Positions 1 through 64,000 of a stretch of DNA of 64,000 nt are shown in pieces. The translations under genes were made by a program, and so were the position numbers. The stretch spans positions 11,326 through 75,325 of the forward strand of contig JAFSPF010000079.1 in the NCBI GenBank assembly GCA_017443065.1. The letters are read 5' to 3'. Numbering within the stretch: the stretch's first letter is position 1; every line of letters begins with the position of its first letter. The notes beneath the pieces were generated by a model, which was not told where the DNA came from, did no database searches, and saw only the letters and a list, made by a program, of their open reading frames with translations. Origin of the DNA: Lachnospiraceae bacterium (GTDB lineage: Bacteria > Bacillota > Clostridia > Lachnospirales > Lachnospiraceae).

Positions 1-486
1 GCCGCCGCCTCGCGTGACGCCGTGATGCAGGACTTCCTTGCCATCATCGAGCCGGAGCTGCAGGCGGAATTCGGCGACAATGTAAAGGTCACCAGGAATG
101 ACATGCGCATCGTCGTGGATTTCTGGGTGGATGACCTGATCACGAATCTTTCTTCGGCGCAGGTGGACGACAGCACCATGGACCTCTGGATCTCCACCAA
201 GGAAAGAGCGGACGAGCTGTGCACCACCTACTTCAGCCAGCTGCACGGCTTCGGCGTTTCCAATGCGCATATCAATGTCAATCTCCTGAACGAACGGGAC
301 AGGGACAAGATCATCCTGTCCTACGAAGACGGCAGACTCGTCCATGACGGCCTGCCGGATTCCCATCTGCGCTCACAGATGGAGAAGTATATTCTGACGG
401 ATACCTCCGCCGCCACGGACAGCTCCGCCGCTACCGGCGCGACCGGCGCAACGGACACCGGCGCAACAACCGGTACCGGTAACTAA
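1..486 (+). CDS. hypothetical protein with a Thr/Ala/Gly-rich tail; 5' end probably outside the window
   Basis: ORF 22..486 stays open in the same frame back to base 1. It has the strong G/C third-position bias seen in real genes of this background. No family motif recognised. Confidence 0.55.
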   Translation, partial: AAASRDAVMQDFLAIIEPELQAEFGDNVKVTRNDMRIVVDFWVDDLITNLSSAQVDDSTMDLWISTKERADELCTTYFSQLHGFGVSNAHINVNLLNERDRDKIILSYEDGRLVHDGLPDSHLRSQMEKYILTDTSAATDSSAATGATGATDTGATTGTGN

Positions 487-520
487 GCGCAGACAGCGCG
501 GATATTGTTGCAATAAAAAA

Positions 521-593
521 AGCTGCTGACGGGAATCGGACCCGTGACCTCCGCACTACCAATGCGACGCACTACCGACTGTGCTACAGCAGC
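521..593 (-). tRNA. tRNA-Thr (anticodon GGU)
   Basis: The reverse complement folds as a 73-nt cloverleaf. Acceptor GCUGCUG/CAGCAGC; D stem GCAC/GUGC; anticodon stem UCGCA/UGCGG; loop UUGGUAG; variable AGGUC; T stem ACGGG/CCCGU; discriminator U. CCA is not encoded and a U-run follows. The T loop reads UCCGAUU, so position 55 is C rather than U, which is atypical. Confidence 0.8.
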
Positions 594-672
594 CTGCGGT
601 TCTTCTATCCCGCTCCGCCGCATCTGGCGAACGACAGGTGACATATAGTATAATAGAAAAACCACGTCAACC

Positions 673-701
673 ATTCTATCAGACGGCACCTGCTTTGTCA
701 A
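673..701 (-). promoter_or_regulatory. sigma-70-type promoter, likely for tRNA-Thr
   Basis: On the minus strand: TTGACA, a 17-nt spacer, then TAGAAT, about 80 nt upstream of the tRNA 5' end. Confidence 0.5.
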
Positions 702-772
702 CGAATCCGCCCATGACGGACAGAACGAATCCGCCCCTGACAGACAGCAAACATGCCGCATGGAGAACAGGA

Positions 773-1408
773 ATGGAAGAAAACCGTCTTCCCGCATCCT
801 ACCGCAGCGTGCATGCAAAGGCCGCCGCGGAGATCATCGAAAAAAAATCCCGTTTCATCGGTGAGATTTTTCCTGCTGCCACGGAGGAGGAGGCGCTTTC
901 GCACATCGCCGCCGTGAAGAAGCAATACTATGACGCAAGGCATCACTGCTCCGCCTTTATCTGCGGCACGCGCGGGGAGCTCCTGCGTTCCTCCGATGAC
1001 GGCGAGCCGCAGGGGACGGCCGGAAAGCCGATTCTTGCCGTGCTCACGGGCGCGGGCCTGACGAACACACTGATTGTCGTGACACGCTATTTCGGCGGCA
1101 CGCTTCTCGGCACGGGCGGCCTCACCAGGGCCTACACGCAGGCCGCGCAGGCAGCGCTTTCCGCAGCGCAAATCGACACGCACACCTTCGGTCAGGACAT
1201 CACCGCCACGGTCTCCTATTCCCTCTCCGGCGCGGTGGAACGCGCCCTGCGCAAAACAGGCTTTGCCATGGAAACACCCGTATACGAAAACGACGTGCGC
1301 TTTACGGTCTTTGTCCCCGTCGCGCACGCCGATGCTCTCATAAACGATTTAACGAATATTTGTAGTGGAAATATCGATATCTCTCTGAGTGACCCCCGTT
1401 ACAACTGA
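773..1408 (+). CDS. yigZ: YigZ / IMPACT (UPF0029) family protein
   Basis: Motifs EKKSRFIG, HHCSAF, DDGEPQGTAG and VVTRYFGG match the family. I chose the ATG at 773 (GGAGA upstream). The track ORF start at 581 overlaps the tRNA and its promoter. Confidence 0.85.
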   Translation: MEENRLPASYRSVHAKAAAEIIEKKSRFIGEIFPAATEEEALSHIAAVKKQYYDARHHCSAFICGTRGELLRSSDDGEPQGTAGKPILAVLTGAGLTNTLIVVTRYFGGTLLGTGGLTRAYTQAAQAALSAAQIDTHTFGQDITATVSYSLSGAVERALRKTGFAMETPVYENDVRFTVFVPVAHADALINDLTNICSGNIDISLSDPRYN

Positions 1409-1458
1409 AGAAGCCTCCCGCCATCCGTTCCGCGGGACTCCTGCTGCCACGCGGCCGC

Positions 1459-4386
1459 TCAGCCCCCGTCCCCGCCGGCTTCCGGCTGCGGAGTCGGATC
1501 AGGCGCAGGCTGTGCGTTCGGATCCGGCTGTGCATTGGGATCCGGTACGGGCTGCGCGTTCGGATCCGGCTGCGCTCCCGTATCCCGGAACAAATTGAAG
1601 ACGGAACCGTTTTCCGCAAAGCGCTGGAAGGCAAGCGCCGCAAAGTGCTGGGCCTGGTTGCGCGCCGTCTCGTCATCGGCGCCGGCCTCCTTGAAATAAT
1701 TGTAGGACTGCTGGTACAGAGTCTGTGGGCTTTCCGGCAGCGTCCAGAACACGGCATCATGGTTGCACTTCTTGCGCACCACCTGCTGCTGTCCGTTTTC
1801 ATCCACGACGACTTCCGTCTCCGCGCCCGCCACCTCCGTGCGGTTGCCGGCCTGTGAGCCTCTCGCCACATGATCCGGTTCGATCGGCGGCAGGACGCTC
1901 ACCTCCTCCACCGCGAACGGGCAGTGCGTATTGGCCTGGAGCTTTGTGGCGCGGCAGATGTTGCCCTTGAAATGCTGGTCACAGGTGGCCGTCGGCACCG
2001 TGCCGACCTCAAAGAGCTCCGTATGAACATGGCCGTCACACATGCCCGCCACCGGCAGCTTGCCGGATTCGCTGCAGACCGCGGCCGAGGTCAGGCCCTC
2101 CGCCGGCGGAATGAAATCCAGGTACTCCTTCCCTTCATGCACCTGTCCCATGATCTTGCCCCAGAGCCTTGTCGCCATCTGGGTATTCGGCAGTACCTCG
2201 TTATTATCATAGCCCACCCACACGGTGCAGGTGTAATATCTTGTGTAGCCGGAGAACCAGCTGTCACGGTCATCGGAGGTGGTACCCGTTTTCCCCGCCA
2301 CCGCCGTCGTGCCGAAGTTGGCATTGGCGCCGTTGCCCCAGCTCACGACATCCTTCATGGCGCTCGTCAGAAGATAGGCCGTTGTTTCCTTTAACACCCG
2401 GCGTGTAATCCGGTTTTCGGGTTCTCTGTAATCAATCAGGATATTGCCCTGGTTGTCCGTGACATGGGTGTAATAGGTCGGCTTCACATAAACGCCGCCG
2501 TTGGCGATGGCCGCGTAGGCCGCGTTGAGCTCCACGTTTTTGACACCCTGCGTGATGCCGCCGAGCGCCATGGACTGGGTGATGTCGGAATAAATCTCAT
2601 CCCCGACGCGCATGGATTCGACCAGCGTCGTAAAGCCGAAGCGCTGCAGGTATTCGTAGCCGAGCTGCGGCGTGATCCAGGTTAAGGTCTTTACGGTGAC
2701 AACGTTCGCGGAGTCTTTGATCGCGTTGCGCAGGGAGTACATGCCGCGGTATTCCTGTCCCCACCAGTTGCGCACCAGGCGTCCGTTGTCATAGGCGAAG
2801 GGCGCGTCGTTAATCGTTGTGGCGAGGCTCATGCCGTAATCATCCAGCGCCGGCGCATAGGTACTGACAACCTTGAAGGTGGAGCCGGGCTGACGCGTCG
2901 TGTCCGATGCACGGTTCAGGGTACGGGACGCTTCCTTGGGGCCGCGTCCGCCGACCATCGCCACGACATGACCGTTTGACTGATCGGCAATGACCACGGA
3001 GGTCTGCGGCTGCAGCGTCAAAGAAATCCGCTCGTCAAAAACCTTGTCGCCCTCCTGCAGCACGGCCGCCTTATACTCTTCCACCGCGGCATAGGCGTCC
3101 TCTTCCGTATTATACAGGCGGTTATAATTCACATTGAACTGTTTGAAATAGGTCTCCAGCATTTCCTGGGAGTGATTCTCCAGCGTGCCGTCCGCCTTTT
3201 CGATCGTCAGCGCATAGGACAAAAGGACCAGTGTGTAGGGCGGATAGTTTTCCGGATCCGCCACGATCTCATCCGCGATCCGCTGGATCCTCGGATCCTG
3301 CGTCGAATAGATCTTGAGTCCGCTGGAATACATCAGCGTGAAGGCCTGTGTCTCATTGTAGCCGAGATCCATCAGGTCCTCCTTTAACTGAACGGTCAGT
3401 GCGTCCACGAAATAGCTCGTGACATCCGTGCCCTCCTGCTCCGCGTTCACCAGCTGGATGCGGGAATACACATCATCCGCCATGGCCTGGTCATACTCTT
3501 CCTGCGTGATCATGCCCTGTTCCTTCATGTTCCCGAGGACACGCCCGCGACGCTTTTCGTTTTCCTCCGGATAAGAGATCGGATTGTAGCCGGAGGGATT
3601 CTGCGTGATGCCGGCGATACAGGCACTCTCCGAAAGCGAGAGCTCCGAAACGGATTTGCCGAAATACCGGAGCGACGCGGCCTGCACGCCCAGCGTGTTC
3701 TGCCCGAGGTTGATCGTATTCATGTAATTGAGCAGGATGTCATCCTTTGTCATGTGCTTTTCCAGCTCAATCGCAAGGAACTGCTCCTGGAACTTCCGCT
3801 TCCACTTGGCAAAGCCCGTCTGCCCGATCCAGTCGGTGAAGACATTGTTCTTTAAGAGCTGCTGGGTGATGGTGGAGGCGCCCTGCGAGAAGTCCCCGCT
3901 GGTGATGCCCTCGAAGCCCGCACGGATGATACCGTAGATATCAATGCCGTTGTGTGTGTAGAAGCGCTCGTCCTCGATGGCGACGAAGGCGTTCTTTAGA
4001 TTTTTCGGAATCATGTCCCATGTCACGGGGATACGGTTGGAATCCTGCGACACAAGCTTCGCGATCTGGTTGCCGTCCGCATCATAGACGAAGGTGGAGT
4101 AGCCGCGCGGTGTCACGGTGATGCCGGAGATGTCCGGCGCCGAAGACAGCACCCCCCGGAACGCGCCGATCCCGACCGCAAGTCCGATCGCGATCGCGGC
4201 CACGGCGGCGATAATCACCACATGAAACACCAGCACGGTGATCTTGTGATACAGCTTCTCCGTATGACCCAGCAGGGCTTTTTCCTGTTTGCGGATCCCG
4301 CGTCTTGTGAAGTCCATAGGCTTTTTGATTATACCACAAAATAATTTCCGGAGAAACAAAAAGATCATTTTTGCCGCTTTGATCAC
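1459..4386 (-). CDS. class A penicillin-binding protein (transglycosylase + transpeptidase)
   Basis: An N-terminal TM helix. Glycosyltransferase motifs EDERFYTHNGID and RKFQE. Transpeptidase motifs STFK, SAN and KTGTT. The C-terminal region is Cys-rich and then carries PDPNAQ repeats. The start is uncertain: GTG at 4386, or ATG at 4368 or 4317. Confidence 0.9.
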   Translation of the reverse strand: MIKAAKMIFLFLRKLFCGIIKKPMDFTRRGIRKQEKALLGHTEKLYHKITVLVFHVVIIAAVAAIAIGLAVGIGAFRGVLSSAPDISGITVTPRGYSTFVYDADGNQIAKLVSQDSNRIPVTWDMIPKNLKNAFVAIEDERFYTHNGIDIYGIIRAGFEGITSGDFSQGASTITQQLLKNNVFTDWIGQTGFAKWKRKFQEQFLAIELEKHMTKDDILLNYMNTINLGQNTLGVQAASLRYFGKSVSELSLSESACIAGITQNPSGYNPISYPEENEKRRGRVLGNMKEQGMITQEEYDQAMADDVYSRIQLVNAEQEGTDVTSYFVDALTVQLKEDLMDLGYNETQAFTLMYSSGLKIYSTQDPRIQRIADEIVADPENYPPYTLVLLSYALTIEKADGTLENHSQEMLETYFKQFNVNYNRLYNTEEDAYAAVEEYKAAVLQEGDKVFDERISLTLQPQTSVVIADQSNGHVVAMVGGRGPKEASRTLNRASDTTRQPGSTFKVVSTYAPALDDYGMSLATTINDAPFAYDNGRLVRNWWGQEYRGMYSLRNAIKDSANVVTVKTLTWITPQLGYEYLQRFGFTTLVESMRVGDEIYSDITQSMALGGITQGVKNVELNAAYAAIANGGVYVKPTYYTHVTDNQGNILIDYREPENRITRRVLKETTAYLLTSAMKDVVSWGNGANANFGTTAVAGKTGTTSDDRDSWFSGYTRYYTCTVWVGYDNNEVLPNTQMATRLWGKIMGQVHEGKEYLDFIPPAEGLTSAAVCSESGKLPVAGMCDGHVHTELFEVGTVPTATCDQHFKGNICRATKLQANTHCPFAVEEVSVLPPIEPDHVARGSQAGNRTEVAGAETEVVVDENGQQQVVRKKCNHDAVFWTLPESPQTLYQQSYNYFKEAGADDETARNQAQHFAALAFQRFAENGSVFNLFRDTGAQPDPNAQPVPDPNAQPDPNAQPAPDPTPQPEAGGDGG

Positions 4387-4466
4387 GCTTATTTTTTGTG
4401 CAATATGCCGAATCTGAAAACATCTGTTGCGCTTTTTGCGTGCATATTATACAATCAATTCGGTAA

Positions 4467-6014
<1,548 letters not shown>

Positions 6015-6066
6015 CACAAAAAAAGTATTGTTGGGTGTATGTTTTTAAAGTATAAGGAGGATAGTT

Positions 6067-6780
6067 ATGACAGCTTATATTGCGGAATTTGTAGGGACAC
6101 TGTTTCTGGTACTTCTGGGTGACGGCGTATGCTGTAACGTCTCCCTCAACAAGTCAGGCATGAAGGGCGGCAACTCCGTTCACATCCTGATCGGCTGGGG
6201 TATGGCCGTTATGGTGCCGGCCTACACCTTCGGCGCGGCTTCGGGTTCCCACTTTAACCCTGCCGTGACGATCGGCGCGGCCGTCCGCGGCGGCTTTGAC
6301 TGGAACATGGTACCCGGCTACATCATCGCACAGCTGCTCGGCGGCTTCTGCGGCGCAGTCGTCCTGATGATTCTGTATCATGACCACATCAAGGCAACGG
6401 ACGAAGACGATGTCATCCGCGGCTGCTTCTGCACGGGACCGTCCATCCGCAACCAGGGCCTCAACTTCCTTTCGGAGTTCGTCGCCACCTTCATGCTGGT
6501 CTTCACGCTGGCCGCGATCCCGGGCAACGCCGGTGATTCCGCCGTCAGCTGGGTGCTGGTCTACGGCGTCATCGTTTCCATGGGCGCGTCCTTCGGCGGC
6601 CTGACGGGCTATGCCATGAACGCGGCCAGAGATTCCGCACCGCGCCTTGCCTATCAGCTCATCGGACCGAACAAGGGCAGCAAGAACCCTGACTGGGGCT
6701 ACGGCTGGATTCCGCTCATTGCACCGATCTGCGGCGGTATCTGCGCTTCCCTCGCCTACATGGCGATCTTCGCAGCATAA
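6067..6780 (+). CDS. glpF: glycerol uptake facilitator (MIP/aquaglyceroporin)
   Basis: A six-TM MIP profile. The first NPA box is HFNPAVT. The second box reads NAARD rather than NPARD. AGGAGG RBS. Directly follows glpK. Confidence 0.9.
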   Translation: MTAYIAEFVGTLFLVLLGDGVCCNVSLNKSGMKGGNSVHILIGWGMAVMVPAYTFGAASGSHFNPAVTIGAAVRGGFDWNMVPGYIIAQLLGGFCGAVVLMILYHDHIKATDEDDVIRGCFCTGPSIRNQGLNFLSEFVATFMLVFTLAAIPGNAGDSAVSWVLVYGVIVSMGASFGGLTGYAMNAARDSAPRLAYQLIGPNKGSKNPDWGYGWIPLIAPICGGICASLAYMAIFAA

Positions 6781-6831
6781 GGAAGCGTACCGGGGAATCC
6801 GGACAACTGAATAACTTCTTTACAGGCAACC

Positions 6832-6883
6832 GGGGGGCCGGCGGATAAAACATCGGATAGAGGTTTCATTTTGCCGGTCCCCC
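6832..6883 (+). promoter_or_regulatory. GC-rich hairpin between glpF and the G3P oxidoreductase genes (candidate attenuator or weak terminator)
   Basis: GGGGGGCCGGC (6832-6842) pairs with GCCGGTCCCCC (6873-6883), with one G-T wobble and a 30-nt loop. Only TTT follows. Confidence 0.3.
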
Positions 6884-6905
6884 TTTACGCAAGGAGAAAT
6901 AACGT

Positions 6906-8357
6906 ATGTATGATATTATCATCATCGGCGCAGGCGTCACGGGCGCGGCCGTCGCAAGGGAACTCTCCCGCTACGACGCGCGGATCTGCGTGCTCGAGCG
7001 TGAGGAGGATGTCTGCTGCGGAACCTCCAAGGCCAATTCGGCCATCGTCCATGCAGGCTTTGACGCCGCGGAGGGCTCGCTCATGGCACGCTTCAACGTC
7101 CGCGGCAACGAACTGATGGAGGATCTCGCAAAGGATCTGGACATCCCCTTCCGGCGCAATGGCTCCCTTGTCGTCTGCATTCACAAGGAAGAGCTGGACG
7201 GCCTGCAGGAGCTCTATGACCGCGGCGTCAAAAACGGCGTTCCGGATTTACGGATTCTTTCCAAAGAAGAGCTTCTGGAAATGGAGCCGAATCTTTCCGA
7301 CAACGCGGAGGGCGCACTCTACGCCCCGACCGGCGGCATCATCTGTCCCTTCAAGCTGAATATCGCGCTTGCGGAAAACGCCTTTGTAAACGGCGTGGAA
7401 TTCCGCTTCAACACCAGGGCGGAGCATCTTTCGCGGGATGAGGAGGGGCTTTGGCACATCCGGACGAACAACGGCGAATATGTCACACGCTATGTGGTGA
7501 ACGCCGCGGGTCTTTACGCGGATTTCTTCCACAACATGGTCAGCGAAAAGAAAATTCACATCACCCCGCGCAGGGGCGATTACTGCATTCTGGATAAGGA
7601 AACCGGGGATCTCGTCGACAAGACGATCTTCCCGCAGCCTTCGAAGATGGGCAAGGGCATCCTGGTGGCGCCGACGATCCACGGCAATCTCTTTGTCGGT
7701 CCCACCGCCATTGATATCGATGACAAGGAAGGCACCGCCACCACCGCCGAGGGCATCGCGCAGCTCATCGAAAAGGGCGGCATGTATGTCAAAGACTTGC
7801 CCATCCGCAAGGTGATCACCTCCTTTGCGGGCTTACGCGCGCATGAGGACGGGCATGAATTCATCCTCGGCGAAGTGGAGGACGCGCCGCACTTCATCGA
7901 CTGTGCGGGCATCGAATCGCCGGGCCTGACCTCCTGCCCCGCCATCGGCGAATACATCGGCGGAATGCTGCGCGACAAGATGAATCTTACGGAAAAGAAG
8001 GACTGGAAGGGCACGCGCAAGGACGTGATCAGCACGGAGGGCTTGTCTCTCGAAGAGCGCAACAAGCTCATCAGGGAAAATCCTGCCTTCGGCACGATCA
8101 TCTGCCGCTGCGAATCCGTCACCGAGGGAGAAATCCTGGACGCGATCCACAGACCCTTAGGCGCACGCTCCCTGGACGGCGTCAAGCGCCGCACGCGCGC
8201 CGGCATGGGCCGCTGCCAGGCGGGCTTCTGCTCTCCGCGCGTCATGGAGATCCTGCAGCGTGAGCTGAATCTTCCGATGGAGGAAATCACAAAGACCGGC
8301 GGCAAGAGTAACATGGTCTTTTACCGCACAAAAGAGGAAGGAGGGCACACCGCATGA
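6906..8357 (+). CDS. FAD-dependent glycerol-3-phosphate dehydrogenase/oxidase-like protein with a BFD-like [2Fe-2S] domain
   Basis: An N-terminal GAGVTG dinucleotide fold. C-terminal CRCESVTEGE...GMGRCQAGFC motif. Sits in glycerol-cluster context. Confidence 0.8.
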   Translation: MYDIIIIGAGVTGAAVARELSRYDARICVLEREEDVCCGTSKANSAIVHAGFDAAEGSLMARFNVRGNELMEDLAKDLDIPFRRNGSLVVCIHKEELDGLQELYDRGVKNGVPDLRILSKEELLEMEPNLSDNAEGALYAPTGGIICPFKLNIALAENAFVNGVEFRFNTRAEHLSRDEEGLWHIRTNNGEYVTRYVVNAAGLYADFFHNMVSEKKIHITPRRGDYCILDKETGDLVDKTIFPQPSKMGKGILVAPTIHGNLFVGPTAIDIDDKEGTATTAEGIAQLIEKGGMYVKDLPIRKVITSFAGLRAHEDGHEFILGEVEDAPHFIDCAGIESPGLTSCPAIGEYIGGMLRDKMNLTEKKDWKGTRKDVISTEGLSLEERNKLIRENPAFGTIICRCESVTEGEILDAIHRPLGARSLDGVKRRTRAGMGRCQAGFCSPRVMEILQRELNLPMEEITKTGGKSNMVFYRTKEEGGHTA

Positions 8358-9619
8358 AATCCTATGACATCGTGATTGTCGGCGGAGGCCCCGCCGGACT
8401 CGCGGCCGCGGTTGCCGCAAAGAAAGCCGGGAATGATTCCATCCTGATCTTAGAGCGGGATCATGAGCTCGGCGGTATTTTGAACCAGTGCATTCACAAC
8501 GGCTTCGGTCTGCACACCTTCAAGGAGGAGCTGACCGGACCGGAATACGCCTCGCGTTTCATCGATCAGGTGAAGGAGCTGCAGATTGATTACAAGCTCA
8601 ACACGATGGTCATGGATATCGCGGCGGACAAAACCGTCACGGCCATGAACCGGGAGGACGGGATGTTCCAAATCCCCGCAAAGGCCGTGATCCTCGCCAT
8701 GGGCTGCAGGGAGCGTCCGCGCGGCGCGCTCAACATCCCGGGCTACCGTCCCGCTGGGATTTATTCGGCCGGCACCGCGCAGCGCCTCGTCAACATCGAG
8801 GGCTTCATGCCCGGCAAGGAAATCGTGATCTTAGGCAGTGGCGACATCGGCCTCATCATGGCGCGCCGCATGACCTTTGAGGGTGCAAAGGTGCAATGCG
8901 TTGCGGAGCTCATGCCCTATTCGGGCGGCCTGAAGCGCAACATCGTGCAGTGCCTGGATGATTACGGCATCCCGCTCCTGCTCTCCCACACCGTTGTGGA
9001 CATCAAGGGCAAAGAACGCGTGGAGGGCGTCACGATCGCGGAGGTGGATGAACGCAGCAAACCGGTACCCGGCACAGAGAAATTCTACAGCTGCGATACG
9101 CTGATGCTCTCCACGGGTTTGATTCCGGAAAACGAGCTCTCGCGCAGTGCCGGGGTCGATATGAATCCCGTCACGAACGGTCCCTTCGTCAACGAGTCCT
9201 TCGAGACCAGCATCGAGGGCGTCTTCGCCTGCGGCAACGTGCTGCATGTGCATGACCTCGTGGACTATGTTTCGGAGGAGGCGGCCAAGGCCGGCGAACA
9301 CGCCGCGGCCTACGTCAAGGCGGGACGCGAGGCCGCTTCCGCGGAGGAGATCAGGGTGAAGGCGACGGGCGGTGCGCGCTATACGGTGCCGACGACTGTT
9401 TCCCTTGACCGCCTCGGTGATCTGCTGACCGTCCGCTTCCGTGTGGGCGCTGTGTATAAGGATGCCTTCGTCAGCGTGTACCTGGACGGCGAGCGCGTGA
9501 CGCATCAGAAGAAACGCATCATCGCGCCGGGCGAAATGGAACAGGTCATTTTGAAAAAGGAACAGCTGACTGCGCACACGGGACTGAAGGAAATCACGGT
9601 CACCGTGGAGACGGAATAA
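8354..9619 (+). CDS. FAD/NAD(P)-dependent pyridine nucleotide-disulfide-type oxidoreductase, partner of the preceding gene
   Basis: GGGPAG and GSGDIG Rossmann motifs. A 4-nt start/stop overlap with the upstream gene. Confidence 0.8.
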   Translation: MKSYDIVIVGGGPAGLAAAVAAKKAGNDSILILERDHELGGILNQCIHNGFGLHTFKEELTGPEYASRFIDQVKELQIDYKLNTMVMDIAADKTVTAMNREDGMFQIPAKAVILAMGCRERPRGALNIPGYRPAGIYSAGTAQRLVNIEGFMPGKEIVILGSGDIGLIMARRMTFEGAKVQCVAELMPYSGGLKRNIVQCLDDYGIPLLLSHTVVDIKGKERVEGVTIAEVDERSKPVPGTEKFYSCDTLMLSTGLIPENELSRSAGVDMNPVTNGPFVNESFETSIEGVFACGNVLHVHDLVDYVSEEAAKAGEHAAAYVKAGREAASAEEIRVKATGGARYTVPTTVSLDRLGDLLTVRFRVGAVYKDAFVSVYLDGERVTHQKKRIIAPGEMEQVILKKEQLTAHTGLKEITVTVETE

Positions 9620-9632
9620 GGAGGGCGGCATC

Positions 9633-9992
9633 ATGGAAAAAAGAGAACTGACCTGTATCGGCTGCCCCATGGGTTGTCTCGTGACGGTCGAAATGGAGAA
9701 CGGTGAAATCCTGAATGTTACCGGCAACACCTGCAAGATCGGCGATACCTACGCGCGCAAGGAGGTCACGAATCCGACGCGCATCGTCACCTCGACGGTG
9801 ATGATCGAGGGATCGGACTTTACGCGTCTTCCGGTGAAGACCGCTTCGGATATTCCGAAGTCTTCGATCTTTGCGGTGATGGAGGTGATCAATCACGCGC
9901 ACGCGAAGGCGCCGGTGAAGATCGGTGATGTGGTGATCAAGGACGTTGCCGGGACAGGAGTGGATGTTGTGGCGACGCGGAACATAGCATAA
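9633..9992 (+). CDS. DUF1667 domain protein (third subunit of the clostridial G3P oxidoreductase trio)
   Basis: N-terminal CIGCPMGC...TGNTCKIG. Its size and position match DUF1667 genes that follow the two FAD proteins. Confidence 0.75.
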   Translation: MEKRELTCIGCPMGCLVTVEMENGEILNVTGNTCKIGDTYARKEVTNPTRIVTSTVMIEGSDFTRLPVKTASDIPKSSIFAVMEVINHAHAKAPVKIGDVVIKDVAGTGVDVVATRNIA

Positions 9993-10006
9993 GGAGGGGT
10001 ACAGAA

Positions 10007-10999
<993 letters not shown>

Positions 11000-11000
11000 G

Positions 11001-11618
11001 ATGGCAACAAAAACACAGGTCATTGACATCATTCACAAAGTCTCCGCTGCGATCGGCGAAAACGCGCAGTTCCTGACGGATCTGGACAACGCGATCGGCG
11101 ACGGCGACCACGGCATCAACTTAGCCCGCGGCTTTAAAAAGGTGGAGGAGGAGCTGCCCGCTGTCGCGGATAAGGACATCGGCGCGATCTTAAAAAAGGT
11201 CGGCATGACCCTGGTCTCCACCGTCGGCGGCGCCTCCGGCCCCCTCTACGGCACGGCCTTCATGAAGGCCGGCGATGCCGTAAAGGAAAAGGAGGAGGTG
11301 ACGGCGGAGGATTTCATCGCCATGCTGGAGGCCGGCATCGGTGGCGTGCAGCTGCGCGGCAAGGCCGAAAAGGGCGAGAAGACGATGCTGGACGCCATGA
11401 TCCCCGCACTTGATGCAATGCGGGAGGCGGGCACGGCGGACGCGAAGGCCATGCTCGAAGCCGGTCTCAAGGCCGCGAAGGAAGGCGTCGAATACACCAA
11501 AACCATCATCGCGACAAAGGGACGCGCTTCCTATCTCGGAGAGCGCTCCATCGGGCATCAGGATCCCGGCGCGAGCTCGTTTACGGTGATTCTGGAGACG
11601 GTGGCAAATACAGTGTAA
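11001..11618 (+). CDS. dhaL: dihydroxyacetone kinase subunit DhaL
   Basis: GDGDHGINL motif. Follows dhaK after 1 nt. Confidence 0.92.
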   Translation: MATKTQVIDIIHKVSAAIGENAQFLTDLDNAIGDGDHGINLARGFKKVEEELPAVADKDIGAILKKVGMTLVSTVGGASGPLYGTAFMKAGDAVKEKEEVTAEDFIAMLEAGIGGVQLRGKAEKGEKTMLDAMIPALDAMREAGTADAKAMLEAGLKAAKEGVEYTKTIIATKGRASYLGERSIGHQDPGASSFTVILETVANTV

Positions 11619-11674
11619 AAATCCTTCCCTTTGAGCGGAAGGCGGTAGCGTAGCTGCCGGATGAGGTGTCAAAA

Positions 11675-12058
11675 ATGGTAGGTGTCGTTATCGTTTCCCA
11701 TAGCAAGACCCTCGCGGAGGGCGTCCTGGAATTCTGCCGCGTGATGGCGGCCGAAGCACCGCTTGTCGCTGCCGGCGGCATGGAGGACGGCTCCTTCGGG
11801 ACGAGCTTTGAGAAGATCAAGGCCGCCGTGGAAAGCGTCAATCAGGGCGAGGGCGTCCTCGTGCTGATGGATGTGGGCAGTGCCGTGATGACAACCGAAA
11901 TGGTATTGGAAGACATCGCTGATGACAGCGTGCAGATGGTCGATTGCCCCCTCGTGGTGGGGGCAATCGCCGCTGCCGTGGCCGCCGAAGGCGGCCTGGA
12001 TTTCGAGTCCGTCAAAGCGGAGGCTCTCTCCGCCTGGGATGCGCGAAAGCTCTCCTGA
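11675..12058 (+). CDS. dhaM: PTS-dependent dihydroxyacetone kinase phosphotransferase subunit DhaM (EIIA-Man-like domain)
   Basis: VGVVIVSHSKTLAEGV N-terminus. ATG at 11675 with GAGGTG six nt upstream. The track start at 11666 is a GTG. Confidence 0.85.
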   Translation: MVGVVIVSHSKTLAEGVLEFCRVMAAEAPLVAAGGMEDGSFGTSFEKIKAAVESVNQGEGVLVLMDVGSAVMTTEMVLEDIADDSVQMVDCPLVVGAIAAAVAAEGGLDFESVKAEALSAWDARKLS

Positions 12059-12163
12059 GAACCATTCCTGAAAAGCGCGCTTTCCTCCTTGACAAATAGT
12101 CTGACAACAGTTACATTATAGGTGTCCTGTCAGACATCCGGTCTGTGCATGGGGGTGGGGAAT

Positions 12164-14077
12164 ATGGATCTTTACGGAAAAAACCAGTTACAACGTTATA
12201 CGGAACTGACCAGCCGCATCCGCGAGCTGTCTTCGCCGCAATTAAGCGAGCTGGACGACGCGGAACGCTACCGGGAGACGCTGGTCTCGAACTTTGCCAG
12301 GATCGGTGAGCTGGCACGGCTGAACCGGGATATCCTGCAGAGCTTCTACTACCCGATGCTGCAATCCGAGGATCCGCTGTCCCCGGAGAGCATCGAAGCC
12401 ATGCGTGCCTTCTCCGGCATGCTGATTGACGCCTACAGCATGGAAAACCTGGATCTGCCGATCGTTTACCTGCAGTCGAAGCGCCTCCTGAAGGATGCGG
12501 AGCAAAAGCAGGATCTTGCGCTCATCATCCGTGCGCTGGACGATCTCGTAATCTCCTCTTATACTATGATGCACATGACCTGCCGGCTCGCGCCGACCTA
12601 CACGATCTGCTATGAATACCGCGACATCGGTCTGGAGGCCGCAAGGCGGATTCTCACCTGGCTGGAGCCGGAGCGCTTTGAGCAACTTCCGGATGACGAA
12701 ACCAAGGAGATCGTGCTGATCAACGCGCGTTATATCTGCACGCTCTTTGAACGCGGGGATGCCTACGGAGATGAGAAGATCAACGCGGAGGATCTCGCGG
12801 TTTTGGAGCGGGCGCTGTCCCTTTCCGAAAATCCCTTCTACCGGCAGCACGCGCCGACCTATGACTGGACCTATCACAACTTCCGTACGCTGGAATACAT
12901 CTGCTCCCTCAATGCCTTCGGCAATGTCCGCGGCTTTGGCGACACGCAGCTGCAGCGCATCTGTGACTGCGCAAAGGCGCTGGAACGTCTCTTTACGCGG
13001 GAGGAACGGACGCTGTCCGCTTACGGCGCCCGCAGCACGATCGATCTGCTTTGCGTGCGTGCGCAGTATTACGCAAAGGAAATCTCCGTCGAAGAATACA
13101 AGACCCGCCTGCTCGCGATCAGCGCCACCGCGGACCCGCAGGACTTTTCCTTCCACTCCACGATGATTCATTTCTTCGTGCCGCTGGAATACCTCATCGT
13201 CCTTAACAAAAAACGTCTGAAGGCTGCGGAGGAGACGGCGCTGGCCTCGTTTTACACGCAGATGATCGCCTACCTGCACCGCATGCCCAAGCAGGGATCG
13301 CTCACCTTTATCCTGACCTTCCTTGCGGACATCATGCAGCACTTCATTGAGGTACCGGAGGGTCCGGATTTTGAAACGCTGTGCCTGGAGATCATGGCGG
13401 CGCTTCATCCGCAGACCTATGTGCATACGCTCAACGTGGCGGACTTCAGCGCCTGCCTGACGACGCATCTCGTGCGGTTGCATCCGGAGCTCTTCTTCGA
13501 CTGCACCGGCTGCAGCACGGAGGCGCAGGTACGGCAGAAATCCGCGGAGCTGCGCAGCTTTGTTTATCACGCGGCGCTGATGCATGACATCGGCAAGCTC
13601 TTCATCATCGAACACATCCTGACCTACGAGCGGGATCTCTTCTCGCAGGAATTTGACATCATCCGCACGCACCCGGCCTTCGGCGCGGACCTTTTGGAGC
13701 GCTTCAATCATCTGCGTCCTTATGCGGACATGGCGCGCGGACACCACCGCTTCTTCAACGGGCAGGGCGGGTACCCGGAAAATTTCGATATCGACAAATC
13801 CCCCTACAAGACGCTGATCGCCATCCTCACCTGCGCGGACTGCCTGGACGCCGCGACGGACACCGTCGGTCGCAGCTACAAAAAGGCAAAGACCCTGGAT
13901 CAGTTCCTGGAGGAGATGCGCGCGGAGAGCGGCACGCGCTACGCGCCGTACATGGTGGAATTAATGGAACGCCCCGAGGTCCAGAAGGACATCAGGGCGC
14001 TGTTGCAGGTCACAAGAGAACAAAACTACCGGAACACCTATCACGTGCTGGAATCCGTATTCCGCAAGACCTCTTAA
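12164..14077 (+). CDS. HD-GYP domain protein with a long uncharacterised N-terminal domain
   Basis: C-terminal HDIGK and GHHRFFNGQGGYP (HD-GYP signature). ATG at 12164 is preceded by GGGGTGGGG. Confidence 0.8.
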   Translation: MDLYGKNQLQRYTELTSRIRELSSPQLSELDDAERYRETLVSNFARIGELARLNRDILQSFYYPMLQSEDPLSPESIEAMRAFSGMLIDAYSMENLDLPIVYLQSKRLLKDAEQKQDLALIIRALDDLVISSYTMMHMTCRLAPTYTICYEYRDIGLEAARRILTWLEPERFEQLPDDETKEIVLINARYICTLFERGDAYGDEKINAEDLAVLERALSLSENPFYRQHAPTYDWTYHNFRTLEYICSLNAFGNVRGFGDTQLQRICDCAKALERLFTREERTLSAYGARSTIDLLCVRAQYYAKEISVEEYKTRLLAISATADPQDFSFHSTMIHFFVPLEYLIVLNKKRLKAAEETALASFYTQMIAYLHRMPKQGSLTFILTFLADIMQHFIEVPEGPDFETLCLEIMAALHPQTYVHTLNVADFSACLTTHLVRLHPELFFDCTGCSTEAQVRQKSAELRSFVYHAALMHDIGKLFIIEHILTYERDLFSQEFDIIRTHPAFGADLLERFNHLRPYADMARGHHRFFNGQGGYPENFDIDKSPYKTLIAILTCADCLDAATDTVGRSYKKAKTLDQFLEEMRAESGTRYAPYMVELMERPEVQKDIRALLQVTREQNYRNTYHVLESVFRKTS

Positions 14078-16749
14078 CTGTTCTCATCCATATACAGCTG
14101 CAGTCTGCTTTGCAAAATGCGCGCGCACTCCTGCGCGCTTTTTTGTCCCGCGAAGAAGGGCTTGACCTCCTCCTGCACGATGTTCATGATCGTTTCGTTG
14201 TAGCTGTAGGCAACATCGACACCCTCCAGAAAATCCATCAGCATATCCGCCTCTTCCTTTGTCAGGGGCGGGATCGTGATTTCCTCACCGCCGACGTAAT
14301 AGGTCTCGTCAAAATACACGGTCTCTCCGGTCAGGGCATCCACATAGGAATCCCGCTCCATGGATTTGTCCGCCTTCTCCTGCAGCTTGCTTTTGGAAAC
14401 GGGGAAGGCCCAGCCGCTGATAAAGCGTTCCTGGTATTCGTCCATCAGGAAGGTGCGCATGAAGGCCCAGCAGCCGTCCTTGTTTTCGCTTTCGGCATTC
14501 ATCGCGATGCGTGCGGTCGCCATGATCGTGTGGCCGCCCTCTCCCTCCTCGCGCGGGAAGCCGACAAAGGCCACCTCCTCGCCGAAGGTGCCGTACTTTA
14601 ACTGGGTATAGGCCTTGAAGCTCCCCATGAAGGTCTGGGCGATCAGCGCCTGCCCGTTCCGGTAAAGCGCGTCCTGGTCCTGATCCCACCAGCTGTCGTC
14701 GATCTCCTCCTCCGAGGGGAATTTCTTTGCGACATCCAGCAGATCGATGAACTGCTGCGAATCAAACTTTGCCTTCTGCTCATTCCAGTCGATATAGCTT
14801 GCGCCGTCGAAAACGAGCGCCTGGAAGACGAGGTTCATGTTGGTGATCGGATAGCCGAACATCGTCTGCGCGGGGATCCCGCGTTCCTGCGCGATCCGCT
14901 CCATCTCCCGGAAGGTCCAGCCCGTCACGCTCTCCGCGTCCGACTGCTTCATGGCGTAGGTGCGCAGCGTGAACGCCGGCACCAGGAGATACATCTCTCC
15001 CTTGTAACGGTAAGCATCGAAGACATTGGTCATGTAATCCTTCATCTCAATGTCCGGATCGTTTTCGATATAGGCATCCAGCGGTTCAAAGACGCCCTTC
15101 GCTTCATAGGATTCGATCTGCGCCTCATCCGCAAGGATCATGATATCCGGCGCTTCTCCTGAAACGATGTCCGCATTCATCTGAACCAGCGCCTGGTCAT
15201 AGCTGCCGTCCGACGCCTCCCGGGAGTATTCCTTCACCTGTATGCGGCAGTCGCGGTTTTCTTTGTTGAATGCGAAGACCGCGCTGCGGACCTCGGAATC
15301 CAGCCAGAAGCAGCCGAGCGTCAGCACCTGCTTGTCCGGCACCTCCCCGGGCGGCACCTTCTTCAGCCTGGCCAGGCGGTAGCTGTTGCCCCCGTCTTCC
15401 CCCGCGTAGTAAAACGCGATCAGCTCCTCTTCGCTGACCTGCACCATGGACTCCAGGGAATCAATGTTCAAGTCCGAATCAATAAAACCGAAGAGCTGCT
15501 CCGGTTCCTCCGACTTCAGATCCCAGGTATAGACGCCGGTGTTGTCGGAGAGCAGAAAGTTGCCGTCAAAAGCGGGCTGCAGGTTATACAGGTTAAAGAT
15601 ACTGCTGATCGCGGGCGCAACCGCGATGTCCTCCGGATTATCCCCGGCATTCCGGTCCACGCGGATCAGATGCTCCGTGTCGTCCTGATATGCGCGCACA
15701 TAGACGCGGCCGTCTCCGCTCATGACCATGTCCGTCCACTCTTCGGATGCATACACCGTTTCGATGAACCTGCCGTCCTCTCCCGTGTAAAGGGATACAC
15801 CGCGCGTATCGCTCACATAAACGCCGTGTCCGCCGACATAAAGGATGGCGCCGACGCTGTACCACTCCGCGTCCTCATCCTGCAGCTCCGTTTCCCAGAC
15901 GACCTTTCCCTTCGCGTCGAACTTGACGAGAAGGTAGCGTTCGCCCTGCGTGACATCACTGTCCGGCGAAAGCGTGTCCGTGATGACGCGGTCCTCCTCC
16001 GTGCCGTCCTCCGCATTTTCCTCTTCCTCCGTGGCTTCCTGCAACTGAAACGGCGCGGGCGCAGCGGGCATGAGATCCCCCGCGGCGATCGTCTTCAGCG
16101 CATAGGTGCTGCCGTCTTCGCCCGGCACCATGGAGCCGTACCAGATCCCGCCCTCCGTAATGCGGTCCAGGACAATCGTTTCCGCCCGTGCGGCATCCGG
16201 CGCAAAGCGCAGGGTGAACACCGTGGTGGTGTTTGTCATCCCCTCCACCATGCCGGGGTACATCTCCGGCTCCTCGGGCTCCGCGGGGGTCTCTTCCCCC
16301 GTGTCGCTTTTTTCGCCGCCCGCGGTATGCATCTGCGGTTCGTCCGTTTCGCCCGTACCGGACGATGCGTCGCCGCCGGCCGCATGCATCTGCGACTCGT
16401 CTTCCTCCCGCGGTTCGGGTGCGGGCGCCGTGTCCGTCTCCCCGCCTTCTTCGCCCTCCTCCTCCGGCAGGGTGAAGTCATAATGCATGCCGAAGGCGCG
16501 CACCTCTCCGTCAATAAAATACAAACGACCGGAGAGGTCCTCTGCGGGAAACTCCAGTCCTTCCAGTTTCAGCTCTTCTTCGCGGTAAACCCTGTTTTTG
16601 TCAATGCCGCCCGTCACCTCCTCCGTCACGGGCGGTACGTTATCTCCTTCCGTGCCGGACGTTCCGGAGGTGCCCGCACCTCCCCCGCCGCAGGAAATGA
16701 GCGAAATCATCATGCCGAACCATACGATCTTCCGAATCTTCTTTTTCAT
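14074..16749 (-). CDS. giant lipoprotein: N-terminal repeat/acidic domain fused to a family-1 extracellular solute-binding domain
   Basis: The lipobox signal is MKKKIRKIVWFGMMISLISCGG. The C-terminal ~420 aa resemble a CUT1-type solute-binding protein. The N-terminal ~450 aa hold an acidic low-complexity stretch and beta-strand repeats. GGGAGAG RBS before the ATG at 16749. Confidence 0.8.
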   Translation of the reverse strand: MKKKIRKIVWFGMMISLISCGGGGAGTSGTSGTEGDNVPPVTEEVTGGIDKNRVYREEELKLEGLEFPAEDLSGRLYFIDGEVRAFGMHYDFTLPEEEGEEGGETDTAPAPEPREEDESQMHAAGGDASSGTGETDEPQMHTAGGEKSDTGEETPAEPEEPEMYPGMVEGMTNTTTVFTLRFAPDAARAETIVLDRITEGGIWYGSMVPGEDGSTYALKTIAAGDLMPAAPAPFQLQEATEEEENAEDGTEEDRVITDTLSPDSDVTQGERYLLVKFDAKGKVVWETELQDEDAEWYSVGAILYVGGHGVYVSDTRGVSLYTGEDGRFIETVYASEEWTDMVMSGDGRVYVRAYQDDTEHLIRVDRNAGDNPEDIAVAPAISSIFNLYNLQPAFDGNFLLSDNTGVYTWDLKSEEPEQLFGFIDSDLNIDSLESMVQVSEEELIAFYYAGEDGGNSYRLARLKKVPPGEVPDKQVLTLGCFWLDSEVRSAVFAFNKENRDCRIQVKEYSREASDGSYDQALVQMNADIVSGEAPDIMILADEAQIESYEAKGVFEPLDAYIENDPDIEMKDYMTNVFDAYRYKGEMYLLVPAFTLRTYAMKQSDAESVTGWTFREMERIAQERGIPAQTMFGYPITNMNLVFQALVFDGASYIDWNEQKAKFDSQQFIDLLDVAKKFPSEEEIDDSWWDQDQDALYRNGQALIAQTFMGSFKAYTQLKYGTFGEEVAFVGFPREEGEGGHTIMATARIAMNAESENKDGCWAFMRTFLMDEYQERFISGWAFPVSKSKLQEKADKSMERDSYVDALTGETVYFDETYYVGGEEITIPPLTKEEADMLMDFLEGVDVAYSYNETIMNIVQEEVKPFFAGQKSAQECARILQSRLQLYMDENS

Positions 16750-16763
16750 ATTCTCTCCCGAAG

Positions 16764-17879
16764 TCACAGGCGCTTCCTTTTGCGCTGCTGTGTATATGTT
16801 TTTGCACGCATCTCATACACCCTGTCGCTGAAGCGTGTCCATAAGCCGTGCGCCGTCCATTCTTTGCGGCGGTAGCGGTAAACGATCTCCCAGATGATGA
16901 GGATCACGGGAATCAGGATGCACAGCGCCTGCAGAATCACGACCGGTGCCAGCACATCCTCCGTGCCGCGCGCCAGGTTCTCCCAGTAGGGGTAGCTGAT
17001 GGCATTTCCCGTCATGGAACGCGTGCCGAAATCCTTCCACACCGAAAGCAGCGGAAAGGTGCGGAAGCGTTTCGTCTGGTCCACAACCTCCATGCTGTCC
17101 GCGTCAAAGCCCAGTGTATCGCGGACGAGCTTTTCCGCAAAGCCCGACACCGGATCCGGCAGAATCAGCTCATAGGAGCTCATCCGGTCCAGATCATGGC
17201 GGAGTTTTCCGTATTCCTTTAAGGCGGAAGCGGGCAGATACATCAGCGCGCCGTCCGCGCCCGCCGCTTCCCGCATCCTGCCGTCCGCGGTCTTCACCAC
17301 GCCGCTGATGCGGAAGGACGTGCCGCCGATCTGCACCGTCTGTCCCGCGATATCGGAGCCGCCGAAGAGCTGCCAGGCCAGCGTCTCATCGATGAGGATC
17401 TGATCCTGCATCAGCGCGTCCGCCATGTAGTACATGCCGCTTTTGAGCTCCACCGGATGCAGGTAAAAGAAATCCCCGCCCGTTCCGATGGCCTTTGCCT
17501 CCGCGACCTTTTTGTCATGGACGATCGTCACGCTGCCGTCACAGGAATAACAGTCCAGAAAAAGACGCCCCTTGCTGTCCGCATCCGCCTCGATCGCATT
17601 TGTTGTCAGGGCGCTCTCCATGCGGTAGGTAAATTCCTTATACCGCTCCGGCTCCACCGTGACCTGATCGGCAAAGTAGCAGCCGATCTGCGCGTAGCCG
17701 CCCTCCGGCGCAAAGCGCCTCGCGCCGGCGACATCCGGAAGCGCGGAAACACTCCTTGCGCGGAATACGGTCAGGCCGACAAACAGTATACCACAGATTG
17801 CGATTATCAGCAGTCTGCGCTTCATCCGCTTGTCCGGCTTCGGAAGCTTTATTTTTTTGAAGAAATCCTTCTTCATCAA
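16764..17879 (-). CDS. bitopic membrane protein with a MacB-like periplasmic core domain but no FtsX four-TM module
   Basis: One N-terminal and one C-terminal TM helix. The central motif ILIDETLAWQLFGGSDIAGQTVQIGGTSFRISGVVK is typical of the MacB periplasmic core domain. The start overlaps the upstream gene's stop. Confidence 0.65.
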   Translation of the reverse strand: MMKKDFFKKIKLPKPDKRMKRRLLIIAICGILFVGLTVFRARSVSALPDVAGARRFAPEGGYAQIGCYFADQVTVEPERYKEFTYRMESALTTNAIEADADSKGRLFLDCYSCDGSVTIVHDKKVAEAKAIGTGGDFFYLHPVELKSGMYYMADALMQDQILIDETLAWQLFGGSDIAGQTVQIGGTSFRISGVVKTADGRMREAAGADGALMYLPASALKEYGKLRHDLDRMSSYELILPDPVSGFAEKLVRDTLGFDADSMEVVDQTKRFRTFPLLSVWKDFGTRSMTGNAISYPYWENLARGTEDVLAPVVILQALCILIPVILIIWEIVYRYRRKEWTAHGLWTRFSDRVYEMRAKTYTQQRKRKRL

Positions 17880-19537
17880 TACCCCGTCTCCGCGAGCCTC
17901 ACTTCCTGTCCCGGCTCGATATTCGCGTTTGCGGTCGTGATCACGTATTCATAGCCCTCGATCGCGGCGTTGATCGCGGTGGTGGTGTCATCTGAGGCCA
18001 GCACCTCCACGTCCACGCGCCGCGCGATGTAGCGGTTGCGCAAAGGCGAGGACTTCTGCTGCACGATCAGCACGAACTTTCCGTTGTTGTCCTCCTTGAT
18101 CGCGGAGTTCGGCACGGTCATTTCATAGTTTTTCTGTGACTCCCCGATGCGGATGTTCACGGTCTGTCCCGTCTGCACCTCCGGGGAATCAATGGAAATC
18201 GTCACCTGCCTGCGGTTGCCGGGATCCTCCGGGTCCGGACGGATGGCGGTGATCTGCGCCTTGAATTCGGAGTAACGCCAGGCATCCTGCGGGTCCACGA
18301 CATCTCCCTGCTTTAAGCTCCTTGCCTGCTCCGCCGTCACGGTGAATTTCATCGTCATGGCCTTGCCCTTGACCTGGATGACGGCGGCAGTCTCATTCGC
18401 CTGCATCGTCTGTCCGGCGGCGTAGTTGATGCTGGTGACGCGCCCGTCCACGGGGGATTTCACTTCGCTTCCGAGACTCTGCTCCTGCAGCTTTGCCACC
18501 TTTTCCACCGCCAGGGAAAGGCTTTCGTATTTACCGGAGAGCGTCAGCTCCGACTGGATGTTGCCGATCGCCGCCTCCCTGGTGGTCTTTGCCGTTTCCA
18601 CGGAAACCGCGGTCTGCGCCTTTCTGGCCTCCAGCTCCAGGCGCTTCGTGTTGTATTCCAGCTCCAGCGCCGCCTTCTGCTGCTCATACTGTGCGGTCCA
18701 GATATCGGCGTTGCGCTTGTTTTCCGCCATCTGGTTTTGCAGCTCCTGTTTTTTTGCGACCACGCCCGCGAGCTGACCCTCAAGCTGTGCTTTCTTTGTT
18801 TGCGCTGCTGACTTTACATTCGGGTCGGTGATCGTTGTATCATTAATAATCGCGTCCTGTGCCGCAATCTGCGTATTCAGATTGGTCTCTTCCGTCGTCA
18901 GCTTCGAAATCTCCGCCTCCGCATTCGCATTGGCGATCGTGATATCCGTCACGTCCACCGGCTTCAGTGCGCCGATCTTCACGTCATACTCCGCCTTTAA
19001 AAGCTCTAAGTCCGAAGCCGCCTGCGTGTCCGCGGCAACGGCGTTGTTGTAAGCATCGTTCACTTCACGCAGGCGCTGCTGGTAGCTCGCGGCCGTGCCG
19101 CTCTGTCCGTTCCGGACACGGGTAATGATTTCATCCGTGACATCGCCGGTGAAGAGCGCCAGCTCATACTGGTTTTCTAGCTCCTGCAGTTCCTTCATGG
19201 CGGCTTCCAGCTCCTCGGATTCCTGTCCCTCCAGCACGAAGAGCACATCGCCCTGCTTCACCTCATCCCCCACCTTCACGGACACGGATGCGATGCGCCT
19301 CGTTTCCTTCGGTTCGATGTTGTACGGATCATCCGCCTCCACCACACCCGAGGCCCTGATCTGCGGTGAGACACTGCCCTGCTGCACATAGGCCGTCGCC
19401 ACCTCCGGCAAAGACCAGTTTTGTATCGTGCCGGAGAAAAAGGTCAGCACCAGCATCACCGCAAGAAACACGATGAGAATGTTTTTGACCAGGTCCTTGC
19501 GCTTCTGCGCGCGTTTCTCTTCTTTTGTTGCCGCCAT
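17876..19537 (-). CDS. HlyD/MacA-family periplasmic adaptor-like protein
   Basis: N-terminal TM helix, lipoyl-like segments (VKVGDEVKQGDVLF), a long coiled coil and a C-terminal beta-barrel region. AAGGGGAG RBS. Confidence 0.8.
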   Translation of the reverse strand: MAATKEEKRAQKRKDLVKNILIVFLAVMLVLTFFSGTIQNWSLPEVATAYVQQGSVSPQIRASGVVEADDPYNIEPKETRRIASVSVKVGDEVKQGDVLFVLEGQESEELEAAMKELQELENQYELALFTGDVTDEIITRVRNGQSGTAASYQQRLREVNDAYNNAVAADTQAASDLELLKAEYDVKIGALKPVDVTDITIANANAEAEISKLTTEETNLNTQIAAQDAIINDTTITDPNVKSAAQTKKAQLEGQLAGVVAKKQELQNQMAENKRNADIWTAQYEQQKAALELEYNTKRLELEARKAQTAVSVETAKTTREAAIGNIQSELTLSGKYESLSLAVEKVAKLQEQSLGSEVKSPVDGRVTSINYAAGQTMQANETAAVIQVKGKAMTMKFTVTAEQARSLKQGDVVDPQDAWRYSEFKAQITAIRPDPEDPGNRRQVTISIDSPEVQTGQTVNIRIGESQKNYEMTVPNSAIKEDNNGKFVLIVQQKSSPLRNRYIARRVDVEVLASDDTTTAINAAIEGYEYVITTANANIEPGQEVRLAETGY

Positions 19538-19551
19538 AGCTTACTCCCCTT

Positions 19552-20502
19552 TTAACCCTTAATTCCACCCTGGTAGGTAATGCCTTCGACCAGGTAGTCC
19601 TCTCCGTATAAAAACAGCAGCAGCGGCGGTATCATGTAGATGACCGCGACCGCAAAGGCCAGCGAAATCTCGCCGCTGTTGATCTTTGACAAAAACACGC
19701 TCAGCGGATGCAGCTCCTCGTCCGGCAGGAGGATTAAGGGCTGCTCCACCATGTTCCAGAAATCGATAAACAAAAGGATCGCGACGGAAAAAATCCCGCT
19801 CCTGCACAGCGGCACGCAGATCCTCGAAAACATCTGCCACTCTCCCGCCCCGTCGATCTGCGCCGCCTCGAACACCGAGGACGGAATCCTGCGGATGAAC
19901 TTCGTCAGCAGGTAAACCGCAAAGGGCGAAAAGATCCCCGGCAGCCAAATCGCCCAGCGCGTGCCGGTGATGCCGAGATAATTCGACACAAGGAAGTTCG
20001 GCACCAGCGTCACCTGATAAGGCATCAGCACCAGAATCACGTAGGAGAAGAAAATGATCCCGCGGATCTTCCCCCGGTATCTGGCAAAGCCGTAGGAGGC
20101 CAGCATCGCCACAAAGAGCTGGAACAACACGATCGGCACGACATAGATCACGGAGTTCCAGAACTTCAGCAGGTACTCCGGGCTCCGGAAGAGAACGCTG
20201 CCGTACTGTGCAAAGCTCACCATGTCCGGAATGAACTTCAGAGTTACGGTCTTCGAGATAAAGACCTTTCCGCCGGACTGCGTTGTGGCAAAGACAGAGC
20301 CGTAATTGGCGCTGATCTCCGAGGCGCTCATGAAGGAGTTCGTGATCGTCAGGATGATCGGAATCAGGAAGGCCACGGAGATGACGAGCAGCACCACCGT
20401 ACCCGTGCCGATCCGGATGCCCTCCCCGATCTCTTTTCTTTTTTTGCGTCGGGAGGCGGCCTTATGCGCCGCGTCCCGCTCAATCCTCAACGTCTCTTCC
20501 AA
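19552..20502 (-). CDS. carbohydrate (CUT1) ABC transporter permease, MalG-like
   Basis: Six TM helices. EAA-like loop (FEAAQIDGAGEWQMF). Confidence 0.88.
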   Translation of the reverse strand: MEETLRIERDAAHKAASRRKKRKEIGEGIRIGTGTVVLLVISVAFLIPIILTITNSFMSASEISANYGSVFATTQSGGKVFISKTVTLKFIPDMVSFAQYGSVLFRSPEYLLKFWNSVIYVVPIVLFQLFVAMLASYGFARYRGKIRGIIFFSYVILVLMPYQVTLVPNFLVSNYLGITGTRWAIWLPGIFSPFAVYLLTKFIRRIPSSVFEAAQIDGAGEWQMFSRICVPLCRSGIFSVAILLFIDFWNMVEQPLILLPDEELHPLSVFLSKINSGEISLAFAVAVIYMIPPLLLFLYGEDYLVEGITYQGGIKG

Positions 20503-21427
20503 AATGATCTTCCGCCTTATACATGATAAAGAACAACACGATAATCACGAGCGACATGATGATGGCCGCACTGGACAGCTTCTGGTAATCCAGGGATCGG
20601 AAGGTGTTGTTCATGTAATGCTGCAGCATATAGAGCGAGCTCACCGGGTAATCCCCCGCGAGCAGGTACACCTCACGGAACACCTTGAAGGAGCTGATTA
20701 ACGACATGATCGTGACGAAGACGATCGTCGCGGAAAGGTACCGGAGCTTGATCTTAAAAAAGATCTGATGCCTGCCGGCGCCCTCCAGCTGCGCCACCTC
20801 GATCAGATCCTTCGGAACGCTGGAAAGCGCCGCCATGAACAGGATCATGTTATAGCCTAAGTTCTTCCATAAAAAGAGCAGCACGACCGGGATCTGCGCG
20901 TGCGCGGATTTGAACCAGTCGATCTTTGTAATGCCCAGCACCGTGATCAGCTCATTCACCAGGCCGTTGTAATGAAAGAGCACCTGCCAGATCAGCACCA
21001 CCGATGCGATCGGCACCATGATCGGCGAAAGGAAGAAGGTGCGGAACTTGCTCTTCATGGGGATCTTCGATTCCATGACCGCCGCCAGGAAGAGCGAGCC
21101 GATCACCGCCAGCGGCACCGCCGTAAAGGAAAAGCGCAGCGTGTTGAGCCCCGCCTGGCGGAAGGCCTCGTTGTTCCAGACGCTGATAAAGTTCTTCAGT
21201 CCGACAAAACGTCCCTGCACCGGATTGTTGACCAGGGAATAATAGATGACCACGAGGAAGGGGATGACAAAGAACACCAGCACGCCGATGATGCTGGGCG
21301 ATAAATAGAACATCGAAACATAACGCGCACGGCGCTCATGCTTCGATTGCCGGTGGCGGATTCCCCTGCCGTCACCGGTCTTTTTCCGTATCCCTTTTAC
21401 CCTCATAAAACTTTTCTTCTCTGCCAT
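20480..21427 (-). CDS. carbohydrate (CUT1) ABC transporter permease, MalF-like
   Basis: EAA loop (IEVAQLEGAGRHQIFFKI) and multi-TM profile. The start is uncertain: ATG at 21427 or 21406. The track start at 21529 gives an implausible Arg-rich leader. Confidence 0.85.
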   Translation of the reverse strand: MAEKKSFMRVKGIRKKTGDGRGIRHRQSKHERRARYVSMFYLSPSIIGVLVFFVIPFLVVIYYSLVNNPVQGRFVGLKNFISVWNNEAFRQAGLNTLRFSFTAVPLAVIGSLFLAAVMESKIPMKSKFRTFFLSPIMVPIASVVLIWQVLFHYNGLVNELITVLGITKIDWFKSAHAQIPVVLLFLWKNLGYNMILFMAALSSVPKDLIEVAQLEGAGRHQIFFKIKLRYLSATIVFVTIMSLISSFKVFREVYLLAGDYPVSSLYMLQHYMNNTFRSLDYQKLSSAAIIMSLVIIVLFFIMYKAEDHFGRDVED

Positions 21428-21545
21428 AACGGTGCGGGCCGCGCTACCCTTTCGCAGCCCGTCACCATTATACTTCCGTCTTGTGACAAACTTGTGACGT
21501 ACACCTCCTCCGCAGCGGCTTCGGGCCATACGCCTTTGCCACGTC

Positions 21546-24500
21546 TTATTCCGCTACCGCCAGATAGGCCAACTCGCCGCGCGTCACGGTATCGCTCAGG
21601 GGGTAGCTCTCCAGATCCGGCGCTTCCGCCGCGGCCGCGGGCTGCAGGGCCAGCATCGCCTTCAGCGTTTCCAGCGTTGCCTCCTTTGTCAGCTCGTCCT
21701 CCGCCTTGAGTCCGGAAAGGAATCCCATCTGCTGGAACATTCCAAGCGCCGTTTCCGCATCCGACATGCCGGCCATCATGACATAGGCAAATTCCCCGAC
21801 CGTCGCCGGCTCATCCACGCCGAAGACATCCTCTTCGAGCGGCTCCATGAAGCCCATACCGACCACTGTCTGCACGGCCTCATAGAATTCGTGATCCTCC
21901 GGCACGTCCGTGAATTCGAGATTCGTTTCCTCCCCGGACGCAGCGCCGAAGGGATTGAGGATTTCCTCATAGAGATCTTCATTGGCGTTGATCTTTGCGG
22001 CGGTGCCGGAGGTCGACATGCGGCCGGCTTCCAGAATCCTGTCGTAAATATCCGCAAGTTCCTTCACGCGTTCCGGTGTCACGCTCTTTGCCTGGCGCAT
22101 GTATTCCAGGGTCTTCTCCGTGCTCTTTCCCTTCAGGTGATTGTTCAGCGCCGTCATCGCACCGGTCAGCTCCCCGGCAGGCTTCGCATAGCCCACATAA
22201 GCGCTCATGATATAACCGTCAACCTCCTCCTGCGTGAGCTCCATCCCACGCAGTTTGTCTGCGACGGTGGCATACACATCAAAACTTTCCTTTACATTCG
22301 GATCGCGGTAAGTATAGATGAAAACGCCGGTATCCTCTTCAAACACGTTGAAGGCACCGTAGGCACCGTAACGGTCGCGCAGTTCCGGTAACAGAATCCG
22401 GTCATCCACGATCTGTGCGACCACGCCGAGATCAGCGGTATAACCGTCTTCGAGTCCCATGTCTTCATATCCCGCCACAATCATGTTGTACTGCACGCCG
22501 GACTCCGCGATCATGGCTTCTTTGTTTTTCGGTACCGGAAGATCATATGCCGCGGCTTCCGTCTCTTCGTATTCCATCGACTCCATAAAGGCGTCCGCCA
22601 GTGCACGGTTCGTCTCGATATCCGCTTCACTTCCCGCAAAGCATACGATGAAGCCATAGCGGTTGCGCAGTTTCTCCTGCACGGTTACGAGGCGTTCCGT
22701 CAGGTCTTTGATCCCCTCTTCATCCTCCGCCGCGAACATGTCCTGCAATTCCGCAAGGTAGGCATAATAATCGACACCCGCCAGATAGGACATAAAGCGC
22801 GCCTGTTCGTCAAAGGTTGCATACCCGCGGTTCAGCTGTTGCCCCACAGGCGACTGGTTATACTCATTGCGTTTCTGCGTATAAACGGCCTGCACGGCAT
22901 TGCTGAGTTTTTCCGGATCACTGAAGTCCAGTTCAAAAATGAGCTGGCGCATCAGGTCATAGCCTGCTTCCAGATCCTTCGTGTTGGCAATCCATCCCAT
23001 CTGCAGGTAGGGATGTGCGCCCCCTTCCTCCGTGCGGAGGTTCGAAACGGCAATCTGGGGGTTATAGGTATAACGCGCCATCTGTGTGTCGATTTCCGCA
23101 CGGCTTAAGTTTTCCGTTTCCAGATAGGCCGTCAGGTTGCGGAAGAGCATGAAGTCATGGATTTCCTCCGTTGCAAAGGATTGCGCGTCGATCATGAGCG
23201 TGACAAAGCCCACGCCGTCAACACCCGCAACCGCCTCCAGATAACGGACCTCTTCCTCCTCCCGCATCTCATCGCGGATCTCGTATTCGCGCGCTTCCTC
23301 GGGAAGATCGGCAACCTCCACGACCTTCAGCTGTGCGAGCATTTGTGCCGTGGCGTCATCGATCTCTTCCTCTGCGGGCGCTTCTTCCGTTGTTGCGGCA
23401 TCTGCACTGTCCTCTGTCGAGGCCGTGTCCGCGCTGTCCTCTGTGGAGGCTGTGTCTGTGGCATCCGATGTTCCCGTCGAGGCCGTATCGGCACTGTCTT
23501 CCGTGGACGCTTTGTCTGTCGCGCCCGTTGCGCCTGTGTCTGCGTTGTCCTCTGTCGAGGCCGTGTCCGCGCTGTCTTCTGTTGACGCTTCATCCGTGGC
23601 GTCGGTTTCTTCTTCCGCTGCCTCCTCTTCGCCCGCGTCAAACGTGCGGCTCTCTTCGATCAGCGTCGCGATCTCTTCCTTGCTCATGCCGGCCTTGATC
23701 TTCGCCAGCTCCGCCGCAAGCTCTGCGTCTTCCTTTTCCTTCAGTCCGGGTTCCGGATAGGTGGTGACAAGCGTTGTCGGTGTCTGCTCCTCATCCAGCA
23801 GTTTTTCCGCAATCGCTTTGAATGTACCGTCCGTATTCCATTCCGAAAGTTTCTCCACGGCATCATACTGTGCCATCATTTCCCAGGGATTCCCCGTGAT
23901 GGCATAGTAGTAGGCCAGGGTTGCGATGACATTGACTCCCGCGCTTTCATCCTCCCGCAACAGGCGGTTGCTCAGGGACTGTGTGGCCATCACGCCGTCG
24001 ATCAGTTCCTCCGGGAGACCGTTCTCCGCAATATCCGCAAGGGCATCGTTTACGATTTCCTGATATTTCTCCGCGTCTTCGCGGTTCACGTTCTCAATGC
24101 TGAACATCGGCAGAAGATCCGGTCCCGCGATCTCCACGCCGCAGGTCGCAACACCCGAGGGGAACTCCTGCTTCAGCGTCTGCGTCAGCGGAGAAGCATC
24201 CTGGGCCATCAGAACGCCGAACATCTGCAACGGCAGGGATTCCTCCTCCTCAAACGCGCTGCCCACAAAGTTGTAATAAACGATGGCCGCGTTCTCCGTC
24301 GGCGTGCCCTCCTCCACTGCGAAGGGGACTTCTTCCACGACCGATTCCGTGATGCGCTCGTAATCCTCCTCCACGAACCACGGCTCCGCCTCCTCCTCCG
24401 GCTCTTCCTCTGCAGGCGTCTCTGTCGATGCAGTGTCTGTACTGTCTTCTGGCGATGCGTCTGATGTCTCTGCTGTCGATGCATCTGATGTTGTTTCCTC

Positions 24501-25736
24501 ATCATCAGCGCCCGTCGCACCCGTTCCGGCATTGTCCGTCGCGCCTGTGCCGGCATCATCCGTCGTCGCCGTGTCTGTGCTGTCTGCCGTCGAAGCCGCA
24601 TCCGTTGCATCTTCTGTCGTTGCTTCGTCCGCTACATCTGTGCTTGCTTCGTCTGCCGCATCCGTGCTTGCTTCGTCTGCCGCGTCACTTGCTTCCGCAT
24701 CCGCGGCGTCTTCTACTTCCGCCTCTGCGTCTTCCTTGCCGAAGTTCGTGAAGACTTCGTTCAGCAGAGCCAGGAATTTTTCATATTCCACGATATCGCC
24801 GTAGAGGAAGGCCACGCAGTTATCCGGCGTATAGAAGGTATCGTGATAATCCTTCAGTTCCTGCCAGGTCATGTCCGGGATATCCTTCGGATCACCGCCG
24901 AAACTGTAGGTGATGGAGGTGCCGGGGAGCGATGCACGGATCGCGTTGAGGTTGGCCTGCGTTTGCTTGGTCGTCGCGCCGAGCATCTCGGAATACACCG
25001 TGCCTTCCATTGTAAGGTCATCCTCTTCGCTCTCCAGGCGGTAGCGCCAGGCCTCCGTGCGGTAGATGGATTCGTCTTCCATGATCATCGGGTAGAAGCA
25101 GCTGTCCGTATAATAATCCGCAAGCGCCAGAAGCTGTGCCTCCGAAAGCGAGGCGACCGGATAAGTCGTCATGCGGTCATAGGTCATCGCATTCATGAAG
25201 GTGTTGTATGTCTGGTACATCAGATTAAAGAACAGGGTCTTGGAGGGATATTTCTTTGAGCCGCCCAGTGTCGCATGTTCAAAGACATGCGGCAGTCCCT
25301 CGTTGTTGATGGAATGGGTAAGAAATGTCAGATCAAAGGCGCGGTTCGTGTCGTCGTTATGAATGTACATGAGCTTCGCGCCGCTGTCCTCATGGGAAAA
25401 CCAGCCGACCTCCGCGCCCATGATTTCAAAATCCCGCACTTCCAGGAGTGTGAAGCCCTCCACGGTTTCCCCGACCTCCGGGAAGCCCGCAAACTGCGGC
25501 CCTTCCTCCACGGGTTCTTCTTCCGCTTCCGCTTCCTCTGCCGGCTCCGTCGTTTCTCCCGTGCTCGCCGCAGCGGAAGAGCCGCGCGGTGCCGGAATCG
25601 TGATCGTCGTGCTCCTGGAACTTCCGGCACTGGAGGATCGGGTGCTGCTGCCGCCGCTACCGCACCCCGTCAACAATGCGCATACCAAAATCAGCGCCCA
25701 TACGGACGCAAGCCTGCCAAAGCCCCTGCTTTTCAT
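21546..25736 (-). CDS. very large lipoprotein M16 (insulinase/PreP-like) metallopeptidase with two acidic S/T/D/A-rich inserts and an SLH-like C-terminal module
   Basis: Lipobox signal MKSRGFGRLASVWALILVCALLTGCG. HxxEH zinc motif (HVFEHATLGGSKKYP). AAAGGAG RBS before the ATG at 25736. Confidence 0.85.
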   Translation of the reverse strand: MKSRGFGRLASVWALILVCALLTGCGSGGSSTRSSSAGSSRSTTITIPAPRGSSAAASTGETTEPAEEAEAEEEPVEEGPQFAGFPEVGETVEGFTLLEVRDFEIMGAEVGWFSHEDSGAKLMYIHNDDTNRAFDLTFLTHSINNEGLPHVFEHATLGGSKKYPSKTLFFNLMYQTYNTFMNAMTYDRMTTYPVASLSEAQLLALADYYTDSCFYPMIMEDESIYRTEAWRYRLESEEDDLTMEGTVYSEMLGATTKQTQANLNAIRASLPGTSITYSFGGDPKDIPDMTWQELKDYHDTFYTPDNCVAFLYGDIVEYEKFLALLNEVFTNFGKEDAEAEVEDAADAEASDAADEASTDAADEASTDVADEATTEDATDAASTADSTDTATTDDAGTGATDNAGTGATGADDEETTSDASTAETSDASPEDSTDTASTETPAEEEPEEEAEPWFVEEDYERITESVVEEVPFAVEEGTPTENAAIVYYNFVGSAFEEEESLPLQMFGVLMAQDASPLTQTLKQEFPSGVATCGVEIAGPDLLPMFSIENVNREDAEKYQEIVNDALADIAENGLPEELIDGVMATQSLSNRLLREDESAGVNVIATLAYYYAITGNPWEMMAQYDAVEKLSEWNTDGTFKAIAEKLLDEEQTPTTLVTTYPEPGLKEKEDAELAAELAKIKAGMSKEEIATLIEESRTFDAGEEEAAEEETDATDEASTEDSADTASTEDNADTGATGATDKASTEDSADTASTGTSDATDTASTEDSADTASTEDSADAATTEEAPAEEEIDDATAQMLAQLKVVEVADLPEEAREYEIRDEMREEEEVRYLEAVAGVDGVGFVTLMIDAQSFATEEIHDFMLFRNLTAYLETENLSRAEIDTQMARYTYNPQIAVSNLRTEEGGAHPYLQMGWIANTKDLEAGYDLMRQLIFELDFSDPEKLSNAVQAVYTQKRNEYNQSPVGQQLNRGYATFDEQARFMSYLAGVDYYAYLAELQDMFAAEDEEGIKDLTERLVTVQEKLRNRYGFIVCFAGSEADIETNRALADAFMESMEYEETEAAAYDLPVPKNKEAMIAESGVQYNMIVAGYEDMGLEDGYTADLGVVAQIVDDRILLPELRDRYGAYGAFNVFEEDTGVFIYTYRDPNVKESFDVYATVADKLRGMELTQEEVDGYIMSAYVGYAKPAGELTGAMTALNNHLKGKSTEKTLEYMRQAKSVTPERVKELADIYDRILEAGRMSTSGTAAKINANEDLYEEILNPFGAASGEETNLEFTDVPEDHEFYEAVQTVVGMGFMEPLEEDVFGVDEPATVGEFAYVMMAGMSDAETALGMFQQMGFLSGLKAEDELTKEATLETLKAMLALQPAAAAEAPDLESYPLSDTVTRGELAYLAVAE

Positions 25737-26011
25737 TCCCCTTACTCCTTTCTGTAAGCCAAAATTACAATATATAATAACATTTTTCCGGGGGAGATAC
25801 AAGATGTTGATTTCGGCCTTTTACGTCATACTGATTCATGCAACGGATTGCTTCGCACTTCGTGCTTCCGCAATCCTCCCGCCCATTCGGAAATCGCCCC
25901 GCTCACTTCGTTTCGCGTGGCTGTTTTCCTCATGTCCGGGTGCGGGACAAATAAAAAAACGGCGGCTCATGCGAGCATGGCCACCGTGTTTTTGCTTGTC
26001 CCTTGCATGAA

Positions 26012-26488
26012 TTAATATCCAAACTCCATCACCCAGTAGCTGACGCCGTTCTCCGTGTAGCCTGCGATGCCGACCGATTCATAGCTGCCGTCGAGGATCA
26101 GTTCCCTGTGGCTCGGGGAGGCCATCCAGCGGGCCACGATGCCTTCTGCGTCGCGGTTCTTGGTGGAGCGGTAAAGGTTTTCACCGTACATTACTTTCTT
26201 GTTGACCGTGTACCATGCGCGTCCGTCGGGTCTTGTGTGGGAGAAGTAGCTCTTCAGTTCCACCGAGCGGACCGCCGCGCAATCATACAGTGCGCCGTCC
26301 CAGTCCAGTGCTTCATATCCGTACTGTGCACGCACCTCATTCAGTTCGTCGTAAACTTCCTGCACCGTGACAGCCGTACCTGCCGCATCCGAGCGGATCG
26401 ACTCAAAGTGAAACAGTGTGAAAATGAGCAGAACCGCCAGAATCAAAAGCACGATGTTCTTATGTTGAAATCTTGTTGTTGTTCTCAT
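26012..26488 (-). CDS. CAP/SCP (YkwD-like) domain secreted protein
   Basis: N-terminal TM/signal. Motifs YGENLY and SPSHRELIL. GGAGG RBS before the ATG at 26488. Confidence 0.8.
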   Translation of the reverse strand: MRTTTRFQHKNIVLLILAVLLIFTLFHFESIRSDAAGTAVTVQEVYDELNEVRAQYGYEALDWDGALYDCAAVRSVELKSYFSHTRPDGRAWYTVNKKVMYGENLYRSTKNRDAEGIVARWMASPSHRELILDGSYESVGIAGYTENGVSYWVMEFGY

Positions 26489-26761
26489 AGCGTTCCTCCT
26501 TTTTCCCAGGATATGCATCCGGCTTCCTTGCTAATTTTTCTACGGCATCCTTGCCTTACACTCTTTATATCGATCAATATTTTGGGATGTTTAGAAAAAA
26601 AATAACAATTTGTGATAATATCAAAACCCACGTCAGAATTACATTTATTTTTGCGAACTTTTTTATTTATGATGCGAATTATGATATTTTAGAAATGGTC
26701 AGCGACTTGGGTTAACGTTATTTTAGAATTATATAGACGTTATATTGAACGTTCTTGAAAC

Positions 26762-26794
26762 AAAAGTGTCAGGGGATACACCCCTGACACTTTT
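26762..26794 (-). terminator. rho-independent (bidirectional) terminator ending the thl-crt-hbd transcript
   Basis: A perfect 10-bp stem GTGTCAGGGG/CCCCTGACAC with a 5-nt loop, flanked by AAAA and TTTT. Confidence 0.85.
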
Positions 26795-26845
26795 AATGAA
26801 GTCTCTGTTACGAAGCCCCTGGCGTCGCCGCGCCGCGTGATGACA

Positions 26846-26975
26846 TGCATTCCGGCGAGCGGCTTGTTCGCCACGGAGCCGGGACGTGCGCATCGTGAGC
26901 GCCTCTGCGCGATGCGATGTGCGTTTCGGCCCGGCGCAGTGTCCGGCGAAACCGGAGCGAGACGGAATCATTCAG
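26846..26975. repeat. structured ~130-bp repeat, copy A (in the hbd 3' UTR)
   Basis: About 80% identical by eye, in the same orientation, to 60691..60823. It contains a long imperfect palindrome: GCCGGG..GCGCATCG pairs with CGATGTGC..CCCGGC, and TTCGCC with GGCGAA. Confidence 0.8.
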
Positions 26976-27009
26976 CACGCAGGCAGGCGACTCACAATCC
27001 GGCACCCAC

Positions 27010-27882
27010 TCACTTTTTATCCGTCGGCACCTTCCCGTCGCTGTAATCATAGAACCCGATGCCGGTCTTCATGCCGAGCTTGCCGGCGCGCACCATCTTG
27101 CGCAGAAGCGGCGCGGGACGGTACTTGTCATCGCCCGTCTCCTTATGCAGCACTTCCATGATAGCGAGGACGACGTCCAGGCCGATCAGGTCCGCGAGTT
27201 CCAACGGCCCCATCGGGTGATTGCAGCCGAGCTTCATGGCCGTGTCGATGCCGGCGATATCCGCGACGCCCTCGCTGTAAACGAAGATGCCCTCGTTGCA
27301 GAGCGGGATCAGGATGCGGTTGACGACAAAGCCTGCCGCCTCATTTACCTGCACCGGCGTCTTGCCGATCTTCTCCGAGATGGAGATGATCTCTTTGGTG
27401 ATGTCCTCCGGCGTGTTGAGGCCCGCGATCACTTCCACGAGCTTCATCACCGGTGCCGGATTGAAGAAGTGCATGCCGACGACCGGATGCTTAAGCCCCG
27501 CGCCGATCTCCGTGATGGAGAGGGAGGAGGTGTTGGTCGCATAGATGCACTTATCGTTCTTGACGATGTTCTCCTGCAGATTCTTGAAGGTCTCCTTCTT
27601 GATCTCCATGTTCTCGATGGCGGCTTCCACCACGAGATCCGCGTCCGTGCAGATGTCCGCAAGGCCTGTCTTGATCTTGGCGCAGATCCCGTCCGCGGCA
27701 CCCTGCTCCATCTTACCCTTCGAGACCATCTTGTCCAGACCCTTTTTGATCTTGGCAGCGCCGCCGTCCGCGAATTCCTGCTTGATGTCACACAGATAGA
27801 CGGTGTCGACGAAGTCCGCCTGCGCGAAGACCTGGGCAATGCCCGAACCCATGGCGCCCGCGCCGATGACTGCTACTTTCAT
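27010..27882 (-). CDS. hbd: 3-hydroxybutyryl-CoA dehydrogenase
   Basis: [23 protein letters not shown] fold, and the whole length is Hbd-like. AAGGAGG RBS before the ATG at 27882. The track ORF extends spuriously upstream. Confidence 0.93.
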
Positions 27883-27898
27883 ATCATACCCTCCTTGC

Positions 27899-28675
27899 TT
27901 AGTTGTTGGTGAACGTTTTCTCTTTGCGCTTCTCCAGGAAGGCACCCATGCCCTCCTTCTGGTCATGCGTTTCGAAGCAGGCGCCGAAGATCTTCTCTTC
28001 GACCACGATCGCTTCGTCCATCGGAAGGTCAAGGCCCTTGTTCACGGCCTCCTTGCAGCCGCGGACGGCGATCGGCGCGTTCTGTGCGATGCCCGCCGCC
28101 ATCTTCTCCACGGTCGGCATCAGCTCCGCCTGCGGCACGACCTGATTTACGAGACCCAGACGCAGCGCCTCCTCCGCCTTGATGTTGCGCGCGGTGTACA
28201 GCAGCTGCTTCGCCATGCCGGGGCCGATCAGGCGCGCAAGACGCTGCGTGCCGCCGAAGCCCGGCGTGATGCCGAGGCCCGCTTCGGGCTGACCGAACAT
28301 CGCGTTGTCCGAGCAGATGCGGAAATCACAGCTCATCGCGATCTCACAGCCGCCGCCCAGGGCAAAGCCGTTCACCGCCGCAATCACGGGGATCGGGAAG
28401 GTCTCCAGCTTGCGGAAGACATCATTGCCCTTCTTGCCGAAGGCCTCGCCCTCCGCCTTGGTGAGCGAGGACATCTCCGCGATGTCCGCACCGGCGACAA
28501 AGCTCTTTTCGCCGGCACCCGTCAGGATCAGGCAGCGGATCGTGTTCTGATCCACGCCGTCAATGACGGCGGAAAGCTCATCCAGCACCGCGCTGTTGAG
28601 CGCGTTCAGGGCCTCCGGGCGGTTGATGGTGATGATGCCGACGGCATCCTTTACTTCATATTCTACAAATGCCAT
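27899..28675 (-). CDS. crt: short-chain enoyl-CoA hydratase (crotonase)
   Basis: Motifs [14 protein letters not shown] and GGGCE. AAAGGAG RBS. Confidence 0.92.
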
Positions 28676-28686
28676 TTTGACTCCTT

Positions 28687-29868
28687 TCAGATCTTTTCAA
28701 CGATGGTGGCGCATCCCATACCGCCGCCGATGCAGAGCGTCGCAAGACCCTTCTTCGCATCGTCGCGTTTCTGCATCTCATGCAGCAGCGTGACCAGGAT
28801 ACGGCAGCCGGAGGCACCGACCGGATGGCCGAGCGCGATGGCGCCGCCGTTGACGTTCAGCTTGGAAAGATCGAAGTTCAGATCCCTGCCGACCGCGATC
28901 GACTGTGCCGCGAAGGCTTCGTTCGCTTCGTAGAGATCAATGTCATCAATGGTAAGGCCGGTGCGCTCGAAGACCTTCTTCGTGGCGGCAACCGGTCCGA
29001 CACCCATGATCTCCGGCTTCACGCCGCCGAGCGCGCCGCAGATCCAGGTCGCCATCGGCTTTACGCCGAGCTCCTGCGCCTTCTCTTCGCTCATCACGAC
29101 CACACAGGCCGCACCGTCGTTGATACCGGAGGCATTCGCCGCCGTCGTGACGCCGCCTTCGTTGATCGCGCGCAGCTTGCTGATTGATTCGGCCGTCACG
29201 CCCGCACGCGGGAATTCGTCTTTATCAAAGATCTTTGTCTCTTTCTTGACCTTGACCTCAACGCCGACGATCTCATCCTTGAAGCGGTCGGAATTCTGTG
29301 CCGCCTCTGCCTTGTTCTGGCTGTTCGCGGCGAATTCGTCCACCTGCTCACGCGTGATATTCCATTCCTTCGCCACGTTGTCCGCCGTCTGGATCATGTG
29401 ATAATTATTGAACGCATCCCAGAGCGCGTCCTTGATCATGCAGTCAATGAGCGTCCCGTTGTTCATGCGATAGCCGTAACGCGCCTTGTCAAGCGCAAAC
29501 GGTGCCATGGACATGTTTTCCATACCGCCGGCCACGACGATATCCGCCGCACCCGCGAGGATCTTTTCCGCTGCCATATTGACACAGTTCAGACCGGAAC
29601 CGCAGACAACGTTGATCGTCACTGCCGGCACTTCCACGGGAAGACCCGCCTTGATCGATGCCTGACGCGCAACGTTCTGTCCGAGGGACGCCTGGATGAC
29701 ACAGCCCATCAGCACTTCATCCACCTGCTCGCCCTTGACGCCTGCTCTGTTCAATGCTTCTTTGATGACGACAGCACCCAACTCTGCTGCCGGCGTGTTT
29801 GATAACGTTCCGCCGAAACTTCCAATCGCGGTTCTTACCGCACCGGCAATCACTACCTTTTTAGCCAT
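28687..29868 (-). CDS. thlA: acetyl-CoA C-acetyltransferase (thiolase)
   Basis: [16 protein letters not shown] start. Active-site contexts [18 protein letters not shown] and CIGGGMG. I chose the ATG at 29868, which has an RBS. Confidence 0.93.
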
Positions 29869-29898
29869 ACCCTCTTCTCCTTTCAACACTGTTTACGG

Positions 29899-30429
29899 TT
29901 ACTCTTCCGGTTCCAATATCCCATAAGTCCCGCCCTTGCGTTTATAGACGACGTTGGTCTCGTCCGTTTCCGCATTGACGAAGACATAGAACCCGTGCCC
30001 CAAAAGCTCCATCTGGATGCAGGCATCCTCCGGATACATCGGCTTGATGTCGAAGCGCTTGACGCGCTCGATCTTGATCTCGTCCTCCTCCGTGAATTCC
30101 TTTTCGATGAATTCCCGCTTGAAGGACGCGGATGCATCCTGATGTTTGTCAATCAGTTTGTTCTTGTACTTCTTCAGTTGGCGTTCGATGACTTCTTCCA
30201 CCAGATCGATGGAGACATACATATCATTGGAAACCTGTTCGGAGCGGATGATCTTCCCCTTGACGGGAATCGTGACCTCGATCTTATGGCGCTCCTTGTC
30301 CACGCTTAAGACCACGTTGACCTTGGTGTCCGGAGCAAAATAGCGCTCCAGCTTCCCGAGCTTTTCCTCCACCGCGCTCCGCAGTCCGCTGGTGACGTCC
30401 ACGTTTTTACCCACCATCGTAATATTCAT
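29899..30429 (-). CDS. hpf: ribosome hibernation promoting factor, long form
   Basis: MNITMVGKNVDVT N-terminus plus a C-terminal dimerisation domain. GGAGGG RBS upstream of the ATG at 30429. Confidence 0.9.
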   Translation of the reverse strand: MNITMVGKNVDVTSGLRSAVEEKLGKLERYFAPDTKVNVVLSVDKERHKIEVTIPVKGKIIRSEQVSNDMYVSIDLVEEVIERQLKKYKNKLIDKHQDASASFKREFIEKEFTEEDEIKIERVKRFDIKPMYPEDACIQMELLGHGFYVFVNAETDETNVVYKRKGGTYGILEPEE

Positions 30430-30486
30430 AGATAGCACTCCCTCCTTGTTGACGGTATTTCCTACAGAAAATAAAGGATTATTACA

Positions 30487-30515
30487 AGTATAACCTATTG
30501 TAATTGTAGTCGCAA
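30487..30515 (-). promoter_or_regulatory. candidate sigma-70 promoter of hpf
   Basis: On the minus strand: TTGCGA, a 17-nt spacer, then TATACT, about 55 nt upstream of the hpf start. Confidence 0.45.
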
Positions 30516-30589
30516 GTGAGAAATAAGGAGTACCTCAGAGCCAAGCTCGAAAACGCAGAGCGTTTCCTCGCTTTTGGCTCTCGCCAAAT

Positions 30590-30649
30590 GGATATAAAAA
30601 ATACAGGTCCTTCGCAAGCAAGCTTGCAGAACCTGTATTTTTCATATCC
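30590..30649 (-). terminator. rho-independent terminator after the NlpC/P60 gene (bidirectional shape)
   Basis: A ~19-bp stem GGATATAAAAAATACAGGT / ACCTGTATTTTTCATATCC around a 22-nt loop. A U-run follows on the minus strand. It is nested inside a 14-bp outer inverted repeat (30533-30546 / 30650-30663). Confidence 0.8.
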
Positions 30650-30663
30650 GCTTGGCTCTGAGG

Positions 30664-32280
30664 TTAAAACATGCGTCTAATCGCCGTCGGCGCCCTGTAG
30701 GAAGCGTTGCCGATGATGATGCCGGTACGTCTGCCGGAGGCGTGCACGATCTGGCCGTTGCCGATGTAGATCGCCACGTGGCCGGGGTAGCAAATGACGT
30801 CACCGGGCAGCGCGTTTGCAATGCCGTCCACCGGTGTGCCCACATTCCCCTGTGCCTCCGGGATGCGCGGCAGGCTGATGCCGAACTGCTTATACACGGA
30901 CTGTGTGAAGCCGGAGCAGTCCGCGCCGTTCGTTAAGGACGTGCCGCCGTGGACATAAGGATTGCCGACGAACTGCATCGCGAAGGCCGCGACCGCTTCC
31001 CCGCTGCTGCCTGTCGTGGCAAGGAAATCACCTGCGGAGCGGTAATTCTGCGGTGTGGCCGCAGGCGTGATCTGCTTGGGCGCGGATGCCGGTGCCTGTC
31101 CCGTGGCAGCCTGCTGTGTCTGCTGCGTCTGTCCGTTAGCGGCAGCCTGTGCCTGACGCTCCGCTGCCTCTCTGGCAAGCCTTGCCTCCGCCGCAGCGCG
31201 CTCGCGCGCCAGGCGTGCTTCTTCTTCCGCTCTGGATTCCGCCGTGCGGTAGGTCGTCTCCAGGGAAACAAATTCCTTGGAAACAAAGGCGGTACGGTTA
31301 TCATACGAAAAGCTGATCCATTCGCCAAGATCCTGAACATCCTTCAGAAGCTCTCCCTCGGTCAGCTGTCCCAGGGCCTCGGCTTCCGTTGTGGCGTCCG
31401 CGCGGACATTTAAGGATCCCGCCGTCACCCTTGCGTTCAGTACGTTACAGGAGGCCTCATGCTCCATGGCGAGCGTTCCGGTCATGCAGAACTCCGCCTT
31501 GATATAGCCGGTGACATCACCGGATTCCATGATGTACCAGTCACCCTCAATGCCGGTCAGACGGGCCTTGGAGCGGTCATACATCTTGCCGACGACATCA
31601 TATTCCGTGCCGGGGCCGGAGCGGACATTCACGTATCCGTCTCCGCGCACAACGATCAGATCGATGTCCGGCATCACTTCTTCCGCAGGCGCAGTCTCCT
31701 GTGCGGCGGCTGTCGCTTCCGCAGGAGCGGTCTCCTCCGCCGTTTCGGCTGCTGCTTCCTCTGCAGGCGCGGCTGTCACTTCCTCCGCCGGTGCTTCGGC
31801 TGCCGCTTCCGTTCCGTCCGCAGTAACAGGCGTTTCCGTCACGGCTTCCGTCCCGGAAACATCCGGTGTCTGTGTTTCTTCAATAACTGTTTCTGCCGCG
31901 GCTTCCGCAGGCGCTTCCGCCTGTGCCGCCGCCAGCTCCGCCTGCAGGACCTCACGCTCCTGAGCGGCAATCTCAATCTCTTCCACCTTTTCCGGCGCAA
32001 CCAGCTTCAGCTCCACCGGCTCCGTGATCACCACCGCCGTGTCCGTAACGGTTGCGGCAGCGCCGGCACTCATCAGATTCTCCGCGCCGGGTTTGCTGAT
32101 CTCCTCCTGGCGGATGGACGCCAGGGACACGTGCTCAAAGGAAAAATAATAACCCGCGCCTGCGGAGGGCAGAACGCTGGACACGTTGACCATCTGCGAT
32201 TTCGCAAGGGCCGCGGCCGGCGTCAGCACAACTGCTGCGGTCAGCAGCAGGACTGCGGATTTGATGTTCGGTTTCTTCAT
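30664..32280 (-). CDS. secreted NlpC/P60 peptidoglycan endopeptidase with SH3-like domains and a charged coiled linker
   Basis: A signal peptide. SH3b-like segments (VNVRSGPGTEYDVVGK, LNVRADATTEAE). C-terminal DCSGF...GHVAIYIG...VHAS catalytic core. Confidence 0.9.
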   Translation of the reverse strand: MKKPNIKSAVLLLTAAVVLTPAAALAKSQMVNVSSVLPSAGAGYYFSFEHVSLASIRQEEISKPGAENLMSAGAAATVTDTAVVITEPVELKLVAPEKVEEIEIAAQEREVLQAELAAAQAEAPAEAAAETVIEETQTPDVSGTEAVTETPVTADGTEAAAEAPAEEVTAAPAEEAAAETAEETAPAEATAAAQETAPAEEVMPDIDLIVVRGDGYVNVRSGPGTEYDVVGKMYDRSKARLTGIEGDWYIMESGDVTGYIKAEFCMTGTLAMEHEASCNVLNARVTAGSLNVRADATTEAEALGQLTEGELLKDVQDLGEWISFSYDNRTAFVSKEFVSLETTYRTAESRAEEEARLARERAAAEARLAREAAERQAQAAANGQTQQTQQAATGQAPASAPKQITPAATPQNYRSAGDFLATTGSSGEAVAAFAMQFVGNPYVHGGTSLTNGADCSGFTQSVYKQFGISLPRIPEAQGNVGTPVDGIANALPGDVICYPGHVAIYIGNGQIVHASGRRTGIIIGNASYRAPTAIRRMF

Positions 32281-32428
32281 AAGGGAATATCTCCTCCCGG
32301 TTACAACTTGTTACAAAATTGTTAAGCCCGGAAACTATGTTACTACGCAAAAACAGGGTTGTCAACCCTGTTTTTTGTAAAAAATCATACGAATATTGTT
32401 GCGGAATTATTCTGACGTTTGTTATGAT

Positions 32429-33364
32429 TTATTGCTTTCCCGTTAAAAAGTCGGTCACGGAGGTGATGGCGCAGGCGCCGTCCGCCGCCGCCGTGATCAC
32501 CTGGCGCAGGCGCTTCGTGCGGATGTCCCCCGCCGCAAAGACGCCGGGCCTGGAGGTCTTCCCCGTCTCATCCGCCCGGACAAAGCCCTTTTCGTCCGTT
32601 TCCACGAGGTCGCTGCAATAATCGCCCCGCGGCGTGATGCCGACCGCCATAAAGCAGGCACTGCTGTCAATGACCCTCTGCTCCCCGGTTTTGACGTTTT
32701 CCACGCGCACGCCCTCCACGGCGTCCTTGCCGAGGACCTCCGTCACGACCGAATCCCAGACCACCTCCGCATTCGGAAGGCCCAGAAGCTCCGTCTGCAG
32801 GATCTTCGTGGCCCTGAGCTCATCCCTGCGGTGAATCAGATATACCTTTTCGCAGCCGCGCGCCAGGAAGATCGCGTCCTCCACGGCCACATCCCCGCCG
32901 CCGACGACCACGGCCGTCTTGCCGCGGAAGAAGGCGCCGTCACAGGTCGCACAGTAGGAAACGCCGGCACCTGCGAGCTCCTTTTCCCCGGGGACGCCCA
33001 AATGCGCATGGGTCGCACCGGAGGCCAGGATCACGGTCTTTGTCTCGAAGCTTTCCTTAGCCGTCTGTACCGTATAGCAGGGGGCGGTCGTCTCATCGCC
33101 CTCCGACTTGCAGGAAATCCCCGTCACATCCGCCGTTTTGAATTCCGCGCCGAGCTTGTCCGCATGCTCCCTCAGCTTCATTGCGAGGTCAAAGCCGCTT
33201 AAGCCCGGCAGCCCCGGATAATTATCCACTTCATAGGTATCCACGATCTGTCCGCCGCTCATCGGGTTCTGCTCGATGACCAGAAGCTTCAGCTGTGCGC
33301 GCATGCCGTAGATGGCGGCCGCAAGACCCGCGGGGCCCGCGCCGATGATGATGGTATCGTACAT
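32429..33364 (-). CDS. trxB: thioredoxin-disulfide reductase
   Basis: GAGPAG FAD fold, CATCDG redox centre and GGGDVAVE NADPH fold. Confidence 0.93.
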   Translation of the reverse strand: MYDTIIIGAGPAGLAAAIYGMRAQLKLLVIEQNPMSGGQIVDTYEVDNYPGLPGLSGFDLAMKLREHADKLGAEFKTADVTGISCKSEGDETTAPCYTVQTAKESFETKTVILASGATHAHLGVPGEKELAGAGVSYCATCDGAFFRGKTAVVVGGGDVAVEDAIFLARGCEKVYLIHRRDELRATKILQTELLGLPNAEVVWDSVVTEVLGKDAVEGVRVENVKTGEQRVIDSSACFMAVGITPRGDYCSDLVETDEKGFVRADETGKTSRPGVFAAGDIRTKRLRQVITAAADGACAITSVTDFLTGKQ

Positions 33365-33381
33365 GATAACCTCCTGTCGTA

Positions 33382-34293
33382 TCAGGCTTTGAAGCTTGCC
33401 TCGGAATCGTTTTTGTATTCCAGCTCCTGTGTGCTCACGCTGACGCGCGTCCCCGGCTTCACGGACGAGGTGATGAAGACGTTGGAGCCGATCACCGCGT
33501 CATGGCCGATCACCGTTTCCCCGCCGAGGATGGAGGCGCCGGAATAAATCGTGACGCGGTCCTCGATCGTCGGGTGGCGCTTGACGCCGCGCAGGCTCTG
33601 CCCGCCGCGCGTGGACAACGCGCCGATCGTCACGCCCTGGTAAATCTTGACATGCTCCCCGATCTCTGCCGTCTCACCGATCACGACGCCGGTGCCGTGG
33701 TCGATCATGAAGTATTTGCCGATCGTCGCGCCGGGATGAATGTCGATGCCCGTCGCGCCGTGCGCGTATTCCGTCATCATGCGCGGGATCACCGGCACGC
33801 CCAGCAGATACAGCTCATGCGCCATACGGTTGATGCAGGTGGCATGGAGTCCGGGATAGGAAAGAATCACCTCCGCCACGTCCCTCGCCGCGGGGTCTCC
33901 TTCGTAAGTGGCCTCCACGTCCGTTGCGAGCAGCGCGCGCACCTGCGGCAGCCGCTCGAAAAAGGAAACGCAGAGCGCCTCCGCCTTTTCCTCCTGCTCC
34001 GCTTCGCTGTTGCCCGCGTTCTTTTCATCAAAGGCGAGCGCGATGCGCACCTGCCTGCGCAGATTGAAGATCACGTCCTCCATCAGCACGGACACGCGGT
34101 TGCGGTCGCTGAAAAACTTATAGACGCCGTCGCGGTAATACCCGGGGAAGACGATGATGAGGAGCTTGCGTATGATGTCAAGCACCTGCTCCCGGTCCGG
34201 CTGCGAAAACAGATCCAGCCGGTCGATGTCCCTGCCCTTTTCGTAATCCGCCATTACCGTCTCCACGAGACGGGCGATCACCTTATCTTCCAT
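33382..34293 (-). CDS. cysE: serine O-acetyltransferase
   Basis: N-terminal SATase helical domain plus hexapeptide repeats (DIHPGATIGKYFMIDHGTGVVIGETAEIG). Confidence 0.88.
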   Translation of the reverse strand: MEDKVIARLVETVMADYEKGRDIDRLDLFSQPDREQVLDIIRKLLIIVFPGYYRDGVYKFFSDRNRVSVLMEDVIFNLRRQVRIALAFDEKNAGNSEAEQEEKAEALCVSFFERLPQVRALLATDVEATYEGDPAARDVAEVILSYPGLHATCINRMAHELYLLGVPVIPRMMTEYAHGATGIDIHPGATIGKYFMIDHGTGVVIGETAEIGEHVKIYQGVTIGALSTRGGQSLRGVKRHPTIEDRVTIYSGASILGGETVIGHDAVIGSNVFITSSVKPGTRVSVSTQELEYKNDSEASFKA

Positions 34294-34375
34294 CTTTTTC
34301 TCCTAATAGAAAGAGCCTGTCGTATATCATACAACAGACCCTTAAAAACCGCAATGATTTGCTATGCTCTGACGA

Positions 34376-34858
34376 TCAGGATGCCTGGGCCTCCGAATCC
34401 GAAGCGCTTTCGGCTTCGCCGGACAGGGCGCTGTCCATAAGCTTCATCAGCTCCAGCGCGGAGCGGAAATGCTCACGCTTATTCTCCTCCGCCCAGATGA
34501 CCTGCCCCTGCCAACTGCTGTTCTGACGGTACTGCACCTGAACGATGAATGTTCCCTGTTTTCCCCTTTTGTCCTGAACGTTGTGTAAGTTCATCTTTTT
34601 TCCCCTTTTGAAATTCGGCGTGCGGTCCTGTTTCTCCGGAAGCTGTTTGAACGATCTGCACTGCGTCGAGCGCTGCGGAAAATTCCATTCGTCAAACAGA
34701 TCTTCCATGCGGAAGAGCAGCTCCATCGCCCCCCTGAACGTGACCGGGCGCGTTGCATATTGATGCCACAACTCGCCGCTGTAATCCCCGTCCTTCATTT
34801 GATCAACACAAACAGTTACAAGGTTTGGTGAAAAAAACCGAATTGCTGCGTCTCCCAT
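34376..34858 (-). CDS. hypothetical protein (conserved-looking, function unknown)
   Basis: Good third-position GC bias and no TM helix. The C-terminal segment FIVQVQYRQNSSWQGQVIWAEENKREHFRSALELMKLM is distinctive, but I cannot assign it to a family. Confidence 0.6.
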   Translation of the reverse strand: MGDAAIRFFSPNLVTVCVDQMKDGDYSGELWHQYATRPVTFRGAMELLFRMEDLFDEWNFPQRSTQCRSFKQLPEKQDRTPNFKRGKKMNLHNVQDKRGKQGTFIVQVQYRQNSSWQGQVIWAEENKREHFRSALELMKLMDSALSGEAESASDSEAQAS

Positions 34859-35035
34859 GATGTCCTCTCCTGTATTATTGTAACACTTTTGTAACGATTG
34901 TCAATTATAACTGTGCATAAATATATGATATTTATACAATATATGCGCGCTTATACCACTTCATATATGTTTACTCCTGATACAGTATATCACATACCCT
35001 ATCATAAAATCGATCATATTTTTGAAATTTTTTTT

Positions 35036-35656
35036 CTACTTTTGGAGGCTCTTTTCGGGATCATGATACACCGGGAAGAAGCTGCTGAGCAGCATCCCCT
35101 TTGCCGGAATCTCCTTCGGCTCCGCGCTCCAGCCGTCCGCCGCCACCAAAAAGAAGCGTTTTTTACCCTTTTCATCGCGCCGGTACCGGTAGCCGTAGGC
35201 GATCGCGTGATGATTGCCGTAGGCGGGATGCCGCACCAGAATCAGGTACAGCAGCGCCCCCTTGTCCAGGGCCCTGCGCAGGAAAAAGGGCCAGGCCGGA
35301 CGGAAGATGCCAAGCTTAAAATCCTCGCGCCCGTACATGCGAAGGGCAGTCTTCAGATAAGCCTTGGTGACGAGGTTTAAGGTTCCGCCGAAAAAGCGGA
35401 AGCGGTCGGAATTAAAATAGTAATGTTTATGCAGTCCGTAGGAAACGATGCGGCGGAAGGCCTGCTCCGGGACGATCTTCTGTCCGGCGCGGGTGGGATT
35501 GCGGTGATCCAGGCTCAAAAGAACGTTGACTATTGCGGTCGGCGCACAATGCTTCACATAGCCGCCGTCCAGCTTCCCGAAGCCTCCGGTCGTCTGATAG
35601 GAGGCGTCCAAAGCCCATAATTCCGCGCTTTTATCCAATGTTGACGTCTCTGTCAT
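35036..35656 (-). CDS. putative papain-fold (C39-like) cysteine peptidase
   Basis: A Gln, then HCAPTAIVNVL, then HHAIAYGY, then ADGW. This spacing matches a Q/C/H/D papain-like catalytic arrangement. Called from motifs only. Confidence 0.5.
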   Translation of the reverse strand: MTETSTLDKSAELWALDASYQTTGGFGKLDGGYVKHCAPTAIVNVLLSLDHRNPTRAGQKIVPEQAFRRIVSYGLHKHYYFNSDRFRFFGGTLNLVTKAYLKTALRMYGREDFKLGIFRPAWPFFLRRALDKGALLYLILVRHPAYGNHHAIAYGYRYRRDEKGKKRFFLVAADGWSAEPKEIPAKGMLLSSFFPVYHDPEKSLQK

Positions 35657-35661
35657 TTCTG

Positions 35662-36861
35662 TTACGGAGTTCCCTGCATGCGCCTTGCGCGCTTTGCGGG
35701 CTTCATGAAATCAAACATGCTCATCTGGCGGAACTCGCCGCGGTCGAGCTTCGTCACGCTGACGCCGATCAGACGGATTTTCACATTGCGGGAGAACATC
35801 CCCTGCTCTCCGAAGAGCAGGCGCTTTAAGAGCAGCGTCGCGATCTCCTCGATCTTTTCCGCGGAATTCGTGGAATCCGGCAGCTGCATCTGCCTGCTGT
35901 GACGCACGAAGCGGTCCGTCTTGATCTGGATGGCGACGGTGGAGGCAAAGACGCCGTCCGCCTTCAGGCGTTCAGACAGCTTTTCCGAGATCGCGTGGAC
36001 GATGCGCGGTACCTCCGGTTCATAATTCTCCGCGGTGACGTCCTTGGGCAGCGTCGTCTCATGGGAATACCCCTTGGTTTCCTCCCTTGCGCCGCTGACG
36101 GAGGAATCATCCATGCCGTTTGCGCTGTGATAAATGTAACGGCCGGCGCGCTCGCCCAGGTGTGCGCGCAGAATGCTTTCGTCCATGTGCGCCGCGTCGC
36201 CGATCGTGCGCACATCCAGCGCATTCAACTTGGCCGCCGTCGCCTCGCCGCAGCCGTAGAGTCTTGCGATCGGCAGCGGCCAGAGCTTTTCGCCGATCTC
36301 CTCCGGATACAGCGTGTGGATGCGGTCCGGCTTTTCGAAATCACTCACCATCTTCGCAAGAAGCTTGTTCGAGGAAATGCCGATATTGACGGTGAAGCCT
36401 AAGGTGTTGCGAATCTCGTTCTTGATGCGCGTCGCGGCATTCATCGGGAAGGGTTCGTCATCTCCCTCCGCCTCGAAGATCGCCTCCGTGCCCGTCATGT
36501 CCATGTAAGCCTCATCGATCGAAGCCTGCTCCACCGTGGGGGAATAGGTCTTTAAAATCTTCATGAGCGATGCGGAGTAACGCCGGTAGGTCTCGAAATC
36601 CGATTTGACGATCACGAGCTCCGGACACTTCGCCAGCGCCTTCACGACCGGCTCTCCCGTTTCCACGCCGTACTTTTTTGCGGGAATGGATTTTGCGGTG
36701 ATGACGCCGCGCCTCTCCTCAATGTCCCCCGCGACCGCGGAGGGAATCGTCCGCAGGTCAACGGAACCCGGCGCTTCCTTCAGCCTTTTCACGGCGGACC
36801 AGGAAAGAAAGGCGGCGTTCACGTCGATGTGAAAAATGGTTTTTCTGCTGCGCGGAATCAT
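35662..36861 (-). CDS. dinB: Y-family DNA polymerase (DinB/Pol IV-like)
   Basis: IFHIDVNAAFLSWS, SIDEAYMD and SSNKLLAK motifs, with a little-finger region. Confidence 0.88.
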   Translation of the reverse strand: MIPRSRKTIFHIDVNAAFLSWSAVKRLKEAPGSVDLRTIPSAVAGDIEERRGVITAKSIPAKKYGVETGEPVVKALAKCPELVIVKSDFETYRRYSASLMKILKTYSPTVEQASIDEAYMDMTGTEAIFEAEGDDEPFPMNAATRIKNEIRNTLGFTVNIGISSNKLLAKMVSDFEKPDRIHTLYPEEIGEKLWPLPIARLYGCGEATAAKLNALDVRTIGDAAHMDESILRAHLGERAGRYIYHSANGMDDSSVSGAREETKGYSHETTLPKDVTAENYEPEVPRIVHAISEKLSERLKADGVFASTVAIQIKTDRFVRHSRQMQLPDSTNSAEKIEEIATLLLKRLLFGEQGMFSRNVKIRLIGVSVTKLDRGEFRQMSMFDFMKPAKRARRMQGTP

Positions 36862-36866
36862 AAGTC

Positions 36867-38126
36867 TTATTTTGCCCTCTGTCTTGTCCTGACGTCAAAG
36901 GCCACCGCGATGACAAAGATGATGCCCTTGATGATGTACTGCCAGGAGATATTGATCTGCATCAGGTTCATGCCGTTGGTCAGCGAGGTGATGATCAGCG
37001 CACCGATGATCGTGTTGGTGACGCGGCCGATACCGCCGGACACCGCGACGCCGCCGATATAAGACGAAGCGATCGCGTCCAGCTCAAAGCCGCTGCCGGT
37101 ATCGGGGGAGGCGGAGCGCAGACGCGAAGAAAACAGCACACCCGCCAGGGCCGCCAGCGTTGACATGGAGATGAAGGCATAGAGCGTCACGCGTTTGACG
37201 TTGATACCGGACAACTCCGCCGCCTGGTCATTGCCGCCGATGCCGTACACGTAACGTCCGAGCTTCGTCTGGTTCAGGACGTAATTGTAAAGGAAGAGCA
37301 CCACGCCGATGATCACCGCCACCCAGGGCAGGCCGTTGTACATGGCGAGCAGGATCATGAAAAACATGATCACCGCCGCAAAGAACACCAGCTTCATGAT
37401 AAACACCGGCATGGAGGGTACCGCAAAGTTATACTTCAGTTTGTTTTTGCGTGACTTAAACTGCGACCAGGCAAAGGCCAGCACCATCAGCACACCGATG
37501 ATCACCGTGAGCAGATGGAGACGGATCGGCAGCTCCACGGGCAGATCCGGAATGTAGTCATTGGATAAGGCGTTGTAGCCCTTGTTCTGGATGACGATGG
37601 TGCCGGTGGCCGCGGTGGTGCGAAGCAGAAGACCGCGGAAAATGAACTGTCCGGCAAGCGTCGTCACGAAGGCCGGCACGCCGATCTTGGTCACCACCGT
37701 GCCCTGGTACAGGCCGATCAGCGCACCCATGGCGAGAACGATGAGGATCGCCACCCATTCGTTGACGGGAGGGATGTTCAGGGGGCCGATGGCAATGCCC
37801 TTTGTCATCAAAAGCGCCGCCACCGCACCGGAAAAGCCCGCCACATAACCGACCGACAGATCAATGTGACGGATGATCAGGATGATCGTCATGCCGATGG
37901 CGAGGATCGCGACATGGCCCGCTTCCTTGAAGAGGTTGGTGATGTTACGTCCGCCGAGGAAGGTGCCGCCGGAGCCGATCGTGAAATAGATCATGATCGC
38001 CGCCAGCACAATATACATCATGTAATCACGGACATTGGATTTTAAGAGCGAAACAACTTCTCCGCCCAAACCGCCGCCTGTCGCGGCCGCCGTCCCTTCC
38101 GCTTCTTTTTTCACTTCATCACTCAT
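36867..38126 (-). CDS. CUT2 monosaccharide ABC transporter permease
   Basis: About ten TM helices. XylH/MglC-like conserved stretch GGIGRVTNTIIGALII. Confidence 0.88.
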   Translation of the reverse strand: MSDEVKKEAEGTAAATGGGLGGEVVSLLKSNVRDYMMYIVLAAIMIYFTIGSGGTFLGGRNITNLFKEAGHVAILAIGMTIILIIRHIDLSVGYVAGFSGAVAALLMTKGIAIGPLNIPPVNEWVAILIVLAMGALIGLYQGTVVTKIGVPAFVTTLAGQFIFRGLLLRTTAATGTIVIQNKGYNALSNDYIPDLPVELPIRLHLLTVIIGVLMVLAFAWSQFKSRKNKLKYNFAVPSMPVFIMKLVFFAAVIMFFMILLAMYNGLPWVAVIIGVVLFLYNYVLNQTKLGRYVYGIGGNDQAAELSGINVKRVTLYAFISMSTLAALAGVLFSSRLRSASPDTGSGFELDAIASSYIGGVAVSGGIGRVTNTIIGALIITSLTNGMNLMQINISWQYIIKGIIFVIAVAFDVRTRQRAK

Positions 38127-39666
38127 TGCCCCTGCCTCCTTTGATTGCCATTGCCATGACCTTTTCCTCTGTCGCCTCTTCCGCAGAGAGTTCGCCGGTG
38201 ATGGTGCCCTCGCTCATGACATACAGTCTGTCGCTCATACCAAGCACCTCCGGCAGCTCCGAGGAGATCATGATGATTGACATGCCTTCCTCCACCAGAC
38301 GGTTCATCAGCGTGTAGATTTCGAATTTTGCGCCGACATCGATGCCGCGCGTCGGCTCGTCCAGAATCAGGACGTTCGGCTCCACAAACATCCACTTGGC
38401 CACCTGCACCTTCTGCTGGTTGCCGCCGGACAGATTGCCCACCTTCTGCTCGATCGAGGGCGCCTTGATGTTGATGGAATCTTTATAGTAATTGGAAACC
38501 TTGATTTCTTCGTTCTTGTTGATCGCAAGGCCCTGCACCAGCGCCTCTAAGTTTGCGATCGTGTTGTTGTATTTGATGTCCTGGATCAGGATCAGGCCGT
38601 TGCCCTTCCGGTCCTCCGAAACATAGGCAAGGCCGCCCTTGATCGCACTCTTCGGGTTTTTGAAATGAACTTTTTTGCCGTCCATGTACAGCTCCCCGGA
38701 GGTGATCCTGTAATGCGGCGTGTTGCCGAAGACGGAAAGCGCCAGCTCCGTGCGGCCCGCACCCATCAGGCCCTGCAAGCCCACGATCTCTCCCTTGCGC
38801 ACGTTCATATTGACATGATGCAGGATCTCGCGGTTGTCCCTTGACGGATCCACCACGGTCCAGTCCTTCAGTTCAAAGGAAGTCTCACCCGGGGCGCGTA
38901 CGCTGCGCTTCGGATAGATGTTGTTCATCTCACGGCCGACCATGTGCTTGATGATCTCCGCCTCCGTGATCTCCTGCGCGTGGCAGTCCATGGAGGTGAT
39001 CGTGGCGCCGTCGCGCAATACGGTGATCGTGTCCGCGATGGCCGTGATCTCACGCAGCTTATGGGAAATCATGATGCAGGTGACGCCGCTCTCCTTGAGC
39101 TCACGGATGAGCTGCAGGAGGTTTTGCGAATCATCCTCATTGAGCGCCGCCGTCGGCTCGTCCAGAATGAGCAGCTTCACGTTTTTGGAAAGCGCCTTCG
39201 CGATCTCCACGAGCTGCTGCGTTCCGACACCGAGCGAGCGGATTTTGACGGAGGGGTCAATGTCCAGCCGGACTTTTTTTAAGACCTCTCCCGCACGGAT
39301 GATGGTTTCGTTCCAGTTGATCTTTTTACCGGACGTGATCTCATGTCCGAAAAAGATGTTTTCATAAACGGATAATTCCGGAATCAGTGCCAGCTCCTGA
39401 TAGATGATCGCGATCTCCTTCTGTTCGGAATCCGCGATGGACTTAAAGTGCTGCACCTCTCCGTTATAGACAATGTCCCCTTCATAGGTACCGAAGGGAT
39501 AAACGCCGGAAAGCACCTTCATCAAAGTGGATTTGCCGGCACCGTTTTCCCCGACGAGACAGTGAATCTCTCCGCGCCTGACCTTGAAATTCACGTTGTC
39601 AAGCGCGCGCACGCCGGGAAACTCCTTGACAATTCCCCTCATTTCAAGAATATAATCTTCCGCCAT
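38119..39666 (-). CDS. CUT2 monosaccharide ABC transporter ATP-binding protein (two fused NBDs)
   Basis: Two Walker A/signature sets: GENGAGKST / LGVGTQQ and GLMGAGRTE / LSGGNQQK. Confidence 0.93.
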   Translation of the reverse strand: MAEDYILEMRGIVKEFPGVRALDNVNFKVRRGEIHCLVGENGAGKSTLMKVLSGVYPFGTYEGDIVYNGEVQHFKSIADSEQKEIAIIYQELALIPELSVYENIFFGHEITSGKKINWNETIIRAGEVLKKVRLDIDPSVKIRSLGVGTQQLVEIAKALSKNVKLLILDEPTAALNEDDSQNLLQLIRELKESGVTCIMISHKLREITAIADTITVLRDGATITSMDCHAQEITEAEIIKHMVGREMNNIYPKRSVRAPGETSFELKDWTVVDPSRDNREILHHVNMNVRKGEIVGLQGLMGAGRTELALSVFGNTPHYRITSGELYMDGKKVHFKNPKSAIKGGLAYVSEDRKGNGLILIQDIKYNNTIANLEALVQGLAINKNEEIKVSNYYKDSINIKAPSIEQKVGNLSGGNQQKVQVAKWMFVEPNVLILDEPTRGIDVGAKFEIYTLMNRLVEEGMSIIMISSELPEVLGMSDRLYVMSEGTITGELSAEEATEEKVMAMAIKGGRGNE

Positions 39667-39792
39667 ATCTTACCCCATGCCTGTTTGTGCGTCCGAAAAG
39701 GACAATCGGGCGGCATTACAACCTTTACGGTTATAAGCCGCCCGACATGTTTCGTTCTCTCTTACCCTGCCCTCAGGCAGGCAACCGGATTC

Positions 39793-41010
39793 TTATTCCA
39801 GTCCGGTGAAATCGGACGCCTCATAGTAGCCGGAATCAATCAGGGCCGCCTTGACGTTCTCCGCGTCAACCGCCACGACATCCGTCTGCTTGGAAGGAAC
39901 ATCGATCGCGCCGTTGTTGTAGGTGGCGCCGGTCTCAGGCGTCTGGCCGTTCAGGATGGCAACCGCCATATCCACGGAATCCTTTGCCAGCGTGCGCGTG
40001 TCCTTGAAGACCGTCATGGACTGCATGCCGTCGATGATGTACTGAACGGAAGCCTTCTCCGCATCCTGTCCGGAAATGACATAGCTGGAAACATCAGCGT
40101 CATCCGCAAACGCGTCCGCGATGGCGCGGGCCGTGCCGTCGTTCGGAGCAAGCACAAGGACATCGCCCTTCTGTGCGCCGCCGGCCGTCAGGTTCGCGTT
40201 CGCCAGTCTGGAAGCGTCGTCAAAGTTCCAGTTCGTCGTGATCTGCTCGATGATGGAGGACATCTCCTCGCGGGTCAGCGTCGCGTTGTTCATCAGCTCA
40301 ACCGCCTTGTCGGAGTTCTGTACCACATAGGTGCCGTCCGCGATCTTGGGCTGCAGCACGTTCCATGCGCCTTCGAAGAAGAGGAACGCGTTGTTGTCAG
40401 ACGCAGCGCCGGCATACAGATACAGCGGGATGCCCGTGCCTTCCGGCGCGTGGTCCACGAGGTACTGTGCCTGTGCCTCACCGACGGAGACAGAGTCAAA
40501 TGTCACATAGTAATCCACCGCATCCGTGTCCGTGATCAGACGGTCATAAGCGATGATGGTCACGCCGTCCGCCTTGGCATCCGCCACCGCGGCACCGGCC
40601 GCAGCGCCGTCATGCGCGCAGATGATGATGACCTGTGCACCCTTCGTGACGAGAGAGTCCACGTTGGCGCGCTCCGTCGCGACATCGCCGCCGGAGAACA
40701 TAACCTCGGATGTGAAGCCCGCATCCCCAAGCAGCTTCTCAAACTGGGCCTGGTCCTGCAGCCATCTCGGCTCATCCATCGTCGGAAGAACGATACCGAC
40801 CTGCACCGTGCCGTCCGCCGCCGGAGCGACTTCCGCCGCCGTGCTGGCTTCCGCTGCCGCAGAGGTCTCCGCCGCTGCCGTAGAGGCTTCCGCTGCTGCC
40901 GTGGAAGCTTCCGCTGCGCCCGAAGATGCGCCGCCGCTCGAAGAGCCGCCGCAGGCCATCAGCGAAAATGCCATGGTGGCTGCCAATACTGTTGCCATGA
41001 TTTTTTTCAT
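39793..41010 (-). CDS. sugar ABC transporter substrate-binding lipoprotein (periplasmic binding protein type I)
   Basis: Lipobox MKKIMATVLAATMAFSLMACGG. An Ala/Ser/Glu linker, then a ChvE/XylF-like domain. GGGAGG RBS before the ATG at 41010. Confidence 0.88.
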   Translation of the reverse strand: MKKIMATVLAATMAFSLMACGGSSSGGASSGAAEASTAAAEASTAAAETSAAAEASTAAEVAPAADGTVQVGIVLPTMDEPRWLQDQAQFEKLLGDAGFTSEVMFSGGDVATERANVDSLVTKGAQVIIICAHDGAAAGAAVADAKADGVTIIAYDRLITDTDAVDYYVTFDSVSVGEAQAQYLVDHAPEGTGIPLYLYAGAASDNNAFLFFEGAWNVLQPKIADGTYVVQNSDKAVELMNNATLTREEMSSIIEQITTNWNFDDASRLANANLTAGGAQKGDVLVLAPNDGTARAIADAFADDADVSSYVISGQDAEKASVQYIIDGMQSMTVFKDTRTLAKDSVDMAVAILNGQTPETGATYNNGAIDVPSKQTDVVAVDAENVKAALIDSGYYEASDFTGLE

Positions 41011-41060
41011 ACTACACCTCCCTTTTAATTTGTAGAAAAACAAAAGTTTTCCGTGAAAGT

Positions 41061-41101
41061 ATAACAAAACAGGTATGCTCCCGTCAAGTGAAAGCATACC
41101 C
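41061..41101 (-). terminator. rho-independent terminator after orf121 (end of the rplJL-orf121 unit)
   Basis: An 8-9-bp stem GGTATGCT/AGCATACC, followed on the minus strand by TGTTTTGTT. Confidence 0.7.
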
Positions 41102-41116
41102 GTTCCGTTTCTCTTC

Positions 41117-41482
41117 TTATTTTACAGACAGGTTTTTTTCGATTACTATTTCGGCGCCGTCCTTACGGACATACACCTTCACCTCATCCGCGATGCTGGC
41201 AACGATGGATTTCTCCAGTTCCTCCAGGGCCGAGGTCTCCGTCGCGGTTTTTTCAACGCTCCCGCTCCGTTCCTTCACGTTTTTCCGAAAGACGGAAAGC
41301 AGCCAGGCGGCATCGCTCATACCGGCTTCCGGATTGCTTTGCCCAAGCGTACGGAACTGTTCCATGGACGGATCCTCCGGCGCCGCAGCCTCCTCCGTGA
41401 GCAGGCGGATCCGGAGTGCGTCTTTTTTGTCCGCCTCCAGATAGGTCGTAAAGCGTTCCGCCTCCGCCAGGGCTTCCTTCAT
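41117..41482 (-). CDS. hypothetical 121-aa protein downstream of rplL
   Basis: High GC3 in this frame, unlike the overlapping plus-strand ORFs. No terminator lies between rplL and this ORF. There is no RBS at its ATG (see the uORF finding). Confidence 0.55.
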   Translation of the reverse strand: MKEALAEAERFTTYLEADKKDALRIRLLTEEAAAPEDPSMEQFRTLGQSNPEAGMSDAAWLLSVFRKNVKERSGSVEKTATETSALEELEKSIVASIADEVKVYVRKDGAEIVIEKNLSVK

Positions 41483-41540
41483 GCCGATACCGCTGTTATC
41501 GATCGTGATTTTATCTGTCTGCAGGGCATTCGCTCCTTTT

Positions 41541-41918
41541 TTATTTGAGCGTGACTTTTGCGCCTTCCGCTTCGACCTTGGTCTTGATCTCCTCGGCCTC
41601 CGCCTTCGGCACGCCTTCCTTGATCATCTTCGGTGCGCCCTCGACGAGGTCCTTGGATTCCTTCAGGCCCAGGCCCGTGATCTCGCGGACCACCTTGATG
41701 ACCTTGACCTTGTTGGCGCCGACTTCCGTCAGCTCGACATCGAAGTCCGTCTTCTCTTCGGCCGCTTCACCGCCGCCGCCTGCTGCCGCAGCCACGACAA
41801 CACCCGCTGCCGCGGACACGCCGAACTCTTCTTCACATGCCTTTACCAGATCGTTTAATTCCATGACGGATAACTCTTTGATCGCGTCAATGATTTCCGC
41901 TGTGCTTAATTTCGCCAT
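41541..41918 (-). CDS. rplL: 50S ribosomal protein L7/L12
   Basis: [34 protein letters not shown]..., an Ala/Gly hinge and a C-terminal domain ending KVTLK. Confidence 0.97.
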
Positions 41919-41936
41919 TTTGATTCTCCTCTCGTA

Positions 41937-42659
41937 TTATTCGGCGTCTGCTGCCGGTGCTTCTTCTTTGGGTTCTTCTGTTACTGCTTCTTCTGCTGCA
42001 GGTGCTTCTGCTGCTTCTTCAGCCGGAGCCGCTTCCTCTGCAGGCGCTGCTGCCTCTTCCGCTGCAGGTGCCGCTTCCTCTGCCGGGGCTGCCGCTTCTT
42101 CTGCTGCAGGTGCTGCTTCCTCTGCCGGGGCTGCCGCTTCGGCTGCCTCTTCCTTCGGTGCAGGTTCTGCGCCGCTCTCCTTCTGCTCCGCGATCTGCTT
42201 CACGACGCGCGCGAAGTTTGCGATCGGGGACTGCATGGAGCCGAGCAGCTTGGAAAGCAGTTCGTCCCTCGACGGGATCAGTGCGATTTCCTGAAGCGCC
42301 GCGGCGTCATAGAACTTGCCTTCGATCACGCCGCCCTTGAGTTCCAGGTCTTTGTTTGTCTTTGCAAATTTGCAAAGCACGCGTGCCGGTGCGGCAGGAT
42401 CTTCCGCGGAGACCGCGAGTGCGGACGGGCCGTTCAGCAGGTCCTGCAGCTGTGCATAATCCGTGCCCTCAAACGCGCGGGTCATCATCGTGTTCTTGTA
42501 AATCTTGTAGAACACGTTGTCCGCACGAAGCTGACGGCGCAGCTGCGTATCCTGTGCAACGGTCAGACCTCTCGCATCCACCAGAACCACCGCCTGCGCG
42601 TCCTTGACGTGCTCTGCGATTTCCTGCACGATCGGCTGTTTTAACTCAACCTTTGCCAT
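41937..42659 (-). CDS. rplJ: 50S ribosomal protein L10 with an atypical ~75-aa Ala/Glu/Pro repeat tail
   Basis: MAKVELKQPIVQEIAEHVKDAQAVVLVDARGLTVAQDTQLR... is a canonical L10. After the L12-binding helix it continues as EPAPKEEAAEAAAPAEEAAPAAEEAAAPAEE... I chose the ATG at 42659. Confidence 0.93.
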   Translation of the reverse strand: MAKVELKQPIVQEIAEHVKDAQAVVLVDARGLTVAQDTQLRRQLRADNVFYKIYKNTMMTRAFEGTDYAQLQDLLNGPSALAVSAEDPAAPARVLCKFAKTNKDLELKGGVIEGKFYDAAALQEIALIPSRDELLSKLLGSMQSPIANFARVVKQIAEQKESGAEPAPKEEAAEAAAPAEEAAPAAEEAAAPAEEAAPAAEEAAAPAEEAAPAEEAAEAPAAEEAVTEEPKEEAPAADAE

Positions 42660-42880
42660 GTTCGTTTTCTCTCCTTTCCTGCGCAATGCGCAAAGTCTGT
42701 TTCAGGAGACTGTTTCCTTCATAAAGAAAACGCCCCTGTATGTTCCAAAGACATACGGAGGCTGTTGCATACAAATAAACTGTATTCCCTCACCTCGGCT
42801 GGCGCGGCTCTCACCGTCTTACGACTTTCGTCACCTGCTGTCTTCGGCATGGTCTTTTCAGACCGCTATTTACATTACCA
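42660..42880 (-). promoter_or_regulatory. long rplJ 5' leader (candidate L10-leader autoregulatory RNA)
   Basis: About 200 nt of ORF-free, structured-looking sequence sits upstream of rplJ. The call comes from position and from known L10(L12)4 autoregulation in Firmicutes. I did not verify the motif. Confidence 0.35.
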
Positions 42881-42953
42881 CTTTTCCGTCCGCTTTGTCA
42901 AGCGCACTTCTAAATCGATGTTTATATTTATTAACTATTTATTAAATTTATAT

Positions 42954-42982
42954 TGACAGTTTGGCGTTGTTGTGTTACAGTA
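42954..42982 (+). promoter_or_regulatory. candidate sigma-70 promoter at the left edge of the AT-rich block
   Basis: TTGACA, a 17-nt spacer, then TACAGT. A tandem 10-bp direct repeat TATTTATTAA (42926-42935 and 42937-42946) precedes it. Confidence 0.45.
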
Positions 42983-43072
42983 TGCACATCGGATTTCACT
43001 GTCATGTGTGACTTTCCTTGCGCATGCCCCCGGGAATACCAATCAGTAAAACCATTTGACAGGAGACTTATA

Positions 43073-43723
43073 TTGCATAACGAAAAATACAGTGTCGAAG
43101 AGAACAACAGAATCAAACAGAACCATGCAGAAGCTTCACTCTTTTTGAAAGAGTTGCAACACCTCCTGGATGGTAAGCAAGCCGCATTAAGCCGACCGCT
43201 CAGAGTCGGAACGATGCCAAATGCTCTTGTTGCATGTGGCGCAGAAAAAGACAGGACAGTAACAATCACAAAAAGGGTGATTGACAAAGCAATGCGGCAG
43301 GAAATCCGGGACCAATATGGCAAGCTGAGGGGACGAACCGGACACGGCATAACAAAGGAGCAACTGGTTGATGCTTTGATGGGAATAAAAACTCCGGTGA
43401 TAGTATTCCGTGGCAAGAGGGAAGATTCAATGCTGATTATCACTTCCGTTAAAGACAATATGGGGCGTAATCTGGCCGTGGCATTGGACCTCCGGCGAGA
43501 GGAAGGGTTCGAGGTTGTAAGCAGCATTCGAAGTATTCACGGAAGAGAAAACGTGGAACGCTTTATCAGGGACAGTATAGGCGAAGGAAGACTACTTGCG
43601 ATAAATATAGACAAAACTGACGATATGCTTCGTTCCATAGAGAAAAGGTATCTCAAGGAGAACACATACGCCAGCTTTGACGACAGTATAGCATATTCCA
43701 TGAATAGCGTCAAATATCACTGA
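43073..43723 (+). CDS. hypothetical protein resembling the short N-terminal module of phage/conjugative-element polyvalent proteins (MuF-C / PBECR-like)
   Basis: TTG start with AGGAGA six nt upstream. The pattern PLRVGTMPNALVACGAEKDRTVTI..HGITKEQLVDAL..PVIVFRG..DSMLIITSVKD..GRNLAVAL recalls that module. The family assignment is from memory only. Confidence 0.55.
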   Translation: MHNEKYSVEENNRIKQNHAEASLFLKELQHLLDGKQAALSRPLRVGTMPNALVACGAEKDRTVTITKRVIDKAMRQEIRDQYGKLRGRTGHGITKEQLVDALMGIKTPVIVFRGKREDSMLIITSVKDNMGRNLAVALDLRREEGFEVVSSIRSIHGRENVERFIRDSIGEGRLLAINIDKTDDMLRSIEKRYLKENTYASFDDSIAYSMNSVKYH

Positions 43724-43759
43724 GACAATTCGGGCTCCATCTTTAGATACCTGCATGTC

Positions 43760-44045
43760 TTAACAGATAGAATTAGTGCAACGGTTCAGTTTGTATTCAG
43801 CTGCTGCATTAGGTCCTCTTCGGAAGATGCCTGTCACCCGTTTTGCAGTCTTTTCCTCCGCCACATTCCTTTTACTCAGCCCGGTGATCCGGCAAATCTC
43901 GGGTATGTATTACGAATGTTTTGCCAGAATACCCTAAAACGAGACGCTCCGGTCAATACCGGGGTCGTCTTCCGGTCGTCTGCGCGATCGCCTGCTCCAT
44001 CTCCTCGATCTTCACGAACAGCTCCTTCTGCTCACGATAAATGAG
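43760..44045 (-). pseudogene. two short gene remnants (an HTH-like tail and a GC-rich coiled fragment)
   Basis: Minus-strand fragments read IPEICRITGLSKRNVAEEKTAKRV...* and LIYREQKELFVKIEEMEQAIAQTTG...*. Neither has a usable start. The second has host-like GC. A 14-bp direct repeat CAACGGTTCAGTTT lies at 43779 and 44100. Confidence 0.3.
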
Positions 44046-44106
44046 ATTACTACTGAATTCGTAGTATATGTACGTCGGCCAGTGTCTTATGAGTAGCTTC
44101 AACGGT

Positions 44107-45294
44107 TCAGTTTAGCATGGTGGCAAACGCAAACTCCATTGTGCCATCATCCTTATCAAGTAAAGAAAAAAAGAACAGACCGTCATATTCAGACAGCATA
44201 GTGACTTGTCTAAAACCCTTGTCACTATTCTCGAAAAGAAGTACATCCGGCAGATCAGGCAGATCATATACGGGTTTTTCAAAATCTTTTAAGGCCTCCC
44301 TCGGATAATAAACATTCACTTTAACCCCATTAATGATATTTTGATATTCATCCGCAATACTGATACGATATCGCGGAGAAAGTGTTTCATACATCTTCCC
44401 CGCACTGTCAGGTCCGACTAATAATCCCGGACTTTCATATATTGTTTCAACAGTAACCGCCTCTGCCGGCAGGTCTGTCAGCGAATAGAAAAAACCGTCG
44501 TATGATCCTAACCCATAATCGTGCAAGTGCCTTCCGTCTGTGTCATCCCTCAGGGAATAATCCATATATAAGCCAATTGGCGTCACATTGTTATACTCCA
44601 GCGAACCGCTCAGTTCCCTGTGATATCTTTGCCGGTCATCCTCGGAACGGAAAGAAAGACAGTGGATTTTCGAATGCGTGCCCTTTAACAATGACTTCCA
44701 AAAAACATCCTCTGTGACATTCTCAAACGAACAATTGATAAAATCCATTTTAATAATAAACCGTTCTTCCGCCAAAACAGTTTCTAAGTTTTGTCCGTCA
44801 TAAAAAGTCGTGAAGTGCATATCATAGATCTCCGACCCATAATCGCCCCTTGGTACGCCGTACCCTCCGTTGAAAGAAAACGCCTTCGGCGCCCCATACG
44901 TTTCAATTGCTTTCGCCTCAATGGCAGCCAGTATTTCCTCTCTCTGATAGTTATCTCTTGTTATTTCCGAAATTTCATCACTGTCCCCGTTTGTAAATAC
45001 ACCGAACTCCTTCTCATCCGTTCGCATCCGAACCGTAAGACGCGACGTTTTCTTTCTCGGGGAGATGACAGGAACGGGTGATATGATATACTCAAACTCC
45101 ACATCAACCGCCTCTGCCTGAACGCCATACTTTTCAAGTATATATCGTTCTGCATTCTTCATGGCCTGTTCCTGCCAGCGGCTTTCCTCCTCCAGACGTT
45201 TATTACTCTCTCCGTCCAGGGTGACAAGCCGTATGAAAAGCGCTGCCAATAATATGTAAAACACAACAACCGCAACTTTTCCCTTTGTATTCAT
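44107..45294 (-). CDS. membrane-anchored hypothetical protein, island family A (copy 1)
   Basis: N-terminal anchor MNTKGKVAVVVFYILLAALFIRLVTL, then KNAERYILEKYGVQ. Paralogous to the disrupted gene at 54789..55893. ATG at 45294 with GGAGTAAG upstream. Confidence 0.8.
   Translation of the reverse strand: MNTKGKVAVVVFYILLAALFIRLVTLDGESNKRLEEESRWQEQAMKNAERYILEKYGVQAEAVDVEFEYIISPVPVISPRKKTSRLTVRMRTDEKEFGVFTNGDSDEISEITRDNYQREEILAAIEAKAIETYGAPKAFSFNGGYGVPRGDYGSEIYDMHFTTFYDGQNLETVLAEERFIIKMDFINCSFENVTEDVFWKSLLKGTHSKIHCLSFRSEDDRQRYHRELSGSLEYNNVTPIGLYMDYSLRDDTDGRHLHDYGLGSYDGFFYSLTDLPAEAVTVETIYESPGLLVGPDSAGKMYETLSPRYRISIADEYQNIINGVKVNVYYPREALKDFEKPVYDLPDLPDVLLFENSDKGFRQVTMLSEYDGLFFFSLLDKDDGTMEFAFATMLN
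45207..45294. repeat. ~88-bp near-identical repeat encoding the shared N-terminal membrane anchor (copy 1)
   Basis: Nearly identical to 49372..49461, although the two genes diverge completely after the anchor. Confidence 0.85.
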
Positions 45295-45415
45295 TAAAAC
45301 TCTTACTCCGTTTCCCGGTCGTTCTGCCCGCCGGTTATCCTTCGTGAAACAATGATCTCCGCGATATGTGACAGGAAAACCCATAATACCGGCATTGCCG
45401 TCGGTATAAATGCTT

Positions 45416-46699
45416 TTACTCCGGACCCGCCTCCAGCGGCGTATAGCCGGTCTTCTTTATCAACTCCTGTCCCTGCTCCGAACAGATCCACGCTACCAGT
45501 TCCTGTGTTTCCTTCGATGCGTTACTTCTGGTGACCGCATAGAAATTTCCGCAGATCGGATAGGTTCCGTTTGCAATGTTTTCTTCTGTAGCGCTTACCC
45601 CTTCGAGTGGAAGTATCTTTATGCCGGAACCGTCCACCATCCTTGTCAGATAATAACGGAAGGAATAGCCGATCGCATTTCTATAGTTTCTGTAGTTTGC
45701 AACAGAAGATACCATCCCGCCCATACTGGCTGATACATTTTCGGTCTCCGTCACTCCCATTAACGGCGTATCGCCCATCACACGTTTGATTGCGGTCTGC
45801 GAGCCGCTGCCTTCATCACGTTGAAAAGCGCGTATTCTCCCCATACCGCTAACACCCAACTCTGACCAGCTTTTTATCTTGCCGGAATATATCCCGCGCA
45901 CCTGTTCCACCGTGATGTTTTCGATCGGATTGGACGCGTTAACAAAGAATACAAACGCCTCGCTTCCGATCGGTGTAAAGATGAGTTCAATCCCTTTTTC
46001 TTTTGCATACTCCATCTGCTTTTCGGATGCTTCTGCCACAAAGATGACATCCACATCCCCGTTTACGATCCGCCGATAAGCCTCTGTTGTTGTGCTGCAT
46101 GTCACCAGTTTTCCCCTGTCCGGCTGCGTTTCCTCCGGATACAGAACCTCCTCCGGATACAGCGCCTGCGCAAAGGATGCATAGACCGGATAAAGTGCCG
46201 TTGCGCCGTCCATGGACGGATAATTATCCGGAAAAGCAATCGTCGGCGCATCATCAAGCACCGCCAGCACGTTGTTCTCCGAATACGGGCGATATGAGGA
46301 AAGCGATTCTCCTTCTGACACAGTGGCGAGACTGTCGTTATAAATCACCCGGGCACCAAATGCCAGCGCCGTCACACACCACACCGCAAACAACACGGCC
46401 AATGCCAGCCGGAGCTTCTTCTTTTTGAAACCGCCGTAGATCAGGAATAACAACGCCACAATCCCCAGCCACACAACTGCGTGCGCCAGGAGGTTTGCAA
46501 GGACGACGTTATAGCGCGCACCGAATCCGCCACCCCCTACGATAAACAGGAGCATCAGACCAATGATACCTGCAACCGCAAACACTATGACGGTCAACAT
46601 CATCTTTCCGATGATCCTCATTTTTTTATTGTCCGAGCACGCGAATACGATTCCAAGAAGAATAAATGTAACTACAAAGATTCCTATAATAAGACCCAT
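45416..46699 (-). CDS. PstS-like (PBP_like_2) substrate-binding domain fused to N-terminal TM helices
   Basis: Four predicted N-terminal TM helices. Then SMDGATALYPVY, TPIGSEAFVFFVN, VRGIYSGKIKSWSELG and QRDEGSGSQ, which are typical of phosphate-binding-protein-fold domains. Confidence 0.75.
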   Translation of the reverse strand: MGLIIGIFVVTFILLGIVFACSDNKKMRIIGKMMLTVIVFAVAGIIGLMLLFIVGGGGFGARYNVVLANLLAHAVVWLGIVALLFLIYGGFKKKKLRLALAVLFAVWCVTALAFGARVIYNDSLATVSEGESLSSYRPYSENNVLAVLDDAPTIAFPDNYPSMDGATALYPVYASFAQALYPEEVLYPEETQPDRGKLVTCSTTTEAYRRIVNGDVDVIFVAEASEKQMEYAKEKGIELIFTPIGSEAFVFFVNASNPIENITVEQVRGIYSGKIKSWSELGVSGMGRIRAFQRDEGSGSQTAIKRVMGDTPLMGVTETENVSASMGGMVSSVANYRNYRNAIGYSFRYYLTRMVDGSGIKILPLEGVSATEENIANGTYPICGNFYAVTRSNASKETQELVAWICSEQGQELIKKTGYTPLEAGPE

Positions 46700-46785
46700 G
46701 CTTTACTACCTTTTTATTTTTACTATACCGTCCATCATCCTGATGAAGATCTCAAGAAGCATTCCTGCATCATCATTCGGCGAAC

Positions 46786-47538
46786 TCAAAATATCTCCTT
46801 TACCGCCTCCGTGAATTCACTTTCGCTCATGCCGATCTGCCCCTTCTCATAAGGGATGATCAGCTCAAACATGTCTGCTTTGATCGATAAGCTTGTGTCT
46901 CCCTTCTCACCCTTATCATACATCCACTCCTGAACTTCTTTCAGACGATCTTCCTCCGTCAGGAATAATACCAGATTACCCTCAAGCATTTCCATGTTTC
47001 TAAGCGCTTCTTTTAAACCATCATAGATCCGAGTTGCATCTGTCGGTTGGTCAGGGACAAAGAATACTTCTATGCGATACTTTTGATTACCCTTGCGTCT
47101 TCTTACATAATCCTCTATGCTGATCTCTGTATCCTTACACCCTTGATCTATTGACCCGATACGAAACGCATACACATCAAACAGCCCCGGGATCTTGTTC
47201 ATGTTAGACGATACACGTGCAGCTATTTTATTACATACGATACGCGAAATGTACTCATCACTTCCCCTGCTTCCGTCTGCTGTAATTGTCGCATTAAAAA
47301 GAAATTCCGGATGCGACTTTGCGTATGCCTTGGCATAGAACCAGTCCTCCCCTATATTTTGGGATCTGGCATTGACTACCATAAATTCCTCATTGTACTT
47401 TTCCTCAAGGTATTTTATGGTCATTTCCTCCCGTTTCTGTTCCGACCGCACGACAGGACCGCAGGCTGCAAGCATGGCAGATAAAGCGGTTGCCATAAGC
47501 ATTATTCCTATTCTTGTTTTACGTACATGCGGATTCAT
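46786..47538 (-). CDS. lipoprotein, island family C
   Basis: Lipobox LAACG. Post-anchor helix TIKYLEEKYNEEF, related to the motif in families A and D. Confidence 0.75.
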   Translation of the reverse strand: MNPHVRKTRIGIMLMATALSAMLAACGPVVRSEQKREEMTIKYLEEKYNEEFMVVNARSQNIGEDWFYAKAYAKSHPEFLFNATITADGSRGSDEYISRIVCNKIAARVSSNMNKIPGLFDVYAFRIGSIDQGCKDTEISIEDYVRRRKGNQKYRIEVFFVPDQPTDATRIYDGLKEALRNMEMLEGNLVLFLTEEDRLKEVQEWMYDKGEKGDTSLSIKADMFELIIPYEKGQIGMSESEFTEAVKEIF

Positions 47539-47586
47539 GTATGCTTTCCTCTTTTCACCTTCATGCAGTTTGTTTTAAACCACTCT

Positions 47587-48528
47587 TTATTCTTTTGCAT
47601 AATCGTCAATCCATATCATCCCAAAAGCAGCGTATGGATTGTTGTTGCGGATGATTTCTGCATTACCTTCCTCTATGTCAATCCTACATAACGTATATGT
47701 ATTAGCACTTGTCATTCCACGACCAAGCTCTTGATAAATAAGCTTCTTGTCATCCGGTGACAACGCATGAGCATGATCGACATATCCGCTTTTACAGATG
47801 AGACGTTCCGTGTTTTTTTCTATATCATAATAATACCATGCGACGCCGTCCACATTATATAGCACATCCCCCTTGGACGTAACCTCAAATTCAAAACACA
47901 TATCATTCTGACTCTGAAACAATTCCTTTATTTCACCAGTGTTAATATCCAAAATCGCAAAAGCTCCATGATCCGTTGAAAGATACATTCGGGTCTCATC
48001 GAGCCATCGATAAGGTGGATTTGGCGCATAAAAACCACGGGGAAATGTATCAACCAAAGAAAGTCCATCCTCTTCGTTATACAACCACAGATTCATACAA
48101 TAATAAAAACTGATACCTCCTCCCGGGCGGTATTCCACCCTCCACGGTGCTTCAAAATCCTGTTCTATTCCGCGCTCTTCACATGCTCTTACCAGTTCTT
48201 CTCGCGAAAGAAGATACTTCACTTCGTCTGTCATTAGATTATACTCTACAAGGCACCATTCTTCGTCGTCCACTGTCGCAGCTATCGCGTCATGCGTATC
48301 ATTTATATCTATTGAAACCAATAAAAAATCCTCATTGACCATTAACTCCGCCTCTGCTTCCAATAAAGGATTCGACATGATCAAATGACTTTTTTCTATG
48401 CCTGTTATTTCAGAAATGAATATCTTATCTCCACTCATCTTACCGTCCATGTTTTTAGCGCATCCCACAAGCAGCCCCAAAAGCCCTCCTATAATTATCA
48501 ACTTCTTAAATGCTGCTTTCATGCCCAT
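47587..48528 (-). CDS. lipoprotein with a TolB-like beta-propeller signature, island family B (copy 1)
   Basis: Lipobox LLVGCA. Motifs WRVEYRPGGGISFYYC and LSPDDKKLIY. Paralogue of 52454..53395. AGGAGGG RBS. Confidence 0.8.
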   Translation of the reverse strand: MGMKAAFKKLIIIGGLLGLLVGCAKNMDGKMSGDKIFISEITGIEKSHLIMSNPLLEAEAELMVNEDFLLVSIDINDTHDAIAATVDDEEWCLVEYNLMTDEVKYLLSREELVRACEERGIEQDFEAPWRVEYRPGGGISFYYCMNLWLYNEEDGLSLVDTFPRGFYAPNPPYRWLDETRMYLSTDHGAFAILDINTGEIKELFQSQNDMCFEFEVTSKGDVLYNVDGVAWYYYDIEKNTERLICKSGYVDHAHALSPDDKKLIYQELGRGMTSANTYTLCRIDIEEGNAEIIRNNNPYAAFGMIWIDDYAKE

Positions 48529-48723
48529 TCGCCCTCCTATACTATTCTTTTATCCGGCAAACAAAAAAGAACTATGGCATTGCAAAAGACATTGTGTTAA
48601 TGATTCAATATCCCGCATTGAAACCGTTTGTATATCCTTTACCAATTATACCCGTTAGTATGAAATTCTCTTATTCTATAATCAAATGATGTGTCCGCAT
48701 ATACGTCCATCGAATATCCTGCG

Positions 48724-49461
48724 CTAATACCCTCTTCTTCCATCTTGCCTTTGATATTTTTTTTTCAATTCGCGATAGTCCTTTTCTGTCATGTCGGGAG
48801 CAACACATTTGATCCATAGAGTATGTCCCGCACCTTTTTTTTCATTCAAAAACATCTCAGCCGTCAGCCCTTCCGCAAAGTCTTTTCCTTGCGGTCTGAC
48901 CCTTGACAGAATAACTTCTTCGCACTCGGGGGCTATCTCGCGCAGTTTTTCCTTCATGATACGTTCATAATCATCCTTGATGAACACGATATAGAAATTA
49001 TCTTCCGCTTTATACGGATAGTGACGAATGTCTTCCGCATACACGTAAACTCTGTACGTCTTCCAATAGAATTTGTCCGTTGACTCATACTCCTCCCGCG
49101 GCAAAAACTTGAACACCGCATAGTTATCGTCTTTATTCTGAACAGCTCCGCCGACAATCCTCAAATCGTATGACGGATACTTTTCCTTCAGATACTCTTG
49201 TGCATAATCTAATTGATACAGATAATGGCTTTCGTAATATATATTCGCTTTCTCTGTATGAAAAAAGTCCTTCAATATTTCCATATGTTCCTGTTTGAGT
49301 TCACGGTCGTATTCTCTTGGGTGTTCCATTGCGATAAATGCAGGCTCGGATTCTCCTTCGCCGGCACCGCTACTCTCGCCGTTCAAGGTGACAAGCCGTA
49401 TGAAAAGCGCTCCCAATAATATGTAAAACACAACAACGGCAACTTTTCCCTTTGTACTCAT
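48724..49461 (-). CDS. membrane-anchored hypothetical protein, island family D (copy 1); candidate immunity protein
   Basis: Anchor MSTKGKVAVVVFYILLGALFIRLVTL, shared with family A. AQEYLKEKYPSYDLRIVGG matches AKEYLNRKYPSYDFIILDG of 51488..52282. Lies immediately downstream of the WXG-like ORF. Confidence 0.8.
   Translation of the reverse strand: MSTKGKVAVVVFYILLGALFIRLVTLNGESSGAGEGESEPAFIAMEHPREYDRELKQEHMEILKDFFHTEKANIYYESHYLYQLDYAQEYLKEKYPSYDLRIVGGAVQNKDDNYAVFKFLPREEYESTDKFYWKTYRVYVYAEDIRHYPYKAEDNFYIVFIKDDYERIMKEKLREIAPECEEVILSRVRPQGKDFAEGLTAEMFLNEKKGAGHTLWIKCVAPDMTEKDYRELKKKYQRQDGRRGY
49372..49461. repeat. ~88-bp near-identical repeat encoding the shared N-terminal membrane anchor (copy 2)
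   Basis: Matches 45207..45294. Confidence 0.85.
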
Positions 49462-49492
49462 CTCACACACCCTTTTGTCCGTTAAACCGATC

Positions 49493-49735
49493 TTACATGA
49501 TAAGGTTATTTCTGAGCAGTACTGACGCCTGCTCATTTAGCGCTTCTCCCTCATCATAGATTCCTGCCATCTCCCGCAACTTCACCGGATATTCCTTCAG
49601 ATTGCTTAATGCCGTCTGCAACTGTTCTGTTTCCGCTTTTTCATATGATGACTGATAGGCTTCATGGGCATTCCCGATCCAGTACCCGACGGTTTTTCGC
49701 ACTGTTTCATAGAGCATTTCAAAGACTCCGGACAT
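49493..49735 (-). CDS. 80-aa helical protein with W-x-G and YxxxE motifs (WXG100-like / Lap-like candidate partner)
   Basis: The sequence ..TVGYWIGNAHEAYQSSYEK..LSNL..AGIYDEGEALNEQ.. is predicted all-helical. It begins 22 nt after the lipase stop. The RBS is weak. The W-x-G sits unusually near the N-terminus (residues 19-21). Confidence 0.55.
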   Translation of the reverse strand: MSGVFEMLYETVRKTVGYWIGNAHEAYQSSYEKAETEQLQTALSNLKEYPVKLREMAGIYDEGEALNEQASVLLRNNLIM

Positions 49736-49757
49736 TCGGCTTATCTCAGGGATTCAC

Positions 49758-51464
49758 TCAGACCCTTCGACCACATGCTGCGCTCTCCGATAACTGATAT
49801 GCGGCACAGATTTGTTGTATCGCAGAATCCATACTTTTACAGCATTGTGACTGTTGTGTGATCTGCTCACAGATCGCAAGAACTGTGCTCTTTACGCTCG
49901 CAAGCTCTCCGCGCAGGGAATGCGCGATACTCTCGGCTCTTGCGCTACAGGATAACAGTTGTGTTGACTGCTGGGTCATCATGGATGCGGCGGTTTGCAG
50001 TTTATCGGGGACGACAAAAAAAGCTCTGTCCGATCCGCCTGGGGTGCTCTGATTTTCCTCTTTTGGCACGTAGTCATCTATAAAATATGGCGTCTTGTCT
50101 CTACGAAATTCATTGATTTCAATTTCATCCATCTTTTCTCCGGTGCGGATAAGAAGTATATATAGTCTTCTACACTGTTCATCCGTCAAATCTATACCGC
50201 AATCGCGGAAGATCTCCTTGATGTTCAACATGGACCGGCCGAATACAGCCCCACGAGCGCCTTCGTATTTCAGAAATTCGTCCAGTAGTGGCGAATCCAA
50301 CAAAAGTGCTTTTGTAAAAATCAGCCCCTTTTTGTTCTCGTCTGTTATATCGCCCAATAACACGTCGGCAATCGAAAAAAACACATCCGGGTACCTTTTC
50401 TGATACTCCCTCGCATATGCCAATAAATACGCAACATGATCCACGTTTTCATTTGAGGTAAGTAGTGAAATAATCTCTGATTTCCCAAGTTCTCCAGTTC
50501 TGGCTCCCTGCACAATCTCTCCCACGAGTGCAAGTGCTTCATTTCTGTTTGTCTCCGACATTGACCTTAAATAACTGTTCAGAAATAAATCAAACTCCTT
50601 CATCATAGGATCTCTTTCACCGGGGATCATTGAATAAGATCCGTTTTCATCAAAGTGCAGATAGGCGTTCGGACAATGATTCTCCACAAATCCGCCGCTG
50701 CCGATGTTCGCGGCCTTGAAATAATAATCCCTTCCCACCTGATTCAGCAGCGCATTCGCGAAATCGCTTTCAGCATTCAGATTGACTATCTTGTCATGAG
50801 CCACTCCTACCTCATATGCATATGTTTCCATAAATTCATCCGAAAAACCCTGACCATCCATAGAGATGCATCTGTCAATCGCTCTTGGCGCCCCCTCTGC
50901 CGCATCCAGAATTGTTACGTACTTTGCCTTATTTCCTCCCTTGGAGTGACCGATGACCGTAATATAATCATCGCTACTTAACAGCCCGTTTCCATTCTCT
51001 CCAAAAAGGCTTTCATACCATTCCTTTGCCCGTTCCTGCGCAGGACTCGAAATCCCGTCAGCGGTCTGCTGGTTTCCTCCAATTGCAAAGTTGTCGGCCC
51101 ACTCTGTTTTCGTTGATCCGCGAAACGCGATCACGTTTTCCTGTGTCTCCGGATTTCTGAACAAAACCGCCGTGCCCTCACGACTGCGAGTCCCAACGGT
51201 CTCCTGATGCACATTGCGGATTTCCATGTTCATCAGCACCGGATCCTGTTCAATCGCCTCAATAATCTGCTTCCACTCTTCTTTCGTCGTGTGGACGTAT
51301 TCATCATTTGATGCAGGAACGTTATCAAAATCTATTGTGCTTATTAAATCACCTACCGTATGACCCTCAAAAAAAGTTATATCACGCATGCCCGCATCTC
51401 TTTCGTGCGGCATATAAGTAAGGTTTTCCAACAAAACCAACTGTTCATAGCTAAGCGTGTCCAT
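49758..51464 (-). CDS. Mbeg1-like/DUF2974 alpha/beta-hydrolase (lipase-type) with a C-terminal WXG100/LXG-like helical hairpin; candidate secreted toxin
   Basis: VIAFRGSTKTEW..ITVIGHSKGGNKAKY..SMDGQGF..ENHCPNAY gives a GxSxG nucleophile elbow with Asp and His candidates. No signal peptide. The last ~90 aa, FFVVPDKLQTAASMMTQQSTQLL...SLRGELAS..., resemble the start of an ESAT-6/LXG domain, with L-x-G about 36 residues in. ATG at 51464 is preceded by AAGGGAGAGG. Confidence 0.8.
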   Translation of the reverse strand: MDTLSYEQLVLLENLTYMPHERDAGMRDITFFEGHTVGDLISTIDFDNVPASNDEYVHTTKEEWKQIIEAIEQDPVLMNMEIRNVHQETVGTRSREGTAVLFRNPETQENVIAFRGSTKTEWADNFAIGGNQQTADGISSPAQERAKEWYESLFGENGNGLLSSDDYITVIGHSKGGNKAKYVTILDAAEGAPRAIDRCISMDGQGFSDEFMETYAYEVGVAHDKIVNLNAESDFANALLNQVGRDYYFKAANIGSGGFVENHCPNAYLHFDENGSYSMIPGERDPMMKEFDLFLNSYLRSMSETNRNEALALVGEIVQGARTGELGKSEIISLLTSNENVDHVAYLLAYAREYQKRYPDVFFSIADVLLGDITDENKKGLIFTKALLLDSPLLDEFLKYEGARGAVFGRSMLNIKEIFRDCGIDLTDEQCRRLYILLIRTGEKMDEIEINEFRRDKTPYFIDDYVPKEENQSTPGGSDRAFFVVPDKLQTAASMMTQQSTQLLSCSARAESIAHSLRGELASVKSTVLAICEQITQQSQCCKSMDSAIQQICAAYQLSESAACGRRV

Positions 51465-51487
51465 GCCTCTCCCTTTCGCAAATATGC

Positions 51488-52282
51488 TCACTTACATAAA
51501 AAGCTATACGTAAACACTCTATTATTAAAACTCTCATCTTCAAATATATCTATCATAAATCCTCCGTGTATTTTTTTTTCAAATATAAGTTGCTCTATCC
51601 TTTTTGTCGCCCCTTCGTAGTCCTCTCCCTCTATGTCCTCTGCACATAGCGAAAAAAACACCATGGTGCTAATTTTCATCGAAAGAATATCCTCTACTGT
51701 AACACTCTCCCCATATTGTTCTCCCAGCGCATTACTAAAGCGGATTGTCACGTCCCTAATCCGAATTCCTTCTTCCAGCAGGAGCGATTCAAAAAAGTCT
51801 TCAAAATCATCCTTAACAATTTCGCAGAAAAAAGTATCCTCAATATTGACTACCTTTGCACTATCCTCTACATCGACAAATACGTCAACTATAAATAACT
51901 CATTGTATGTCAACGCATCATCAAACTTGTCTCTTTCATAAAAAAAGAACTTCGCCATTCTCCTGTCTTTTGTTATGTTCTCCCCATCCAAGATTATGAA
52001 ATCATACGACGGATACTTCCTGTTTAGGTACTCTTTGGCTGTTCTGGAATGATTCAGAAACGTTTTCTGATACCCAAACAATTCACCTTCTTCTATCCTC
52101 TCCTCTCCAAGAAAAACTCTTTTCAATAACGCCTTCTCTTCCTCTGTCATTTCGACGCGTTCTTCTTCCGCCGGTGAATCCCCGGACATATTCGTATTCC
52201 CCGACGCGCATCCCGTCAGGAGTAAAACAACAATAAGACTGCATATATACCGAAGCAGCCTGCTTGAACTATTTTTCCTCAT
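51488..52282 (-). CDS. lipoprotein, island family D (copy 2); candidate immunity protein
   Basis: Lipobox LLTGCA. Paralogue of 48724..49461. Its stop is 23 nt upstream of the lipase start. Confidence 0.8.
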   Translation of the reverse strand: MRKNSSSRLLRYICSLIVVLLLTGCASGNTNMSGDSPAEEERVEMTEEEKALLKRVFLGEERIEEGELFGYQKTFLNHSRTAKEYLNRKYPSYDFIILDGENITKDRRMAKFFFYERDKFDDALTYNELFIVDVFVDVEDSAKVVNIEDTFFCEIVKDDFEDFFESLLLEEGIRIRDVTIRFSNALGEQYGESVTVEDILSMKISTMVFFSLCAEDIEGEDYEGATKRIEQLIFEKKIHGGFMIDIFEDESFNNRVFTYSFLCK

Positions 52283-52373
52283 TTCGCATACCCTTTTGTC
52301 TGTGAAACGATCTTAGATAAGTTTACAGAGACTCCTTTCCCCGTTTCTCGGGATCTGTTATACACGATTACCG

Positions 52374-52458
52374 CTCTTTATTCTTTTGCATAATCGTAAA
52401 TCAATATCATCCCAAAAGCAACGTATGGATTGTTGTTGCGGATAATTTCTGCATTACC
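52374..52458 (-). pseudogene. 85-bp remnant of a family-B gene 3' end
   Basis: Near-identical to 47583..47667, the last 26 codons plus stop of the B1 gene. It would read GNAEIIRNNNPYVAFGMILIYDYAKE*, but it is out of frame with B2. The remnant supplies B2's stop codon. Confidence 0.8.
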
Positions 52459-53395
52459 ATATTATCGCATACCGCTCTTCATCTCCCCACTTTTTAATCA
52501 CCGATGTTTTACCAGCACTAATATCCAGCAAAATCAGTCTTGAAATACCGGAGCCGGTGATACCATGATTTTCTTCCTGAAAGAGAAGATATTTCCCATC
52601 CGGCGAAATAGCGTAAACATTTGTAACAAACCCGGCTTCACACAGCAATCTGCTTGTCTCCGTTTCCGTGTCAAGGATATACCATCCCGTTTTGTCGTCA
52701 TGATAAATCAAGCTTCCATCTGAACCAATGACGTATTCAAAACTATGATTGGAATCTGTGCGCAGATATCTTTCTTCCTCACCTGTATATACATTAATCT
52801 TTTTTAACCAACCTTTGTACGCTGACACATAAACAGTATCGCTATCAATCCACCGGTATGCCACTCCACCGCCACGGTACTCCCGGGGAAACCCTTCTAA
52901 TAATACACATTCTCCATCGCTATATAGCCAAAGCCTGCTGCAATAATAAAAACTAATACCGCCACCCGGATGATATGCCACACGCCAAGCCGGACTATGA
53001 TTCTTCTCTACCCCTTCCTCCTCCAAATATCTTTCCATCTCTTCTACGGTGACTAATATCGTTTCTTCACCTGTGGATAAATCGTACTCCACAAGTAATA
53101 CACCGTTTCCACTCGTTGTCGCGGCAATTTTCGACTTGCTTTCGTCCAGTCCAAGCGATAAATACACGCGTCCCTCTGCCTGGAGCACGGTTTCATCCTT
53201 CTCCCCATTCATATTCCTTCGTATGATCTTTCCATTTCCGCCATCTCCCGGAGTTGAAACATAAAAATCCGGTTCATCCATTTTCTTTATCTTCCGGCCA
53301 AAGAATAACAGTGCCAAAATCGCACCGCCTGCAACTAAAAACAATACTATCGCAATAATCATTCTTTTATTTACGACGCCATTCTGCATTGCCAT
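52454..53395 (-). CDS. membrane-anchored TolB-like beta-propeller protein, island family B (copy 2)
   Basis: N-terminal TM helix. Motifs WRVAYHPGGGISFYYC and ISPDGKYLLF. Paralogue of 47587..48528. Confidence 0.8.
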   Translation of the reverse strand: MAMQNGVVNKRMIIAIVLFLVAGGAILALLFFGRKIKKMDEPDFYVSTPGDGGNGKIIRRNMNGEKDETVLQAEGRVYLSLGLDESKSKIAATTSGNGVLLVEYDLSTGEETILVTVEEMERYLEEEGVEKNHSPAWRVAYHPGGGISFYYCSRLWLYSDGECVLLEGFPREYRGGGVAYRWIDSDTVYVSAYKGWLKKINVYTGEEERYLRTDSNHSFEYVIGSDGSLIYHDDKTGWYILDTETETSRLLCEAGFVTNVYAISPDGKYLLFQEENHGITGSGISRLILLDISAGKTSVIKKWGDEERYAIIW

Positions 53396-53577
53396 TTACC
53401 TGCCTCTTCTTTTATTCTCCGGATATTTTACCACACTCGCCTCCTGTTCCGCCATCCTTGGCGGAACCTAAAGACAGTCGGCCCGGTAGTATCGCACATC
53501 CGTGTGCAGATACCACGGCTTGATATACTATGGGTATACGACAGCACATAAAAGTATTGCTCCTCGTATGCAATCGC

Positions 53578-53606
53578 TTGAGAATTTAGCATAATCATGC
53601 TAAAAT
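53578..53606 (+). promoter_or_regulatory. promoter with embedded operator palindrome for the toxin-antitoxin pair
   Basis: TTGAGA, a 17-nt spacer, then TAAAAT. A perfect 8-bp inverted repeat TTTAGCAT-aatc-ATGCTAAA (53585-53604) spans the spacer and the -10 element. Confidence 0.6.
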
Positions 53607-53630
53607 ACCGGAGAAGGAGAGGGATGAAGC

Positions 53631-53912
53631 ATGAAAGGAACCATCAGACCTGTATCAGATTTAAGAAACAACTTTGCGGATATTTCAAAAGTGGTGCATG
53701 AAACGGGACAGCCGGTGTTTCTGACGAAAAACGGGTATGGCGATATGGTTGTCATGTCAATGGAAGCCTACGAGAATATGGAATTTGAGAGTGAAGTGTA
53801 CCACAAACTGAAAGAAGCGGAGCGGGAAGCGGAACTGACAAATCAGCGTTTTTCTTCAAAGGAAGTACTTGTCGCGATCAGGCAGGCGATCAGGGTGCCC
53901 GTACATGGGTAA
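53631..53912 (+). CDS. type II antitoxin, Phd/YefM family
   Basis: The sequence IRPVSDLRNNFADISKVVHETGQPVFLTKNGYGDMVVMSMEAYE is a typical Phd/YefM N-terminal domain. AAGGAGAGGG RBS. Confidence 0.88.
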   Translation: MKGTIRPVSDLRNNFADISKVVHETGQPVFLTKNGYGDMVVMSMEAYENMEFESEVYHKLKEAEREAELTNQRFSSKEVLVAIRQAIRVPVHG

Positions 53913-54222
53913 ATACAAGGTGGAATACCTGCCGCTTGCCATGAAAGATATGGTTGATATCGCTGCCTATATCAGCGGAGAGCTCTGCAACCCGGACGCG
54001 GCACAAGCACTCGCGGAACAATTTGTTTCGTGCGGAGACGAACTCGCAAAGTATCCGTACCGTAACGGTGTCTATGTGCCGGCAAAGAAGTTGAAGCATG
54101 AGTATCGGAGAGTTCTTGTCGGGCATTACGGAATGTACTATTGGGTTGACGAAGAAGCACGGAGCGTGACGATTGCGCGTGTCATCTATCAGCGGCGGGA
54201 TATGGACAGACTTCTTGATTGA
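53905..54222 (+). CDS. type II toxin, RelE/ParE family
   Basis: An 8-nt overlap (ATGGGTAA) with the antitoxin gene. The pattern YKVEYLPLAMKDMVDIAAYI...YRRVLVGHYGMYYWVDEEARSVTIARVIYQRRD fits ParE/RelE. Confidence 0.85.
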   Translation: MGKYKVEYLPLAMKDMVDIAAYISGELCNPDAAQALAEQFVSCGDELAKYPYRNGVYVPAKKLKHEYRRVLVGHYGMYYWVDEEARSVTIARVIYQRRDMDRLLD

Positions 54223-54283
54223 CGCGCGGTATTGTGTTTTGAGGTTGTAGTAAAGACTCCTTCAATCCAAAGGGGAAGACGGA

Positions 54284-54631
54284 TTGCAAAATAAGACACT
54301 ATCAAAACCGATTACCATAACAATCACATTGACGTTGGCGGCTTCAGTCCTTACGTCAGTCATTGTGTACCTGACAAATCAGAATCTGATTGATAGCGGG
54401 CATTACACAAATGCGGATGGTTTTTGGGAAATGGCACAAATTGCCTTTTGGATTCAGACAGCGGTAGTTTGCGCAATCAGCATACCGTTGGCTGTTTGGA
54501 TGGCGCCGAAAGAAAAAATGCTGCTTGCAGTAATCCTGGCGGTGGTATTGCCGGTAATCATAGGAGTGGTTGCTGCTATTGTAGCGTATATTGCAGTCTT
54601 TTTTGTCTTGCTCAAGATTTACAATGCATAA
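54284..54631 (+). CDS. small integral membrane protein (3-4 TM), function unknown
   Basis: TTG start with AGGGGAAG upstream. The sequence is hydrophobic throughout. Confidence 0.55.
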   Translation: MQNKTLSKPITITITLTLAASVLTSVIVYLTNQNLIDSGHYTNADGFWEMAQIAFWIQTAVVCAISIPLAVWMAPKEKMLLAVILAVVLPVIIGVVAAIVAYIAVFFVLLKIYNA

Positions 54632-54648
54632 CGGTAGGAGGATGATAA

Positions 54649-54738
54649 ATGGAGTTCTATATTGTACTGGCGGTGTTCGGTGCGATTATGGGAATACTGT
54701 TTTTCCTTTTGGCACTGTCTAAATATGGAGTCCGCTGA
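54649..54738 (+). CDS. 29-aa hydrophobic peptide ORF (absent from the ORF track)
   Basis: TAGGAGGATGATAA precedes the ATG at good RBS spacing. It encodes MEFYIVLAVFGAIMGILFFLLALSKYGVR, a single TM helix with a basic tail. Confidence 0.5.
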   Translation: MEFYIVLAVFGAIMGILFFLLALSKYGVR

Positions 54739-54788
54739 TTTCAACCGGAATACCAGGGGAAGGTTTTGCTGCCTGTGGGGAGAATGAC

Positions 54789-55893
54789 ATGAACTGTTTC
54801 GTGAAGAAATCCGGAAAACGCATTTACAGAACGCTGCGCCGTGTGACAGTGATGGTCATGGCGGTATTGGTGTGCCTGACCGCCTGTGAATCGGCTAAGG
54901 AACGTGAAGAACGTATCGAAAATGAAAACCAATGGCAGGAACAGGGCATGAAGAACGCGGAGCGATATGTCCTTGAAAAGTACGGCATTCAGGCAAAGGC
55001 ACTGGATGTGGCATTTGATACGGCATATCCGACCGGCGCGGTTTTGGCATCTCCCCGGAACACAATGTCTATGACAGTCAGGATGCGCGCGGGGGACAAA
55101 GAATTTGGTGTATACATCAACGGGGACAGTGAAGAGTTTGCGCACTATACGAGGGACAATTATCAAAGAGAAGAGATACTGGCAGCGATCAAAGCCAGAG
55201 CGTCTGAAACTTACGGTGAACCGCTGGTGTTTTCTTTCCGCGTGGGGCAAAACCTGCCGAGAGGAGACTACGGGCCGGAAATCTATGATACGCACTTCCG
55301 GACGTTTTATGACGGGAATCTATTGTCTTTCCTTTCGCTCCGAAGAAGACCGGCAGACATATCACACAAAAATGTCGAATTCGCAAAAATACACAGAGGT
55401 GGAACCGATCGGATTATATATGGATTATTATCTGAGAGACGGAGAGAATAAAGAACGCGTAAAATGCTACTATACCTTGTGTAAGCATGACGGCTTTTTC
55501 TATACCCTTCGGAATATGCCGGAAAACGCGGTGATGATTGAAACGGCAGATGAGCATCCGGGCGTATTCGCGGGGAAGAACAAAAACGGGAAGAGCTACT
55601 ATACCTGTTCTCCCACATACCGTGTCCGGCTCAGGGATGAATACAAAGATGCGTTTGACAGTATTTGGAGGTACAGTGTAACCGTTTATTATCCCGGGAG
55701 CGGCATCACCGTCGGGAAAGATTACGAGGGCTTTAAGTATTCGGTTGAAATGTATTATGACAGGTACAACCGGTTGATTGATTTCAATTCGCAGACGTTG
55801 CATGATGCCTATGACGGTAAGTTTCATTTGTACATAGACACCTCAGACACTGAGGTGGATGCGATCGAATTTGCGATTGCCACGCAGCCTTAA
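54789..55893 (+). pseudogene. disrupted family-A lipoprotein gene (copy 2): internal deletion plus frameshift
   Basis: ORFs 54789..55451 and 55105..55893 together align with the protein of 44107..45294. About 40 codons are missing after HFRTFYDG, and the frame shifts near 55315-55325. The N-terminus carries the lipobox LTAC. Confidence 0.8.
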
Positions 55894-55916
55894 AAACCGG
55901 AGCAACAAAAAGCAGA

Positions 55917-57623
55917 CTACCCGATCAGAACGGTCTTCCCCTCAAAGGCAAATCCGTACTTGCGGATGCGGTCTTCCGGGATCCCCTTTGCGACAAGAGA
56001 CGCGGCATATTGTTTTTCTTCGATCTGTGCATGCGCAGCGGCGACGGTGTCTTCGAGCGTCTTTTCGCCCTTCTTTTCGTTCTTTACTTTGAATTCAATG
56101 ATGATGGCGTCGTTTTCCGCGGGGTTCCTTGGTTCCAGTACAAGGTCATAGCGCCCGAAGCCGGATTCCCGGTTACTTGTGATAAGATAGCGGTCTTTCA
56201 ATTCCACCATCAGTCCCAGTGCAAAGCCATGGTAAAAGCGTTCCGGTTCACTCCTTTCGGACGGTTCGTTTCCGGTGTCAAAGGTTGAAAACGTCACCAG
56301 CGCCACGTCGTTCATGTACGCATTCATTTCTTCCTCTTCGCCCTTCAGGAGCGCCCGGATGAAGCGGTTGTAATTGGCATGTCCGTCCGCAAACCAGTCA
56401 CGGACCAGACCTTCGAACATATTCCGCACTTCCAGATTGGTCAGCGTAAGCCGGCACTGATTTGAATCCATCGTTTCCGCTTTCAGATACCCGCTTGCCA
56501 GCAGTATGCTCCAGATCGCTTTTTCCGAAGCGTTCATTCTCTTGAAAACAATCTCTTCATCGATCTCCGATACGATACTCCCGCCGCGCAGCAGTATCTC
56601 AAAATCCTGTTTGAGCTCTGTGGAGCCTTCCCTGATCAGACGTCCCGCAAGGGCATTGGAGGAGGTGTTGGCCCAATAGGGTTTCAGCTTTCCGTTATTG
56701 TCCAGGTAATTTGTGATGGACCAGGGATTGTAGATGCTGTTGACACTGCCGAAGGTAAAACCGTCATACCACTCCTTTACCGAATCCTTATCAGACAGCC
56801 CCTTCTCGTCCATGGCGGCAAAAACTTCTTCCTCCGTAAATCCGAAGCAGGTTTCATATTTATCAGACATGACGGATACGACTTTCAGGTTGTTCAGATC
56901 AGAAAAAAGAGATTCCTTTGAAATCCTTGTCACGCCCGTAATAACTGCGCGCTCCAGATGCGGATTGTCTTTGAACGTCGCGTTGAACATGCCGCGCAAA
57001 AACTGCGCGGCCTCATCCCAGAAACCGTGGAGCCACGCTTCCTGCATCGGGGAATCGTATTCGTCCAACAGCACAATGACTTTTTTACCGTGATATTTGG
57101 AAAGATATCCGCACAGTCTGTGGATGGCATCGCTGCCGTAAGCGTTTTCTTCGTCCGTCGCCATACGCTCAAAATGCGCCTTCAACATGCGATCGAAGTG
57201 CTCTTTTTCATCATCGCCGAGAATATCCCCTTCTGTCAGATAACGGTACCGTCCGTACAGCAGGGACATTTTGGAAAACAATTCGGTTTTCATGGTGTCA
57301 TAATCCGCCGGCTTGACGGAGGAGAATGTCAGATTGATCACGGGATATGTCCCCTGGATTGCGCGGTAGGTCTCATCCTCCCAGATGGAAAGCCCTTCGA
57401 ACAGGTCGGCGCGGTTTGCATAGGCTGTGGAAAAAAAGCATTCCAGCATGCTCATATTCAGCGTTTTTCCGAAGCGGCGCGGACGGGTGATCAGGGTGAC
57501 CTTGTCTCTCCCCTTCCACCATTCTTTGATAAAGGATGTTTTGTCCACGTAAAAACAGTCCTTTTCCCGGATATCCGTAAAATACTGTGCACCGATCGAA
57601 ACGGTTCTGCCTTTTTGCTCCAT
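55917..57623 (-). CDS. AAA-ATPase-like (DUF1703) plus PD-(D/E)XK nuclease-family protein
   Basis: FYVDKTSFIKEWW...ITRPRRFGKTLNMSMLECFF is characteristic of this family. C-terminal GRYDLVLEP...IIIEFK nuclease core. The start is chosen at MEQKGRT; the track start is 57737. Confidence 0.8.
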   Translation of the reverse strand: MEQKGRTVSIGAQYFTDIREKDCFYVDKTSFIKEWWKGRDKVTLITRPRRFGKTLNMSMLECFFSTAYANRADLFEGLSIWEDETYRAIQGTYPVINLTFSSVKPADYDTMKTELFSKMSLLYGRYRYLTEGDILGDDEKEHFDRMLKAHFERMATDEENAYGSDAIHRLCGYLSKYHGKKVIVLLDEYDSPMQEAWLHGFWDEAAQFLRGMFNATFKDNPHLERAVITGVTRISKESLFSDLNNLKVVSVMSDKYETCFGFTEEEVFAAMDEKGLSDKDSVKEWYDGFTFGSVNSIYNPWSITNYLDNNGKLKPYWANTSSNALAGRLIREGSTELKQDFEILLRGGSIVSEIDEEIVFKRMNASEKAIWSILLASGYLKAETMDSNQCRLTLTNLEVRNMFEGLVRDWFADGHANYNRFIRALLKGEEEEMNAYMNDVALVTFSTFDTGNEPSERSEPERFYHGFALGLMVELKDRYLITSNRESGFGRYDLVLEPRNPAENDAIIIEFKVKNEKKGEKTLEDTVAAAHAQIEEKQYAASLVAKGIPEDRIRKYGFAFEGKTVLIG

Positions 57624-57738
57624 GGAATCCGCCTTTCCTGCCCTTCCCATAGCAACTGAGACACCTTCATGATACCACAGGGAAGGCGGATTTGTCACAC
57701 GGGCACAAAAAGGACGGTTCTTTTTGTCCTTTTGCACG

Positions 57739-58560
57739 CTATAACACCTTGCTCAAAAACTGCCGCGTTTTTTCCTTTTGCGGGCGGTCGAAGATTTCCT
57801 CCGGCGTGCCCTCCTCGTAGATGAGGCCGTCGGCGATGAAGAGGACGCGATCCGCAACCTCGCGGGCGAAGCCGATCTCGTGCGTGACGATCAATGTGGT
57901 CATGCCGGACCTTGCGAGATCGCGGATGACATCCAGCACTTCCTTGACCATCTCTGGGTCCAGGGCGCTTGTGGGTTCGTCAAAGAGCATCACGTCCGGC
58001 TCCATCGCGAGCGCGCGCACGATGGCAAGGCGCTGCTTCTGTCCGCCGGAAAGTCTTGTCGGGTATTCGTTCTTTTTTTCCAGGAGGCCGACGCGTTCGA
58101 GCAGTTCCTCCGCTTTTTTCTCCGCCTCCGCCTTCGGGATGTTCTTTTCGAGCACCGGCGAAAGCGTGATGTTGTCGATCACGGACAGGTGCGGAAAGAC
58201 GTTGAAGTGCTGGAAGACCATGCCGATACGCTGTCGTGCGGTGCGGACGGCTCCCGTGTTTTTCGCGGTCGTCTCACGCGCAAGAAACAGCGTGCGCAGC
58301 ATCTCCTTCGCGGAACGCGAAGACGCTTTGTCCGCCTTTGCGCACATCAGCGGCTCTCCCTCGAAATAAATCTCTCCCGCCTCCGGCGTCTCCAGCAGAT
58401 TGAGGCAGCGCAGGAAGGTGCTCTTCCCGCCTCCGGAGGCACCGATGATCGCGACCGTCTCACCCTCGAAGAAGGCGCTGTCGATGCCCTTTAAGACCTC
58501 CTCTTTTCCGAAGGATTTGTGCAGGGCCTTTGTCCGGAGGATTTCACGCTTTCCGTTCAT
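57739..58560 (-). CDS. amino-acid ABC transporter ATP-binding protein
   Basis: Walker [18 protein letters not shown] and [13 protein letters not shown]. The segment before the Q-loop is longer than usual. Confidence 0.9.
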
Positions 58561-59215
58561 TCGATTTCATCCTCCTTTCCAGGATGCCGAGCAGTCTTGT
58601 CAGCAGGAAGGTCATGGCAAAGTAAATGACGCCAGCGATCGTCAGCGAGGGGATGGATTTGAAGGTCACCGACTGCACCGTCTTGTACGAGGTCGTGAGT
58701 TCGGAAACAAAAAAAACGGAGGCCAGCGACGTTTCCTTGATCATCATGATGAATTCGTTGCCGAGCGCGGGCAGAATGTTTTTCAATGCCTGCGGATAAA
58801 TGATGCGCGAAAACAGATGCCACCTGCCAAGACCGAGGCTTAAGCCCGCCTCCGTCTGCCCGTGATCGACCGCCTGGATGCCGGCCCTTACCACCTCCGC
58901 GACATAGGCGCCGGAATTGAAGATCAGCGCCGTCACGATGCTGACCGTGTCCGACACCTCAAAGGGCATGATCTTCGGCAGGAAGAGCCAGAAAAAATAA
59001 AGCTGCAGCAGAATCGGCGTCCCGCGCACCACCTCAATGTAGCACTTCATGAGAAAGCGCGTCGGACGGAAGCGCGCATTGCGGATCAGCGCGACCGCCG
59101 TCCCGATCACGGTTGCCACCAGAACGGTCAGGAGGGACATCCACAATGTCCCCCACAACCCTTCCATGTATAAGGGGCCGTATCTCGCCCAGAGTTTTCC
59201 GATGTCTTCTAACAT
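58544..59215 (-). CDS. amino-acid ABC transporter permease (HisM/GlnP type)
   Basis: RGTPILLQL motif. Five TM helices. Confidence 0.9.
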
Positions 59216-59257
59216 AATCGCCGCTGCCGCAAGGACGTCTGCGCTTCCCCCTGTGTT

Positions 59258-60202
59258 TTATTCCACGCCCAGCTCCGCGGCGTATTCCGCGTATTCGCCG
59301 TACCACTTCTCATACTGTCCGTCGGCCAGAAGCTCCGCGATGCACTCGTTGACAAAGGCGGTCAGCTCATCCTCCCCCTTCATCATGGCAACGCGCTCGC
59401 CGTCCAGCTCCGGCGGCATGTGGAAGCGGAAGGGCTCCACGATCATCAGGTTTGCATTCGGATTGCTCTCAATAAACAGCAGCGCGTTTTCGACGGAAAC
59501 CGCCGCCGCGTCCGCCTTGCCCTCCTGCAGCGTCAGAAAGGCGTCCGACATCGCGCTCACGCGCTTGAATTCTTTGTATTCCGGCACTTCCTGGTTGACC
59601 AGCGCTTCCTGCAGGGAACCGCTCTGCGTCACGATGATCTTGTCCGCGAGGTCCTCTGGTCCCTTGATCTCCTCCGCGTCATCCGCGTTGATCATCAGGC
59701 CGTAGCCGTAATCGTCCACGGAAAAATGATAGCCGTCGGAAAGATTCATCGCCTCCGCGCGCACCGGCGTGTAGGCAAGCGCGGAAATCGCCATGTCGTA
59801 TTTGCCCTCCGGGACGCTCGCCAGCACGGCGGAAAACTCCAGGGGCACGATCTCCAGCGTAACACCCATCTTTTCCGCGATGTACTTTGCCAGTTCGATG
59901 TCCGCGCCGACATACTGTTCCTGTCCGGTCTTCGTCGGGTCGATAAATTCGTTCGGCGCAAAGTACGGTTCCGTCGCGACGGTCAGCACGCCGCGTGCCT
60001 TGATTTCTTCGAGGCGGTTCGACGGTGCCGCAGCTGTTTCCGTTGCGCCGGCCTCCGCCGCTGTTGTCTCCGTCTGCGCTCCTGCTGCCGTCTCCGACGC
60101 CTGCGCGGCACTTGTCTGCTGTGTGGCGCTCTGTGCGCTGCCGCATCCCGCAAGCAGCATCAGCGCCGCCAGACTTCCCGCAATCCATCTGTTCTTTTTC
60201 AT
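59258..60202 (-). CDS. amino-acid ABC transporter substrate-binding lipoprotein
   Basis: Lipobox LLAGCG, an Ala/Thr/Glu linker and a family-3 solute-binding domain. Confidence 0.88.
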   Translation of the reverse strand: MKKNRWIAGSLAALMLLAGCGSAQSATQQTSAAQASETAAGAQTETTAAEAGATETAAAPSNRLEEIKARGVLTVATEPYFAPNEFIDPTKTGQEQYVGADIELAKYIAEKMGVTLEIVPLEFSAVLASVPEGKYDMAISALAYTPVRAEAMNLSDGYHFSVDDYGYGLMINADDAEEIKGPEDLADKIIVTQSGSLQEALVNQEVPEYKEFKRVSAMSDAFLTLQEGKADAAAVSVENALLFIESNPNANLMIVEPFRFHMPPELDGERVAMMKGEDELTAFVNECIAELLADGQYEKWYGEYAEYAAELGVE

Positions 60203-60407
60203 CTCCGTCCTCCCGTTTTCTTTCGGTCTTTTCTTCCGTGTCCGCTCCTGTCGTTTGCCCTGCTTCTTTATTGTATTACCGCTTTACCTTGCTAAAGTGA
60301 CAAGGTACAGTATAACACGCGATCCTCCCTCTGTCCATATATGCCGGACATTTCATATGATGCTTTTGTATTAAGGGATGAATTCTTCCTGACTGCGGCG
60401 CATCAGC

Positions 60408-61646
60408 TTACATTGCTTCCAGAAAGCGGCGGATGGCACCGGCGTCCGGCGGACAGCCGGGAAGGGAGCGCGCAAACTGCGCGGTGCAGCGGCCGACGCC
60501 GCAGGGCCCGCTTTTGCCCTGAAAGCCCTGCCCGACGCAGACGGTCTCCTTCAGCGCAGAAAGCGTGCCCGCACGCTCCATGCGGGACAACGCATGAATC
60601 AGCGCCCCGTAACAGGCGCTGCATGCCTGATCCTCTATAGTATGCGCGGCCAACCGCGCAACGCGGCGGGACGGAGCCGGCTCCGGCGCCTGCATGATTT
60701 CCGATGAGCGGCTTGTGCGCCATGGAGCCGGGACAGGCGCATCGTGAGCGCCATTGCGCGAAGCGATGTGCGCATCCGGCCCGGCGGAATGTCCGGCGCA
60801 ATAGAGCGAAGCGGAAACATCAGGCGTCGGAGCCGGCACCGCACCGCCAGGTTCGTTCACGTAGATGCGCCGCGCCGCCGCAACATCCGCACTGCCGACA
60901 CCGAGCCGCTCCGCGAGCCCCACATAGGGCACGTCCGCCAGCGCATAGCCCATCGCCTCGCAGACGAAGGCATCGCAGAGCACGGGATCGCGGAAGGCGA
61001 GGATGCGGTCCATCACGACGGGATTGCCGCCCTCCTCGAAATCCAGGTCCCCGCAGATGTTGTCCACGAGAATGAAATCATTTTTGCAGACGGTGTTCAA
61101 GTGCGCGATCGGCTTATGCAGCCCCAGCGTGTGAAAGCGCCGCTTCTCGAAATCCGGTATCACGCCCTTGTTGTTTTTGAGGGCGCAGGTGACCTTTGTC
61201 TGCGCATGTCCTTTTAAGACCGGCAGATTGATCATGAAATCGACCGCCATCGCGCGGTCACAGACGGCGATGTCCATGCCGGCCGCGTCGTAGGTCGTGT
61301 ATGTGTCTTTCTTCATGTCAAGAAAGGGCACGCCGTACTTTTCGCAGACGCGGTTGTGATAACAGATCTGGAAGACATCCTCCGTGCGCGCGCCAACCCA
61401 GGCGCTCTCCATCACGGTGATGTCCCTGAAGCCGTGCGCCTGTAAATACTCGATCACACCGGCCAGAATCTCCGGATGCGTCGTGGCCCCCTCCTCCGGC
61501 GGCGTGGTCGTGACGAGGTTCGGCTTTAAGGCGATGCTCTTTCCGGTATCACCGATCAGGGAGGCCAGGTCACAGGCCTCCAAAATACGCAGGGTCATCT
61601 CCTGATACTCCCTGCCGTGGATAAAATAAATGTCATTGGGATTCAT
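60408..61646 (-). CDS. DUF362 domain protein carrying an in-frame copy of the structured repeat in its inter-domain linker
   Basis: IALKPNLV and the NLPVLKGH DUF362 core. C-terminal Cys-rich segment CSACYGAL...CVGQG..CGVGRC. The linker ...HIASRNGAHDAPVPAPWRTSRSSE... is encoded by repeat copy B. Confidence 0.8.
   Translation of the reverse strand: MNPNDIYFIHGREYQEMTLRILEACDLASLIGDTGKSIALKPNLVTTTPPEEGATTHPEILAGVIEYLQAHGFRDITVMESAWVGARTEDVFQICYHNRVCEKYGVPFLDMKKDTYTTYDAAGMDIAVCDRAMAVDFMINLPVLKGHAQTKVTCALKNNKGVIPDFEKRRFHTLGLHKPIAHLNTVCKNDFILVDNICGDLDFEEGGNPVVMDRILAFRDPVLCDAFVCEAMGYALADVPYVGLAERLGVGSADVAAARRIYVNEPGGAVPAPTPDVSASLYCAGHSAGPDAHIASRNGAHDAPVPAPWRTSRSSEIMQAPEPAPSRRVARLAAHTIEDQACSACYGALIHALSRMERAGTLSALKETVCVGQGFQGKSGPCGVGRCTAQFARSLPGCPPDAGAIRRFLEAM
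60691..60823. repeat. structured ~130-bp repeat, copy B (inside the DUF362 CDS)
   Basis: Same orientation as 26846..26975 and about 80% identical by eye. The palindromic arms are retained. Confidence 0.8.
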
Positions 61647-61689
61647 GGATCTATTATACTACATTCGGCAAAAGAACCGCCTCATGAAT

Positions 61690-62889
61690 TTACATGTGAA
61701 AACTCACCAGCGGCGCGGTCATCCCCGCAGCCGGCGCGGTGCCTGACGCGTCCAGACCGGAGAAGGGAACCGCGGGAGAGCCGCCCAGCTGTCCGTTCAC
61801 CGAAGAGGAACCGCCTCCCGTTCCGGGCACGCGGCCTGCCTTCATCAGCTCGCGTTTGATCATTTCCTTCAGATAATCCATATCGGCCTTCACCATGGCC
61901 TTCTCTTCCTGATTGCGGTGCTTGCGCTTCAGTTCCTTGAGCTCCTGCTCATCCATATGCGGATCGATGATTTCCATGCTTTCCACCAGCGCCATGGTTT
62001 CTTCCAGCTGCTCGAACATCTCCTCGCCGAATTCGGCCAGCTCCTTCATCATCTGCTCCTGGAAATCCTCGGAGACGACACCCTCCGCCGCCTGCTCCTT
62101 CAACTGGTCCAGCAGCGCGAGGCGCTCTTCAAAGATTTCATCTTCCTTCGCGGCAATCTCTTCTTCCGTCAGCTGCGTCAACGCGCTGTGCATTCCCTCC
62201 GCGGCTTCCTCCATGCGGTTCTTCTGCTCGTCGCGTTCCATGACGGTCTTCGCCATTTCCTCCAGCTCCAGGTGATGCTTCTTTTTGCGCGCCACGGCCT
62301 CCATGCGCTTCGCATGCACCAGCGCCAAATGCAGTTCCTCCGCATCGCCGCCGCCCGTGTTCAGCTTGGCCTTCAGCTGCTGCACCTTGCGCTTGGCGGT
62401 CAGCACGGCCTGTCCCGCGCTCACGGAGGTCTTCGCACTCCGGATCTTGTTTTCCACCTGCTTGCCGTTGTAGGTATCGTCCGCCGTGGACATCTGGTCG
62501 TCATCATCGGTCGGTGCGCCGGAAAGGCTTAAGAAATCATTCATCTTTTCCTGCAGGGTGCCGGCGTATACCTTGCCGCCCCCCTGGGCCAGCTTTTGCT
62601 GCTGCTGCAGCTGCTGCTGTTTTAAGTCACGCAGCATGTCCCGGATTTCCTGCATCCTTCTGGATGCGGCTTCCGTATCCTTCTGTGTCTGTCGTGATGT
62701 GAAATCGGAAAGCACGCCGTTACCGGAGGAGGCGGCGTATTTCGTCAGATTCGCTGCGGATTGTGCACGATGCACCGCGCCGGGCATGCCGGCCTGCATT
62801 GCGCGGGAAGAAGGCGTCTGCAGCCCGTAGGGGGAGCCGTTCACGCCTGTCTGCTGAAGGAAACTTCCGTTAAAAGAGATGTTTGCCAT
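61690..62889 (-). CDS. hypothetical Glu/Gln-rich coiled-coil protein
   Basis: ATG at 62889 follows GGGAGG. Long heptad-like acidic helices and a poly-Q patch. No TM helix and no recognised domain. Confidence 0.65.
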   Translation of the reverse strand: MANISFNGSFLQQTGVNGSPYGLQTPSSRAMQAGMPGAVHRAQSAANLTKYAASSGNGVLSDFTSRQTQKDTEAASRRMQEIRDMLRDLKQQQLQQQQKLAQGGGKVYAGTLQEKMNDFLSLSGAPTDDDDQMSTADDTYNGKQVENKIRSAKTSVSAGQAVLTAKRKVQQLKAKLNTGGGDAEELHLALVHAKRMEAVARKKKHHLELEEMAKTVMERDEQKNRMEEAAEGMHSALTQLTEEEIAAKEDEIFEERLALLDQLKEQAAEGVVSEDFQEQMMKELAEFGEEMFEQLEETMALVESMEIIDPHMDEQELKELKRKHRNQEEKAMVKADMDYLKEMIKRELMKAGRVPGTGGGSSSVNGQLGGSPAVPFSGLDASGTAPAAGMTAPLVSFHM

Positions 62890-63013
62890 CGCAACCTCCC
62901 TGTTGCACTTTGTCGTCCGGAATCCCTTCCGGACCGGTGGAACCGATACTTCCACTCTTTATATCGGCAAAAAAGCGTGCTTGCTTAACCCGTCCGCGGC
63001 CAAAAGACAGGCT

Positions 63014-64000
63014 TTACCACAATTCTCCCGCGATCGCGGGGAGCGGCGCACGGAACAGTTCGAACAAGCTTTCGTCGTCGTATTCCTCCCGGAGGGCACC
63101 GCCCTCGCCGGAATGATCGTTCCAGAGCATGTAGCAGGCGCCCTTCATCTGCGGCGAATAGGCGGGGATGGTAAAGGTATTCCGGCCGTCCTCAAAGGTA
63201 TTGGGCGACCACACCTCCTCTCCCGCGGCCAGCTCCTGCAGCTCCTGCCCCGTGCCGGGGATGATATAAAGCTGATGCGAAAGCGAATTGATGATGCCGT
63301 GGCCCCGGGCAAAGGCGCGGCGCACGTCGCACCACTCCGGCGACCAGACCTGCATCGTGAGGTCCGCTGGCAGGTCATAGGGCAGATCCTCATACCAGTC
63401 GAGCGAGCCCCAGACGCGAAGCTCCTTCTCCGGCGCGAGCGAAGCCACATAAGCGGTCATGTCCTTCAGATACGAAAGATACACCTCCCCCTCGCCGAAG
63501 TATTCGTCCATGCCGAGATGCAGCACGGGGCAGTCCGCAAAGAGCGCGTCCTCCCCGCTGAGGTATTCGCTCCAGAGATTCTTTGCAAAGGTCTTTGCAT
63601 CCTCCGAAGAAAGATCGAGCGTGTCCGCCATGTCCGTGATCCGCTTGACGCCAAGCTCCGGAAACACGCGGATGAAGGCGAGCGAATGCGCGGGCGTATC
63701 GATCTCCGGCACGATCGTCACGCCGAGCGAAGCGGCATACTGCACCAGCGCCTTGAATTCCGCATCGGTATAATACAGGTCCGTCGAGGTGATGCCCTCG
63801 CCCTGCTCATTTTCTATGGACGATTCCAGGCGGAAGCCCGCATACAGATCATAGGCGCCCTGCAGCGTCCCGTCATAACTGTGCTCCGCCACGATATGAT
63901 TGTCATTCAAATGCAGCTGCAGCGTGTTCATCTTATTCCGCGAGAGTTCCTCCACCACGCGGTACAGCCATTCCATGGGCACCATACGCCTCGCCACGTC
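63014..64000 (-). CDS. glycoside hydrolase family 20-like (beta-N-acetylhexosaminidase), N-terminus outside the window
   Basis: MNTLQLHLNDN, EIDTPAHS and HLGMDEY match the GH20 catalytic barrel. The ORF is open to the window edge. Confidence 0.7.
   Translation of the reverse strand, partial: DVARRMVPMEWLYRVVEELSRNKMNTLQLHLNDNHIVAEHSYDGTLQGAYDLYAGFRLESSIENEQGEGITSTDLYYTDAEFKALVQYAASLGVTIVPEIDTPAHSLAFIRVFPELGVKRITDMADTLDLSSEDAKTFAKNLWSEYLSGEDALFADCPVLHLGMDEYFGEGEVYLSYLKDMTAYVASLAPEKELRVWGSLDWYEDLPYDLPADLTMQVWSPEWCDVRRAFARGHGIINSLSHQLYIIPGTGQELQELAAGEEVWSPNTFEDGRNTFTIPAYSPQMKGACYMLWNDHSGEGGALREEYDDESLFELFRAPLPAIAGELW

Follow-up and report, generated by a model that had tools for sequence, protein, structure and literature searches.

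The window analysed here, a 64,000-nucleotide stretch of a Lachnospiraceae genome assembly, contains between positions 44107 and 55893 an island with a GC content of 43-47%, against ~58% in its flanks, the core DNA of which was not found in the other 87 species of the genus. Within this block, a first-pass annotation had recognised at least seven genes for membrane-anchored proteins without enzymatic motifs, sorted into families A to D around a hydrolase. This description holds: each of the seven is an open reading frame, with lipoboxes in A2, B1, C and D2 and anchor helices in A1, B2 and D1, and neither Pfam nor NCBIfam models assign an enzymatic domain to a single one. The genes and repeated segments are as follows:

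44107..45294, minus strand: A1, 395 aa, signal-anchored, member of a very rare family, with an anchor cassette common to D1
45204..45294, minus strand: the anchor cassette, 91 nt, 93% identical to 49371-49461, at the 5' ends of A1 and D1
45416..46699, minus strand: PstS-like binding domain on about four transmembrane helices, within the array
46786..47538, minus strand: C, a lipoprotein with an LAAC lipobox, an orphan in the window
47579..47667, minus strand: 3' tail of B1, 89 nt, repeated at 52370-52458 just after B2 with 94% identity
47587..48528, minus strand: B1, a lipoprotein with an LVGC lipobox, located where contig L024 has HYD2-Rhs-B
48724..49461, minus strand: D1, a signal-anchored, C-terminally truncated D-family gene with an uncleaved hydrophobic anchor helix
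49451..49487, minus strand: D1 leader, 81% identical over 37 nt to the D2 leader at 52272-52308
49493..49735, minus strand: WXG100-like helical protein, 80 aa, candidate secretion partner of the hydrolase
49758..51491, minus strand: Mbeg1-like alpha/beta hydrolase, 577 aa from a GTG start (PF11187, E 2e-10)
51488..52282, minus strand: D2, a lipoprotein with an LTGC lipobox, candidate cognate immunity protein of the hydrolase
52454..53395, minus strand: B2, signal-anchored paralogue of B1 with an uncleaved hydrophobic anchor helix
54789..55893, plus strand: A2, a family A pseudogene with an LTAC lipobox and a 125-nt deletion between 11-nt direct repeats

Flanking the block are a MuF_C fragment, a Phd/ParE pair and a PDDEXK/AAA gene.

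The hydrolase and its small partner

A single toxin-like module is intact in the island, consisting of D2, the Mbeg1-like hydrolase and the small WXG-like gene; D1, C, B1 and B2 have no cognate toxin within the window, and two of the anchored genes, D1 and A2, are frameshifted. The hydrolase has an N-terminal, lipase-type alpha/beta hydrolase domain with a Ser183-Asp212-His272 catalytic triad, and the motif G-H-S183-K-G-G, D212 and H272 are invariant or almost invariant among 15 homologues. [quoted passage not shown] Full-length homologues are 33-38% identical to it across 97% of its length, PDB chains contain no sequence relative, and none was found when genome contigs were scanned with the hydrolase protein alone.

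The adjoining 80-aa protein, encoded by a small WXG100-like gene directly beside the hydrolase, matches TIGR03930 at E 0.0017, which is under the curated cut-off, and is 36% identical to a protein of homologue locus L015 that has a WXG100 Pfam match. At another homologue locus, L018, the hydrolase is followed by a 741-aa gene that we ruled out as a toxin: it encodes an acidic surface protein with a Sec signal, unlike the Rhs protein, and is separated from the hydrolase by a terminator-like stretch.

Families D and C beside Mbeg1-like hydrolases

As the first-pass annotation noted, D1 and D2 bracket the hydrolase and its partner. The two are significantly related by BLASTP (28% over 166 aa, E 5e-13), and the similarity noted between their 5' UTRs is real but confined to the 37 nt listed above. 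The two do not both serve the hydrolase of the window, however. On contig L024 (gene order WXG-D1-HYD2-Rhs-B2), an orthologue of D1 (88% identical) precedes HYD2, a second hydrolase without a counterpart in the window, and relative to both L024 and L031 the D1 of the window has a 1-nt insertion in an A-run, which causes its truncation. D1 was thus the partner of this second hydrolase, now lost from the window, and is itself frameshifted. L031 shows yet another arrangement (B2-D2-truncated hydrolase-B3-frameshifted D1-C, where C carries the signal peptide of B1), in which the anchored genes, D2 included, were kept though the hydrolase is truncated. Comparison across strains, which had been put forward as a check, reveals variable gene content that includes loss of the toxin with retention of anchored genes.

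The stop codon of D2 overlaps or abuts the start of the hydrolase, and this order recurs: a D gene lies directly upstream of the hydrolase in nine of nine gene pairs at the eight loci with full-length homologues (the window, L015 twice, L016/L017, L018, L019, L020, L021 and L024). When 200 other genomes of the family were surveyed with a D profile, five of the six matches adjoined a detectable hydrolase, all five directly upstream; the sixth (G129) is partial and close to a contig end. The D copies themselves are strongly diverged, with 20-28% identity, and two members (the second D gene of L015, and that of L021) have no signal peptide, a misfit with a purely extracytoplasmic immunity role. 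Hydrolase relatives of 836-839 aa (G050, G151) have no neighbouring C or D, and we therefore do not extend the pairing to their architecture.

Judged from profile comparison, C is a distant homologue of D, its sister family (HHalign 96.7%, E 3.7e-10; 94.9% once signal peptides are trimmed). Relatives of C occur directly 5' of Mbeg1-like hydrolases at L028-L030 and in G193, G104, G052, G035 and G073, either overlapping the hydrolase gene by 4 nt or immediately preceding it; these hydrolases are shorter (426-491 aa), and in G073 four consecutive C-like genes adjoin one. Orphan copies and tandem runs of C/D are also present in five hydrolase-free genomes (G157, G167, G173, G168 and G097). The structure model of C (pLDDT 89.6) matches 4GL6 at TM 0.65-0.69 (Foldseek E 4e-10), and the C profile matches the 4GL6 sequence at E 7e-8; 4GL6 is the DUF5037 protein RUMGNA_01148 of Ruminococcus gnavus, a structural genomics entry with neither a function nor a toxin link on record. 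Because fold and profile match 4GL6 but the Pfam DUF5037 model (PF16440) fails on both C and D, matching just one of 41 C-family members (E 0.0057) without reaching its cut-off, we regard C as a distant relative of that family and not as a member. Since D and C are homologous and share the position upstream of hydrolases, they plausibly form a superfamily of immunity proteins against 'reverse' T7SS lipases.

Several of the loci with full-length hydrolase homologues lie inside T7SS clusters, where a 1660-aa FHA-FtsK ATPase is encoded together with YukD and a number of WXG100 proteins. T7SS core genes are present at loci L015 and L016, and an FHA-FtsK ATPase is encoded in G112, G192, G104 and G148, the genomes in which the D-hydrolase pair is full-length or in a long reading frame. 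With their FHA-EssC, YukD-like and WXG100 genes, and a PP2C phosphatase in L015, L015 and L016 resemble the T7SSf-type clusters of Clostridia, for which candidate LXG, Rhs and reverse-lipase substrates are described (PMC11217815); that account gives no description of an Mbeg1-like lipase of the L015/L016 type or of a C/D partner family. In contrast, the genome that hosts the island (94% complete, 144 contigs) has no EssC, YukD or clear WXG100 gene and no tblastn match to the core genes of L015/L016, the only FtsK found being 889 aa long; EssC is present in 32 of the 88 congeneric species. Because no T7SS was found in the host genome, the intact toxin has no visible export route.

This absence of a T7SS is one of three observations in favour of the view that the anchored genes are ordinary surface-protein cargo of a decaying mobile element, in which case their clustering with the hydrolase would be functionally meaningless; the others are the MuF_C, Phd/ParE and PDDEXK/AAA genes around the block and the extreme rarity of families A and B, which have no annotated relatives. 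We nevertheless consider it unlikely, since the adjacency of D and C to hydrolases is kept across many genera and within T7SS clusters, and is hard to attribute to chance.

Adjacency alone cannot tell an immunity protein from a helper, and D and C could instead act as membrane-anchored steric chaperones or activators of the hydrolase, similar to the Lif foldases that are encoded beside secreted lipases. Such a role would suit the tight coupling of both families to the hydrolase gene (overlaps or gaps of a few nt, always upstream and on the same strand) and the D members without a signal peptide, which would be cytoplasmic. Set against it are the C/D orphans and tandem runs in hydrolase-free genomes, the D2 kept beside a truncated hydrolase in L031 and the high divergence among D copies, as well as the fact that the T7SS exports folded substrates. 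Moreover, the inhibitors of known reverse lipases are anchored (PMC10730906, PMC13560087), and in sum a helper function appears quite improbable.

Families A and B and traces of recombination

Like the D genes, B1 and B2 form a significant paralogue pair by BLASTP (32% over 304 aa, E 2e-53), as had been proposed. B1 is probably beta-propeller-like, judging by profile matches that are all weak (Dpp5 E 2e-4, WD40 PkwA 3.6e-4, DPP6 ~0.02, TolB 0.6). Profile comparison shows no relationship of B to C/D, and relatives of B were absent from a word-index search, 200 genomes of the family, JGI metagenomes and GTDB genomes. On L024, a single 8-kb metagenome contig on which the link to Rhs depends, an orthologue of B2 (91% identical) begins 19 nt past the gene for a 1632-aa Rhs toxin, which points to a toxin for B other than the lipase. 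The C-terminal toxin domain of this Rhs protein matches no Pfam family, and may carry a His...Cys papain-like motif.

A1 and A2 are likewise paralogues (BLASTP: N-terminal part 56%, E 1e-56; C-terminal part 41%, E 3e-39), and A2 was correctly described as disrupted: compared with an intact 409-aa copy on metagenome contig L027 (99% nucleotide identity), the window is short of 125 nt, and their loss between two copies of ATGACGGGAAT produced the frameshift. No toxin neighbours A in any of its three other contexts, its homologues adjoining YcxB/LigT or Phd/ParE genes. The first-pass annotation had united A, C and D in one superfamily on the strength of five post-anchor helix strings, all of which are present as written. 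This holds for C and D but not for A, which is only weakly similar to C (HHalign probability 8%) and gives nothing against D; its N-terminal domain does outscore 200 of 200 shuffled controls against the C profile. The structure model of A1, built from a 3-sequence alignment, has a pLDDT of 38.6 and is unusable for fold comparison. The repeated cassettes listed above (the anchor cassette of A1 and D1 and the B1 tail) mark recombination between paralogues.

The proposal that the array is an immunity repertoire against the hydrolase can be retained for D and C, as conserved upstream partners of such enzymes, but not for B, given its Rhs link, or for A, which has no toxin link. That the entire array, A, B and the PstS-like protein included, should be one repertoire against lipase toxins is highly improbable despite the anchoring of every protein outside the membrane, the cassette common to A1 and D1 and the score of A over its shuffled controls, because B has no relationship to C/D in profile comparison and lies behind an Rhs toxin, not a lipase, and A has no convincing profile match to either family and no toxins beside its homologues.

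Comparison with known reverse lipases

We conclude that the block is probably a toxin-immunity island of T7SS type, acquired horizontally and subject to recombination, with one intact module and leftover or spare anchored genes. The hydrolase would be secreted as a 'reverse' lipase effector, with its enzyme domain N-terminal and a helical targeting hairpin C-terminal. Its lipid anchor would hold D2 on the outer face of the membrane, where D2 may attach to the lipase domain and inhibit it, in the way that TslA is blocked by TilA and TslM by TilM. The remaining anchored genes would be leftovers or spares: D1 may once have served the second hydrolase lost here, C would come from the sister family that is paired elsewhere with shorter Mbeg1-like hydrolases, and B1 and B2 would come from a family whose member in a strain variant lies just behind an Rhs toxin gene; A and the PstS-like gene are assigned to no toxin. 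To our knowledge, only two families of reverse-orientation T7SS lipases have been characterised, both of them staphylococcal and each with its own unrelated immunity family.

The lipase loci of Staphylococcus aureus carry arrays of non-identical immunity genes, orphan copies and pseudogenes (PMC10730906, PMC13560087). As in the TslA/TilA/TlaA1-2 system, small helical partner genes adjoin the toxin, a lipoprotein gene (TilA there, D in its candidate role here) lies directly upstream of it, and variable multi-copy arrays of immunity genes, candidate ones here, are located on genomic islands; however, there are two partner genes in that system and one here, and TilA is a DUF576 protein whereas D and C are DUF5037-like (PMC10730906). 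The lipase also differs in being Mbeg1-like, with homologues annotated as Lachnospiraceae, and in occurring in a genome with no detected T7SS. The Tsl2 family (TslM/TilM/TlaM) similarly combines a reverse lipase with just one WXG100 protein, both predicted in our case, and with signal-anchored extracellular immunity proteins, for which the anchored genes here are candidates; pseudogenes occur within its arrays too, and immunity genes are found as orphans at sites that lack the toxin (PMC13560087). TilM, however, is a ~125-aa DUF1433 domain whose gene is oriented divergently from that of its toxin, whereas D and C have ~200-aa domains, are co-directional with the toxin gene and are coupled to it. 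No sequence relationship between TilM and D/C was detected, and neither DUF576 nor DUF1433 matched A, B, C or D at E <= 0.1, or any of 41 C-family members at E <= 1. C and D would thus be analogous to TilA and TilM, and not homologous to them.

A broader proposal, in which our confidence is evenly divided, is that C/D represent a third, structurally distinct (DUF5037-like) immunity family for a third family of reverse T7SS lipases (Mbeg1-like, by homologue annotation mainly of Lachnospiraceae), and that species without a T7SS keep and shuffle such genes against armed neighbours. If true, the immunity reading of C/D would also explain what the orphan structure 4GL6 does. This locus, together with related ones, points to another lipase family, most of whose annotated homologues come from Lachnospiraceae, and to a candidate immunity superfamily that is absent from curated models and for which the closest solved structure is one without an assigned function. 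The presence of immunity-type genes alongside an apparently stranded toxin in a genome with no detectable T7SS is relevant to the influence of contact-dependent competition on accessory genomes.

Layout of the low-GC island

The seven membrane-anchored genes lie in a low-GC island (window 42.9-57.7 kb; GC 43-47% against ~58% in the flanks) bounded by rplJ and by an amino-acid ABC transporter, and a genome search placed every copy of families A, B, C and D in the organism's own genome inside it.

Genes of the island, in minus-strand order, followed by the plus-strand gene A2
53395-52454, minus strand: B2, first in order
52282-51488, minus strand: D2
51491-49758, minus strand: Mbeg1-like alpha/beta hydrolase
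49735-49493, minus strand: WXG-like ORF, 80 aa
49461-48724, minus strand: D1
48528-47587, minus strand: B1
47538-46786, minus strand: C
46699-45416, minus strand: PstS-like domain on about four TM helices, mid-array
45294-44107, minus strand: A1, last in order
54789-55893, plus strand: A2, disrupted, on the same strand as Phd/ParE and a 115-aa membrane protein

Lipoboxes are present in A2, B1, C and D2 and uncleaved anchor helices in A1, B2 and D1; BLASTP pairs A1 with A2 (E 1e-56 and 3e-39), B1 with B2 (E 2e-53) and D1 with D2 (E 5e-13), and neither Pfam nor NCBIfam finds an enzymatic domain in any of the seven proteins. The description of these genes in the first-pass annotation as anchored, paralogous and free of enzymatic motifs is sound.

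Within the island no mobility gene, integrases included, was seen. At its left edge an ORF (42953-43723, plus strand) carries a MuF C-terminal domain of phage type (PF18819, E 3e-14) and resembles a lone fragment of a polyvalent protein; at its right edge sits an AAA-ATPase_like/PDDEXK_9 gene (55917-57737, minus strand) with ~68%-identical copies in the same genome (contig C47) and in related species. The PstS-like gene has a 37%-identical paralogue on contig C78, and the first 115 aa of its product are 100% identical in the strain-variant contig L031. Phd/ParE, the 115-aa membrane protein and a 29-aa ORF (53631-54738, plus strand) are kept as a unit ahead of an intact family-A gene in contig L027 (~99% nt); one congeneric species (G250) has the Phd/ParE part only, at 94%. 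Ribosomal protein L10 (41937-42686, minus strand) carries a long repetitive Ala/Glu/Pro-rich C-terminal tail.

Families D and C beside Mbeg1-like hydrolases

The 577-aa hydrolase matches Mbeg1-like PF11187, and its Ser183 (in GHSKGG), Asp212 and His272 are kept across 15 homologues. Full-length homologues number in the hundreds (33-38% identity over ~97% of the length), the named ones from Lachnospiraceae, Roseburia and Anaerosporobacter, and two of their loci, L015 (Anaerosporobacter faecicola) and L016 (a metagenome-assembled genome annotated Lachnospiraceae bacterium), are type VII secretion (T7SS) clusters with a 1660-aa FHA-FtsK ATPase, several WXG100 genes and one further gene at a shared position, YukD-like in L016 and 82 aa long in L015. 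The 80-aa ORF downstream of the hydrolase is 36% identical to an L015 protein with a WXG100 Pfam match, and the last ~90 residues of the hydrolase resemble the N-terminus of an Rhs toxin in L024. This layout is like that of TslA and TslM, the 'reverse' T7SS lipases (PMC10730906, PMC13560087); T7SS of other subtypes also have reverse lipases of this sort on record (PMC11217815).

At all the full-length-homologue loci examined (L015, with two tandem pairs, L016/L017, L018, L019, L020, L021 and L024), the gene immediately upstream of the hydrolase is a family-D homologue, and the two genes are separated by, or share, a few nucleotides. The D profile matches six of 200 other genomes of the family, five times immediately upstream of a hydrolase match (G112, G192, G104, G148 and G007) and once as a partial match close to a contig end (G129); the first four of these genomes all encode a full-length EssC-type ATPase. 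Most D members carry a lipobox or anchor helix. In two, the second L015 copy (11723-12448) and that of L021 (10582-11268), there is neither signal peptide nor anchor, so some D members would be cytoplasmic.

Family C, with ~180 representative relatives, is homologous to D by profile-profile comparison (96.7%, E 3.7e-10 over 186 columns; 94.9%, E 4.6e-8 with signal peptides removed). The sole structural match of its confident model (pLDDT 89.6) is 4GL6 (TM 0.65-0.69), a DUF5037 protein from Ruminococcus gnavus that has been assigned no function, and whose sequence the C profile also matches (E 7e-8); the Pfam DUF5037 model does not recognise the C family. C relatives have the same kind of setting as D: in L028-L030 a C homologue (29% identity) comes after two WXG100 genes and shares 4 nt with the start of a hydrolase, Mbeg1-like and 451 aa long, and C-profile matches adjoin PF11187 hydrolases in five surveyed genomes (G193, G104, G052, G035 and G073). 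The run of four C-like genes directly upstream of a 761-aa Mbeg1-like hydrolase in G073 (contig C85, 8367-13480) gives a clear case of a multi-copy array beside a toxin candidate. Orphan matches occur, in the absence of any hydrolase from the genome, in G157, G167 (three copies), G173, G168 and G097; the variable copy number and orphans that the earlier annotation had proposed to look for were both found for C relatives, the same pattern as that of immunity genes in staphylococcal T7SS islands, which vary in copy number and persist as orphans in toxin-free genomes (PMC13560087).

Families B and A

The proposal of one immunity repertoire around the hydrolase is well supported, by comparative context, for D and C; B is redirected to an Rhs toxin, and A is unsupported. 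Profile comparison finds B unrelated to C/D, its propeller-type matches are weak, and wider searches, including 200 genomes of the family, returned no relatives beyond strain variants of this island. The sole context clue is contig L024, which reads WXG-like gene (98%), D1 orthologue (88%), another hydrolase (HYD2, 30% identical to that of the window), a 1632-aa Rhs protein and a B2 orthologue (91%) that starts 19 nt past the Rhs stop. The position directly after an Rhs gene is the usual place for its immunity gene. The Rhs protein (L024 2865-7763) resembles at its N-terminus the C-terminal hairpin of the window hydrolase (last ~90 residues, E 1.9e-8); its own last ~230 aa have no Pfam match and show, by eye, a putative His...Cys arrangement.

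Among 5.8 billion proteins, three are relatives of family A, none with a toxin neighbour. The N-terminal ~95 residues of A can be aligned with C along the KYG helix and a DNY motif, with a score exceeding all 200 column-shuffled controls and an HHalign probability of only 8%, and nothing aligns to D. The suggested superfamily of A, C and D narrows to C and D, the relatedness of A being unproven.

Turnover and the place of the intact module

The position of D1 in the window corresponds to D1-HYD2-Rhs-B of L024. A 1-nt insertion in an A-run cuts D1 short, and A2 is 125 nt shorter, between 11-nt direct repeats, than the intact L027 copy. In L031 (87-97% nt identity to the window) the order is B2, D2, a hydrolase cut short at 158 aa, an additional (third) B gene, D1 frameshifted in another way, C with the signal peptide of B1, and the PstS-like gene. 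Exchanges are marked by repeats: a 91-nt anchor cassette common to A1 and D1 (93%), an 89-nt tail of B that recurs after B2 (94%), and the leaders of D1 and D2, whose similarity (37 nt, 81%) had been recognised at the first reading.

Neither an EssC-type ATPase, nor the core genes of L015/L016, nor PF06013 has a match in the organism's own genome (94% complete, 144 contigs), and the intact D2-hydrolase-WXG module therefore looks stranded. An EssC-type gene is present in 32 of 88 species of the genus; the island's core DNA is absent from the 87 species other than this one. The module may have been acquired recently, may be heading for the decay seen in L031, or may have its T7SS in the part of the genome missing from the assembly.

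Relative to published systems, the island differs in lipase family, immunity fold and host group, and is not a new kind of system. An immunity role for D and C is well supported by comparative context; by analogy with the Staphylococcus aureus immunity proteins TilA and TilM, and from synteny, we infer that the anchored protein would block the lipase at the outer face of the membrane.

Follow-up and report, generated by a model that had tools for sequence, protein, structure and literature searches.

The locus examined here lies in a 64-kb window (the whole stretch of DNA analysed, 64,000 nucleotides) of a Lachnospiraceae genome. It comprises a gene for a 568-aa lipase-like protein with a helical hairpin at its C-terminus, a lipoprotein gene directly upstream, and a small open reading frame and a shortened paralogue of the lipoprotein downstream. 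The features, with the evidence for each, are as follows:

51488..52282, minus strand: 264-aa lipoprotein (lipobox LLTGC), candidate immunity or inhibitor protein (homologues upstream of hydrolase relatives)
49758..51464, minus strand: gene for the 568-aa putative reverse-architecture, lipase-like effector, stop codon included (open reading frame, ribosome-binding site, homologues, AF2 model)
50610..51464, minus strand: N-terminal alpha/beta-hydrolase domain, lipase class-3-like, Pfam Mbeg1-like, aa 1-285 (PF11187 and Foldseek)
50934..50951, minus strand: nucleophile elbow G-H-S174-K-G-G (invariant in 73 homologues; translation checked)
50856..50858, minus strand: D203, candidate catalytic acid (invariant column)
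50763..50765, minus strand: D234, candidate catalytic acid (invariant column)
50676..50678, minus strand: H263 of ENHCP, candidate catalytic histidine (invariant column, position relative to the model strands)
50079..50609, minus strand: all-helical middle domain, aa 286-462 (AF2 helices at 286-445)
50022..50078, minus strand: disordered 19-aa linker, aa 463-481 (pLDDT <50 at residues 463-480)
49761..50021, minus strand: C-terminal WXG100/LXG-like helical hairpin, aa 482-568, proposed T7SS targeting domain (AF2, hhalign)
49908..49916, minus strand: L517-R-G519, LxG at the hairpin turn, in the place of WxG (conservation, WXG100 alignment)
49785..49799, minus strand: Y556-Q-L-S-E560, YxxxE export-type motif near the C-terminus (conservation, WXG100 alignment)
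49493..49735, minus strand: 80-aa N-terminally truncated WXG100-family open reading frame, possible but doubtful partner (tblastn, TIGR03930, hhalign)
48724..49461, minus strand: 245-aa signal-anchored, C-terminally shortened paralogue of the lipoprotein, candidate second or orphan immunity gene (blastp, HMM)

A longer open reading frame (49758..51491, minus strand) opens with GTG; the 568-aa form begins at the ATG at 51464, with the strong ribosome-binding site GGGAGAGG just upstream, and its AF2 model reaches a pLDDT of 81 and a pTM of 0.75. A first-pass annotation of this DNA had described the product as lacking a signal peptide, in line with our hydropathy scan (as distinct from a dedicated signal-peptide predictor), which found neither a Sec/Tat signal peptide nor a transmembrane segment, the highest Kyte-Doolittle 15-mer mean being 0.58 within residues 1-60 and 1.4 over the full length. 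At E<=1e-3 the protein has 432 homologues, which carry DUF2974 or Mbeg1-like annotations. The gene, hairpin included, is under purifying selection, with a dN/dS against a 91%-identical homologue of ~0.2 overall and 0.14 in the hairpin. Given the number of homologues and the low dN/dS, the features of the hydrolase are, judged from sequence, not the product of chance.

The same annotation had assigned the N-terminus to the Mbeg1/DUF2974 hydrolases and proposed a profile comparison with PF11187: this model (Mbeg1-like, DUF2974) matches residues 76-219 with E=2e-10 and 40.9 bits, against a gathering threshold of 21.1, and the motifs AFRGS, GHSKGG (aa 172-177), MDGQGF and ENHCP that it had listed are all present. 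Structurally, the top Foldseek matches of the domain were a T6SS lipase effector (9cys_A, the best), fungal class-3 lipases and Lip2 (3o0d). A PDB sequence search, run with the hydrolase alone and with its family profile, returned no lipase or TslA entry. In an alignment of 73 homologues, G172-G177, D203, D234 and H263 are invariant; from these columns and the positions of the residues relative to the model strands, a Ser-Asp-His triad would be predicted to consist of S174, H263 and either D234 or D203.

Between the hydrolase and the tail, the helical middle domain (177 aa) is kept in every architecture of the wider hydrolase family. Beyond the linker, the last 87 residues begin with FFVVPDKLQ at residue 482 and are modelled as two helices (486-516 and 519-567) around a turn, with pLDDT >90. 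The first-pass annotation had read this region as a WXG100/LXG-like hairpin with an L-R-G turn about 36 residues in, followed by a second helix; L517-R518-G519 indeed lies 35 residues after residue 482, and the hairpin profile aligns with WXG100 proteins by hhalign at 96% probability (E=4e-9, 92 columns), with FxVxPxxL, the LRG turn (equivalent to W-x-G) and YxxxE all in register. L517 is found in 56 of 73 homologues, and 63 of 73 have a glycine within the turn window. That annotation had overlooked a near-invariant Y556xxxE560 in the hydrolase's own tail (Y556 in 70/73 homologues, E560 in 71/73), which matches the Y-x-x-a-E of WXG100 proteins. No curated WXG100 or LXG model reached its threshold with the window hydrolase; relatives that share its tail do match Pfam WXG100 (for example P0184, at E=3.5e-6). 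A PDB profile search covered EsxB chains full length at E=1.4e-3, with designed coiled coils ranking above them, a result to be read with the caution that coiled-coil-like profiles draw spurious matches.

The tail domain has 1831 relatives, which are found at the N-termini of toxins, as standalone proteins or at the C-termini of lipases. It forms the N-terminal head of RHS, CHAP, NlpC/P60, LRAT and Amidase_5 proteins, and among the top-scoring matches examined, its occurrence at C-termini is almost solely on lipase-like hydrolases. Across 78 species-representative loci of the hydrolase family, T7SS genes (EssC and/or WXG100) lie within 10 kb of 20 of the 36 with the tail and of 2 of the 42 without it (Fisher p=5e-7), a strong association, at the family level, of the hairpin-bearing architecture with EssC/WXG100 loci. 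Some hydrolase homologues sit inside loci with EssC (TIGR03928, 1118 bits), YukD-like, WXG100 and DUF4176 genes, and their neighbours there are polymorphic toxins. T7SS loci also contain full-length WXG100 proteins (such as L001:15681-16022) and hairpin proteins of 117-121 aa (such as L001:14956-15315). Where a relative of the window protein occurs in an EssC locus, the locus has an FHA-EssC, FHA proteins, a phosphatase of the PPM/PP2C type and a YukD-like gene. This set has been described for the T7SSf of Clostridia (PMC11217815), and by analogy these would be T7SSf loci.

The 80-aa open reading frame begins 22 nt past the stop codon of the hydrolase and contains W19-I-G21 and Y60-D-E-G-E64; on these grounds it had been proposed as a small W-x-G partner. 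It is clearly homologous to WXG100 genes of T7SS loci (tblastn E=1e-9; hhalign 96.9%), yet PF06013 (13.6 bits, cut-off 27.3) and TIGR03930 (E=0.0017, 18.5 bits, cut-off 44.85) both score below threshold, the latter over profile positions 27-86 only, and it is therefore a truncated WXG100 relative. Compared with the 105-113-aa WXG100 genes, it aligns from residue ~35 and is missing ~34 N-terminal residues. Its ribosome-binding site is poor, and a word-indexed homologue search returned itself alone, with no close homologues outside its own cluster. It is not present downstream of the 91%-identical hydrolase homologue (locus L088), which makes its role as a partner doubtful.

The first-pass annotation had also named the two flanking proteins as immunity candidates. 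In most of the related loci retrieved, the gene immediately upstream of the hydrolase encodes a homologue of the 264-aa lipoprotein, and the 245-aa protein is the lipoprotein's paralogue (blastp 28% identity, E=4e-13; partner-family HMM E=4e-50). A lipobox or signal anchor is found on the partner-family protein in 31 of 37 T7-type pairs, and the partner is cytoplasmic where the hydrolase is tail-anchored (p=3e-4). The family is fast-evolving, with a mean column identity of 24%; extra or tandem paralogues occur in the window and at three related loci (L001, L034 and L050), and the partner of the 91%-identical hydrolase homologue has diverged much more than the lipase itself. We consider these proteins likely candidates for immunity. 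The family is also kept beside non-T7SS hydrolase architectures, and so its members need not be immunity proteins. For the 264-aa lipoprotein we found no Pfam match and no PDB sequence match, and a word-indexed homologue search returned itself and one distant match; Foldseek gave no significant match for its model, which was built from an 8-sequence alignment and is of moderate confidence (pLDDT 66). Neither DUF576 nor DUF1433 matched any window protein or any of 39 partner-family members.

The module sits in an island of low GC content (43-47%, against 57-60% in the flanks) that bears signs of decay, namely the truncated WXG100 open reading frame, the shortened copy of the candidate immunity gene and, at 54789..55893, a paralogue with a frameshift. 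When every open reading frame of the window was scanned with HMMs, no EssC, YukD or full-length WXG100 gene turned up in the 64 kb. A 1418-aa open reading frame (21546..25802) was considered as EssC and rejected; its product is an M16 peptidase carrying an SLH domain, and around it lie genes for ABC, HlyD and MacB transporters and for the butyrate pathway. No close copy of the hydrolase exists in the species-representative genomes, where the best match is 36% identical. A pair of 313-aa proteins, a 250-aa lipoprotein, a PBP-like protein and a 425-aa protein have no counterpart across 86 related loci, and on this comparison of sequences we leave them outside the module. PADLOC gave no match for the hydrolase and the 264-aa lipoprotein, tblastn against plasmid and phage collections found none, and terminator and promoter scans returned counts at background level.

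To place these findings in context, the nearest described systems come from S. aureus. TslA (Tsl1; YP_498992.1) of the S. aureus T7SSb is a reverse lipase toxin reported in 2023 (PMC10730906), and the first-pass annotation had treated it as the described exception to the usual orientation and the present module, if correctly read, as undescribed. TslA no longer stands alone. A second S. aureus family of reverse lipases, TslM/Tsl2 (TslM, WP_033856953.1), was published in August 2026 (PMC13560087), and reverse lipases were noted in 2024 at T7SSe (Neobacillus) and T7SSg (Paenibacillus) loci (PMC11217815), showing that variants other than T7SSb also carry C-terminally targeted lipases; the novelty is therefore smaller than had been claimed. 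The latter paper does not mention Mbeg1-like/DUF2974 proteins, Lachnospiraceae or an immunity family for reverse lipases (PMC11217815).

TslA and the window protein both have an N-terminal GxSxG lipase fold with a Ser-Asp-His triad (predicted in the window protein). The first-pass annotation had put the two in different hydrolase families, but the window fold matches Yarrowia Lip2 (3O0D), the template reported for both TslA and TslM (PMC10730906, PMC13560087). Both proteins lack a Sec signal and end in a helical LXG-like domain, which is for targeting in TslA and putatively so here. Each has a lipoprotein gene directly upstream, for immunity in TslA and as a candidate here, and each is encoded on a genomic island apart from secretion genes. 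The two differ in several respects: TslA has a reversed G-x-L motif, whereas the window protein has L-R-G in forward order followed by YxxxE; TslA has two partners (TlaA1 and TlaA2), against at most one small, truncated open reading frame downstream here; its immunity protein TilA is a DUF576 tandem lipoprotein, unlike the window lipoprotein; and the 177-aa helical middle domain is a further point of difference. TslM resembles the window protein in being a reverse lipase (536 aa against 568 aa), island-encoded, with L-x-G (LFG) at the turn, a lone WXG100-family gene (for a partner in TslM, for a doubtful one here) and membrane-anchored immunity proteins (here candidates) in variable arrays. 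In TslM, however, an unstructured linker (268-384) leads to a ~150-aa helical domain, where the window protein has a structured helical domain, a 19-aa linker and a single 87-aa hairpin. Til2, the immunity protein of TslM, is a signal-anchored DUF1433 protein of about 150 aa encoded divergently, whereas the candidate here belongs to an unrelated ~265-aa family and is co-directional and directly upstream; and the WXG100-related gene beside the window lipase is truncated and not conserved, unlike the TslM partner. The window protein is set apart from Tsl1 and Tsl2 by such descriptions of motif, partner and immunity rather than by sequence alignment. More distantly, WXG100 proteins (EsxA/EsxB) and LXG N-domains share the ~90-aa hairpin, the hxVxPxxL start, the W/LxG turn and YxxxD/E; these domains also head polymorphic toxins, whereas in the window the domain forms the C-terminal end of an enzyme. 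T6SS Tle lipases (such as PDB 9CYS), DUF2974 effectors of T4SS/T6SS and Mbeg1 of Gemella sanguinis (PMC6867899) share the lipase-like fold; they are contact-dependent or secreted, with immunity in the periplasm or at the outer membrane face, but use other secretion systems, targeting modules and immunity families.

Taken as a whole, we favour the view, at a probability of roughly 70%, that the gene encodes a T7SS substrate, a reverse lipase toxin with the hairpin as its signal and the upstream lipoprotein as protection, present here as an orphan cassette. The N-terminal class-3-lipase-like serine hydrolase would be the toxic cargo, probably a phospholipase that attacks membranes from the extracellular side. 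The protein's final ~87 residues, with their LxG turn and YxxxE, would serve as the targeting signal, and the hairpin probably pairs with a small WXG100-type protein for recognition by an EssC-type ATPase. The 264-aa lipoprotein and the signal-anchored paralogue encoded downstream would be located at the outer face of the membrane and would most likely bind to the lipase domain, shielding the producer and its kin. In the source genome, the pair would form an orphan effector-immunity cassette on a low-GC, horizontally acquired island, apart from T7SS core genes.

The same family biology would hold if the window copy were stranded, that is, if a genome lacking a T7SS had acquired the island, the lipase were not exported, and selection kept the lipoproteins as orphan immunity; only the role of this copy would differ. 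The GC contrast with the flanks, the missing core genes in the 64 kb, the lack of a close copy in species-representative genomes and the three damaged genes of the island (truncated WXG100, shortened 245-aa paralogue, frameshifted paralogue) all fit such a history, as does the retention of immunity genes in S. aureus where toxin genes were lost (PMC13560087). Yet the hydrolase reading frame is intact, with a strong ribosome-binding site and a dN/dS of 0.14-0.2 that extends to the hairpin, and TslA and TslM are secreted although their genes lie far from the ess locus (PMC10730906, PMC13560087), so we regard a stranded copy as unlikely.

Two further explanations concern the partner and the tail. 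The upstream protein could help the lipase as a foldase, an activator or a membrane receptor, the enzyme itself remodelling the cell's own envelope or harvesting lipids, with the T7SS tail providing surface delivery. That the gene pair is kept across three delivery modes speaks for this, and the partner is always in the compartment of the hydrolase domain, which a helper and an inhibitor fit equally. The rapid evolution of the partner family, its extra paralogues and the divergence of the closest homologue's partner far beyond its lipase are, in contrast, immunity-like; with polymorphic toxins as neighbours in T7SS loci and toxins as the nearest characterised analogues (PMC10730906, PMC13560087), we judge a helper role very unlikely. 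Still less credible, to the point of being highly improbable, is the idea that the hydrolase is cytoplasmic and its C-terminal coiled coil serves only to oligomerise, the WXG100 resemblance and T7SS neighbourhoods being coincidental. The failure of curated WXG100/LXG models on the window protein, the designed coiled coils at the top of the PDB profile search and the 16 of 36 tail-bearing loci with no T7SS gene within 10 kb would agree with it, but against it stand three motifs in WXG100 register with a near-invariant YxxxE, the significant T7SS linkage, the same domain at the head of RHS, CHAP and NlpC/P60 toxins, and an extracytoplasmic partner.

Beyond the reverse-toxin reading of this one gene, a wider and unlikely possibility is that the Mbeg1-like lipase and its ~265-aa partner make up an ancient two-gene cassette whose destination has changed several times. 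A C-terminal WXG100 hairpin would make it a T7SS toxin with an external lipoprotein guard; a C-terminal membrane anchor would keep it intracellular, its partner then being cytoplasmic and the enzyme perhaps a regulated or self-killing phospholipase; and fusion to ATP-grasp would give it some other role. In the T7SS form the 87-aa hairpin, bearing LxG and YxxxE, would then be a complete, portable export signal that needs no dedicated adjacent partner and borrows a core WXG100 protein, and reverse orientation may be reserved for membrane-attacking cargo, that is, lipases and perhaps the glycine-rich P0154/P0184 proteins.

In conclusion, the window locus is probably the gut-Clostridia counterpart of a toxin design known from S. 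aureus, the only organism in which reverse-architecture T7SS toxins, of two families, have been experimentally shown. Together with ~400 relatives, it suggests that the design is widespread among Lachnospiraceae of the gut and rumen and among other Clostridia. The Clostridia version is tied to a non-canonical, T7SSf-like secretion system, its targeting module is much more compact, consisting of a single WXG100-like hairpin with LxG and YxxxE, and its candidate immunity family was previously unnamed. The distribution of the tail domain among top-scoring matches, C-terminal on lipases and N-terminal on many other toxins, amounts to a testable rule of cargo orientation, and so minimal a C-terminal signal offers a route to probing how EssC-type ATPases recognise backwards substrates. 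The locus further points to lipase-based antagonism among the dominant anaerobes of the gut.

The reading frame of the hydrolase gene is intact and opens with an ATG at 51464, with GGGAGAGG directly before it; an alternative GTG lies nine codons upstream, overlapping the preceding gene. The motifs quoted in the first-pass annotation (AFRGS, GHSKGG, MDGQGF, ENHCP, FFVVPDKLQ, L-R-G, W-I-G and Y-D-E-G-E) were all found. In line with its claim that a signal peptide is missing, a Kyte-Doolittle scan revealed no hydrophobic segment in the product (15-mer average maximum 0.58 in the first 60 residues, 1.4 overall). The gene and its immediate neighbours are:

51488..52282, minus strand: 264-aa protein with lipobox LLTGC, directly upstream of the hydrolase
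49758..51464, minus strand: 568-aa hydrolase ORF
49493..49735, minus strand: 80-aa ORF, starting 22 nt past the hydrolase stop codon
48724..49461, minus strand: 245-aa signal-anchored protein, downstream, a paralogue of the 264-aa protein

As had been proposed, the N-terminal part is an Mbeg1-like/DUF2974 hydrolase (residues 76-219, Pfam PF11187, E=2e-10, 40.9 bits against a cut-off of 21.1), with a further weak Pfam match to DUF6792. A database search returned 432 homologues, nearly all of them 530-570 aa long, 32-38% identical over their full length and derived from Lachnospiraceae, Roseburia and other Clostridiales. Across an alignment of 73 sequences, G172-H-S-K-G-G177, D203, D234 and H263 are invariant, giving a putative catalytic triad of Ser174, Asp234 (or Asp203) and His263. 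The top PDB matches of the AlphaFold2 model built from this alignment (mean pLDDT 81, pTM 0.75) include 9cys_A, a T6SS lipase effector of Enterobacter cloacae, fungal class-3 lipases and Yarrowia Lip2 (3o0d), the last of which is also the reported template for TslA and TslM, toxins of S. aureus (PMC10730906; PMC13560087). In the model, residues 286-445 form a helical middle domain, and a disordered linker follows (pLDDT <50 at 463-480).

The C-terminal end of the model consists of two long helices (486-516 and 519-567, pLDDT >90) that meet at L517-R-G519, which bears out the suggested WXG100/LXG-like hairpin, here called the tail (482-568). A tail profile built from homologues aligned with WXG100 proteins from T7SS loci at 96% probability (E=4e-9, 92 columns), with the F-x-V-x-P-x-x-L start in register, the LxG turn opposite WxG, and Y-x-x-x-E opposite Y-x-x-a-E. 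Among the 73 homologues, Y556 is conserved in 70, E560 in 71 and L517 in 56, and 63 have a glycine within the turn window. The YxxxE motif had been assigned to the small downstream ORF, where it is indeed present, but the hydrolase's own Y556/E560 is the stronger instance. Designed coiled coils dominate a PDB profile search with the tail, a warning of compositional bias; the same search matched EsxB chains end to end (E=1.4e-3). Curated WXG100 and LXG models gave no match to the window protein, and did match relatives with the same tail (P0184, E=3.5e-6; P0259, E=4.4e-4). One 576-aa relative (L039:4380-6110) has a C-terminal WXG100 domain with a canonical W-x-G (KWMGDA) and YHDTE, not LxG.

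The core reading, a reverse-architecture T7SS lipase, is upheld at the level of the family by linkage between tail and secretion genes. Of 79 loci fetched from species-representative genomes, 78 were scored with HMMs for the tail, EssC and WXG100, one (L080) being set aside as it holds both tail-bearing and tail-less copies. EssC (E<1e-50) and/or small WXG100 ORFs were present within 10 kb in 20 of 36 loci whose hydrolase has the tail, and in 2 of 42 without it (Fisher p=5e-7); since several tail-bearing loci lie on contigs of only 2-5 kb, 20/36 is a lower bound. The hydrolases of the two linked tail-less loci have a different helical C-terminus. The Anaerosporobacter faecicola homologue has an EssC ATPase (1118 bits on TIGR03928, cut-off 778) on one side and four WXG100 genes on the other, and a PP2C phosphatase, FHA proteins and a YukD-like ORF are close by; the layout recurs, with a DUF4176 gene added, in a second locus, which is metagenomic. 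Such loci resemble the T7SSf of Clostridia by their phosphatase and FHA proteins (PMC11217815), and no Pfam match to EssA, EssB or EsaA was found in the T7SS-linked hydrolase loci; we infer that the EssC loci are T7SSf-like. EssC, the lipase and five WXG100 ORFs also occur together on contigs labelled Alistipes onderdonkii (L040) and Prevotella sp. CAG:279 (L064); these labels probably reflect mis-binning of Bacillota contigs into Bacteroidota MAGs.

Searched exhaustively with HMMER, the tail profile matched 1831 proteins at E<=1e-3, and architectures were read from subsets of the best 150. Among these, the domain occurs standalone in many 90-120-aa proteins, or N-terminally (residues 2-91 of proteins of 280 to 1600 aa) ahead of RHS repeats, CHAP, NlpC/P60, LRAT or Amidase_5 cargo. 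At the C-terminus, again among the best 150 of 1831, it is borne almost only by lipase-like alpha/beta hydrolases (Mbeg1-like, DUF6792, Lipase_3, PGAP1). Judging from these sequences, the tail would be a shared toxin-targeting domain; its C-terminal position on lipase-like hydrolases and N-terminal position on other toxins makes the hydrolase architecture truly 'reverse', and in the best-scoring matches examined the reversal goes with lipase cargo. The exceptions are P0154 (370 aa) and P0184 (379 aa), which place the WXG100 domain (PF06013; P0184 at E=3.5e-6) at the C-terminus, behind a glycine/alanine-rich, glycine-zipper-like N-terminal region with no lipase motif, and may be non-lipase 'reverse' T7SS substrates.

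The hydrolase is flanked by members of a partner family, the membrane-tethered genes that the first-pass annotation had called different from those of TslA. No Pfam model matched the family, including DUF576 and DUF1433, the immunity families of TslA (PMC10730906) and TslM (PMC13560087), nor did any PDB sequence. In the majority of related loci, the gene just upstream of the hydrolase encodes a homologue of the 264-aa protein (49 loci by tblastn, 67 ORFs by jackhmmer); the 245-aa paralogue is 28% identical to the 264-aa protein (E=4e-13) and shortened C-terminally. A model of the 264-aa protein from a shallow alignment (pLDDT 66) had no significant structural neighbours. Of the 37 pairs in which the hydrolase has a T7SS-type tail, 31 have a partner with a lipobox or a hydrophobic N-terminus, whereas partners of hydrolases of about 475 aa with a C-terminal membrane anchor (e.g. 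Butyrivibrio) have no signal at all (Fisher p=3e-4). Partner location thus tracks enzyme location, consistent with a protein whose binding target is the lipase domain, in whichever compartment this domain lies. Immunity is favoured over a helper role by the fast divergence of the family (24% mean column identity), by the common extra paralogues, and by the partner in the 91%-identical locus having diverged far more than the lipase; we infer that these are immunity proteins.

Two groups of relatives depart from this layout. The ~475-aa Butyrivibrio relatives (L058, L059, L061, L062, L066, L074, L078, L083, L084; hydrolase gene at about 10000-11400 in most) have a strongly hydrophobic C-terminal anchor and no WXG-like tail; they and their partners would make up a membrane-anchored form of the pair that stays inside the cell. 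Relatives of ~812-830 aa from Acholeplasmatales and Lachnospiraceae (L038, L047, L052, L053, L055, L057, L060, L063, L067-L071, L073, L075, L077, L081) continue beyond the lipase and helical module into a fused C-terminal region, ATP-grasp-like by eye, with no partner gene and no T7SS genes nearby.

The 80-aa ORF had been put forward as a small W-x-G partner. Its WXG100 homology stands: it matches WXG100 genes of ten T7SS loci (up to 36-39% identity, E=1e-9, tblastn), aligns to WXG100 at 96.9% in hhalign, and places W19, G21 and E64 on conserved family columns. The case for a dedicated partner is weak. The alignment begins at about residue 35 of 105-113-aa relatives, TIGR03930 covers profile positions 27-86 only, and no upstream coding sequence supplies the missing helix. 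The ribosome-binding site is weak, a word-indexed database search found nothing beyond the ORF's own 90%-identity cluster, and at L088, which holds the 91%-identical hydrolase, homology ends with the hydrolase gene and no such ORF follows. From these features it is probably what remains of a truncated WXG100 gene; at best it would be a mini-partner confined to its lineage. An adjacent WXG100 gene is missing in most tail-bearing loci outside T7SS clusters, and the hydrolase more likely pairs, as a rule, with a WXG100-type protein from the secretion locus.

The window is part of a MAG contig of 107,650 bp, whose housekeeping proteins share 90%-identity clusters with proteins labelled Lachnospiraceae bacterium. 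The window copy belongs to an island of about 12 kb with low GC content (43-47% against 57-60% in the flanks), and no T7SS core genes were found in the 64-kb window. A 1418-aa product (21546-25802), suspected from its size to be EssC, is an M16-family (PreP-like) peptidase with a C-terminal SLH domain, adjoining an ABC/HlyD/MacB transporter cluster. S. aureus TslA and TslM are likewise island-encoded, remote from the ess locus (PMC10730906; PMC13560087). The closest copy among species-representative genomes is only 36% identical. Compared with the 91%-identical homologue (L088:667-2382), the gene (49761-51464) has a dN/dS of 0.20 as a whole and 0.14 for the hairpin; its dS varies from 0.036 (middle domain) through 0.24 (lipase domain) to 1.36 (linker and tail), a spread that suggests a recombinant mosaic of alleles. 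The island, which includes decayed paralogues, is packed with membrane-tethered paralogue pairs of unassigned function. Its extent and the genes noted in it are:

43900-55900: low-GC island, between rplJ (41937..42686) and an AAA-ATPase_like/PDDEXK_9 gene (55917..57737)
44107..45384: 425-aa protein; a frameshifted copy lies at 54789..55893 in opposite orientation
45416-46699: PstS-like PBP_like_2 phosphate-binding domain in fusion with a multi-helix membrane region at the N-terminus, codirectional with the toxin module
47587..48528 and 52454..53395: 313-aa pair, 32% identical
53631-54222, plus strand: Phd/YefM antitoxin (E=4e-12) and ParE toxin (E=6e-10) pair

The 313-aa and 425-aa pairs have no counterpart among 86 related loci. 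The 245-aa protein shares its N-terminal signal anchor with the 425-aa protein (65% identity over 51 residues, MxTKGKVAVVVFYILL...), and the two are unrelated beyond it, which looks like recombination swapping ectodomains onto a common anchor.

Reverse-architecture T7SS lipases are already an established kind. In TslA/Tsl1 (2023), a G-x-L motif goes together with two partner proteins and immunity by DUF576 lipoproteins (PMC10730906); TslM/Tsl2 (August 2026) combines an LFG motif and a long unstructured linker with a single WXG100 partner and DUF1433 immunity (PMC13560087). A 2024 paper noted similar lipases at T7SSe and T7SSg loci (PMC11217815). Our full-text literature searches found no paper tying Mbeg1-like/DUF2974 lipases or Lachnospiraceae to reverse T7SS substrates. 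The window family would work alike and shares the fold class, but differs from TslA and TslM, by their descriptions, in its compact single-hairpin tail with both LxG and YxxxE, in its structured helical middle domain, in partners unrelated to DUF576 and DUF1433, and in its association with T7SSf-like loci of gut and rumen Clostridia. In conclusion, the reading of the window hydrolase as a T7SS substrate is supported at the level of its family, and its export is predicted.
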